Source: Nitrososphaera viennensis EN76 (GTDB lineage: Archaea; Thermoproteota; Nitrososphaeria; Nitrososphaerales; Nitrososphaeraceae). Taken from it: DNA of 32,000 bases. The notes under the pieces are model-generated. The model ran no database searches. It saw only the letters and a list, made by a program, of their open reading frames with translations, and was not told the origin of the DNA. Position 1 is the stretch's first letter, and each line of letters starts with the position of its first letter. Shown here in pieces: positions 1 through 32,000 of this stretch. The translations under genes were made by a program, and so were the position numbers. The stretch covers positions 1,230,001 through 1,262,000 of the forward strand of contig NZ_CP007536.1 of the NCBI RefSeq assembly GCF_000698785.1, read 5' to 3'.

Positions 1-1221
1 GCAGTCTCGGAGGGCCAGAAAATAACAATCGACGGCTCGACTGGTAGAGTGTATACAGTCGAAGTGCCCACCGTCGCCCCCGAGATAACGTCCGAGTTCA
101 AGGAGATCCTGCAGTGGTCGGCCGAGATGAAGGCGATAAGGATCCGCGCAAACGCCGACACGCCCGAGAGCGCGACTCTGGCAAGGAAATATGGTGCAGA
201 GGGAATCGGGCTGTGCAGGACAGAGCGCATGTTCAACCAGCACGACAGGATTGCGCTTTTCACAAAAATGGTCATGGCCGAGACAGAGCAAGAGCGCGAA
301 AAGGCGCTGGCGGAACTTGAGCGCCTGCAAAAGTCCGACTTCAAGGCGATCTTCAAGGAGATGCAGGGCCTGCCAGTGACGATAAGGCTCCTTGACCCGC
401 CGCTGCACGAGTTCCTTCCAAAGGAGGAAGACCTCATGATGCAGATTTTCGAGCTAAAGTCGGAGGGAGGCCACAAGGCAGAGTCAGAAATGCTAAAGCG
501 CGAAAAGATGCTCAGGCGCGTGCGCGAGCTCTCCGAGATAAACCCGATGCTGGGCCACAGGGGCGTCAGGGTGGGCATCACGTTTCCCGAGATATACGAG
601 ATGCAGATACGGGCGGTGTGCGAGGCGGCGGCAGACCTCACGAAAGAAGGAGTGAAAGTAGAGTCGCAGATAATGGTGCCGCAGGTGGCAACCGTCAACG
701 AGCTTGCCACAGTCAGGCACATGTTCGAGTCTGTAAAACGCGACGCCGAGCACAGGCACAAGATAAAGCTGAAAATAGTCTTTGGGAGCATGATTGAAGT
801 CGTCAGGTCGTGCCTCGTAGCAGACGAGATAGCGCACGTCGCCGACTTTCTCAGCTTTGGAACGAACGACCTCACTCAGGCCACGTTCAGCTTTAGCAGG
901 GAGGACGCAGAGGGCAAGTTCCTGCCCTTCTACCTTGAAAAGGGAGTCATTGCGGTCAACCCGTTCCAGAGCATCGACCAGAAAGGGGTCGGGAGACTGA
1001 TGAAGATGACCATAGAGATGGCAAGGAAGGTGAAAAAGGACATGGAGATAGGCATATGCGGCGAGCACGGAGGCGACCCCAAGTCCATCGAGTTCTGCAC
1101 CGCCATTGGCCTTGATTATGTGAGCGCCTCATCGCACAGGATACCAATCGCGATCCTTGCAGCCGCCCAGTCGGCCATCAGGGGCAACAAGAGCAAGCTC
1201 TCACGGTTCCTGACGGATTGA
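1..1221 (+). CDS. ppdK: pyruvate, phosphate dikinase, C-terminal part (5' end lies left of the window)
   Basis: Frame is open from base 1 (AVSEGQKITIDGSTGRVYTVEVP...). PEP-utilising-enzyme C-terminal motifs are present: GIGLCRTERMF, LSFGTNDLTQ, ICGEHGGDP. Stop TGA at 1219-1221. Confidence 0.9.
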   Translation, partial: AVSEGQKITIDGSTGRVYTVEVPTVAPEITSEFKEILQWSAEMKAIRIRANADTPESATLARKYGAEGIGLCRTERMFNQHDRIALFTKMVMAETEQEREKALAELERLQKSDFKAIFKEMQGLPVTIRLLDPPLHEFLPKEEDLMMQIFELKSEGGHKAESEMLKREKMLRRVRELSEINPMLGHRGVRVGITFPEIYEMQIRAVCEAAADLTKEGVKVESQIMVPQVATVNELATVRHMFESVKRDAEHRHKIKLKIVFGSMIEVVRSCLVADEIAHVADFLSFGTNDLTQATFSFSREDAEGKFLPFYLEKGVIAVNPFQSIDQKGVGRLMKMTIEMARKVKKDMEIGICGEHGGDPKSIEFCTAIGLDYVSASSHRIPIAILAAAQSAIRGNKSKLSRFLTD

Positions 1222-1316
1222 TCAAGAAAAAAATCATTTTGTCGGGTTCTGCCTGAAATGTGCCGGACAAGTCACGATAAGATAAATATTTTTACAAAAG
1301 ACGGGGCAGACAAACC

Positions 1317-1553
1317 GTGCGGCTTTTATGGATCCTGGGCGGAGCAAGCCTTGCAGTTCTTGGAATAGCAGTTCTTCTCTGGTCTGCAGAGAGCTTTGCA
1401 GACGACAACGATTTTCAAGGCCATCCAGCTGGAGAGCCTTTTAACGCCGAGCAACAAGCGGCATACCAACGGTACCAGACGATCTGGTCGGTCGCAGCTG
1501 CCCTTGGTACAAGTGGTGTGGCAGTGATCGTTTATGGAGCTCGCAAGCACTAG
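1317..1553 (+). CDS. small hypothetical membrane protein (two hydrophobic segments)
   Basis: 78-aa ORF with GTG start. AT-rich TATA-like ataaatattttta lies about 25-30 nt upstream. Hydrophobic N- and C-terminal segments. No recognisable family. Confidence 0.4.
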   Translation: MRLLWILGGASLAVLGIAVLLWSAESFADDNDFQGHPAGEPFNAEQQAAYQRYQTIWSVAAALGTSGVAVIVYGARKH

Positions 1554-1704
1554 CCCGTACGAGCCTTTAGCCACTTTTGGCGCCGTCAGATGACGATGAT
1601 GATGATACGTCATATCCTATCAGTTAATCGCCGATTTTGCTGTTGTTCTCGTTCTTGTGCTTCTTTTGCTAGCCGCCTGCCGTGTTGCTGCCCGTGCATA
1701 TTTT

Positions 1705-3216
1705 TTAGTGCATGGGGCCGTCTTTGCCTGCCTCTCGCTGGTCCCCAGTCATTATCGCAGGTGCGATTTTTCTCCTTGTCACCAAAAGCGCCATGACAAC
1801 AGACGCAACGGACACCAGCGCCGCCGTAATGAATATCAGGTTGTATGCGTTCTCGGTCGGAAACGTGCCTGGGACTCCCGGGACGGTCCCCTGATCCATC
1901 TGCTGGAACATCCCGGCAAACGACGGGCCCACCGACATCCCGACCAGATTGAGGAGCATCGCCATTCCAAGGGCAATCCCCGTCACCTGCATCGGCACGG
2001 AAAGGAGTATTACGTTAAATGCGCCGGTGATCGAGAGCGAAAGCCCGGCCGCGATTATCCCGAGCCCGACCGACACTATGTCTTCGGTCGAATGGAACAT
2101 GAACAGGCTAAAGAATCCTATCGTGCTGATCGCCGTGCCCAGCAGCAATAGCCTGATGTTGCCGACTTTGTTCAGGAGAAAGCCCGACATGATCGTCCCT
2201 ATGAGCAACACAACCATGAAGGGAAGCTGGACCCTTGCGGAGGTTATGGCGTCTCCCCCGAACCCAAGCGGCTCCGGGCTCCTTACCATGACTGGGATCG
2301 TCTGGTACACCATGAACATGGACATGAAGACCAGCATGATGATGATGACAGGGGGAAGGAAAAGCTTGCTGGTCATTATCTTGAGGTCGAGCAGAGGCGA
2401 TTGCACCCTCTTTTCGATGGCGATAAATGCCGCAAGGGATGCTCCGGATGCTGCAAAGAGCCCGGCAAGCTGGTACCCTGCGCTTGCGCTGTTGGTTTCC
2501 AGCAGCGATATGCCTGCCAGAAATGACACTATTGTAGCCGCAAGGGCCAGCGTCCCCTTTAGGTCGATTTTCTGGGCATCAGATTGATGATGATTGCCAC
2601 TGCCTGCCCCGACTCCCACCTCCATTGGTGCAGAGACCTGCCGGACGTGCACGAACCTTACTATTATCAGCAAGAGCGCGATTGCGGCAGGAAGTATCGC
2701 CAGGAACGTTGCCTGCCACCCAAAGTTCTGGATTATGGCTGCGCCGCCCACCAGGCCGATAACAGCCCCGGCGGAAAACGTGGAGCTGAAGATCGTCTGG
2801 CCTATTGCAAGCTTTTTCTCCGGAAGGACTTCCCTGATGATTCCAAAGGCGATAGGGAACATCGCCATCCCGACTCCCTGCGCCACTCTTGCCGCGATCA
2901 TGATCTCGATGCCGTGGGCAAATCGTCCCGACAGGATACCTATTGTGTAGACTGCCATTACTATTAGCAATATCTTTTTCTTGCCATAGATGTCGGACAG
3001 CTTGCCTGCAATCGGGGTCATCACGGCTCCTGCAATTATGTAGGACGAAAGTATCCACGACGAGGTGCTGTACGAGATGTTGAAATCGCGGATGAAATCC
3101 GGAATGGCAGGCAGTATCATTGTCTCGTCAAACATGACAATCAGGCCCAGGCAACTCAGGATGATGAGCGTTTTCCATCCCGAGCGATTCACGTCTTGTT
3201 TCTCCACGCTGCCCAC
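1705..3216 (-). CDS. MFS transporter (14-TMS drug/H+ antiporter-like)
   Basis: 503 aa, GTG start, many hydrophobic helices. MFS-type motif GKLSDIYGKKK after TM2. Central Gly/His-rich loop between the two halves. Confidence 0.85.
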   Translation of the reverse strand: MGSVEKQDVNRSGWKTLIILSCLGLIVMFDETMILPAIPDFIRDFNISYSTSSWILSSYIIAGAVMTPIAGKLSDIYGKKKILLIVMAVYTIGILSGRFAHGIEIMIAARVAQGVGMAMFPIAFGIIREVLPEKKLAIGQTIFSSTFSAGAVIGLVGGAAIIQNFGWQATFLAILPAAIALLLIIVRFVHVRQVSAPMEVGVGAGSGNHHQSDAQKIDLKGTLALAATIVSFLAGISLLETNSASAGYQLAGLFAASGASLAAFIAIEKRVQSPLLDLKIMTSKLFLPPVIIIMLVFMSMFMVYQTIPVMVRSPEPLGFGGDAITSARVQLPFMVVLLIGTIMSGFLLNKVGNIRLLLLGTAISTIGFFSLFMFHSTEDIVSVGLGIIAAGLSLSITGAFNVILLSVPMQVTGIALGMAMLLNLVGMSVGPSFAGMFQQMDQGTVPGVPGTFPTENAYNLIFITAALVSVASVVMALLVTRRKIAPAIMTGDQREAGKDGPMH

Positions 3217-3412
3217 TTGTTTTTCAACTACCTATTATTCAGGATCGGCTCGAAGCAAATCAAAGAGCTGGGAAGCGAGGCGTCAAGAAATCGCAATGTC
3301 AAACAAATCCCGGGTTCTCTGTATTGTGCTATCACGGAACGACCATCAGGAGTATGGTGTACCGACTTAATAACCCAGCTCTTGCTTTTTGTCATGTCAT
3401 TTTCTCTGTATT

Positions 3413-3814
3413 TTACGACTCACTGGCGGGCGGCATCTTTTGCTCCCACAGCGCAAACGTGTTGTTTTCCGTGTCCGTGCAGATTGCAAACCAGCCCATG
3501 CCAGGCACTTCGGTCTTTGGAACCTTCACCTTGCCTCCAAGCTTTTCGATCTTTTTTTCGTATTCTGCCACAGAGTCGACATTGACATAGTTTGTGATCG
3601 AATGGTCCGGCTGCATTCTTTTCATTATGGCTCCGCTCATGACGTGCTCTCCGCTTCCTTCTTTGCCGGTTCTAAATATCCAGTATTCCATGGGGCCTTC
3701 TTCCAGGGGGCGACCCAATATTTTTTCTGCCTTCCACCCAAACAGCCTGTTGTAGAATCCCTTTGCGCGCTCTATGTCGTGGGCAGGTATTTCAAAATGA
3801 ACTATTGTGGGCAT
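3413..3814 (-). CDS. VOC/glyoxalase-family protein
   Basis: MPTIVHFEIPAHDIERAKGFYNRLFGW is the typical glyoxalase/bleomycin-resistance N-terminus. ATG at 3814 is preceded by GGGAGGA; the track start at 3820 is TTG. Confidence 0.8.
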   Translation of the reverse strand: MPTIVHFEIPAHDIERAKGFYNRLFGWKAEKILGRPLEEGPMEYWIFRTGKEGSGEHVMSGAIMKRMQPDHSITNYVNVDSVAEYEKKIEKLGGKVKVPKTEVPGMGWFAICTDTENNTFALWEQKMPPASES

Positions 3815-3854
3815 TTCCAACTTATCCTCCCATATTCGCTATGGCGACACGCCC

Positions 3855-4268
3855 CTACTCCCTGAGGCGGCTGAACCCGCCCGTGACTAGGCTTTTTCCT
3901 TGCGTGATCAGGCCAAAGAACTCGTTCCCGAGTGGCTCGATGCTTTTGTCCTTCATCATCTTTGCATAGACGTCTTCGCAGTGCTTGCGGTCTCTAAAGT
4001 ACTGAAGCTCCATCCAGATGTCCTCGTCTTCGGCGGCAGAGAGGGTCTTGGCAATGCTTTCCATGCCTTCCATGGTCTTGTAATTGCCGAGCTGGTAGTA
4101 CTCTATTCCCACCCCGTTTTTCTTGAACCACGGCACGAATTTCTTCAGGTTCTGCGCGATGGCGTCGTGGTTCTTTTTCGGCACCCTGTAAAGGAAGGCC
4201 TCCAGGTGACCCGTTGTTGTTGCTGCTGTTTCTTGTGTAGCGGATTCGGTTTTATTATTGTTATTCAT
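3855..4268 (-). CDS. DUF1428 (YbaA-like) family protein
   Basis: VPKKNHDA...WMELQYFRDRKHCEDVYAKMMKD...GGF resembles E. coli YbaA-type DUF1428. First ATG is at 4268; the track start at 4310 is TTG. Confidence 0.7.
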   Translation of the reverse strand: MNNNNKTESATQETAATTTGHLEAFLYRVPKKNHDAIAQNLKKFVPWFKKNGVGIEYYQLGNYKTMEGMESIAKTLSAAEDEDIWMELQYFRDRKHCEDVYAKMMKDKSIEPLGNEFFGLITQGKSLVTGGFSRLRE

Positions 4269-4372
4269 ACATGCACTATTGCGGATGACATAAAAGGCGT
4301 TGCTCCCCAAGGGGAGGCTTATTAATTAGAAAGAGCCACCAAGGGTATTTGCCGAAGCCGAAGCGAAACAAG

Positions 4373-4654
4373 ATGGAGATATACAACGATATCCTCAGCG
4401 CTATCAAGCTGGAATTGACAAACGGCGAGGCAAAACCTACGAGGGTGCAGTCCCTCAGCAACCTTGCATACGACAAGCTTGCAAGGTACCTGGATGAACT
4501 GGAAAGCAAGAAAATGATCGTGCAAAACCCGCTTGGGATAACCGAGAAAGGCCACGATTTTTTGCAGGATTATGACCGGATCAGGGACTTTGTCCGCGAG
4601 ATGGGCGTCAAGTACCTGGATGTTTCAGGGAGGGGAGAGATTTATGAGCGCTGA
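4373..4654 (+). CDS. small winged-helix DNA-binding protein (COG3432-like)
   Basis: MEIYNDILSAI...PTRVQSLSNLAYDKLARYLDELESKKMI...ITEKGHDFL is a wHTH pattern. ATG at 4373; the track start at 4349 is TTG. Its 3' end overlaps the next gene by 11 nt. Confidence 0.7.
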   Translation: MEIYNDILSAIKLELTNGEAKPTRVQSLSNLAYDKLARYLDELESKKMIVQNPLGITEKGHDFLQDYDRIRDFVREMGVKYLDVSGRGEIYER

Positions 4655-5267
4655 AAAAGCAGCAGCAAGTTACCGGCCAGTAAAGTTCATTGACAGAATG
4701 GAGGGAAATAACAACCACATAGTCCTGCTGTACGACAACCCCGAGTATGCAGACTTGATGATAGCCAGGTATCTCTTGAACGGCCTTGAAAAAGGCGAGT
4801 CGTGCATTTTCTTTACTCCTGACGAGCCCGAGACAATTGAAGGGCGGCTGTCTGCCCAGGGCATCGACGTCGATTCGTACAAGCGCACAGATTCTTTGCG
4901 CATCCATCGCATTGAAAGGTCCGATGAGGGAAAGCTCGATGCACTTGGCACTCTGAAACGCATAGGGAAAGAATCCACCATAGGCATGAAACCGCCTTAC
5001 AGGTTTGTCGGCAGGACGATAACGGACATTGAATCAAAGGAAGGGATGCAATTGGGGCTGGCGCTGGAAAAAACAGCCCACGAACATTTTGAGGAATTTG
5101 GTTGCTCGCAGATGTGCTACTATGACATTTCCAGAATAGAGCAGTCCAGAAGGGATGAATGGATAAAGGGGCTCTTGAAAAGCCATCACCATGTAATTTA
5201 TGCATCGGAACCTGACAAAGCCGTGGCATTTGAGACCATGCTACTTGAAGATGAAAATGAAGAATAG
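4644..5267 (+). CDS. stand-alone MEDS-domain protein
   Basis: NHIVLLYDNPEYADLMIARYLLNGLEKGESCIFF...MCYYDISRI...SHHHVIY matches the MEDS (DcmR sensory) domain pattern. ATG at 4644 is preceded by GGGAGGGGAGAG. Confidence 0.7.
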   Translation: MSAEKAAASYRPVKFIDRMEGNNNHIVLLYDNPEYADLMIARYLLNGLEKGESCIFFTPDEPETIEGRLSAQGIDVDSYKRTDSLRIHRIERSDEGKLDALGTLKRIGKESTIGMKPPYRFVGRTITDIESKEGMQLGLALEKTAHEHFEEFGCSQMCYYDISRIEQSRRDEWIKGLLKSHHHVIYASEPDKAVAFETMLLEDENEE

Positions 5268-5330
5268 CAGCAGTAGAGCAGCCCAATAAAGCTTAAAATG
5301 TGGGGCAAGGAACGTCAATTGCGTACACAT

Positions 5331-5501
5331 ATGTCTTCTTCTGAAGGAGGTACTGGCAGCGTAACCTACGAATGCATGCGCTGTGGCACGCCCGTGACAG
5401 TCGAGGAGCTGTCGCGCCTGCCCGAGATAAAATGCATCTGCGGGTTCCGGGTGTTCCGCAAGGCTAGGCCGCCGATAGTAAAGCAGCTAAAGGCTGTCTA
5501 A
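5331..5501 (+). CDS. rpoP: DNA-directed RNA polymerase subunit P (Rpo12/RPABC4)
   Basis: YECMRCGTPV...IKCICGFRVFRKARPPIVKQLKAV is the zinc-ribbon plus C-terminal signature of RpoP. The ATG at 5331 fits the AT-rich box at 5285-5297 better than the ATG at 5298. Confidence 0.75.
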   Translation: MSSSEGGTGSVTYECMRCGTPVTVEELSRLPEIKCICGFRVFRKARPPIVKQLKAV

Positions 5502-5726
5502 CTAATTACTCCCCTTTTTCCTGTCGTCAAGCATCCTGTTGTACGAGTGGAATTTCTTGGCGTGGTCGCGCATCTGCTCCATGCCGTCAAAGCCCATGTC
5601 GCATTTTTCGCAGACGTACTGCTTGCTTTCGTGCGCCACCTGCTGGTGCTGCATGAATTCCTCGACCTTGCGGAACTTTTTGCCGCACTTGTCGCACTCG
5701 TGCTTTGCAGAGAAAAGGCCCGTCAT
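5502..5726 (-). CDS. two-finger classical C2H2 zinc-finger protein (74 aa)
   Basis: CDKCGKKFRKVEEFMQHQQVAH and CEKCDMGFDGMEQMRDHAKKFH both fit C-x2-C-x3-F-x5-hydrophobic-x2-H-x4-H. The ATG at 5726 overlaps the upstream stop as ATGA. The longer track ORF to 5972 overlaps the upstream gene out of frame. Confidence 0.6.
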   Translation of the reverse strand: MTGLFSAKHECDKCGKKFRKVEEFMQHQQVAHESKQYVCEKCDMGFDGMEQMRDHAKKFHSYNRMLDDRKKGSN

Positions 5727-6235
5727 TTCCTCTGGTTCCTCTCGTCCCAGCATTTCCGGCACATCTGCCCCTGGATCTTCCAGGCCGGTTTTGGGTTGTA
5801 GCGGATAAACCCTATCTTGGCCCCGCACGTGGCGCAAAAGTTCAGCCTTTTGTTGTACTCGGCCTCTTTTCTGCCAAAGCACGGCTGGCACAAAAGGGTG
5901 CCGGGCTCCATCTCCCACTGCCACCGCGGCTTGACTGCCACGTCGCCAAGCTCTGCCTTGCACATGGCGCACCGGTCAGGCTCTTGTTGCTGCTGTTGCT
6001 GCGGCCTCGACGCAAACTCTTTTGTCTTTTCGATCTGGCAGTCGCTGCACAGGTAGCCCTCTATCCTCCAATCTTCCCGGGGTTTGTATTTGTGCTTCAG
6101 CTCCCTGCCGCACACGGCGCACATGACCGGCTCCCTTTTGCCAAAGAGCAATATAGCTGGTCTTGGCGCAACGGGTACAAAAAGTATGCGTGAGCAGGCA
6201 GGGAATAAAAATTGCATGAACGGCCAATGTGACAT
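5723..6235 (-). CDS. triple zinc-ribbon repeat protein with poly-Gln linker
   Basis: Three internal repeats of CAxC(G/K)x(E/K)(L/I)...W.(I/M).G..(L/M)CxxC, with QQQQQQ between repeats 1 and 2. ATG at 6235 lies 25-40 nt downstream of an AT-rich box. Later Met starts are possible. Confidence 0.6.
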   Translation of the reverse strand: MSHWPFMQFLFPACSRILFVPVAPRPAILLFGKREPVMCAVCGRELKHKYKPREDWRIEGYLCSDCQIEKTKEFASRPQQQQQQEPDRCAMCKAELGDVAVKPRWQWEMEPGTLLCQPCFGRKEAEYNKRLNFCATCGAKIGFIRYNPKPAWKIQGQMCRKCWDERNQRK

Positions 6236-6303
6236 AATATAATTGCGCAGTCTACAAAATATTTTAATAAAAGAACCCCCTACCCCGACTTGGTATCCAA
6301 ATT
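6236..6303. promoter_or_regulatory. AT-rich divergent promoter region between the zinc-ribbon gene and PII gene 1
   Basis: aaaatattttaataaaag lies 25-40 nt from both divergent ATGs (6235 minus, 6304 plus). Confidence 0.4.
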
Positions 6304-6648
6304 ATGAAGAAAATCGAAGCCGTGGTTCCTCATGCGCGCATCGAAAGGGCTTTTGCCGCTCTCAAGGAGCTCGACCTTGGCGGCATCACGTATTTCGAGT
6401 CAAAGGGCAGGGGAGAGATCCCGCGCCCCAAGATCCACTCTGGCAGGGGAACGGGCACCTACACCCCCGAGTTCAACGTCAACTCGACCATAATGGTAGT
6501 CGTCAAGGACTCGATGGTGGACAAGGTAATCGAAAAGATACTTGAAAGCACCAGTTCCGGCCTGAAGGGCGAGGGCAAGATATTCGTCTCCAACATTGAA
6601 GACGTGATCGACGTAGGGACGAAAAAGCGCGGAGAACCGGCTCTCTAG
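6304..6648 (+). CDS. PII (GlnB/GlnK-like) nitrogen regulatory protein, paralog 1
   Basis: 114 aa. MKKIEAVV..., a T-loop region GRGEIPRPKIHSGRGTGTYTPEF, and a C-terminal GEGKIFVSNIEDVIDVGT..GEPAL typical of PII. Confidence 0.85.
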   Translation: MKKIEAVVPHARIERAFAALKELDLGGITYFESKGRGEIPRPKIHSGRGTGTYTPEFNVNSTIMVVVKDSMVDKVIEKILESTSSGLKGEGKIFVSNIEDVIDVGTKKRGEPAL

Positions 6649-6668
6649 CAGCAAAGAAGAAAAAAGAG

Positions 6669-6824
6669 CTAGTTGGAAGCTAGAAGTTCTTCAATAGCCT
6701 GGCTTGCGTTCAGCATGCCCTTTTTCTTGGCATATTCTTCGACCACCTTCAACTGGTCAGGGGTGAAGCAGATCGGCATCGTCCTCTTGCCATCTTCGAT
6801 TGCAGTAGTAGTGGTTGCTTGCAT
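6669..6824 (-). CDS. 51-aa ribbon-helix-helix (CopG/Arc-like) protein, not in the supplied ORF track
   Basis: My own translation of the minus strand gives MQATTTTAIEDGKRTMPICFTPDQLKVVEEYAKKKGMLNASQAIEELLASN. This is a beta-strand followed by two helices, as in RHH proteins. ATG at 6824, stop TAG at 6669-6671, 45 nt downstream of PII gene 2. Confidence 0.5.
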   Translation of the reverse strand: MQATTTTAIEDGKRTMPICFTPDQLKVVEEYAKKKGMLNASQAIEELLASN

Positions 6825-6869
6825 GCCACATACTAGAGAGCGCAAGATTATAACTCTTTTCTTCCCCTT

Positions 6870-7214
6870 TTAGAGCGCGTCGTCGCCGGCCTCTTTGCTT
6901 CCAATGTCGTACGCTTCTGCCACATCGTAGACGAATATCTTGCCGTCAGACGCCGAGCCGGTGCTTATCGTCTTCATTATGTCGTCGATTATCGGCTTTG
7001 CCAGCTTGTCGGCAACCAGCACCTCGATTTTTGTGCGGAACCCGAACTCGGGCACGTAGCGCATGACCCCCCTGCCGACTGCGACCGGCTCTCTTTTTGC
7101 GCGGCCCCTGCCCTTGATGTCGTAAAACGACATGCCTCCCACCTTGTGCTTGTGGAGGATCTCGTTGACCTCTTCGAGACGCTCGTGTGGAATTATCAGG
7201 TCCAGCCTCTTCAT
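6870..7214 (-). CDS. PII (GlnB/GlnK-like) nitrogen regulatory protein, paralog 2
   Basis: 114 aa. MKRLDLII..., a T-loop region GRGRAKREPVAVGRGVMRYVPEF, and a C-terminal DGKIFVYDVAEAYDIGS..GDDAL. Confidence 0.85.
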   Translation of the reverse strand: MKRLDLIIPHERLEEVNEILHKHKVGGMSFYDIKGRGRAKREPVAVGRGVMRYVPEFGFRTKIEVLVADKLAKPIIDDIMKTISTGSASDGKIFVYDVAEAYDIGSKEAGDDAL

Positions 7215-7327
7215 ACCTCGATAACGGTCGGCAAAACGTAATAAGCATTGCTAAATCGCAAAACCAGGAATTTATCACAAAATCCTTGTTTTAGGATAGC
7301 GCAAAAATGAGGAGGGAGTCACCGTGC

Positions 7328-7936
7328 CTAGGGTGGTGGTGACTTGATCGTGCCGCTGTTGATGATGGTTCCGGTGTTTTCAACGTGGGTCTTGCTGTTG
7401 ATTATCCCGCTGTTTATCAGGGTGCCGGCATTTGTGAGAAAACCGGTGTTGACAAAGGCACTGTTGGCCAAGATGCCCGTCTTGGTGTTCTCGATGCCTC
7501 CCGGGGAAGAGAGTGCTATCGTTGCCGCGTTGTTCAGGACGCCAATATTTAGGATGATGCCGCTGCCTTCGACCTTGCCGGTGTTGTCAAAGGTGCCGAT
7601 GTTGTGGATCATGGCTCCCGAAGCGATGGTTATCGTAGCGCCACCGCCGTTCTGTATTGCTCCTTCGTTGATCAACATTACTCCAGAGTCGATGGCAAGC
7701 GTGTAGTTGCCGGAAAGGGTCAGTGTAGATCCTGCGGGAATAGTGCACCAGTGTGTAGAGGAAGCCCACGTTGCGTTTCCTCCGGACAGTGGCAGGGCTT
7801 TGCAGGACGCTTCGCTGCTGACGTGGTAGGATGCGGCAAAGGCTGGCGAGGGCAGGGCTATTGCAGGCGCTATCAGCAGTGCGACCATGGCAGGTGCTAT
7901 CGTCATCCAGATTGCTGCGTTCATTCCGCTCTTCAT
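7328..7936 (-). CDS. secreted protein with N-x-G-x-(I/L) solenoid-like repeats
   Basis: Signal-peptide-like N-terminus ending AFA|AS. It is followed by repeated SG.(I/L).N.G.(I/L/F).N.G units to the C-terminus (KSPPP). ATG at 7936; the track start at 7942 is GTG. Confidence 0.65.
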   Translation of the reverse strand: MKSGMNAAIWMTIAPAMVALLIAPAIALPSPAFAASYHVSSEASCKALPLSGGNATWASSTHWCTIPAGSTLTLSGNYTLAIDSGVMLINEGAIQNGGGATITIASGAMIHNIGTFDNTGKVEGSGIILNIGVLNNAATIALSSPGGIENTKTGILANSAFVNTGFLTNAGTLINSGIINSKTHVENTGTIINSGTIKSPPP

Positions 7937-7966
7937 GCGCACTGGTGTCTTGCGAGCAGCACCTAA

Positions 7967-7988
7967 TATTCACTGAGTAAGGTGAATA
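7967..7988. promoter_or_regulatory. 7-bp inverted repeat overlapping the TATA-like box of the secreted-protein gene
   Basis: TATTCAC-tgagtaag-GTGAATA lies 31-52 nt upstream of the ATG at 7936. The minus-strand reading gtgaatattagg contains an AT box. Confidence 0.3.
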
Positions 7989-8043
7989 CAGACAAATTTT
8001 TCATTTTTTGGCTACTGCTACACGCTACATTGCGTTGTTATTG

Positions 8044-8808
8044 TCATTGCCGGGCGGTCACGCCGCCGTCGACTACAAGTACCGTCCCGGTCACCCACTT
8101 TGCTTCGTCCGACGCCAGGTACGCGACTGCGCCTGCAACGTCCTCCGGCTCGCCTATCCTGCGCAGCGGAAACGTCGATTCAAGCACCTTTTTGGCGTTT
8201 TCATCCTGCAGGTACGGCTCTATCATGGAACTCCTGATGGTAGAGGGAGCGACGCAGTTGGACCTGATTCCGTACTGGCCGTACTCGACTGCGATGCTCC
8301 TTGTGAACATGATTACGCCGGCCTTGGTCGCGCCATATACCGCAAGCGGCACCTTTGGTATGGAGCGTATGCCAAGCACCGACGAGATGTTGACGATGCT
8401 CCCGCCCTTGTTGCCGTTCATCATTACAGGGATAACTGCCTTGGTCATCTGGAACGTGCCTATCAGGTTCGTGTCGACAAGCTCGCTCCACTGATCCTCG
8501 GTCATCTCGTGGAAGCAGACAGGGTCGTTTATGCTGCCCGCGTTGTTGACAAGGATGTCTATTCTGTCAAAGGATGATATGGTCTGCTCGACTGCGCTGA
8601 GCACTTCGGCCTCTTTTGTGATGTCGGCAGCAACGGTCAGCGTGTTTTTCTTGTCGCCTGCCTCGGCCGCCGCCTTGGCAAGCCGGTCCCTGTTCCTCCC
8701 TATGAGGACCACCTTGCAGCCCTCTGAAACTAGCCTCTTTACTATAGCCCGCCCAACACCGCCTCCAGCGCCAGTGACGATAGCAACCTTGCCTTTAAGA
8801 AGGACCAT
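8044..8808 (-). CDS. short-chain dehydrogenase/reductase (FabG-like)
   Basis: TGAGGGVG cofactor motif, NNAG, catalytic S...YGATK, and a C-terminal GTVLVVDGG. Confidence 0.9.
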   Translation of the reverse strand: MVLLKGKVAIVTGAGGGVGRAIVKRLVSEGCKVVLIGRNRDRLAKAAAEAGDKKNTLTVAADITKEAEVLSAVEQTISSFDRIDILVNNAGSINDPVCFHEMTEDQWSELVDTNLIGTFQMTKAVIPVMMNGNKGGSIVNISSVLGIRSIPKVPLAVYGATKAGVIMFTRSIAVEYGQYGIRSNCVAPSTIRSSMIEPYLQDENAKKVLESTFPLRRIGEPEDVAGAVAYLASDEAKWVTGTVLVVDGGVTARQ

Positions 8809-8874
8809 ATATGACGGCTAATTGGCAGACTAAACTTTTAAAGTGTTTGAAAGCAGGCGGGACGATTGTGACGA

Positions 8875-9834
8875 CTATTTATCCTTCTTCCCGACGGCCT
8901 TTGCCACGGCCGCTTCCAGTTCTCCGACAATTGCAGAAATGTCAGAGGGGTCGCTCTTGAAGGTCGCGCCCGCCGCATAGTCGTGGCCGCCGCCTTCCGG
9001 GAGGTACGAGGCCACCTGCCTGCATGAAACGCGCTCATTGCTCCGGCGTATGCTCACCTTGCCTTTTGTGCTGTAGAACATGGCAAGGTCGGCGCCGGTT
9101 GCGGCAAATACCTCCTCCGAGAAGAGGCTGCTGTTGAGGTACGGCGACGACTGGACGTACGCCACCTTGATGCTGTCGACAGCTCTTACTTGCAAGGTCG
9201 AGAGCGCCTGCACCTTGGCCTCGTCGCGCAGCTTGGAATACCTGGCATAGTCTTCGTGCATGTCCGTGTCCCACAGGATGCCCTTTGCAGACTTTTTTGC
9301 AAGCGCGGACAGCCGCTCGTAAAAGTCCGGAAAATTCTGGTAGTAGCGTATCAGCTCTGTTATCGGCGTGAGGTACTGGTCTTTAGTGAAAAAGTCCATC
9401 GTGTGCGCCATGCTTGCCAGCTTTTTCGCAAGGTCGTTTTCCGGCACCAGCCTTTCGTACATCAGGTCTGCCGCGCACTTTCCTCCCGACGGATCATGCA
9501 CCAGCTCCGCGTAGTCCTTGACCGCGTCGATTGCGGCCTGCGACCATGGGTGGTGGTCGACCCACATCAGCTTCCACCCGTTGCGCGACGCGTCTGCAAA
9601 TATCTGCCTGCACGCCTCTATCGCGTCGTCGTTCAGGCCAAGGTCTGCGACGATGACAAGCCCGCGCTCCTTTGAAAAGTGCGTCGCAGAGTAGAGAAAG
9701 TTGCCCATCTTTTGCATGTTCTCCACGCCGTAGCCGAGGAACACGGTTGCCGCCTGCGGGTAGCGTATGAGGCCGATTGCGGCAGAGTAGAGCCCGTCAA
9801 GGTCAGACTCGTGGGAAAATATGAGAACCTTCAT
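8875..9834 (-). CDS. DHH/DHHA1-family phosphoesterase (NrnA-like)
   Basis: MKVLIFSHESDLDG, VDHHPW and GGGHDYAAGA motifs. The ATG at 9834 overlaps the HAD stop as ATGA. Confidence 0.8.
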   Translation of the reverse strand: MKVLIFSHESDLDGLYSAAIGLIRYPQAATVFLGYGVENMQKMGNFLYSATHFSKERGLVIVADLGLNDDAIEACRQIFADASRNGWKLMWVDHHPWSQAAIDAVKDYAELVHDPSGGKCAADLMYERLVPENDLAKKLASMAHTMDFFTKDQYLTPITELIRYYQNFPDFYERLSALAKKSAKGILWDTDMHEDYARYSKLRDEAKVQALSTLQVRAVDSIKVAYVQSSPYLNSSLFSEEVFAATGADLAMFYSTKGKVSIRRSNERVSCRQVASYLPEGGGHDYAAGATFKSDPSDISAIVGELEAAVAKAVGKKDK

Positions 9835-10487
9835 TGTCGCAGGCACATCTCCTTTAGCGGGCCCTTTAATGAACTTGTTTTTTCAAAGATCCTGTCTTTT
9901 GCGATGATGCCTTCAAAGTCAGAGTGCAGAAGAGGCGTGTTGTTCAGGACGACGTAGCAGGATATGCCGGCGTTATTTGCCGCGCGCACGCCCAGAGGCG
10001 CGTTTTCCACGACTACCGCGTCCTTGGCAGATACGCGGAGTCTTGAAAGCGCGGTAGTAAACGCAAGCGGGTCGGGCTTGCCCCTCTTTATGTCGTCTGC
10101 CGTTATGATGGCGTCGAATTTTTCTTTTCCGATGGTCTCGTCAAGTACCGACTCGACGTCATGCTTGTTGGAGCCACTTACAACTGCCTTTGGACATGCA
10201 AGGCTTTCAACCATCTCCTTCACGCCTTCGAACGCTTTGGGCTTTTCCATTTCTTTGAACAGTCTGTCTTTTTCCGCCATTATCTTCTTGACAAGCGACA
10301 AATCAGAATTGTGCTCCGCAAGTATCTTTTCTGTCAGCTCTGCCCCGCGCATCCCCTCAAGGACATATATTGTGCGCTTTTCAATCCTGATGCTGGCGAT
10401 ATTCTGAAATGCCTGCACCCATGCCTGCGAATGCGGCGGCATCGAATTTACAAGCACGCCGTCAAGGTCAAAGATGATCCCTTGCAC
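9831..10487 (-). CDS. HAD-superfamily hydrolase (beta-phosphoglucomutase-like subfamily)
   Basis: IIFDLDGVLVNS motif I, SGS motif II, GKPDP, and VVENAPLGVRAA motif IV. GTG start. Confidence 0.85.
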   Translation of the reverse strand: MQGIIFDLDGVLVNSMPPHSQAWVQAFQNIASIRIEKRTIYVLEGMRGAELTEKILAEHNSDLSLVKKIMAEKDRLFKEMEKPKAFEGVKEMVESLACPKAVVSGSNKHDVESVLDETIGKEKFDAIITADDIKRGKPDPLAFTTALSRLRVSAKDAVVVENAPLGVRAANNAGISCYVVLNNTPLLHSDFEGIIAKDRIFEKTSSLKGPLKEMCLRQ

Positions 10488-10531
10488 GACGGAAAAGACT
10501 TGGGTGCGCTATAAATTTGCCACTGGCAGGA

Positions 10532-10948
10532 TTAGCGATACCTTTCCATCCACTCGTCGTTTCGGTAGTGGTCGGGGTTGAGCCTAAAGCCCTGCGTCTG
10601 CTCGTGCGGGACGTCCTTTAGCTTCAGGTTATAGTTCAGCTTTTTCTTCTTCATCATCTTGGTAAGCCATAGCACAAAGCAGTCCTCGATGGTGTTTGCC
10701 TCCTGCTTGTTGATTTCAGGGTAGATATCAAGGAGCACCTCGACGAAATCCGGCTCAAAGTAAAGCATGAAAAAGTCCCACCCGAGGGCCTTGCCGGCGG
10801 ACGAGCACTCGACGTTTCCCTTTGCATGCGCGCCCCATTCCAGGCCGCCGATAAATTCCATTATCCGGGCGTGCTCTTTCTCAAAGTTGATGCAGGAGCC
10901 CTGAATGGCTATCATGGGCGGCTTGTCTGCATACTTGCGGTTCACCAA
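10532..10948 (-). CDS. hypothetical protein
   Basis: 138-aa ORF with TTG start, or 127 aa from the ATG at 10915. An AT box tttacttaaatag lies 30-45 nt upstream of 10948. No family recognised. Confidence 0.5.
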   Translation of the reverse strand: MVNRKYADKPPMIAIQGSCINFEKEHARIMEFIGGLEWGAHAKGNVECSSAGKALGWDFFMLYFEPDFVEVLLDIYPEINKQEANTIEDCFVLWLTKMMKKKKLNYNLKLKDVPHEQTQGFRLNPDHYRNDEWMERYR

Positions 10949-10998
10949 GGCTGTCGCCGCAGTACCTTGGCTGACACTCTATTTAAGTAAATTGCATG

Positions 10999-12645
10999 CT
11001 AGAGGTAGCGCTTTAGCACAGAGGACGCGCGCTCATAACCCAGATCGAGGAAATAGTTGCCAATCCTCGGACCCCTGTCGGCGTTCAGGAACATCCTGTA
11101 CAGCAGCGTGAACAGCTCTTTTGGCTCCATGCCGTTTGCCCGGGCAATGTCAAACACCCTTGACTGGAGGGCCTTGGCGTTTTCCGGCGTCTCTTGCACG
11201 CCTGCAAACTCGCCAAGCACGCCAAGAAGATCAGTTACTGCTTTTTTCTGGCTGTCTGTCAGCTGCACCTCGAACTTTTCTTCGTGCTGGCTGGCGTTGT
11301 CGTCCGCCCAGTTTGCGGCAAGTTGGATCTTGCGCATTATCGCGTCGCCCTTTTCCTTGACCATGCCATATTTTACAAGGCGGGAAAACACCTTTTCAAG
11401 CCTGTCCGGGTCGCTTGGGTATATCGACGCCTGCTGTACAAGAAAGCGATAGAGCGCGTGCGGCGCTGGCTGCTTTGGCGGGTCCAGCTTGTTGATGTAT
11501 TCGTATATGCCCTTTATCTTGGTCAGTTTCGCAGGGTTGTCCTCCTTTACCTTGCCAAAGTAGAGATCCTCGTACGAGTCGTACTCGTCCATCAAAGCCG
11601 GCACGTCTTCAAGCCCGACGTGGTGCGTGCCGGCGATGCGCTTGAACAGCAACAGCAGTATCGATTCCGGCGTGCCGTACCTCAGCCACATCTGCGGCGT
11701 CAGCACGTTGCCGGCAGACTTGCTTATCTTTTTGCCCGACTTGTCAAGGAACATTTCGTATTTCACGTGCAGCGGATGGGGGTGCCCCAGTATCTCGTCG
11801 CAGACCCAGTCGTTTACGCGCACCGAGTCCATGATGTCCTTGCCGTACGCCTCAAAGCGGACGTCAAACGCCTGCCAGCGCGCGGCAAACTCGACCTTCC
11901 ACGCAAGCTTGCCCTCGCCTTTTGTAATGTCGGCCTCGCCCCTGTGGCCGCAGCCGGGGACCTCGTTCTTGCCTATCCTGCTCCCCTTGCATGTGTACGT
12001 CACTTTCTTTTCATCAGGAAGGTACTTTTCTGCGGCCGCCGTGTACAGCCGGCCGCAACTGGAACATACGGGAAAATAGGGGAGCACGCTCACGTACTTG
12101 TCCTGCCCCACAAACTCGGCTATCTTTTTGCCCAGCTTTTCGCTGCTCTGCAGTATCCTGTCTATCTGGCTGACGAGTTTTCCAGACTTGTAGGCTTCAC
12201 GTCCGCTCTGGAAGCGGTATTTTATCCCGGCCCTGTCAAGGCCGTCAAGGAGAAGGCTGCTCATGTGCGCGCCGTACGACGCGTGGCAGCTGCCGAAAGG
12301 ATCAGGGATTTCCGAAACTGGCCTTGCGATGTGGTCCTTGAGCCAGTCGGGAAGGCCGGCGGGTATCTTGCGCAGGCCGTCCATGTCGTCTGAGTAAGCA
12401 ATCAGCTCAGCTCTGTAGCCCATGTTCTGTAGCGCAAGTGCAATCCCGTACGCCCTGACGGCGTCTCCCATGCTTCCAATGTGCGGGATGCCGGAGGCTC
12501 CAAGGCCGCTTTCCACCCGGATAAGATCGAGTTTGCGGCCCAGCTTTTTTTCCCTCTTTATCAGCGTGTCCGCTACCTTGTCAAGCCACGTGCCCTTGCC
12601 AATCACTATCTGCTGCTGATTATGATTATCTTCTTCTTCATTCAT
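10999..12645 (-). CDS. lysS: lysine--tRNA ligase, class I
   Basis: SGIPHIGSMGD (HIGH-type), KISKSAGN (KMSKS-type), and the overall archaeal class I LysRS layout. ATG at 12645, 6 nt after the elp3 stop. Confidence 0.92.
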   Translation of the reverse strand: MNEEEDNHNQQQIVIGKGTWLDKVADTLIKREKKLGRKLDLIRVESGLGASGIPHIGSMGDAVRAYGIALALQNMGYRAELIAYSDDMDGLRKIPAGLPDWLKDHIARPVSEIPDPFGSCHASYGAHMSSLLLDGLDRAGIKYRFQSGREAYKSGKLVSQIDRILQSSEKLGKKIAEFVGQDKYVSVLPYFPVCSSCGRLYTAAAEKYLPDEKKVTYTCKGSRIGKNEVPGCGHRGEADITKGEGKLAWKVEFAARWQAFDVRFEAYGKDIMDSVRVNDWVCDEILGHPHPLHVKYEMFLDKSGKKISKSAGNVLTPQMWLRYGTPESILLLLFKRIAGTHHVGLEDVPALMDEYDSYEDLYFGKVKEDNPAKLTKIKGIYEYINKLDPPKQPAPHALYRFLVQQASIYPSDPDRLEKVFSRLVKYGMVKEKGDAIMRKIQLAANWADDNASQHEEKFEVQLTDSQKKAVTDLLGVLGEFAGVQETPENAKALQSRVFDIARANGMEPKELFTLLYRMFLNADRGPRIGNYFLDLGYERASSVLKRYL

Positions 12646-12651
12646 CTATTA

Positions 12652-14250
12652 TCATAGCACCTTTGAAACGTAAGGCCCGTCTTGACGGTATCCTAATCGT
12701 GTTTTATAGTATTCCCTTGTCCCGACCGCGCTGATGACCGCGATTTTTCCTGCGCCAAGCTCGTCTTTTGCAATCCTCTCGGCTTCCTGCATGAGCTTCG
12801 TCCCGTAGCCCCTGTGCTGGTACGACGAGCTGTCGGCATCAAGGCCAACTCCAAGCGCCTGTCCATATACATGAAGTTCGCGCACGATGGCGACGTTTTG
12901 CAGCTCTTGCCTGTGCGGGCTGTTTACTTTTCTCAGGCGCAAAAAGCCGAGGATTGTCTTGCCGTCGGCGCTTTCGTACGACAGGAAGATTTCCCTGCCG
13001 CCCGACGCGGCATAATCAGTCCTCTTCATCACGACCTCGTCTTCTGCAGGATACCGTTTCTGCAGACCAGCCTCCCGGCACCTTATGCATGTGCAGTCGT
13101 GGCCTTGCTTTTTCAAGCGTGCAAGCACTATTTGCCGCAGGTTTCCACTCTTTGGCCCTGCAATGATGTCGTCAGACTCGATCTCGCGCTGGACGCGCAT
13201 TATGCGCACGTACTGCGGAACCATTTTCTTCATTTCCACAATCACGTCAACAAGGTCGTCGTCAGAATATGCGCAGTACTTGCCGCTGCTGTAAAGCTTG
13301 TACAGGCCGGTGTGCTCCAGCACCAGCGTCGGGTAGACCTTGAGCATGTCCGGCTTGAACGCCTCGTCCTCGAACAGCCTCTTGAAATCGGCAATGTCTT
13401 TTTCCGGCGAAGAGCCGGGGAGCCCCGGCATCATGTGCGCCACAATCTTGTAGCCCGAGTCGCGGGTTATGCGGAATGAATCAATGACGTCGTCAAGTGT
13501 GTGACCCCTGTTCACAAGTTTGTAGACGTTGTCGCGCAATGACTGGACGCCGATTTCCACTCGCGTGACTCCAAGCTCCAGCATCAGGTCGACGTGCGGC
13601 TCCTTGCAATAGTCGGGCTTGGTCTCGACGGTAAAGCCGACGCAGCGGTTCTCTGCGCGCTCGTTTGCGGCCATTGCCTCCTGCAGGTTTTTCGACCTAG
13701 AGCCGTTTAGCGCGTCGTAGCATGACTTGGCAAACTCGCGCTGGTAATCCTCTGGCATGAAGGGAAAGGTGCCGCCCACAATGACTAACTCGGACTTGCC
13801 AGTGTCGTGGCCCCGTGACTGCAGCTGTTTCATCTTTGAGGAGACCTGCTCGTACGGGTCGAACTGGAACTTTTGCGCGGCCCTTGTGGCAGGCTCTGTT
13901 CCCGTGTACGAAAGCGGCGTGTTGAACTCGATGCCGCCGGGGCAGTAGATGCACTTGCCGTGCGGGCATTCGTACGGCTTGGGCATCACCGCTATCACGG
14001 CCACGCCGGAGGCAGTCTTGGCCGGCTTGACCATCAGCAGCTTGCGGTACCTGCTGTTTTTTGGCAGGTAGCTGATGATGTGCGCGTTTTTTGGCATCGT
14101 CGACAGGTGAAAAGAAGATGAGACGTCCCTGACTATCTGGCGCACCTCGCCTGCCGACAGCGGCTGCTGCTGCTTTTCGACAACAAGCATGGCTATGGTC
14201 CTGCACGCCTGCTGGTAGTTCGGGTCAGAGTCGGCAGCCGCGCTTAGCAA
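12652..14250 (-). CDS. elp3: Elp3-type radical SAM/GNAT tRNA U34 carboxymethyltransferase
   Basis: CPHGKCIYCPGG radical-SAM cluster and a C-terminal GNAT domain (QHRGYGTKLMQEAE). The start is uncertain: TTG at 14250 or ATG at 14190. Confidence 0.9.
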   Translation of the reverse strand: MLSAAADSDPNYQQACRTIAMLVVEKQQQPLSAGEVRQIVRDVSSSFHLSTMPKNAHIISYLPKNSRYRKLLMVKPAKTASGVAVIAVMPKPYECPHGKCIYCPGGIEFNTPLSYTGTEPATRAAQKFQFDPYEQVSSKMKQLQSRGHDTGKSELVIVGGTFPFMPEDYQREFAKSCYDALNGSRSKNLQEAMAANERAENRCVGFTVETKPDYCKEPHVDLMLELGVTRVEIGVQSLRDNVYKLVNRGHTLDDVIDSFRITRDSGYKIVAHMMPGLPGSSPEKDIADFKRLFEDEAFKPDMLKVYPTLVLEHTGLYKLYSSGKYCAYSDDDLVDVIVEMKKMVPQYVRIMRVQREIESDDIIAGPKSGNLRQIVLARLKKQGHDCTCIRCREAGLQKRYPAEDEVVMKRTDYAASGGREIFLSYESADGKTILGFLRLRKVNSPHRQELQNVAIVRELHVYGQALGVGLDADSSSYQHRGYGTKLMQEAERIAKDELGAGKIAVISAVGTREYYKTRLGYRQDGPYVSKVL

Positions 14251-14298
14251 TATTTTTCAAAAATGCTTTTGTTCGCATATTAATTTTTGCAAGGCTCT

Positions 14299-15336
14299 CT
14301 AGAGCGCCTGCTTCTTTTTTCCTTCCAGTGTTGCGACGACGCCTGTTCCTTTCTCTATCCTGCCGACTGCCTTGCAGCCCATCTTGTATCTCTTGAACGT
14401 GCGGATGACCTGCTCGGTACTTGCCTTTGGCGCAATGACGCAAAAGCCTATTCCCATGTTAAACGTGCGGTACATTTCGCCTGTCTCGATGTTGCCGTCT
14501 ACCTGTATCTGCAGGAATATGCCCGTCGGGGCAGGCAGGCCGTCAAGGCAGTACTGCACGTTTTTGTTCAGGCGCGGCAATTTTGTAAACGAGCCTCCCG
14601 TGATGTTGGCAAGGCCGTGCATCGCGATCTTCTTTTTGAAAAGCTCCATCACCGGCTTTACGTAGATCCGCGTCGGGATCAACAGCTCTTCGCCCACCGT
14701 CTGGACAAGATGCTCGGCGCTGTCATCTACAGAGTATTTCGATAACAACACTTTTCGCGCAAGGGTATATCCGTTTGAATGCAGCCCGCTGCTCTCTACG
14801 CCAAGGATGACGTCGCCGGGTTTTATCGCGCCACCAAGGAGCGGCTTGCCACCATCCACGGTCCCAAGTACCATGCCGGCAAGGTCAAACGCGTTTTCCT
14901 CACCTGCTATGACATCAGGCAGGACAGCAGTCTCGCCTCCCACGATTGCCATCTGCGACTGCTTGGCGCCTTCCACCAGCCCGTGTGCGATTTGCTCAAG
15001 CAGTTTTTCGTTCGCCTGCCTGAGCGCGATATAGTCGATGAATGCCACAGGCTTTGCACCGACGCAAATAATGTCGTTCACGTTCATTGCGACGCAGTCG
15101 ATGCCAACGGTGTCGAATTTGTTCATGAGCTGCGCGACAAGCACTTTTGTGCCCACGCCATCAGAGTGCAGCGCAAGCGTCTGCGAGCCGAGCCTGACAA
15201 GCCCCGCGTAATGCCCAAAGCCGGAAAGCACCTTTCCCGCGGAGATCATCTTGTGCGTGGCAGAAATGATGTCTCCTATCGACTTTTGCGCGGTGCGGAT
15301 CTTGCCGACATCGACGCCGGCGTCGCGGTATGTCAT
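14299..15336 (-). CDS. purM: phosphoribosylformylglycinamidine cyclo-ligase (AIR synthase)
   Basis: MTYRDAGVDV..., DGVGTK, and GGETA motifs. ATG at 15336 is preceded by GAGGAGG; the track start at 15351 is TTG. Confidence 0.92.
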   Translation of the reverse strand: MTYRDAGVDVGKIRTAQKSIGDIISATHKMISAGKVLSGFGHYAGLVRLGSQTLALHSDGVGTKVLVAQLMNKFDTVGIDCVAMNVNDIICVGAKPVAFIDYIALRQANEKLLEQIAHGLVEGAKQSQMAIVGGETAVLPDVIAGEENAFDLAGMVLGTVDGGKPLLGGAIKPGDVILGVESSGLHSNGYTLARKVLLSKYSVDDSAEHLVQTVGEELLIPTRIYVKPVMELFKKKIAMHGLANITGGSFTKLPRLNKNVQYCLDGLPAPTGIFLQIQVDGNIETGEMYRTFNMGIGFCVIAPKASTEQVIRTFKRYKMGCKAVGRIEKGTGVVATLEGKKKQAL

Positions 15337-15535
15337 CCTCCTCTCTTTCAATACGGCCAGATAAGGCCGAGCTCGTTATAAATAATAATACATATTTTTT
15401 CAACTGCCTGGAAGATGACAGAACGCGTGGTTTTTGCATTCTTTGCTTTCAGAAAATAAAGGCGCAAAAATTGAGCTGTGCTAAAAGAGATCCTGCCCGG
15501 ACAGCATAAATCCAGCGCAGGTAGTGACTACCCCG

Positions 15536-15739
15536 ATGACGGAAAGCGAAACAACGATGCAGATGGTTCTGAATCGCAATCGAATTACTGTAAGCATCAC
15601 CATGTTTGGCGGCGGTGTGCTTGTCACAAGGGTGTTTGAGGGTAGTGGCTGTTATGACCAGCTTGTGGATTTTCTCAAGAGCCAGTTTGGTATAGGCAGC
15701 GTGATACGCTCCTCCATTATCATTGCTGATGACAGATGA
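15536..15739 (+). CDS. small hypothetical ORF (possibly the N-terminal part of the next ORF)
   Basis: ORF ending in a TGA TAA TGA CGA TGA tract. No family recognised. Coding status is uncertain. Confidence 0.25.
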   Translation: MTESETTMQMVLNRNRITVSITMFGGGVLVTRVFEGSGCYDQLVDFLKSQFGIGSVIRSSIIIADDR

Positions 15740-15950
15740 TAATGACGATGAAGACGAAGAATGCTTAATAGTAATCTCTTGGCAGTACACATGCAGATTG
15801 AACGCGTTTGACAAGAGCAGGATGAGCATCACGGCCTGGTGCGAGGATTGCGAGTGCGTGTTTGACAACAGGTTGGAAGTTGAGGCGCACCGGCAGGAAA
15901 AAGGCCATAGGGTGAAGGTGACCGAGTTCTGGGTCACCGGCAGGAGATAA
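15729..15950 (+). CDS. small acidic protein with one classical C2H2 zinc finger
   Basis: CEDCECVFDNRLEVEAHRQEKGH fits C-x2-C-x3-F-x5-V-x2-H-x5-H. N-terminal DDNDDEDEE. ATG at 15729. The stop lies 4 nt from the convergent ureD stop. Confidence 0.45.
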   Translation: MTDDNDDEDEECLIVISWQYTCRLNAFDKSRMSITAWCEDCECVFDNRLEVEAHRQEKGHRVKVTEFWVTGRR

Positions 15951-15954
15951 GAGC

Positions 15955-16908
15955 TTAGGCCTTTCTGATGCCGCTGAACGGCGCGTCAAGTATGGTCCTT
16001 CTTGCCACCCTTACAACCTCAAACACTGCGTTGCGCAGCAGGTTTGCCGTATCTCCAAGCATCCTGACTATTACTCCCGAGTTGTCTGGAAGTATGCTTG
16101 CACCGGCGTAGAGATCCTTAGAGTAGCCAGCCAAGGCCGAGTTGATCTTGTCATGCAGTTCGGCGACGTATTTTGACGGTGCAAGCACGTACATGCTTCC
16201 CACGGTATCATAGTTTTCCAGCACTCCAAAAGCCTTCATGCTCCGCTTTTTTGGCTCCAGGATTGCAACGTCTACAAATCTCATGTTGCCGTCCTGGTTT
16301 GCGGCCTGGGCCTTCATGTAGCAGATGTCGTACGCAAACGACTCGCCCCTTGCAACCCTGCCAGGAGTCATGATCTCCGAGTACAGCATGGTAGCGCTGT
16401 CATGGACGCGCAGGTTGGCCACCTGGTAGAACCGTGAATCGACGTACGGTATTATCTGGTCCGGGATGTACTCGAAATAGCATCCTTCTCCAACGTCGAC
16501 GTTCACTATCTGCGTTGCAAAATTCTTTTCCATCCTGTAGACACGCGTGGCTCCCTGCGTGGTAATGTGCGCAAGGGCGTTGTTGCGGAGCGTGATATCC
16601 ATGCGGTACCTGTCGCCCTGAAGAATCCCGCCAGACGGCGAGATGATGTAAAGGTACGCCATCGACGGCAGCGCCTCTTCGAGGTACAGCGCGCGCTGGG
16701 TGTAGAGCGGAACCCGGGAGTACTGCTCCTTTACAGAGGTCTTGCCGTTGTGCTTGTCCCTTTCCAGCCTCAGTATCAGGCCGCCAAGCTTGCCGGGATT
16801 TCCCACGCCAAGCTGGTCCAGCTTTGAACCGTACGTCTGCACTTCAGGCGGTATTGCATCCGGGATGTAGTACTCCAGGTCGTCGACAGTCGTCTTTTTT
16901 ATCATCAT
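15955..16908 (-). CDS. ureD: urease accessory protein UreD (UreH)
   Basis: Typical UreD pattern (SPSGGILQGDRY...) and position after ureG. The ATG at 16908 overlaps the ureG stop by 1 nt. Confidence 0.85.
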   Translation of the reverse strand: MMIKKTTVDDLEYYIPDAIPPEVQTYGSKLDQLGVGNPGKLGGLILRLERDKHNGKTSVKEQYSRVPLYTQRALYLEEALPSMAYLYIISPSGGILQGDRYRMDITLRNNALAHITTQGATRVYRMEKNFATQIVNVDVGEGCYFEYIPDQIIPYVDSRFYQVANLRVHDSATMLYSEIMTPGRVARGESFAYDICYMKAQAANQDGNMRFVDVAILEPKKRSMKAFGVLENYDTVGSMYVLAPSKYVAELHDKINSALAGYSKDLYAGASILPDNSGVIVRMLGDTANLLRNAVFEVVRVARRTILDAPFSGIRKA

Positions 16909-17567
16909 CAAACAGCGGCCTTTGGTGGCGATTCAAACAGGACGTCCCTGATGATGTGATCTGCAACCTGCTGGACGCCCTGGCCGGACCTGCAGTTGAC
17001 AAACACGTATGGTTTGCCGCCCCGGATTGCCTTTGCGTCTCTTTCCATTATGGCAAGGTCGGCGCCGACATGGGGAGCCAAGTCGATCTTGTTTATGACC
17101 AATAGGTCGCAGGTCTCTATTCCAAGCCCCCGCTTTCGCGGGTACTTGTCGCCGCCGGACACGTCTATTATGTAGATGAAATAGTCTGCAAGGGCGGGGC
17201 TGAAGGTGGTGGTGATGTTGTCGCCTCCGCTTTCGATGAGTATGAGATCCAGGTAGCCGTGCTTGGACTCCATTTCCTCTACGACTGAAATGTTCATCGA
17301 CGGGTCTTCCCTGACTGCGGTGTGAGGGCATCCGCCTGTCGCCAGCCCTATCACCAGCTCTTCAGGAATCAAGTGCTGCCGGGTGGCAAGGTTCTTTCTC
17401 ATCCTGTCCGCGTCTTCGCGTGAAATCACGTCGTTTGAGATAATGCCAGCCTTGTACCCCTTGGAGGCTAGAATCGGCACCACCATCTCTATCAGCATAG
17501 TTTTTCCCGATCCGACGGGGCCTCCGATCCCCACCCGTGGAATCCTTTTGACTGTTGCGCTGCTCAT
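16908..17567 (-). CDS. ureG: urease accessory GTPase UreG
   Basis: RVGIGGPVGSGKT P-loop, the CPHTAVRED region, ESGGDN, and NKIDL. Confidence 0.95.
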   Translation of the reverse strand: MSSATVKRIPRVGIGGPVGSGKTMLIEMVVPILASKGYKAGIISNDVISREDADRMRKNLATRQHLIPEELVIGLATGGCPHTAVREDPSMNISVVEEMESKHGYLDLILIESGGDNITTTFSPALADYFIYIIDVSGGDKYPRKRGLGIETCDLLVINKIDLAPHVGADLAIMERDAKAIRGGKPYVFVNCRSGQGVQQVADHIIRDVLFESPPKAAV

Positions 17568-17602
17568 GTTTTTCTTCTATCCCCAAATGTAGTGCGTCCA
17601 GA

Positions 17603-18310
17603 TCAAGTAATAAACATTTTAGAAGTCATATTTTCGTGCGACATCTGCACTATGTCGACCTGCGGGGCAAACTGCCACATGCCTTCAACCGGCCTGTTTA
17701 TGTTTTCATCGACGGTCCTGGCTATCACAGGCTTGAGCTCGTCGATCATCTTCTGGCCTTCAAGGTGCTGGAACATGCCAAGCCGCAGGGCCGCTCCCAC
17801 CATCCCTACCGAAAACGAGTACAGCATGGCAAGGCCTGCCTTCCTCTTTGGGATGGACAGCGCGTTGCACGCAACTGCCAGCGCGACTGGATAGGGGCCA
17901 AAAGCCTGACCGCTCTTTATCGCCGCGGCATATTCGTTGAGCACCTTATCTTTGGTCACAAAAAAGTTCGTGCACCTTAGCATCTGGGTCCCGGACCTTG
18001 CAGAGGCGTTTCTTATCTCCTGGACCAGCTTCATTGAATGCAGGATCTTGTCCACCCGGATAACATTCTTGACGTCGGACTTTGACGCGTACTCGTAGGC
18101 GTTGCCCAGCGCCGCGCAGTCTGCAGGCCCCATCTGGTGCTCGATGTATATCCTTATGAGCTCGCGAAGCTCTGCAGGCTTCATCTTCCTTCCGCTGTAA
18201 AAGAGCGCTTCAAGCCCGTTTGAGGTCGTGTACATCCCGGTCGGAAAGAACGAGTCGGCAAGCTGCATCATGCTCAGGTCTGCGATGTCGCTGCTATCGC
18301 TAGTGCTCAT
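17603..18310 (-). CDS. ureF: urease accessory protein UreF
   Basis: MQLADSFFPTGMYTTSNGLE is the UreF signature. The ATG at 18310 overlaps the ureE end by 11 nt; the track start at 18337 is TTG. Confidence 0.85.
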   Translation of the reverse strand: MSTSDSSDIADLSMMQLADSFFPTGMYTTSNGLEALFYSGRKMKPAELRELIRIYIEHQMGPADCAALGNAYEYASKSDVKNVIRVDKILHSMKLVQEIRNASARSGTQMLRCTNFFVTKDKVLNEYAAAIKSGQAFGPYPVALAVACNALSIPKRKAGLAMLYSFSVGMVGAALRLGMFQHLEGQKMIDELKPVIARTVDENINRPVEGMWQFAPQVDIVQMSHENMTSKMFIT

Positions 18311-18815
18311 GTACGTCCATCCCCTCCTCCGGCTCAAACACCATCCTGGCGCCCCTTATTTCCAGGTGCTCGTTCATATGCCCGAAAAGCTTGCGGAACA
18401 TCTCAAGCTCGCTGTCGGCCTGGATGGGGAAATAGATCCTGCTGCCTTCCAGCTTGATCGGCCTGTGCAGGTTCCCGATTGTGTGGCCTATCCTCACTGG
18501 CACCTCTATCAGGTCGTCTTTATGCAGGTTATCCTTGACCTCCACCACCGCGACATTTTCCGGCTCTAGCTCGACTACCACCATCCTGTCGGCCGTCAAG
18601 AGCACGACATCGCCGTGCCTGAGCTTGCTCCCCGGCGGGAGGACGATTGCAATGTCCGTCCCCTTGTCGGAAGATTTGCGCATCCTTACCCTCTGGGATT
18701 CTAGGCGGCTTATCCTCACCGTCTCGCCCGGGATCTGGCGGTATTTTTCCTTCAGCGAGGCGTCGCGGTAAATGTTGCCAAGTATCGAGGTTGCAGTTAT
18801 CATCGCAGTCGTCAT
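18300..18815 (-). CDS. ureE: urease accessory metallochaperone UreE (no His-rich tail)
   Basis: IGHTIGNLHRPI matches the UreE GNxH motif. It ends ...DVHEH. The ATG at 18815 lies 4 nt after the upstream stop. Confidence 0.8.
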   Translation of the reverse strand: MTTAMITATSILGNIYRDASLKEKYRQIPGETVRISRLESQRVRMRKSSDKGTDIAIVLPPGSKLRHGDVVLLTADRMVVVELEPENVAVVEVKDNLHKDDLIEVPVRIGHTIGNLHRPIKLEGSRIYFPIQADSELEMFRKLFGHMNEHLEIRGARMVFEPEEGMDVHEH

Positions 18816-18819
18816 TATT

Positions 18820-19152
18820 TTATTCAGGCAACCCCTTCTTTTTCTTCTTTGATTCTGCAATTATGGCGTCTTTATTTACGACTCTTATCATGTCTGCCAG
18901 CCTCTTGGTATAGTCGACTGTTCCATAGTGCTTGTAGGCCGACCTGTCAACCGTAGCAAAGATCATGCCGCTGTCGTCCATTTTTACGCGGGCGCCTTTT
19001 TCAAATTTTTCTGCTATGATGCAGGTCGTGACCCTGTGATCTTGAAAGTCAAGATTCAGGTGCGAGGCAGGGTCGACAAGCCCCGACATCGAGTCTATCT
19101 TGCCAGCAAACACCGTGACGTGCCTTACCTGCGTGGGATCTATCACCTTCAT
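18820..19152 (-). CDS. hypothetical protein inside the urease cluster (110 aa from the ATG; 130 aa if the GTG at 19212 is used)
   Basis: ORF between the chaperonin paralog and ureE. The ATG at 19152 is preceded by GGGAGA. An alternative GTG at 19212 overlaps the chaperonin stop as GTGA. Lys-rich C-terminus. No family recognised. Confidence 0.5.
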   Translation of the reverse strand: MKVIDPTQVRHVTVFAGKIDSMSGLVDPASHLNLDFQDHRVTTCIIAEKFEKGARVKMDDSGMIFATVDRSAYKHYGTVDYTKRLADMIRVVNKDAIIAESKKKKKGLPE

Positions 19153-19208
19153 GTCTTCTCCCACGTTTGCTTCCTCGACGCAGTGCCGGATTTGCAATTT
19201 TATCAGCG

Positions 19209-20783
19209 TCACCTCTTTGTTTCCGTCATTGCCTGCGGGCTCAGGTCCTCGGCCGCAAGGTTCCTGTCTATGCGCAGGACCGACTTGGCTATCTCGCCGG
19301 CGGCCTTTAACGCCATGGTCTTGACCATGAGCGGATCTATGACCCCGATGTTCCACATGTCCACCGGCTCGCCAGAGTTGATGTCGATGCCGTAGCCGGG
19401 TGGAGAGGTCTTGGCGGTCATGACCCTTTCAAGCCCGTTAAATCCTGCGTTGGTCAGTATCTGCCGCATTATGCTTTCCAGCGCGGCGGCTACCACTTCG
19501 AGGCCCACCTGCTCAAGCCCCTTGAGCCTCGCGTTCTTGACCTTGTCCATTATGTGCAGCTCCGCAGCGCCTCCTCCCGGGACCACGCCCGTGTTAAGGG
19601 CCGCCTCGGCCGCGTTTACGCCGTCAATTGCCGCCCGCCATCTCTCAAGCGACGTCTCTTTGGTCGTTCCCGAGACCACTATGGTCACCATGTTTTTGCC
19701 GGCGCCGCCTTCGATGTATACGATGCCGTTGTCCTCGTCTTCGTAGATCCGCTCGGCCCTGCCCAGGATGTCGTGCTTTTTCAGGTCGTCGGCCACCCTT
19801 GCGGGCTTGGCGCCGGTGTACCTTGTCAGGTGGTCGATCTCCTCCGTGGCTACCCTTGCTGCAAAGACGCCCCTTGCCACAAGCATGTCCTCGACGGCCT
19901 GGTCCACCTCCGGCGACGCGATCAGGATCGCGTTGGCGCCGGTCTTGAGCATTGCGTCGACCATTTCCCGGGACTTGGCCATCCTGTCGTTTTCCATGAG
20001 CAGGATCTCTTGGTAGTTCTTGTTCTCCTTGATCCACGACTCCTTGACGGGCTTTAGGTCCATCTTTGTGATCAGAATCCTTGCGCCCCTCACTTCCTGC
20101 GGGACCTCCGGGTCGAGCCTCTTTCGTTCAAGCACTATTCCGTTGACCACCTGGTCGTCCATGCTGGTCTTGCGAAGCACCATGATGGCCTTGCCAAAGT
20201 CGTACTCGCCGTTGTACTTGGCGTTTTCGCCCACTGTCCGGAGGGCGGTGATGACCATCTTGGCGAGCCGGGCGCCGTCCAGTTTCGAGGAGAGCGAGGT
20301 CGTCACCACGTGCTCCAGCTCGCGATCGTTGATGGATATGGACTTGGCATCCTCCTCAAGAAGCTGGCAGGCATGCCTGACGCCGCTTTCGATGCCCTCG
20401 ACCACCTTGGTCGGGTGGACCCCAAGCTCCTTTATGAGCCGCTTGCCTTCCTTTATCATCTCTGCAGACATTACCACTGCCGTGGTCGTCCCGTCCCCGA
20501 CCAGCTGCTCCTGCCTCTCTGCTATCTCCACTATCATTCTTGCAACGGGGTGGATGGCCTTGAGCGAGAGCAGGATGGTGACGCCGTCGTTTGAAACGTG
20601 CCTGTTCATGGCCTGGTCTATAAGCAGCTTGTCCAGGCCCTTTGGGCCCAGAGTCGTCCTCACGCAGTCGGCCACCGCCATGACCGCGCTTGAATTTGAT
20701 TCCAGAGCGTTGTACTCCACGTGCTCTGCTATTGGACGCCAGACTCCATAATTAGGTGCGGACATATTGGCAGCCGTTTGCAT
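19209..20783 (-). CDS. divergent group II chaperonin (thermosome/CCT-like) paralog
   Basis: TTLGPKGLDKLL, NDGVTIL, GDGTTT, VVPGGGAAE and IDPLMVK motifs. 524 aa. An alternative ATG at 20765 fits the TATA-like box better. Confidence 0.85.
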   Translation of the reverse strand: MQTAANMSAPNYGVWRPIAEHVEYNALESNSSAVMAVADCVRTTLGPKGLDKLLIDQAMNRHVSNDGVTILLSLKAIHPVARMIVEIAERQEQLVGDGTTTAVVMSAEMIKEGKRLIKELGVHPTKVVEGIESGVRHACQLLEEDAKSISINDRELEHVVTTSLSSKLDGARLAKMVITALRTVGENAKYNGEYDFGKAIMVLRKTSMDDQVVNGIVLERKRLDPEVPQEVRGARILITKMDLKPVKESWIKENKNYQEILLMENDRMAKSREMVDAMLKTGANAILIASPEVDQAVEDMLVARGVFAARVATEEIDHLTRYTGAKPARVADDLKKHDILGRAERIYEDEDNGIVYIEGGAGKNMVTIVVSGTTKETSLERWRAAIDGVNAAEAALNTGVVPGGGAAELHIMDKVKNARLKGLEQVGLEVVAAALESIMRQILTNAGFNGLERVMTAKTSPPGYGIDINSGEPVDMWNIGVIDPLMVKTMALKAAGEIAKSVLRIDRNLAAEDLSPQAMTETKR

Positions 20784-20803
20784 TTCGGTCGAGATAAAGG
20801 TAT

Positions 20804-20832
20804 ATTGCGCATGTATGCAAAAAATTGCGCAT
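20804..20832. promoter_or_regulatory. two direct ATTGCGCAT repeats 20 nt apart, next to a TATA-like box upstream of the chaperonin paralog
   Basis: Copies at 20804-20812 and 20824-20832. On the gene strand the order is ATGCGCAAT-N11-ATGCGCAAT-ATACCTTTAT. Confidence 0.4.
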
Positions 20833-20863
20833 TTCAGGCAAGGATTGAAAAGAAATTGAAGGG

Positions 20864-20881
20864 AGTGGGCGCAGGCCCACT
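20864..20881 (-). terminator. stem-loop plus T-rich tract just after ureC
   Basis: AGTGGGC-ctgc-GCCCACT is a perfect 7-bp stem beginning 14 nt after the ureC stop. It is followed on the gene strand by cccttcaatttcttttc. Confidence 0.4.
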
Positions 20882-20894
20882 TTATCCTCTTCTT

Positions 20895-22622
20895 CTAGGC
20901 CATGAAGTACCTCTGCGCCAGCGACAGCTCCTCCGCAGGCCCCACGGTTGCGATCTTGCCGTCCAGCTTGACCTCGTACGTCTCTGGGTCGATGGTTATC
21001 TTGGGTGTCGCGTCGTTCCACATCATGTTCTTCTTGCTGATGTTCCTGCAGTTTTTGACAGGCAGGCAGATTTTTTCCAGGCCCAGCTTTTGCGGGACGC
21101 CCAGCTCCATCGCCCTCTTGGACGTGAAGGTGTAGCTCGTCTTGTGGACTGCCTTGCCCATGGCGCCAAACATCGGTCTGTAGTAGACCGGCTCAGGGGT
21201 CGGGAGCGACGCGTTGGGGTCGCCCATTATCGACCATGCAATAAAGCCTCCTTTCAGAACCATCTTGGGCTTGGCGGGGAAGAACGACATTGGATACATC
21301 ACAATGTCCGCGTACTTGCCCACTTCAAGCGATCCAAGGTACTCCGAGACGCCGTGCGTTATGGCGGGGTTTATCGTGGTCTTGGCGATGTACCTCTTTG
21401 CCCGGAAATTGTCGTTGTCGCTTGCATCCTGCTCTAGCTTGCCCTTCATCTTCTTCATCTTGTCTGCAGTCTGCCACGCGCGGATGACCACCTCGCCTAT
21501 CCTCCCCATCGCCTGGCTGTCTGACGAGTACATGGAAAGCACACCCTCGTCGTGCAGGACGTCCTCTGCTGCGATGGTTTCCGCCCTGATCCTGGACTCG
21601 GCAAACGCCACGTCTTCAGCGACTGCAGGGTTCAGGTGGTGACAGAACATCAGCATGTCCAGGTGCTCGTCCACGGTGTTCTTGGTGTAGGGTCTTGTCG
21701 GGTTGGTCGACGACGGCAGCGCAAACATCTCTCCGGCGATCTTCATGATGTCCGGCGCGTGTCCCCCGCCGGCCCCTTCCGTGTGGTACGTGTGGACCAC
21801 CCTGCCGTCTATAGCGTTGATGGTATCCTCGACGTACGCGCACTCGTTTATAGAGTCGGTGTGGATTGCGACCTGCGTGTCCGTAAGGTCCGCCGCCCTG
21901 AGCGAGGCGTCCAGAACGGCCGCGGTGGTGCCCCAGTCCTCGTGATCCTTCAGGCCGCAGACGCCCGCGTCAATCTGCTCAAGCTGGGTCGCCAGCGTCG
22001 GATGCGAGTCGTTTCCTTTGCCCAAAAAGCCCCAGTTCATTGGAGTGTCCTCGACTGCTTCCATCATCCTGCTTATGTTGTACACGCCGGGCGTGCACGT
22101 TGTCGCGTTTGTGCCGTCCGCAGGCCCGGTTCCTCCGCCTATCATGTTGCAGATGCCGTTGCTGATGCCGTCTATGTACTGCTGCGGGGCGATCATGTGT
22201 ATGTGCGTGTCAAAGTGGCCGGGCGTGCATATCGTATGCTCGCCGGCGGTCGCTTCCGTGCAGGCCGACACCACCATGTTCGGGTTAACCCCGTCCATTG
22301 TGAGCGGGTTGCCGGCCTTTCCAACCCCTGCTATCTTGCCGTCCTTGATGCCAATATCAGCCTTGACTATCCCAAGCACGGGATCCAGGATGACCGCGTT
22401 TGTTATGACAAAGTCCAAGGCGCCATTCTTGTTCGTGACACCGGGCGTCTGGGCAAGGCCGTCTCTGAGCGTCTTGCCTCCGCCAAAGACACACTCGTCT
22501 CCAGGCGTGATAAGATCTTTTTCTATCTGTATCATGAGGTCCGTGTCTCCAAGCCTCACCTTGTCGCCGGTGGTCGGCCCGAACAGGTCGGTGTATTGTT
22601 TGCGGGTTAATTTCAGGACCAT
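20895..22622 (-). CDS. ureC: urease alpha subunit
   Basis: 575 aa. N-terminal [29 protein letters not shown] (HxH Ni ligands), the MFCHHLNP region and TINPAITHG. Confidence 0.97.
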
Positions 22623-22636
22623 TTTCTTCTCCGCTC

Positions 22637-23005
22637 CTAAGCTCCGTTAAAGCCCTGCTTCTGGGCTTTTTCGACGGCTGCGCGCATGACCATGCTCGAG
22701 TTCAGGCTGCCCATGGTCAGGCCGTTGAACCCGAAGCAGACCCTGGCGCCTCCTATTTCACACAGCTCCACCTCTTTGCTGTCCCCCGGCTCGAACCTTA
22801 TCGAAGTGCCGGCCGGTATGTTGAGCCTGTAGCCGAACGCCTTTTCCCGCGGAAAGTCAAGTGCCCTGTTTACTTCAAAGAAATGCGTATGCGAACCTAT
22901 CTGGCAAGGCCTGTCCCCCTTGTTCTTCACGGTGATCTTTACCGTCTTTCTGTTTGTGTTGCACATCACCGGTTCAGAGGCCAGAACGTATTCACCGGGC
23001 ATCAT
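22637..23005 (-). CDS. ureB: urease beta subunit
   Basis: MMPGEY...[17 protein letters not shown]...[18 protein letters not shown]. The ATG at 23005 is preceded by AAGGAGGT. An in-frame GTG at 23083 would add a 26-aa Lys-rich extension. Confidence 0.88.
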
Positions 23006-23089
23006 TGGCCTAGCGACCTCCTTTTTTTTGATGATTTTCTTTTGGCTTCTTCTTTTTTTTGTTTTACCATTTGTTTTCTTCACCCACTC

Positions 23090-23392
23090 CTATTGTACTG
23101 GATCATGCACGGTGACCAGCTTTGTGCCGTCTGGAAAAGTCGCTTCCACTTGGACCGTGTGAATCATGTCCGGCACTCCGGACATAACGTCGTTTTTCTT
23201 CAGGATGGTTCTGGCAGACTGCATCAGCTGTGCGACGGTTTTTCCTTCTCTTGCGCCCTCCACGACATAGTTGGCTATATAAGCCACCGTCTCTGGGTAA
23301 TTCAGTTTTATACCTCGCTTTTTCCTCCCTTCAGCGATCTGGGCAGCCGTCCAGATCCACATCTTTTCCATCTCTCTTGGTGCAAGCATCAT
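23090..23392 (-). CDS. ureA: urease gamma subunit
   Basis: 100 aa. [12 protein letters not shown]...[10 protein letters not shown]...[19 protein letters not shown]. Confidence 0.92.
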
Positions 23393-23517
23393 TTTGTTTG
23401 CATGACCTCAGAGTCCGATAGAGTAGTGAACTATTTTAGATTTAGAAACTAACTAGCTCAATAAATACAGCCATGAGCACGCCGGAAAAACGCGCCGGGC
23501 GGACGAGCCGCAATTTA

Positions 23518-23539
23518 GCCGACGTCGACTGAATTTTTT
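23518..23539. repeat. left copy of a 22-nt inverted repeat (GCCGACGTCGACTGAATTTTTT)
   Basis: Its reverse complement matches 25456-25477 at 21 of 22 positions. The site is itself part of an imperfect 24-nt palindrome centred on GAC|GTC. Confidence 0.75.
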
Positions 23540-23552
23540 TAGAGTATCGTCT

Positions 23553-24158
23553 TTACTTTTCTGCTATCCTTATTGGAAGGGCAACTCCAAGCCAGAAAAA
23601 GACAGACTCGTACAGCCCGTTCTTGTTCACTGGCAGCGTGAAATCGTAGGTCTTGCCGTCCGTCGTCTTGATGGTCAGAAAGTTTGAGACTATGGCCCGC
23701 CCCATCATGTTTGTCACCATAGTTTCCCACCCCTTGCGGAGGGTAAACTCGCGCATGTCCGAGTACCAGATGGAGTAGCCAAAGTTCTCGCTCCGGAGAA
23801 GGTCTTCAGGAGTAAAGTTTGCCTGCTTTCGGATCTTTGAAGTGTCGTCTTTGCCACCATCATTATTATTATTCATGGTCAGCAGGTACGGGTACGGCGC
23901 AAGCCCGGCCACGTACCCAAGGTCGGCGAATTTTGCCAGGAAGCTTTTCTTGGACACGATAACCCGCTCGGTGGTAAAGTCGAGCGTAAAGTTCTTTGAC
24001 CAGCCGCCCTTGCTCTCGGAACTCAGCCGCAAGACGACTTCTTCCAGATGGTTCTCCTTGCACCAAGCCATGTAGGTTCTCACCCTTTCCGAGTCTGACA
24101 TGCCCGGCAGTTTTCCCTTGTACCGTTTTGTGAACCTGTCAAATGTTTGCGGGTTCAT
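23553..24158 (-). CDS. hypothetical protein (201 aa) between the UT gene and ureA
   Basis: Clean ATG ORF with no hydrophobic segments and a poly-Asn/Asp-rich central loop. No family recognised. Confidence 0.6.
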   Translation of the reverse strand: MNPQTFDRFTKRYKGKLPGMSDSERVRTYMAWCKENHLEEVVLRLSSESKGGWSKNFTLDFTTERVIVSKKSFLAKFADLGYVAGLAPYPYLLTMNNNNDGGKDDTSKIRKQANFTPEDLLRSENFGYSIWYSDMREFTLRKGWETMVTNMMGRAIVSNFLTIKTTDGKTYDFTLPVNKNGLYESVFFWLGVALPIRIAEK

Positions 24159-24168
24159 TTTTCATTTC

Positions 24169-24209
24169 CACACACACAGAGAGATAGGGATATACACGCG
24201 CGCGTATGT
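24169..24209. repeat. (CA)5(GA)3 followed by a 20-nt perfect alternating purine-pyrimidine tract
   Basis: cacacacacagagaga at 24169-24184, then atatacacgcgcgcgtatgt at 24190-24209, containing the palindrome ACGCGCGCGT. The tract lies in the UT/201-aa intergenic spacer. Confidence 0.7.
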
Positions 24210-24240
24210 CGGCGAAAAAATTTCTGAGCCGGGATTCCTC

Positions 24241-25449
24241 TCATGGCCTTGACCACCCTATCCCGGCGGGAATGTTCAGGAACCCCGAAGTCGCAAGGAG
24301 GAATACCCACGCAGTAAAGACGAACGGGCCCGTAAGCGCCGGCAGGCCCCACTGGCCGAAGAACCTTTGAAGGCCCGGCATCAGGAAGGAGCAGCCTACC
24401 GTTGCAAACACGGCCATCATAAAAGACTGCGGCGTCAGGGGAACAAAGCTTGTCAGCGCTATCATCACCAGCACCTGATTGAATCCGTGCAACCCCATCC
24501 TTGTCTCTGCGGTGGGCAGCTTTGTCAGTATGGCCATTGCCGCGCCAATGCCCGAGCCAAGGAGGGCCATCAGCCCGGCCAGGTACAGCGGCGAAAACTC
24601 GTCCCACTGCGACGTGTAACCGTTGGTCCACCACGGCCTGTCCTGCACACCGCTGATGAACGGGGCAAGCTCGAACGCAAGCGTCAGACCGACGACCCAG
24701 AACACGCCCGTCTTCCAGTTTTCGACAAAGGTGACCTGCGATACGCCCTTCAGGGTCGCTATCATGAACTCCTTTGCTGTCCACTTGAAGCTGTTGCTTG
24801 TGTTAGGGTTGCCGCTTTCTTTTATCAGCTCCTCTTTGGGCGGCGGGGCCGGAGCCGGCCATATGTCGTGGCCAAACCTCTTGGACGCATACATCATGGC
24901 CCACGTGGTAAAGATGAACGACGACGTAAAGCCCGGTATCGCCCAGGAATTGGCGATGCCGTTCAGTACGAACATGTCTCCCATCAGGTGCGCAAATGCC
25001 ATCCACGTAAATGCGGTGATGGCAGCGCCAAAGACGGAGATAAAGAAGGTGGCCTTGTTGGCCTTGACAAACGGCCCAGACCAGAACGCCATGCCCGTGA
25101 GTATAGAGTTGTAGCCGAACAGGCCGAATGTCACAAGGTCGTACGACGCGCCGGCCATTATCGCTATTCCTGCTCCGATAAGGCCTGACAGCACCATCAT
25201 TCCGCCTGCCTTGCGCGATGCCAGAAACACACCTGCCAGAATCAGTATGCCGGTTATCGGAGAGCTGAAAAGCGGCACTTCCGCGATCCCGTTGAAGAGT
25301 ATGAAGAAGAAATCCATCGCGGGATTTCCAGTAGAGTATGTTGGGATAGCCATTGATTTCCAGTGCGAGGAGTGCGGTTTAACAATTTGTAAGCAAGATG
25401 AATTTATTAATGCAGAATAACCCAAAGCGATCGCAAGAGTCGCAATCAT
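24241..25449 (-). CDS. UT-family urea channel (two-repeat architecture)
   Basis: GLFGYNSILTG and GLHGFNQVL, plus PGFTSSFIFTTW and LTGPFVFTAW, are the paired UT repeat signatures. LKGVSQVTFVEN is also present. Alternative ATGs lie at 25353 and 25317. Confidence 0.85.
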   Translation of the reverse strand: MIATLAIALGYSALINSSCLQIVKPHSSHWKSMAIPTYSTGNPAMDFFFILFNGIAEVPLFSSPITGILILAGVFLASRKAGGMMVLSGLIGAGIAIMAGASYDLVTFGLFGYNSILTGMAFWSGPFVKANKATFFISVFGAAITAFTWMAFAHLMGDMFVLNGIANSWAIPGFTSSFIFTTWAMMYASKRFGHDIWPAPAPPPKEELIKESGNPNTSNSFKWTAKEFMIATLKGVSQVTFVENWKTGVFWVVGLTLAFELAPFISGVQDRPWWTNGYTSQWDEFSPLYLAGLMALLGSGIGAAMAILTKLPTAETRMGLHGFNQVLVMIALTSFVPLTPQSFMMAVFATVGCSFLMPGLQRFFGQWGLPALTGPFVFTAWVFLLATSGFLNIPAGIGWSRP

Positions 25450-25455
25450 CTAGAT

Positions 25456-25477
25456 AAAAAATTTAGTCGACGTCGGC
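25456..25477. repeat. right copy of the 22-nt inverted repeat (AAAAAATTTAGTCGACGTCGGC)
   Basis: Matches the reverse complement of 23518-23539 at 21 of 22 positions. It begins 7 nt beyond the UT ATG at 25449. Confidence 0.75.
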
Positions 25478-25574
25478 AAAAGTTTCTAGACAGGCAAGTA
25501 AGCAGGCACGAGATCGGCAGGCCCCTCCAATCACGGCGAATATGCTGCCTTACCGGTTATACTACTACAGCGGC

Positions 25575-25608
25575 ATCACCATCATCATTATCGTCATCGT
25601 CATCATCA
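25575..25608 (-). repeat. TGA/GAT trinucleotide tract starting at the DUR3-USP stop codon
   Basis: The minus strand in frame reads TGA TGA TGA CGA TGA CGA TAA TGA TGA TGG TGA. It shares the octamer TGACGATG with tracts at 1589-1613, 15728-15763 and 31321-31353. Confidence 0.7.
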
Positions 25609-27927
25609 CTTCATCAGCACCACAGGCGTTGACGAAGTCTTTAGCACCTTTCGGGTCACGCTCCCCATCTCTGCTGCTCTGTTGTTGATTCCGTTAATCC
25701 CCATCACGATCATGCTTGCCCCGATTTTTTCTGCAACTTCAACGATCTTGGAGGCAGGGTCTCCCATCTTTACAATCCTCACATATTCTCCTGCCCTGCG
25801 CGGGACTATTACGCTGTTGAGCAGGATCCTCCCCTCCTTTTCCATCCTGGAGGTCAGTTCCTCATCGACTGACTCGTCGCTTTCTTCTTCCGGCCATTCG
25901 ATAACGTAGAGCAGGTATATCTTTGCCTCGTTTATGCCGTAGATGTTTGTTGCATAGTTGAGCGCGCGCAGCGACTGCCCCGACCCATCTATCGGTACGA
26001 GGATCCTTTTGGCATAGTACAGCTCGTCAGAAGTGGCAGCCGGCTTTGGAGGTCCTTCCATGTCCTGCGTGGCAATTGCGTTTGTCTTTTGGCCCATGAT
26101 GTGCAGGACCTTGGTGATCCCGACTCGGGCCTCGATCAAAGGCAGGAATATGATAACTGCTGCTGCAGATCCTGCCCACGCCACTGCAATTCCAACCCAT
26201 ATAGTGTAGGTTGTTTCGGTAAAGACATAGCCGGAAAGGTAAAGCGGCATCGGCCAGGCCACGACCAGAACGAGCGTGAGGGCAATGGCGGCTTTGTAGC
26301 CAACCTTGAGAGATTTCTTCAGGTATTCCTCGTTTTCGCTTTCAAACAACCCCTTGATCTTTCCGTCGACAACCAGTATCTTTTGCTTCATGAGGCTCAG
26401 GTCAAAGTTGCTTGGCCTGATGGTACTCCCTATCAGGGCGACGGCCGCCCCGACAAATATGGACGAAAGGTTGCCTGCAAGCAGAGGTATGTCATGTCCG
26501 GTAGAGTGGACCGATATTTCGCCATAGAGCACGTACGCGGTTCCCACCCACACGCTCACGCCGCAGACAAGGCCGGCCAAGGCGCCGGCCGTGGCAGCAA
26601 CCCTGTTTGTCTTTTTCCACAGGACAAGCGTGACTGGGACCACAGCGGAACCTATCAGGACTCCCATCGCAAGGTAGACGTACTGGAGGCTGACTCCGAT
26701 CTGGAGAAGCACCAGCGCCAGCACCCCCATGCCGATGCCAAAGGCCACTATCGAATAGCGCGAAATGCGCATCAGCTCCCTGCCGCTTGCCGACGGCTTT
26801 AGGTAGGTCCTGTAAACGTCGTACGTGACGAGCGACGAGACCGCGACAAGCTCTGCAGAGCCGGCCGCAGTGACGGCCGTGAACAGTATGGTGAGCATGA
26901 GTATGGCTCCAAGTTCTCCAAGGACGTGCGAGGCAGCCGTGGGAGCCACCAGCCCCATACTGATCTCTTCTGGAGTGAGCTGCACGTTGACCGCGACTGC
27001 GGCAAGCCCAAGCGTCGTGGCAAGGGTAAACGGTATGGCAAACCATGCGAGGCCGCCTGCAAGGAAGCCCTTGAATGCAGAGCGCGGCCCTGCAGCTATT
27101 GCGCGCTGCCAGTATGCCTGATCCACAAAAACGGTCCCGAAGTTTCCTGCTATGTTTATCACGCCAAATATCAGTGCGCCAGTAGACGCCAGCGTCAGGT
27201 ACGAACCTGTCGCGTTGCCTTCAACCGGGCGAAGCGCCGCGGCGGTGCTCAGCTTTTCAAACATGCCAGAAATCCCGCCTATCTTGGGATCGATAAAGTA
27301 CACTGCCGTGACAAAGACCAGCACGACGATAAAGAGGAAAACCGTGTTCATGTACTCTGCAAGAAAGGTCGCCTTGAGCCCTCCAGAGAACGTGTAGATT
27401 ATCACGCCTATAGGGATGAGAAAGGCGGCAAGCGAGATGTTTATCCCGGTCAGCGAGCTTAGAGCTGCGGCCCCTCCTAGGACAAGCATCGCGGTGACAA
27501 CTGTGTTGGTCATTAGCGCAAAGAAGAGGAACACCTTGTGGGAGCCCTTGCCAAACCGAGCGTAGATTATCTCCGGAAAGGTGTGGGACGAGGGGGCCTT
27601 GCGCTTGAGCTCTGTGGCAAGAATTGCAAACAGGACCACCTGTATGCTGGCCCCTGCCGCGTACCAGAACGGCCCGCTGACTCCAAACTGGTAGGCAACT
27701 GTGGAGGACTGGAGGAGAGTTGCCGCCCATGTCCATGCCGACACCACCGACGACGCTATCAGCCCGACCTTTACGGACCTTCCAGCAGTTGAGAACCATT
27801 CAAAGGTCTTCTTGGTGCCAAGCCATTTGGTCTCCACCCTTACCAGCAGGATAACTGCAAGCGCCATGACCAGTCCCACTCCAAGGAGGATAAAGTATCC
27901 CAGACCTTCGGAGAGGACTACTTCCAT
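25606..27927 (-). CDS. dur3: DUR3-type SSS urea transporter fused to a C-terminal universal stress protein domain
   Basis: STAGRSVKVGLIASSVVSAWTWAATLLQSSTVAYQFGVSGPFWYAAGASIQ is the DUR3 signature region as I recall it. The last ~140 aa (ILVPIDGSGQS...MIVMGINGINNRAAEMGSVTRKVLKTSSTPVVLMK) form a USP domain. Confidence 0.9.
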   Translation of the reverse strand: MEVVLSEGLGYFILLGVGLVMALAVILLVRVETKWLGTKKTFEWFSTAGRSVKVGLIASSVVSAWTWAATLLQSSTVAYQFGVSGPFWYAAGASIQVVLFAILATELKRKAPSSHTFPEIIYARFGKGSHKVFLFFALMTNTVVTAMLVLGGAAALSSLTGINISLAAFLIPIGVIIYTFSGGLKATFLAEYMNTVFLFIVVLVFVTAVYFIDPKIGGISGMFEKLSTAAALRPVEGNATGSYLTLASTGALIFGVINIAGNFGTVFVDQAYWQRAIAAGPRSAFKGFLAGGLAWFAIPFTLATTLGLAAVAVNVQLTPEEISMGLVAPTAASHVLGELGAILMLTILFTAVTAAGSAELVAVSSLVTYDVYRTYLKPSASGRELMRISRYSIVAFGIGMGVLALVLLQIGVSLQYVYLAMGVLIGSAVVPVTLVLWKKTNRVAATAGALAGLVCGVSVWVGTAYVLYGEISVHSTGHDIPLLAGNLSSIFVGAAVALIGSTIRPSNFDLSLMKQKILVVDGKIKGLFESENEEYLKKSLKVGYKAAIALTLVLVVAWPMPLYLSGYVFTETTYTIWVGIAVAWAGSAAAVIIFLPLIEARVGITKVLHIMGQKTNAIATQDMEGPPKPAATSDELYYAKRILVPIDGSGQSLRALNYATNIYGINEAKIYLLYVIEWPEEESDESVDEELTSRMEKEGRILLNSVIVPRRAGEYVRIVKMGDPASKIVEVAEKIGASMIVMGINGINNRAAEMGSVTRKVLKTSSTPVVLMK

Positions 27928-27945
27928 GCCCGTAAGAATGTCAAC

Positions 27946-27958
27946 AAAAATTTAAAGG
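27946..27958 (-). promoter_or_regulatory. TATA-like box of the DUR3-USP gene
   Basis: The minus strand reads cctttaaattttt, centred about 25 nt upstream of the ATG at 27927. This is consistent with a leaderless or short-leader mRNA. Confidence 0.4.
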
Positions 27959-28015
27959 TGTATAAGGTTAGGGCGCCTGCCTAACATACGTTGTAATAAA
28001 CGTATAACTGACAAG

Positions 28016-28030
28016 ATAATTTTCAAAATT
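28016..28030 (+). promoter_or_regulatory. 15-nt AT-rich near-palindrome ATAATTTTCAAAATT upstream of the Lrp-like gene
   Basis: The identical 15-mer, in the same orientation relative to the gene, lies upstream of the ParB-like gene at 29550-29564. This copy is 42-56 nt upstream of the ATG at 28072, just upstream of the TATA-like ctatata at 28043-28049. Confidence 0.5.
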
Positions 28031-28071
28031 ACTTGAAAACACCTATATACAAACCCTGATAACCCCACTTG

Positions 28072-28611
28072 ATGCCCGACGACATTGACGAGCTGCTCCT
28101 CTCGGCGCTGAGCAGGAATGCAAAGCAAGACCCTCTGGAGATCTGGGACTTTTTAAAAGGGCATGGCCACGACGTCCCGATAGAGGAGATCGAGTCGAGA
28201 ATAACCAAGCTCGAAAATGACGGCGTCATAACCGGCTACACTATATCAGTGGACACTAGAAAGCTGAGGCGCAGGGTCATCAGGGTCGTGCTGGCAACAT
28301 TCAAGACCTCGCAGCACCTTCCAAAAAGGCTGGAAGGGTTGAAAAAGTACGTAGCCGACGCGCCCTTTGTGCTGTTCTCGGGCCGCACAAGGGGAGGGTA
28401 TGACTGGATATGCGTCCAGGCGTTTCCATCCGAGGAGATGGCCGACGAGGAGAGCGATATCTACAGGAACCTTTTTGGCGACATCATACAATCCTACCAG
28501 GTGTACGACTTTATGCCCGTGAAGGACCCTTCCTTCCACTCGCTTGCATACACCAGCAAGGAATACAAAAGATTCCTTGACGAATGGATACCGCCATTTC
28601 TACCCAGATAG
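28072..28611 (+). CDS. Lrp/AsnC-family transcription regulator-like protein with a C-terminal extension
   Basis: DELLLSALSRNAKQDPLEIWDFL...IESRITKLENDGVITGYTISVDTRKL is an Lrp-type wHTH, followed by a RAM-like domain. The ATG at 28072 lies 26 nt downstream of ctatata. Confidence 0.75.
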   Translation: MPDDIDELLLSALSRNAKQDPLEIWDFLKGHGHDVPIEEIESRITKLENDGVITGYTISVDTRKLRRRVIRVVLATFKTSQHLPKRLEGLKKYVADAPFVLFSGRTRGGYDWICVQAFPSEEMADEESDIYRNLFGDIIQSYQVYDFMPVKDPSFHSLAYTSKEYKRFLDEWIPPFLPR

Positions 28612-28636
28612 ATAATAGGTAGCAAAAGGAAGCTAT

Positions 28637-29500
28637 CTAGCTTCTGTGCTGTTTTGCGCTGCTGTTCTTGAAGCGTATGCTGTCATCTATCAGCGAATGA
28701 ACTTTCAGCCGGACCCCCATCAAAAAGTTGATAATTTCGGCTCGCTGGTCCGGCTCGACGGTGCTGTGGACTTCGTTTATGAGGTTGTCTATCCTGTTCA
28801 GCGCGATCTTTAGGGTCAGGTACGTCTTGCGTGCTATGACTGGCGCCCTCGACTTTGCCGCGACGACAAGATCATCGTGACTTTCCTGATTCAGAGCGTT
28901 CTTCAGTTCACGGATCTGCCTTACCGTCAGGTCGTTGTTCATGATGTGCTCCACTATCATGGACTGCTTTTCATGCGAGATCTGGGCTATCTCGATCGCC
29001 TGGCTGACATTGATGGATCTGTTCGCTATCTTTTCCTTGATCTCGTCAGGGAGCCTCAGCAGCTGCATGTGGTGCGAGACGTATTCCTCGCTTTTGCCTA
29101 TCTTTTTTGCAAGCTCTGTCACACCTCCCCACCCAAAATCCACTATGTATCTCCGGAACGCTTCTGCCTCTTCCAGAGGATCCATCGATTTTCTCTGGAC
29201 ATTTTCAGTGAGCTGGATTTCGTATGATTGCTTGTCTGTTAGCTCTCTTATTTTTGCTGGAATGAATCGCCATCGCAGGTTCTTGCAGGCATGGAACCTC
29301 CTGTGGCCCGCCACTATTTCAAAGCCGACAGTGAGCGGCCTGATGAGTATCGGCTGCAGCAGGCCGTGCTCGCGGATACTGTTAACCAGCGTCTCGAAAT
29401 CTGGATCGTCTTTCTGAAATGTGTCACGGATTGCAAACTGGGACGGCCGGATCATCTTCATCTCAATTTGCTCGACAACACTCGAATCGATAAATTCCAT
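28637..29500 (-). CDS. ParB/Spo0J-like protein (ParB N-terminal domain + HTH), no ParA nearby
   Basis: LVNSIREHGLLQPILIRP, EIVAGHRRFHACKNL (GxRR box) and the HTH region VTELAKKIGKSEEYVSHHMQLLRLPDEIKEKI. Confidence 0.8.
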   Translation of the reverse strand: MEFIDSSVVEQIEMKMIRPSQFAIRDTFQKDDPDFETLVNSIREHGLLQPILIRPLTVGFEIVAGHRRFHACKNLRWRFIPAKIRELTDKQSYEIQLTENVQRKSMDPLEEAEAFRRYIVDFGWGGVTELAKKIGKSEEYVSHHMQLLRLPDEIKEKIANRSINVSQAIEIAQISHEKQSMIVEHIMNNDLTVRQIRELKNALNQESHDDLVVAAKSRAPVIARKTYLTLKIALNRIDNLINEVHSTVEPDQRAEIINFLMGVRLKVHSLIDDSIRFKNSSAKQHRS

Positions 29501-29549
29501 TGTGATAATACTTTTTCGATGCTACTTATCTTTTGCTTGCTGTACCATA

Positions 29550-29564
29550 AATTTTGAAAATTAT
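29550..29564 (-). promoter_or_regulatory. second copy of the 15-nt motif (the minus strand reads ATAATTTTCAAAATT) upstream of the ParB-like gene
   Basis: The plus strand reads AATTTTGAAAATTAT, inside a 20-nt imperfect palindrome at 29546-29565. It lies 50-64 nt upstream of the ATG at 29500. Confidence 0.5.
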
Positions 29565-29664
29565 GATATAGTAAACATCATTTCTGAAAAAGTTTACAGG
29601 AATTTCTAGCTACATAAAATTTATATTAATAGAAGTATTTTTTCTATATCCTATATGATTTATT

Positions 29665-30303
29665 CTATTTTCCATAACGTTTTTTTGCATAAAAGAGCTC
29701 TTCTGGCAGGAATAGATCTGCAATGTCCTCGGGCAGCAATGCGTACTCGATGGTTGCTTTTCCGGTCGCCAGGTCCTTTAGAAAGTCATCATCATTGTCA
29801 TTGCCACCTACCATCTTTGCCAGCCGCCGGACAGGATTGACATAGAGCTCTTCCACCCAGTATGGAGGCCAGGCCATCGCATACCGGTGCTTTTCGGTTA
29901 ACTTGTACGTAAAGTACCATGCCAAGCCCTCCCTGAGCTGGTGAGGGAGGCTTTTGCTGATGATGCTGTGAATTAATTCGTGTAGATAATGGCCGAATTT
30001 TGCCGCATCGAACCTGATCACGATTTCTCGCAGCCGGTAGTCGGTTATCCCAACGAGTTTTGCTCCAGCCGGCAGGGACAGGTTGGACCCTTCTTTTCTT
30101 GCCACAACCTGTACCTCCATTTCCCAGGTTCCCCTGCAGATCAGTATGTCAAAAGAAGAAGCAACGCCAAAGTAGTCGTAAATGACTTTGTTGGCATGCT
30201 CTATCAAAAGGAAAACATTTTGCATTTCTTGCAACGAAGTTTCAGTTAGAAAAGTTACGACGGACCCGGACATTGGAAGGCTATGTACGGCAAAGTATCC
30301 CAT
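29665..30303 (-). CDS. putative gluzincin-type metallopeptidase (peptidase MA-like, HExxH)
   Basis: GHYLHELIHSIISKSLPHQLREGLAWYF has HExxH plus a downstream EGLAxY third-ligand region. No signal peptide. Confidence 0.55.
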   Translation of the reverse strand: MGYFAVHSLPMSGSVVTFLTETSLQEMQNVFLLIEHANKVIYDYFGVASSFDILICRGTWEMEVQVVARKEGSNLSLPAGAKLVGITDYRLREIVIRFDAAKFGHYLHELIHSIISKSLPHQLREGLAWYFTYKLTEKHRYAMAWPPYWVEELYVNPVRRLAKMVGGNDNDDDFLKDLATGKATIEYALLPEDIADLFLPEELFYAKKRYGK

Positions 30304-30395
30304 TCATCACATAAAAGTCCTGCGTTGGTTACGAAATACCAGAGATTAGTTTGCCGAACAATTCCGGGGCTTGCACAAAGCAGGCTTTTGCAGCA

Positions 30396-30599
30396 TCAGT
30401 GGAGGTAAGACTCGCCGCTCTTCATGATGTGCTTTGCATCATTGAGTGAAAGCATGCCCTTTGCGACCATTATCCTCAAAAGCATGGGTACGACGTTTTC
30501 CATGTTATACGGAAGCCGCGTGTCCATGAACAGCGATGGCGGGGGGAGCTTCTCATCTGAAATGATGGAATTGTTTTTCTCGGTTTCTCCTGACAACAT
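30396..30599 (-). CDS. hypothetical small protein (67 aa)
   Basis: ATG ORF in an AT-rich segment with an AT-rich upstream region. No family recognised. Confidence 0.3.
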   Translation of the reverse strand: MLSGETEKNNSIISDEKLPPPSLFMDTRLPYNMENVVPMLLRIMVAKGMLSLNDAKHIMKSGESYLH

Positions 30600-30786
30600 A
30601 TGACAATTACAAGATTGACGTATTTATATAATACTTTTTTATAAGTATACTACGTAATTTTATGAAAACAATCGAGGAATAGGCAAAGTAGTTTACGGAT
30701 AATCGTCGATTGCCTGTGGCAAGCAGGGAATTAGCGGCTGTACAGGTGCGCGACAAGGCAAAATCGAGTGGATGAGGAGAAAGGGC

Positions 30787-31263
30787 CTAGCGCACCACAA
30801 GAACGGGGCAGGGTGAGTGGTTTATCACGGCGTTTGTGACGCTTCCAACCAAGAGTTTCTTGAACGTGGACTGGCCCCTTGAGCCCATGACGATAAGATC
30901 CACGTTATTTTTCTTGGCATATTCTGTTATCACGCCCACTTCGTGGGTACCGTCGTCAGGCAGTATTTCGGCTTTGGCGCTAACGTTCTGCTTGGCGGCA
31001 TCGTCTACTATATCAGACATCCACCGCTCAGCGGACTTTATCCTTGCTCTCCGAAAGCCCTCGACGAGCCGGACGTTGCCGTACCGGGCCTGGAGGCCTA
31101 TGGCGCCTCCCTGCTTGACATTTTCGACGACGTGCATGATGACCAGCTTGGCACCCTCCACCTTTGCAATGTGTACTGCATATTGCGCGGCCTTGCTGGA
31201 AACAGGCGATCCGTCAACAGGGACGAGGATCTTTTTCACCGAGACGTCTGCTGCGCCGGTCAT
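30787..31263 (-). CDS. universal stress protein (UspA family, ATP-binding type)
   Basis: KILVPVDGSPVS and VMGSRGQSTFKKLLVGSVTNAVINHSPCPVLVVR, giving G-x2-G-x9-GS. Confidence 0.9.
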   Translation of the reverse strand: MTGAADVSVKKILVPVDGSPVSSKAAQYAVHIAKVEGAKLVIMHVVENVKQGGAIGLQARYGNVRLVEGFRRARIKSAERWMSDIVDDAAKQNVSAKAEILPDDGTHEVGVITEYAKKNNVDLIVMGSRGQSTFKKLLVGSVTNAVINHSPCPVLVVR

Positions 31264-31350
31264 GATGATGACAATTGTTATTTCGAGATCGCCTAGAAAA
31301 GTCTTGCCTGTTTAGCTGTAGATTACGCATCACAATTATCATTACCATCG

Positions 31351-31854
31351 TCAACCCCGCAGGAGCACATAGTCGCGCCCAAACACGAAACCGATCCACA
31401 TCAGCGCGCCCTTTTGGAACACGACTGCCATCTGCGATGCGATCTCGCCTGGCGCAACGTCGCTTTTGCCCTCCTTGCGCGCAAGGGCCATCTCGTCCGG
31501 CTGCACAAACAGCGGCATCTTGACCTCCGGCAGGCCTTTTTCCTTGCGCATGTGATTCAGCATATTCAGTATCAGATCAAGGTCATGCTTGACATCAGGG
31601 AGAAGCAGGTTTTCTCTGTATACGGCAACAATGTCGGTGGTGCCGCCGTTCTTGACCCTTGCGACCCGGAATAGCGCCGGGAGTTTTTTCCATTCGGGAT
31701 AAAATTCAGTCAGTGCCGAAACCAGCTCGTCGATTTCACCCCGGAAGGCCGACAGGTCGTCCTCGCTCCCGCGCTTTTGCCGCGCGATTATCTTTTCGAT
31801 CTCGGATTTTACCTGCAAAACGTCCTTGAGAGGCTTGACGTTAAAGAGCACCAC
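31351..31854 (-). CDS. hypothetical protein (167 aa)
   Basis: GTG-initiated ORF with no early ATG and plausible globular composition. Its stop opens a TGA CGA TGG TAA TGA TAA TTG TGA tract. Confidence 0.45.
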   Translation of the reverse strand: MVLFNVKPLKDVLQVKSEIEKIIARQKRGSEDDLSAFRGEIDELVSALTEFYPEWKKLPALFRVARVKNGGTTDIVAVYRENLLLPDVKHDLDLILNMLNHMRKEKGLPEVKMPLFVQPDEMALARKEGKSDVAPGEIASQMAVVFQKGALMWIGFVFGRDYVLLRG

Positions 31855-31908
31855 AAAGATAGGCGGCTCTTGCTTTTCAATGTTGCCGTGAAAAATGAAA
31901 AACGCAAG

Positions 31909-31917
31909 AAAAAAAAA
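31909..31917 (-). terminator. T9 run after the partial right-edge ORF
   Basis: A9 on the plus strand equals T9 on the minus strand, 10 nt downstream of the TAG at 31927-31929. Oligo-T tracts are the usual archaeal termination signal. Confidence 0.35.
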
Positions 31918-31926
31918 TTTATGCTG

Positions 31927-32000
31927 CTACTTGTGCGTCTTGTGTCGTGATTCTGGCCTTTCGTACGTCGTGCTTTCGATCCTTTCAAGGTCGCGCTCTA
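31927..32000 (-). CDS. 3' end of an unidentified gene entering from the right edge
   Basis: The minus frame is open from the window edge (...ERDLERIESTTYERPESRHKTHK) and ends at the TAG at 31927-31929. It is too short to classify. Confidence 0.2.
   Translation of the reverse strand, partial: ERDLERIESTTYERPESRHKTHK

Follow-up and report, generated by a model that had tools for sequence, protein, structure and literature searches.

A predicted lid-bearing, Group III-related chaperonin encoded in an archaeal urease cluster is a candidate folding or assembly factor of the urease system

In the 32,000 nucleotides of DNA analysed here (the window), the genes of the urease cluster share one strand with a gene for a protein of the Cpn60/TCP-1 family (Table 1). 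The genes for the structural subunits, ureA, ureB and ureC, are located upstream, and those for the accessory proteins, ureE, ureF, ureG and ureD (15955-18860), downstream of this chaperonin gene. Both the gene coordinates and the Pfam matches bear out the view taken in the initial annotation, i. e. that the gene is embedded in a same-strand urease cluster between ureC and ureE. UreD, UreE, UreF and UreG are encoded by separate genes of the cluster. The chaperonin itself shows no homology to these canonical accessory families: Pfam detects only Cpn60_TCP1 in it. The two small ORFs of the cluster were searched against Pfam at E <= 10, and the lone match, to DUF6235, was at chance level and was discarded; the 201-aa ORF matches no Pfam or NCBIfam model, and likewise none of Pfam at E <= 10. 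A 548-aa ORF elsewhere in the window (10999-12645), which had been suspected to encode a second chaperonin, encodes a class I lysyl-tRNA synthetase.

Table 1. Genes and sequence elements of the urease cluster, in the direction of transcription.
Feature	Position	Strand	Remarks
SSS symporter with C-terminal Usp domain (urea transporter)	25606-27927	-	Pfam SSF, Usp
UT-family urea transporter	24241-25449	-	Pfam UT
201-aa ORF between UT transporter and ureA	23553..24158	-	position conserved in Nitrososphaerales loci, 35-61% identity
ureA	23090-23392	-	Pfam Urease_gamma
ureB	22637-23083	-	Pfam Urease_beta
ureC	20895-22622	-	Pfam Urease_alpha + Amidohydro_1
GC hairpin GTGGGCCTGCGCCCAC (20865-20880) and T-rich tract after ureC stop	20842..20880	-	terminator-like
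Direct repeat ATGCGCAAT	20824-20832 and 20804-20812 (span 20804..20832)	-	just upstream of TATA box
TATA-like box TTTATCT	20792-20798	-	33 nt upstream of ATG 20765; candidate internal promoter of chaperonin unit
Urease-cluster chaperonin (Cpn60/TCP-1 family, Group III-like)	19209..20765	-	likely 518 aa from ATG 20765; ORF reaches ATG 20783 (524 aa)
Conserved 125-aa ORF	18820..19197	-	TTG start 10 nt past chaperonin stop; between chaperonin and ureE
ureE	ORF 18300-18860, likely start ATG 18815	-	Pfam UreE_N/UreE_C
ureF	17603-18337	-	Pfam UreF
ureG	16908-17567	-	Pfam cobW
ureD	15955-16911	-	Pfam UreD

The chaperonin gene is confirmed as real: The ORF of 524 codons on the minus strand (19209..20783) is uninterrupted, and its product matches Cpn60_TCP1 (PF00118) with an E-value of 2.1e-105 (353.7 bits as compared to a cut-off of 34.3 bits) over nearly the full length of the profile, residues 37-507 corresponding to profile positions 1-484 of 490. 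The ORF had been annotated with 524 amino acids; it is indeed intact, but the second ATG at 20765 is the likelier start, giving 518 amino acids. This start is preferred because of its spacing to the TATA-like box (33 nt, versus 15 nt for the first ATG at 20783) and the N-termini of the orthologs, which mostly have 518-519 amino acids and begin with MSxPN. Of 53 AOA-type loci, 45 carry the motif TTTAT[CT]T, in most cases 31-35 nt ahead of the start codon of the MSxPNYG sequence, and it is retained in a soil contig (L155) from which the chaperonin gene has been deleted. This conservation supports a separate promoter, as the promoter-like signals noticed earlier had suggested. The comparison of intergenic regions across loci replaced a scan for sigma-70 promoters and intrinsic terminators, which is uninformative for an archaeon. 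The hairpin that had been reported after ureC (GTGGGC-CTGC-GCCCAC) is present and followed by a T-rich run, and T-rich tracts are also found 3' of ureC in other loci, but its folding energy is unexceptional (z = -1.2); taken alone, the hairpin is weak evidence. The direct repeat ATGCGCAAT might possibly be a binding site for a regulator; its sequence is not conserved across the other loci compared.

All nucleotide-pocket motifs quoted in the initial annotation were found in the protein: NDGVTI at residues 65-70, GDGTTT at residues 96-101 and VVPGGGAAE at residues 400-408, while the aspartate of the AAIDGV segment, Asp387, aligns with the catalytic aspartate of the Group II and Group III chaperonins. 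Residues D66, D97, T99, T100, D387 and the glycines G403-405 (GGG) are kept in all 16 clade members sampled. Judged by these residues, the protein should be a genuine, ATP-competent chaperonin with an intact ATPase. Its C-terminus, ...SPQAMTETKR, lacks the Gly/Met-rich tail, just as had been claimed. The AF2 model (pLDDT 80.9) has the three domains of a chaperonin subunit, equatorial, intermediate and apical, and in the apical domain the helices 248-252 and 257-280 form a helical protrusion (residues 248-280). The lid region comprises 55 residues (the Group II median is 57), and Foldseek aligned the model to subunits of thermosomes, MmCpn and Group III chaperonins in closed and open states with TM scores of 0.72-0.83. 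The protein is thus predicted to carry a built-in helical lid.

The designation of the gene as a paralog of the thermosome, i. e. a Group II chaperonin, did not survive: The protein belongs to a separate deep lineage, to which the bacterial Group III chaperonins are most closely related. With archaeal thermosomes it has in common the three-domain fold, the helical-protrusion lid, the archaeal host and the HPT and TSxxSK motifs. In contrast to them, it reaches only 309, 299 and 290 bits with the NCBIfam thermosome models, which have cut-offs of 671, 450 and 400 bits, whereas a control thermosome (L009b) scores 738-782 bits and exceeds them. Moreover, it has neither the N-terminal strand nor the tail, it occurs in urea loci only, and its nucleotide-sensing loop is shorter (18 residues in 16 of 16 clade members, 19-23 with a median of 21 in Group II). 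NJ trees, calculated without a Group I outgroup and with taxa drawn from the 150 best representative matches to the query, placed the chaperonin and Group III on one side of a split with 100% bootstrap and about 110 thermosome-type sequences on the other, with two alignments and two distance measures. The other part of the designation, a divergent, non-housekeeping protein, is well founded: The L009 contig encodes the canonical thermosome L009b together with an ortholog 82% identical to the window chaperonin, and N. viennensis has the genes ths1-4 besides the urease-cluster chaperonin gene.

An affinity to Group III, hinted at by An et al. 2017 (PMC5635000), is seen in several comparisons. The best sequence match in the PDB is 9RWQ, a reconstructed Group III ancestor (296 bits, as compared to 242 bits for the Group II ancestor), and profile HMMs score the window chaperonin at 414 bits for Group III versus 374 bits for Group II. 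The NJ tree unites the urea-linked clade and bacterial Group III with a bootstrap of 100%. The clade is a sister of bacterial Group III rather than nested in it, and bacterial Group III excludes the clade at 94% bootstrap. The profile HMMs prefer Group III to a modest degree for the AOA and euryarchaeal proteins, and the bacterial subclade scores about equally with both; for this reason, we have lowered the assignment from a member of Group III to a sister lineage. With the Group III chaperonins, for which Carboxydothermus hydrogenoformans Ch-CPN is the reference (PDB 5X9U/5X9V; An et al. 2017, PMC5635000), the protein shares deletions of two and one amino acids, Asp483, the NAGFNxLE motif, the lack of the N-terminal 'PVLVL' strand and of the C-terminal tail, the built-in lid and the single gene. 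In Group III, the nucleotide-sensing loop is absent (An et al. 2017, PMC5635000), whereas that of the urease-cluster chaperonin is half deleted (18 residues, between the 15 of Group III and the 21 of Group II), i. e. it is shortened by three residues and not by six and is thus not absent in the Group III sense. The protein also differs from Group III in retaining the Group II-like Lys or Arg of TSxxSK. The Group III controls P0246 and P0247 are located in an hrcA-grpE-dnaK-dnaJ operon, whereas the members of the urease-cluster clade are all found in urea loci, mostly of archaeal hosts. The best explanation for these sequence relationships is that the urea-linked chaperonins represent a lineage sister to bacterial Group III, and by analogy with that group, whose homo-hexadecamers close upon ATP binding, they would probably assemble to homo-16-mers. 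Techtmann and Robb 2010 is reportedly a further reference on the Group III chaperonins.

The linkage to urea genes was present at every related locus examined. In all 83 AOA-type loci, the chaperonin gene is followed by the ORF for the 125-aa protein with conserved histidines; ureC is located on the other side in 45 of them, and most of the remaining contigs end there. Proteins 70-94% identical to the window chaperonin are encoded in the same position in Nitrososphaera, Nitrosocosmicus and Nitrosopolaris MAGs. The planctomycete-like bacterial loci (L001, L022, L025, L026, L089-L097), with chaperonins of 43-46% identity, have the order ureABC-orf-ureEFGD-cpn-SSS, and their context (a two-component system, DUF1573 and an urt-like ABC transporter) is bacterial. 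The chaperonin gene of a euryarchaeal MAG (36% identity) is convergent with ureD and adjoins a UT urea transporter gene; on a bacterial contig of 5.1 Mb, the gene has a ureD remnant and IS elements as neighbours, and in a Methanomassiliicoccus MAG (L028, CAJKRY01) it is paired with a UT transporter gene, with no urease gene within 10 kb. Taken together, more than 90 loci of two domains and three cluster architectures show the lineage linked to ure or urea genes, down to 36% identity. The association of chaperonin and urease is strong. The chaperonin, UreD, UreF and the 125-aa protein show the same ranking of identity, AOA > bacterial > euryarchaeal, which is consistent with their inheritance as a block.

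The ORF that had been noticed next to the chaperonin gene is real, but it starts at the TTG at 19197, giving 125 amino acids, and not at the start of the annotated 178-aa ORF. It has the same distribution across the loci retrieved as the chaperonin gene, and in the AOA, bacterial and euryarchaeal clusters it is always located between ureC or the chaperonin gene and ureE. The protein has conserved histidine-bearing motifs (IRH, RH, THLNLD, DH and HYG); none of 136 homologs contains a Pfam domain, and the AF2 model (pLDDT 79) matches no fold in the PDB. It is a candidate for an additional urease accessory or metal-binding protein.

Expression data are available for N. viennensis, in which the ortholog of the chaperonin is NVIE_014730. 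Upon treatment with DMPP, this gene is induced by 1.81 log2 units (padj 6.5e-4; rlog value rising from 11.5 to 14.0 over 12 h), as are ureC1 (+2.48), ureA1 (+3.00), ureG (+2.32), NVIE_014720, which corresponds to the 125-aa ORF (+1.79), and NVIE_014770, the 201-aa ORF by gene order (+2.66); the flanking purM gene (-0.66) and ths1 (nearly flat) are not (bioRxiv 10.64898/2026.05.10.724060, supplements). The NVIE_014730 protein is not contained in the N. viennensis proteome table of the same supplements even though the mRNA is abundant. Co-expression with the ure genes, a check that had been asked for on urea, is observed under DMPP.

According to the textbook, only UreD, UreF, UreG and UreE are needed for the maturation of urease. 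Since the link between the chaperonin and urease is strong, both in the conserved loci and in the co-induction, a dedicated role in urease folding or assembly appears to be the best reading; the identity of the client and a benefit to urease activity are what we infer. According to this reading, the protein would hydrolyse ATP, carry a built-in lid and belong to a chaperonin lineage that does not occur apart from urea-utilisation genes. Its gene would have a separate promoter with a TATA box, directly downstream of ureC, and give a probably leaderless mRNA that would run on into the ORF for the 125-aa protein; it would be induced together with the structural and accessory genes of urease. Most likely, the chaperonin would be dedicated to the urease system as its client and act in folding, assembly or stabilisation; candidates for the client are the apoprotein UreABC and the activation complex UreD-F-G-E. 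The chaperonin is probably helpful rather than strictly indispensable. The soil contig L155 has cleanly lost the gene while keeping promoter and flanking genes, so the chaperonin is not universally required; urease-positive Nitrosopumilales lack the gene as well (Abby et al. 2018, PMC5797428). We assign a probability of about 60% to the proposal as a whole, i. e. a lid-bearing chaperonin sister to Group III that has its own promoter and is dedicated to the urease system.

The same losses would also suit a general stress or starvation chaperonin with many clients that responds along with the urease genes to a shortage of ammonia or energy and happens to be encoded in the cluster. Indeed, Hsp20 and a thermosome respond to DMPP in N. 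viennensis as well, and the client-binding apical domain diverges rapidly: between the AOA and the bacterial subclade it is 27-28% identical, and 15-17% with respect to the euryarchaeal one, while the equatorial domains are 57-58% and 45-47% and UreC 63-65% identical. With a fixed client interface, such fast apical divergence between subclades would not be expected. However, the lineage was found only beside urea genes at all those loci, canonical thermosomes are already present in the same genomes, and for a general chaperone a linkage that survives independent rearrangements and transfers would be unexpected; we therefore regard a general role as unlikely. Somewhat less probable still is a client or partner other than the UreABC apoenzyme among the urea-utilisation proteins, such as the 125-aa protein, an aggregation-prone UreD or cytosolic parts of the transporters. 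In the non-AOA loci, the chaperonin gene is always located next to an SSS or UT gene, after ureD, and L028 keeps the pair of UT and chaperonin genes with no urease nearby; moreover, the 125-aa ORF shares the distribution of the chaperonin. On the other hand, the chaperonin gene of the AOA is located between ureC and this ORF, the absence of urease from L028 covers the flanking 10 kb rather than the whole MAG genome, and membrane transporters are unlikely clients of a chaperonin.

A role other than folding, either in nickel storage and delivery or as a structural scaffold without an ATPase cycle, is very improbable. The location in the cluster of a nickel enzyme and the precedent of H. pylori HspA, which binds nickel with a His-rich tail, might suggest such a function, but of the 524 residues of the chaperonin only 9 are His and 2 are Cys, a His-rich tract is absent, the ATP-binding and catalytic residues are invariant throughout the clade, and the conserved histidines are found in the neighbouring 125-aa protein; nickel storage was therefore rejected. 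Finally, that the gene encodes a housekeeping thermosome subunit, the condition named at the outset as refuting the idea, is scarcely tenable and was rejected: a Group II-like fold with a built-in lid and database labels such as 'archaeal chaperonin' or 'thermosome subunit beta' stand against scores below all thermosome cut-offs, the fully supported split in the tree and the co-occurrence of canonical thermosomes.

A dedicated role in the urease system has a precedent in Helicobacter pylori, in which the HspA/HspB (GroES/GroEL) system raises or stabilises urease activity, as cited by Abby et al. 2018 (PMC5797428). However, this is a Group I system that is encoded outside the urease operon, HspA acts via its His-rich nickel-binding tail, and homology to the urease-cluster chaperonin is not known to extend beyond the Cpn60 superfamily. 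The placement of a chaperonin gene in AOA urease loci is already known from a publication of 2018: For Nitrososphaerales and Ca. Nitrosocaldus, Abby et al. 2018 (Front Microbiol 9:28, PMC5797428) reported an Hsp60 homolog (a subset of arCOG01257) encoded in the urease loci and proposed that it stabilises urease, the same idea that was arrived at independently here. Their protein (NVIE_014730 in N. viennensis) is of the same family, is encoded in the same position between ureC and ureE, was given the same role and is distinct from the conserved thermosome, as is the window chaperonin; the gene order of the window, lysS-ELP3-purM-ureDGFE-hyp-cpn-ureCBA-hyp-UT-SSS, is that of N. viennensis. There is no essential difference, and the window gene is another member. 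Beyond this report and An et al. 2017, literature searches for experiments on AOA urease and chaperonins found nothing, and the searchable literature contained none on a role in urease folding or assembly. What our work adds is the affinity to Group III, the relatives in bacteria and Euryarchaeota, and data on the partner ORF, on the promoter and on expression; its value lies in a sharper testable question rather than in a discovery.

It is tempting to speculate further that the chaperonin, the 125-aa protein and the urease genes make up a 'self-chaperoned' urease module that is horizontally mobile and common to soil and thermophilic AOA, anammox-type Planctomycetes and a Methanomassiliicoccales-like archaeon. 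In that case, the chaperonin would be a fourth, client-dedicated lineage, sister to Group III, with a loop intermediate between Groups II and III and with urease or its activation complex as the obligate client, and the small protein would be a new nickel or adaptor factor. We consider this extended scenario possible but doubtful. Urea is a major substrate of soil nitrifiers, and a chaperonin that has stayed with the urease genes in more than one domain would be a rare case among prokaryotes of a lid-bearing chaperonin dedicated to its client. A need for this chaperonin could account for the difficult heterologous expression of archaeal ureases, and the urea-linked lineage bears on the relationship between the Group II and Group III chaperonins.

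A complete locus for urea utilisation lies on the minus strand of the window, with purM, an ELP3-like gene and lysS downstream of ureD, and the gene order is that of NVIE_014630 to NVIE_014790 of Nitrososphaera viennensis. The initial annotation had noticed a chaperonin gene inside the urease cluster, and this is confirmed: The reading frame between ureC and the small ORF-ureEFGD block encodes a full-length Cpn60/TCP-1 protein (E=2e-105), and its nearest match in the databases, at 94% identity, belongs to a Nitrososphaera MAG. Gene order and this match place the window in a Nitrososphaera-like ammonia-oxidising archaeon. The quoted motifs are all present, Asp387 is the aligned counterpart of the catalytic Asp, and a Gly/Met tail is indeed missing. 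An AF2 model (pLDDT 80.9) shows the three domains of a chaperonin plus a helical protrusion around residues 248-280, and it can be superposed on subunits of thermosome, MmCpn, CCT and Group III (TM 0.72-0.83). As to other genes of the locus, the Usp (universal stress protein) domain of the DUR3-like symporter comprises residues 640-772. The 201-aa ORF is without a family match and is kept in position in Nitrososphaerales (35-61% identity); its N. viennensis counterpart by gene order, NVIE_014770, changes by +2.66 log2 under DMPP.

Features of the urea locus and of the chaperonin promoter region in the window
Feature	Position	Strand	Remark
SSS symporter, C-terminal Usp domain	25606-27927	-	first in transcription order
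UT-family urea transporter	24241-25449	-	second, 3' of SSS
Conserved 201-aa ORF	23553-24158	-	between UT and ureA
ureA, ureB, ureC	20895-23392	-	upstream of chaperonin
Direct repeat ATGCGCAAT	20804-20832	-	two copies 11 nt apart, directly 5' of the chaperonin TATA box
TTTAT[CT]T box	20792-20798		5' of chaperonin
Chaperonin ORF	19209-20783	-	after ureC
Small ORF (125 aa)	18820-19197	-	after chaperonin; start TTG 19197, 10 nt past the chaperonin stop
ureE, ureF, ureG, ureD	15955-18860	-	after small ORF

Several observations show that the label "thermosome paralog", also given initially, was wrong. First, the NCBIfam thermosome models give the protein 290-309 bits as compared to cut-offs of 400-671. 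This is the range of P0246, a bona fide Group III (bacterial) chaperonin (301-306 bits), and a canonical thermosome on a Nitrososphaera contig (L009) that also encodes an 82%-identical ortholog of the window protein reaches 738-782 bits. Second, the best match in a PDB sequence search was the reconstructed Group III ancestor 9RWQ (296 bits; Group II ancestor 9RWP, 242 bits). Close matches among 1.84 billion cluster representatives were limited to two full-length clusters at the 50% level (76% and 44% identity), followed by one protein at 37% and then by proteins at 33-37%. P0246 and P0247, which are among the next-nearest matches, are each encoded in an hrcA-cpn-grpE-dnaK-dnaJ operon, the gene arrangement that marks Group III, and other members of their clade are from Peptococcaceae, Bacillota and Eremiobacterota. 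Finally, neighbour-joining trees from two alignments and two distance measures yielded three nested clades, each with 100% bootstrap support: a clade from ammonia-oxidising archaea (AOA), a 16-member urea-linked clade of AOA, bacterial and euryarchaeal proteins, and this clade joined with 25 bacterial Group III sequences. Bacterial Group III was monophyletic by itself (94% bootstrap) in the first tree of 141 sequences. The urea-linked chaperonins resemble Group III in a two-residue and a one-residue deletion, in Asp483 (mostly Glu in Group II), in the NAGFNxLE motif and in the lack of an N-terminal strand and a tail. However, they are set apart by a nucleotide-sensing loop of 18 residues in all members (15 in Group III, 19-23 in Group II), by the Group II-like TSxxSK that they keep, and by a five-residue deletion of their own near residue 460; moreover, profile HMMs score the AOA proteins 25-57 bits better on Group III and are neutral for the bacterial subclade. 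We thus regard the urea-linked lineage as a sister of Group III and not as a member.

The linkage to urease is kept very well in related genomes. When the window proteins were placed on the fetched loci by tblastn, the small ORF directly followed the chaperonin gene in all 83 AOA-type loci, and ureC was visible on the other side in 45 of them, while most of the others are on contigs that stop at this point. The order in ten bacterial loci (43-46% identity; MAG labels Scalinduaceae, Brocadiaceae and Neomarinimicrobiota) is ureABC-orf-ureEFGD-cpn, with an SSS transporter gene next wherever the contig extends far enough, and one long locus of this type is clearly bacterial as judged by its urt-like ABC transporter, Amt-PII, DUF1573 protein, histidine kinase and LuxR-type regulator. 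Some Scalindua are known from the literature to have urease. In a euryarchaeal MAG (36% identity), the chaperonin gene is convergent with ureD, with a UT gene alongside. Ranked by identity, the lineages come in the same order for chaperonin, UreD, UreF and small ORF, which fits inheritance and transfer as a block. There are two more cases: On a 5.1-Mb Gram-negative contig (L088, 9600-11566), an intact chaperonin gene (44% identity) has as neighbours the decayed remains of ureD and two transposase genes (IS elements), and no other ure genes were found nearby. In a Methanomassiliicoccus MAG (L028, 8713-11461), a member of the clade lies next to a divergently oriented UT urea transporter gene, and 10 kb around them contain no urease gene (21 kb seen); SulP, ion channel, form III RuBisCO and AMP phosphorylase-like genes are further neighbours.

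Chaperonin and enzyme genes also meet elsewhere. The canonical thermosome gene of L009 (18319-19989, minus strand) lies about 3.5 kb beyond ureD, and according to a paper supplement ths1 directly adjoins the second urease set ureA2B2C2 in N. viennensis (NVIE_014990-015020); this second chaperonin-urease adjacency is unexplained. Another enzyme-linked chaperonin may be the 1057-aa protein of L007 (3366-11174), which consists of two fused chaperonin units and adjoins genes for MtrH-like and B12-binding methyltransferases, DsrE/H genes and one more chaperonin gene (568 aa).

Of 53 AOA-type loci, 45 have a TTTAT[CT]T box 5' of the chaperonin gene, and its distance to the start codon of an MSxPNYG sequence is mostly 31-35 nt. 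In the window the distance is 33 nt to the second ATG (20765) and just 15 nt to the first, and from this spacing the gene most likely encodes 518 aa and is most likely transcribed from its own promoter into a leaderless or short-leader mRNA. A GC hairpin and a T-rich tract 3' of ureC, the latter recurring at the same place in other loci, support the separate chaperonin-orf-ureEFGD unit suggested earlier; read-through from ureABC may nevertheless occur. The direct repeat ATGCGCAAT was not conserved in the other loci compared and may be a lineage-specific regulator site.

Co-expression with the ure genes was directly seen in the supplement of a preprint from 2026 on N. viennensis (10.64898/2026.05.10.724060): Under DMPP, NVIE_014730 ("putative chaperonin Hsp60/Cpn60/TCP-1") changed by +1.81 log2 (padj 6.5e-4) and the small ORF, NVIE_014720, by +1.79, alongside ureC1 (+2.48), ureB1 (+2.54), ureA1 (+3.00), ureG (+2.32), ureD (+1.58) and UT (+2.73), and the flanking purM by -0.66. 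In the time series, the chaperonin rose from 11.5 to 14.0 (rlog) in parallel to ureC1 (13.7 to 16.7), and ths1 only from 11.0 to 11.8. The proteome table contains the small ORF at late time points but not the chaperonin, which the authors passed over without comment (10.64898/2026.05.10.724060).

For the small ORF, 136 homologs were detected, and its product matches neither a Pfam domain nor a PDB fold. His residues are conserved in its AOA, bacterial and euryarchaeal versions (IRH, RH, THLNLD, DH, HYG). In the loci mapped, it is always directly upstream of ureE, and searching with it recovered no cluster type without the chaperonin, except for the deletion locus L155 and truncated or split contigs. 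On a marine bacterial-type contig (L098, 9983-13052), ureABC and the small ORF are followed not by ureEFGD-cpn but by a gene for a 773-aa multi-pass membrane protein, which, compared with the window Ure proteins and chaperonin only and with no family library, resembles none of them; the small ORF thus stays with ureC when the cluster splits. It is a candidate for a new urease accessory or metal-/Ni-binding factor.

The urease-locus chaperonin as such is already known: Abby et al. 2018 reported that an Hsp60 homolog is conserved across urease loci of Nitrososphaerales and Ca. Nitrosocaldus, whereas Nitrosopumilales lack it; they proposed a stabilising effect on urease and an en bloc acquisition of the locus from bacteria. 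Non-canonical chaperonins of Thaumarchaeota that resemble the Group III prototype were mentioned by An et al. 2017. In the literature covered, with most subscription journals outside its scope, we found no paper that joins the two observations or describes the relatives in bacteria and euryarchaea, the promoter or the partner ORF, and no functional test of the chaperonin. Another urea-related role is a possible alternative in view of the transporter genes that adjoin the chaperonin gene in non-AOA loci. An essential or fixed-interface role is opposed by the Nitrosopumilales ureases that lack the gene (Abby et al. 2018), by an apical domain that differs between subclades far more than the equatorial domain or UreC do, and by the soil metagenome contig L155 (2523-2700), where the small ORF and ureE come immediately after ureABC: since the promoter of the chaperonin gene, ATACCTTTATTTTT, and GTGTCAA as a remnant of the initial codons are left, this is apparently a clean natural deletion in situ. 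The dedicated urease role proposed in the initial annotation remains plausible and, unlike the thermosome assignment, has gained support from linkage and co-expression. The best-supported reading, to which we assign a probability of about 60%, is that the protein is a client-dedicated chaperonin for the urease system.

Follow-up and report, generated by a model that had tools for sequence, protein, structure and literature searches.

The window analysed here, a stretch of 32,000 nucleotides from Nitrososphaera viennensis EN76, contains two nearly identical repeats in inverted orientation that tightly bracket a urea transporter gene and the gene that follows it, next to the urease genes ureABC. 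What these repeats do is the question raised by the locus. The sequence-only reading gave two answers: they could be operators through which one dimeric regulator controls the transporter operon and ureABC, or they could be the terminal inverted repeats of a two-gene cassette, inserted or invertible at this position. Having compared the locus with its relatives, we consider it very probable that the repeats are two instances of one conserved 18-bp cis-regulatory DNA element, a shared predicted operator.

Two copies of one palindrome

The left repeat, GCCGACGTCGACTGAATTTTTT, lies at 23518-23539 on the plus strand and the right repeat, GCCGACGTCGACTAAATTTTTT, at 25456-25477 on the minus strand. 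They are reverse complements at 21 of 22 positions, as first described, and an inverted-repeat search lengthens the arms to 26 nt, of which 24 are complementary (92%). When up to three mismatches are allowed, the whole window yields two matches only, which are the two 22-mers themselves, and none of 100 dinucleotide shuffles yields any match. It also holds, for each copy, that the repeat is itself an imperfect palindrome centred between GAC and GTC. What is conserved is an 18-mer, shifted 3 nt relative to the 22-mers and located at 23515-23532 and 25463-25480, with the consensus TTW-GYCGAC·GTCGRC-WAA (18 bp; the dot marks the dyad axis). The A/T tracts that prolong the left repeat (23533-23539, inside the 22-mer) and the right repeat (25456-25462) are lineage-specific, fall outside the conserved site and are common to the closest relatives only; the left tract, for instance, is present in the window and in N. 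evergladensis and is missing from L002, L004, L006 and beyond. Because the core is palindromic, the 'inverted' orientation of the two copies is generally meaningless, being defined only by a minor asymmetry (GCC..GAC versus GTC..GGC) together with the A/T tail, and in the Nitrososphaera clade only.

The ureA-proximal dyad (23515-23532) reads TTAGCCGACGTCGACTGA on the plus strand and TCAGTCGACGTCGGCTAA in gene orientation. This dyad is centred 131 nt 5' of the ureA ATG and lies 20 nt beyond the stop of the 201-aa gene; the left 22-mer indeed ends 13 nt outside that stop codon (23553-23555). The transcription unit downstream of this site is ureABC (20895-23392, minus strand), comprising ureA (23090-23392), ureB (22637-23083) and ureC (20895-22622), with Pfam matches to Urease_gamma, Urease_beta and Urease_alpha, respectively.

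The UT-proximal dyad (25463-25480) reads TTAGTCGACGTCGGCAAA on the plus strand and TTTGCCGACGTCGACTAA in gene orientation, and lies 125 nt beyond the stop of a gene for an SSS (DUR3-like) transporter fused to a Usp domain (25606-27927, minus strand), whose own promoter region has no dyad. Downstream of the right site, the transcription unit begins with the gene of the UT-family urea transporter (Pfam UT, 3.6e-52). The right repeat was originally placed 7 nt outside the UT ATG. It does lie 6-7 nt outside the first ATG (25449) of a 402-aa ORF, but this start is almost certainly over-extended, because every relative has UT called at 370-377 aa with a start equivalent to M33 of that ORF, and because alignment of the relatives over 25354-25449 reveals conserved A/T promoter-like boxes and indels. 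The UT start in the window has probably been annotated about 96 nt too far upstream, such that the gene would occupy 24241-25353 on the minus strand and the centre of the site would be ∼118 nt 5' of the probable start at 25353. Directly 3' of UT, in every case, is the gene for the conserved 201-aa protein (23553-24158, minus strand). A Pfam search with this protein gave no family, and its AlphaFold model (pLDDT 48) was too poor for a structure search.

Conservation across Nitrososphaeraceae

We assembled a set of about 85 Nitrososphaeraceae loci, representing 80 further species, N. gargensis and four loci selected by unk201. Related loci were gathered by a ParB-anchored scan of a genome collection, with extra loci added through unk201 or the motif, and the core was counted as present at no more than one mismatch. 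The dyad core occurs 86-144 nt 5' of the ureA ATG in 48 of 52 related loci and 82-278 nt 5' of UT in 43 of 61; the other 18 loci have UT with no upstream site, and most of these retain the ureA site alone. Five genomes with diverged flanks keep both sites, exactly two per 12-kb locus, and in footprint alignments the dyad stands out as an island of identity within otherwise unalignable spacers. Orthologous loci therefore keep both the genes and the repeats, the outcome that favours operators, and the dyad is retained at both promoters while the flanks have diverged.

The sequence-only reading had also raised the concern that the 22-mer might be a common dispersed repeat unrelated to urea genes, and the 1.13 Mb of related DNA scanned did not bear this out. 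That DNA contains 98 core sites, where 0.29 would be expected; 87 lie within 420 nt 5' of ureA or UT and most of the others in the same intergenic regions. The sites are never within genes in the related loci, and the 1.13 Mb holds no non-coding extra copies. A scan of a viral collection returned 14 single matches and no repeat family.

The sites also follow particular genes through rearrangement. In one clade the UT-ure block is inverted relative to parB and the site moves with ureA, and in N. gargensis the site stays with UT despite an IS605 fragment between SSS and UT. In L093, L057 and L060 a site is found 80-118 nt 5' of a second SSF-family transporter gene, while in ∼20 loci it sits in a divergent NicO-like/UT intergenic region. 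L057 and L060 have, in addition, one copy between two convergent 3' ends.

These comparisons bear directly on the cassette. The two copies do bracket exactly two genes in the window and are inverted at 24 of 26 positions, rearrangement breakpoints in other lineages do fall in these intergenic regions, one clade has an inverted UT-ure block, and L093 has the second-SSF block in the orientation opposite to that in L057 and L060. However, when relatives were compared for presence, absence or inversion of the bracketed block, no such polymorphism was seen: wherever the UT and 201-aa pair occurs, its place, order and orientation with respect to ureA are unchanged, and many genomes hold the ureA-side copy only. 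Conservation is confined to the palindromic core, and a palindrome looks inverted by construction. The earlier observation that there is no recombinase and no target-site duplication was upheld, with no recombinase between or beside the repeats, no flanking direct repeats and no extra copies. A two-gene cassette, mobile or invertible, with these copies as its terminal inverted repeats is thus an extremely improbable explanation.

We found no earlier description of the motif in the literature, and the literature matches for CGACGTCG, the 8-bp centre of the dyad, in archaea are cloning primers. A metagenome-wide scan was also carried out with TTWGYCGACGTCGRCWAA. Among the matches listed, 4 of 120 are archaeal ure loci, and most represent an unrelated bacterial palindrome in coding sequence, specifying the peptide DHFADVGKMV; the ORFs with this peptide presumably resemble DinD. 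One TTAG-type match in non-coding DNA (L120) was rejected, as it lies on an unrelated contig with an integrase.

The element is conserved as DNA

In a matrix of 103 unique sites, little or no variation is seen at the positions G, C, G, A, C / G, T, C, G, C. At the variable pair the half-sites vary independently, with U.G (18) and C.A (17) equally common, and the flank positions fit the expectation for independence. This independent variation points to DNA half-sites, rather than an RNA stem, as the target of selection.

It is nevertheless easy to see why an RNA element might be considered, whether a 3'-end hairpin of the upstream gene (for termination or stability) or one in a 5' leader. Each site lies 20-125 nt beyond an upstream stop codon and allows a 4-7-bp stem closed by an ACGU loop to be drawn. 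On the gene strand of the window, the right copy is also succeeded by a T6 run, possibly an oligo-T signal that terminates transcription of the SSS-Usp gene. Yet the sense-strand folds are weak (-3.7 and -6.0 kcal/mol; z = +0.15 and -0.11 against shuffles), there is no excess pairing at the flanks, and what is conserved is sequence rather than pairing. The T run is not conserved, and the UT-side site of N. gargensis is 2 kb from the SSS 3' end. No Rfam family matches the element, and we regard an action as RNA as very improbable. The element shows dyad symmetry at the DNA level, a phylogenetic footprint and, in the loci compared, restriction to promoters of functionally related, co-regulated genes, which are the marks of an operator.

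A shared predicted operator for urea-utilisation genes

Under the operator reading, a dimeric sequence-specific DNA-binding protein would occupy the dyad and co-regulate the urea-utilisation genes of Nitrososphaeraceae. In the window, one site would serve the operon of UT and the 201-aa gene and the other ureABC; in other genomes the same site would act on the second SSF-family transporter gene that it precedes, or within the divergent NicO-like/UT promoter region. Two further points are in favour of one regulator acting at both promoters. The first is that both sites of a genome share the same clade-specific variant, as with a clade-specific ACAT centre. The second is that, in published transcriptomics, the ut and ureC transcripts of N. 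viennensis change ∼10-fold together after addition of urea or ammonia. Ammonia is the preferred substrate of soil ammonia-oxidising archaea.

The papers searched on urea use by ammonia-oxidising archaea identify no regulator or operator. The dyad, conserved family-wide and tied to urea-transporter, nickel-transporter and urease promoters, offers a handle on how urea use is switched, and an 18-bp site makes the regulation of the ∼10-fold urea-gene switching in soil ammonia-oxidising archaea directly testable.

How such a site might act is suggested by the sequences between it and the genes. On the ureA side, alignment reveals a conserved A/T box A at 23457-23467 (minus strand; TATTTATTGAG), a candidate core-promoter or second-factor element, and a box B at 23426-23448 (minus strand; TTTCTAAATCTAAAATAGTTCAC), a candidate BRE/TATA, after which comes a leader that hardly varies and contains GAGGTCATGC at 23400-23409. 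The UT side has a corresponding A/T box A at 25400-25410 (minus strand; TTAATAAATTC), within the over-extended 402-aa ORF, and a box B at 25377-25390 (minus strand; ACAAATTGTTAAAC). We presume these A/T boxes to be promoters. The site would then lie 30-120 nt 5' of boxes that resemble core promoters, and this distance, together with the variable length of the spacer, suggests that the bound protein acts at a flexible distance rather than by simple occlusion of TATA/BRE. The sites are near the 3' end of the upstream gene every time, and a role in blocking read-through is possible.

Some observations run against an operator. Among known archaeal activators, a variable distance from site to putative promoter is unusual; sites of the Ptr2 type, for example, abut BRE/TATA. 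The copy between convergent 3' ends in L057 and L060 cannot be a promoter element, and UT has no upstream site in the 18 of 61 loci mentioned above.

In bacteria, urease operons are under nitrogen or urea control by NtcA, NAC, UreR or AmtR, and methanogens have NrpR. A single operator common to urea-uptake and urease promoters would follow the same logic: urea or a shortage of nitrogen would induce the genes together and ammonium would repress them, in keeping with the published ut and ureC expression. The dyad motif, however, is unrelated to the known sites of those systems, and none of the NtcA, NAC, UreR, AmtR and NrpR families was detected among the window ORFs tested.

Candidate binding proteins

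Two named candidates for the binding protein are encoded beside the sites, an orphan ParB/KorB-type protein (28637-29500, minus strand) and an Lrp/AsnC-fold regulator, p180 (28072-28611, plus strand), the latter divergent from the SSS-Usp gene. The ParB-type protein, encoded 3 kb away, is the strongest local candidate, with a likelihood that we put somewhat short of even; p180 is a rather unlikely binder, and what probability these two leave goes to a regulator encoded elsewhere. The 201-aa protein is unlikely to bind the dyad, L057 and L060 keeping sites without its gene. A MetJ-like reading of the site, based on the met-box sequence AGACGTCT, was also dropped, since Pfam shows no RHH protein among the window ORFs tested and the idea is left with no candidate. 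Some site variants are asymmetric or differ between the two sites of one genome, so that there is no clean specificity switch to set against HTH residues, and phylogeny would confound any correlation between HTH residues and site variants.

The ParB-type protein has Pfam matches to ParB_N (4.5e-22) and HTH_ParB (4.1e-20), with weaker matches to KorB (3.3e-5) and DUF7119, and PDB matches to Spo0J (6sdk, 4e-32; 7ng0, 2e-30) and KorB (8qa8, 1e-7). Its box II reads GHRRFHA, and 12 orthologues show no variation at G, H, R, R, F and A. Compared with the canonical ParB box II, GERRxRA, the two central arginines are kept, as is the box III ENxQR, whereas the E and the third R of box II are replaced. 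Neither the tested ORFs of the window nor any of the annotated loci gave a ParA/CbiA-type Pfam call, which makes the protein an orphan ParB, like Noc or the KorB-type regulators.

Linkage of the parB gene to the ure locus is seen in every related locus examined, and one or two dyads occur within 3-8 kb of the gene in all ure-bearing loci (including eight that were chosen by unk201 and one by the motif), a proximity that amounts to co-localisation only. L053 has parB and no site within 10 kb on either side. A search for another conserved non-coding palindrome near parB found none: TTCAGTTAACTGAA was rejected as a ParB site because it is coding sequence inside parB itself, and TGTTCATCAATGAACA because it is confined to a single clade, where it lies 7.6 kb away.

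Binding by the ParB-type protein would make the dyads parS/OB-like loading sites, from which it would reach the promoters in the manner of KorB on plasmid RK2. There are several parallels with KorB and its OB sites. In both cases a protein with ParB_N and HTH domains is encoded beside the targets, there is no ParA partner, and short palindromes lie at variable distance 5' of promoters (45 bp to >1 kb upstream in the case of OB). The outer arms of the dyad, TTAGC...GCTAA, also resemble OB, TTTAGCGGCTAAA. There are differences too. KorB-OB is a plasmid-borne, bacterial, long-range repressor system built on a ParB-family CTPase clamp, whereas the system here is chromosomal and archaeal. The dyad is 18 bp with an 8-bp centre, against 13 bp for OB, and half-site spacing differs. 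Unlike in the KorB system, no KorA-like partner was identified here, and the protein is closer to Spo0J/Noc (4e-32) than to KorB, the likeness being one of sequence. Taken in full, the proposal that the dyads are parS/OB-like loading sites from which this protein controls urea-uptake, nickel-uptake and urease promoters at variable distance is tentative, and on balance somewhat unlikely.

Spo0J and Noc are the best sequence relatives of the ParB-type protein. The dyads might also be parS-like sites that help to organise or segregate the chromosome and lie at urea promoters only incidentally. ParB-parS and Noc-NBS targets are 14-16-bp palindromes clustered near the parB gene, and the size and symmetry of the dyad are typical of ParB-family sites; a copy or two close to the parB-like gene in every locus, with no rival palindrome nearby, would fit as well. 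The difference is that here no ParA is called in the annotated loci and the sites are strictly intergenic and tied to the promoters of one metabolic pathway; whether inversion, IS insertion or gene replacement has occurred, they go with ureA, UT, the second SSF and the NicO-like gene. L053, with parB and no site nearby, is a further point against segregation, and a survey of the ParB fold (preprint) considers archaeal HTH-ParBs unlikely to act in it. We therefore judge a segregation role improbable. Archaeal HTH-ParBs have no assigned function. Were the ParB-type protein to be the binder, ParB/KorB-style regulation would extend to archaeal chromosomes and archaeal HTH-ParBs would gain a function, with an archaeal ParB-family protein of altered box II (GHRRFHA) acting as a regulator of metabolic transcription.

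The case for p180 is that its RAM domain would detect a metabolite reporting nitrogen status and that, with the dyads as its operators, the protein would control all the urea genes of the locus. It has the Lrp/AsnC fold (an HTH followed by beta-alpha-beta-beta-alpha-beta), its structural matches include the glutamine-binding ST1022, and it is strongly conserved, with synteny kept in 71 of the 88 loci tested. Proteins of the Lrp/AsnC family commonly use dyad sites 5' of promoters to control nitrogen and amino-acid genes, and they form higher oligomers able to act over extended DNA, which could tolerate variable spacing. As in other archaeal Lrp/AsnC (FFRP) systems, a protein of the right fold is encoded in the locus. 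In contrast to those systems, p180 tracks the SSS/DUR3 gene and not the dyad. In the clade of L076, L083, L084, L096, L099 and L101 and in the motif-selected L138 the locus has no p180-like ORF or SSS and the ureA site persists; p180 could be encoded elsewhere in these genomes. In L226, p180 is without its HTH half and both sites are intact. The known sites of archaeal Lrp proteins are A/T-centred, and the GC-rich, contiguous and conserved centre of the dyad is unlike them. The presumed recognition helix of p180 is acidic (PIEEIESRI). Its own divergent promoter region has no GC dyad; in the Nitrososphaera clade, this region contains instead an AT-rich inverted repeat that is more Lrp-type in look.

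Paired repeats flanking the urea transporter gene

The urea genes of the locus share the minus strand: ureC (20895-22622), ureB (22637-23083), ureA (23090-23392), a gene for a 201-aa protein of unassigned function (23553-24158), the ORF of a UT-family urea transporter (24241-25449; 402 aa from the first ATG) and a gene for an SSS (DUR3-like) transporter with a fused Usp domain (25606-27927). A ParB-type gene (28637-29500) is also on this strand, and the gene for p180 (28072-28611, plus strand; 179/180 aa) is transcribed divergently from SSS-Usp. The 22-mers GCCGACGTCGACTGAATTTTTT (23518-23539, plus) and GCCGACGTCGACTAAATTTTTT (25456-25477, minus) lie where the sequence-only reading placed them, with the 21 of 22 identities that it gave; a repeat search lengthens each arm to 26 nt, with 92% complementarity. 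No other match was found in the 32-kb window with up to three mismatches allowed, and at the same threshold none of 100 dinucleotide-preserving shuffles of the window gave one. The unit that is conserved is an 18-mer displaced by 3 nt from these repeats (23515-23532 and 25463-25480), the A/T run inside the 22-mer being common to the closest relatives only. Among related loci, GYCGACRTCGRC matches number 98 in 1.13 Mb, against 0.29 expected from composition, and this excess together with the shuffles excludes a chance origin.

The right-hand copy had been described as lying 7 nt outside the annotated UT ATG. This is correct for the ORF start at 25449, but the centre of the site is ∼118 nt upstream of the probable start at 25353. 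Relatives begin at the equivalent of M33, with called lengths of 370-377 aa, and the 96 nt 5′ of the M33 codon contain conserved promoter-like A/T boxes and indels; UT therefore very probably starts at 25353, and the annotation from 25449 is probably wrong.

Conservation of the sites in Nitrososphaeraceae

In the loci fetched with homologues of the 201-aa protein (nearest named relative, N. evergladensis, 82% identity), the gene order matches that of the window: ParB, p180, SSS-Usp, UT, 201-aa gene, ureABC, thermosome, ureEF. The 12-kb loci contain exactly two sites apiece, and both intergenic regions hold GYCGACGTCGRC with TAA-like flanks in otherwise unalignable surroundings. For a family-wide set, scanning a genome collection with the ParB-type protein as anchor gave 80 loci from named Nitrososphaeraceae genomes (ParB identity 60-93%), which were annotated by tblastn with the window proteins. 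Upstream of ureA, 48 of the 52 loci have the core with no more than one mismatch, and 50 have it if two are tolerated; the distance from its centre to the ATG is 86-144 nt, the other two loci having it ∼390 nt upstream. For UT, 43 of the 61 loci have the site, at a distance of 82-278 nt upstream. Of the 98 GYCGACRTCGRC matches, 87 are no more than 420 nt upstream of ureA or UT; the other 11 mostly fall in these intergenic regions as well, and three are coding (two in ureC, one near the SSS 3′ end in locus L057).

The association persists through rearrangement. In loci where inversion has reversed the whole UT-ure block with respect to parB, ureA still has its adjoining site, and in N. gargensis, where an IS605 fragment parts UT from SSS, a site still adjoins UT. 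Three loci (L093, L057 and L060) lack UT and the 201-aa gene in the sequenced locus; in these, a second SSF-family transporter gene has a site 80-118 nt upstream. In ∼20 loci UT is divergent from a NicO-like nickel-transporter gene, and the UT site occupies the region between the two. Thus, the element travels with urea-uptake, nickel-uptake and urease promoters.

Two readings of the repeats had been offered: operators of one dimeric regulator shared by the UT operon and ureABC, or terminal inverted repeats of an inserted or invertible two-gene cassette. The cassette is refuted. UT and the 201-aa gene are syntenic and co-oriented with ureA wherever present, many genomes have only one dyad copy, and, as already reported, there is neither a recombinase nor a target-site duplication. 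Nor is the motif a common dispersed repeat: the 1.13 Mb of related DNA contained no dispersed copies, and a viral collection gave single matches only. The shared operator, to which a protein would bind, is supported by the footprint at both promoters, and the element is best regarded as an operator that is previously undescribed as far as the literature searched shows.

Some loci are arranged differently. The inverted block comprises UT, the 201-aa gene, ureABC and the thermosome gene. Its orientation is reversed with respect to parB, and to p180 and SSS in the loci that have them, in one clade (L080, L083, L088, L094, L096, L097, L099, L100 and L101), which retains the ureA-side dyad and is missing the UT-side one. 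In L057 and L060 one dyad copy (L057:13878, L060:13872) lies between the convergent 3′ ends of SSS-Usp and a Usp gene and the other 80 nt upstream of the second SSF gene, so that the pair brackets three genes (Usp, Zn-ribbon protein, SSF), a block that has the opposite orientation in L093; both loci also have a conserved ∼40-aa ORF with CxxC motifs between dyad and ureA. The N. gargensis fragment, from IS605 OrfB, is at L102:5981-6304, and locus L226 has DDE transposase fragments at 937-1392, 3108-3365 and 6308-6778, with a third dyad copy at 6726.

Promoter context

Alignments of close relatives revealed three conserved islands upstream of ureA and UT alike: the dyad, an A/T box A (TATTTATTGAG at 23457-23467 for ureA; TTAATAAATTC at 25400-25410 for UT) and a box B (TTTCTAAATCTAAAATAGTTCAC at 23426-23448; ACAAATTGTTAAAC at 25377-25390). 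The boxes are putative core-promoter elements. Between dyad and box A the spacer varies in sequence and length (∼30-60 nt for ureA, ∼45-120 nt for UT), which suggests that a bound protein would not occlude TATA/BRE and would act across a flexible distance to the promoter. In N. viennensis, Qin et al. reported ∼10-fold shifts, up or down, in the transcripts of both ut (NVIE_014780) and ureC (NVIE_014740) during the 24 h after urea or ammonia was added; two units under one operator would be expected to respond in this way. No dyad was found at the SSS-Usp promoter, or near the genes for two P-II proteins (6304-6648, plus; 6870-7214, minus), a C2H2 zinc-finger protein (5502-5972, minus) and a MEDS-domain protein (4572-5267, plus) that the window also encodes.

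The ∼50 nt directly 5′ of the ureA start (23400-23448; TTTCTAAATCTAAAATAGTTCAC...GAGGTCATGCAAA) are almost invariant among Nitrososphaera species, more so than a TATA box alone would need. In every locus examined, ureC is separated from the accessory genes ureE/F/G/D by a thermosome (Cpn60/TCP-1) gene (19209-20783 in the window), which has the look of a chaperonin dedicated to the urease cluster.

DNA site or RNA structure

Since every site falls shortly past the stop codon of an upstream gene, an RNA hairpin was tested. Across 103 unique sites the half-sites vary independently: at the Y/R position of the sense strand U.G (18) and C.A (17) are equally common, and flank positions pair as often as they would if the halves were independent. 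Predicted folds of the sense strand are weak and do not surpass those of shuffled sequences (z = -0.11 and +0.15), and an Rfam search of the sites matched no family. What selection acts on is thus the DNA sequence of the individual half-sites, which is what one expects if the binder is a dimeric protein. In one whole clade, to which N. gargensis belongs, both sites of each genome have ACAT (or its complement, ATGT) at the centre, so the two sites of a genome co-vary.

Candidate binding proteins

The ParB-type protein is strongly conserved among relatives and has ParB_N and HTH_ParB domains with a weak KorB match; it scores 4e-32 against Spo0J, a chromosomal ParB, and 1e-7 against KorB, the repressor of plasmid RK2. 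Canonical ParB box II is GERRxRA; here it is GHRRFHA, with G, H, R, R, F and A invariant in 12 orthologues, and box III ENxQR is retained. The protein may prefer a different nucleotide from CTP-binding ParBs. Its gene is 3-8 kb from the ure genes in eight loci picked through the 201-aa gene and in one picked through the motif (L138), and the linkage is therefore no artefact of selection.

A purely centromeric role for the sites is unlikely, given their strict link to promoters and the absence of any site within 10 kb, on either side, of parB in L053. No ParA was called in any annotated locus; a ParB-fold survey describes archaeal HTH-ParBs as scattered, seldom accompanied by ParA, and considers a role in segregation improbable. 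The palindrome that KorB recognizes, TTTAGCGGCTAAA, is found 45 bp to >1 kb away from promoters, which KorB represses from afar as a CTP-dependent clamp. In the dyad, the outer arms (TTAGC...GCTAA) resemble this palindrome, but the half-site spacing differs, and the likeness is a lead only.

The other conserved DNA-binding protein of the locus, p180, has an Lrp/AsnC fold (∼40 top Foldseek matches are Lrp/AsnC proteins at ∼1e-7; phmmer matches to LrpC and LrpA at 1e-3 to 4e-3). One clade has neither p180 nor SSS-Usp at the locus but retains the parB-like gene and the ureA dyad; in L226 p180 has lost its HTH half (residues 94-179 remain) with both dyads intact; and the p180 promoter region has a differing, AT-rich inverted repeat. 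Taken together, the evidence on the two proteins favours the ParB-type protein over p180. Genomes without a local p180 may encode one elsewhere, or an unlinked factor may bind. Overall, recognition of the dyad by an archaeal ParB/KorB-type regulator is a possibility, though less likely than not. The 201-aa protein is unlikely as binder, as L057 and L060 retain sites without its gene.

The AT-rich repeat, TTTTCAAG-TAAT-TTTGAAAA, lies in the divergent p180/SSS-Usp region beside a TATA-like GTATATAG. It and a second conserved block there, CTTATACACCTTTAAATTTTTGTTGAC (the region's stretches 28020-28039 and 27940-27966), are both kept in the Nitrososphaera clade, and the repeat may be an operator of the Lrp-like p180. 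Upstream of parB, and syntenic with it in many loci, is a conserved 212-aa gene (29665-30303) without a Pfam family, whose HExxH motif (HELIH) suggests a metallopeptidase-like protein.

An unrelated, near-perfect 30-bp palindrome, GAYCATTTTGCCGACGTCGGCAAAATGRTC, recurs among the listed metagenome matches (L103-L222) in bacterial contigs of 26-69% GC (for example L177:1149-1166 and L139:9454-9471). It lies within ORFs, where it encodes DHFADVGKMV, in proteins that resemble DNA-damage-inducible protein D. It is odd that a palindrome should be kept at the nucleotide level inside coding sequence of such different GC; L153 and L177 each have two copies, ∼700 nt apart.
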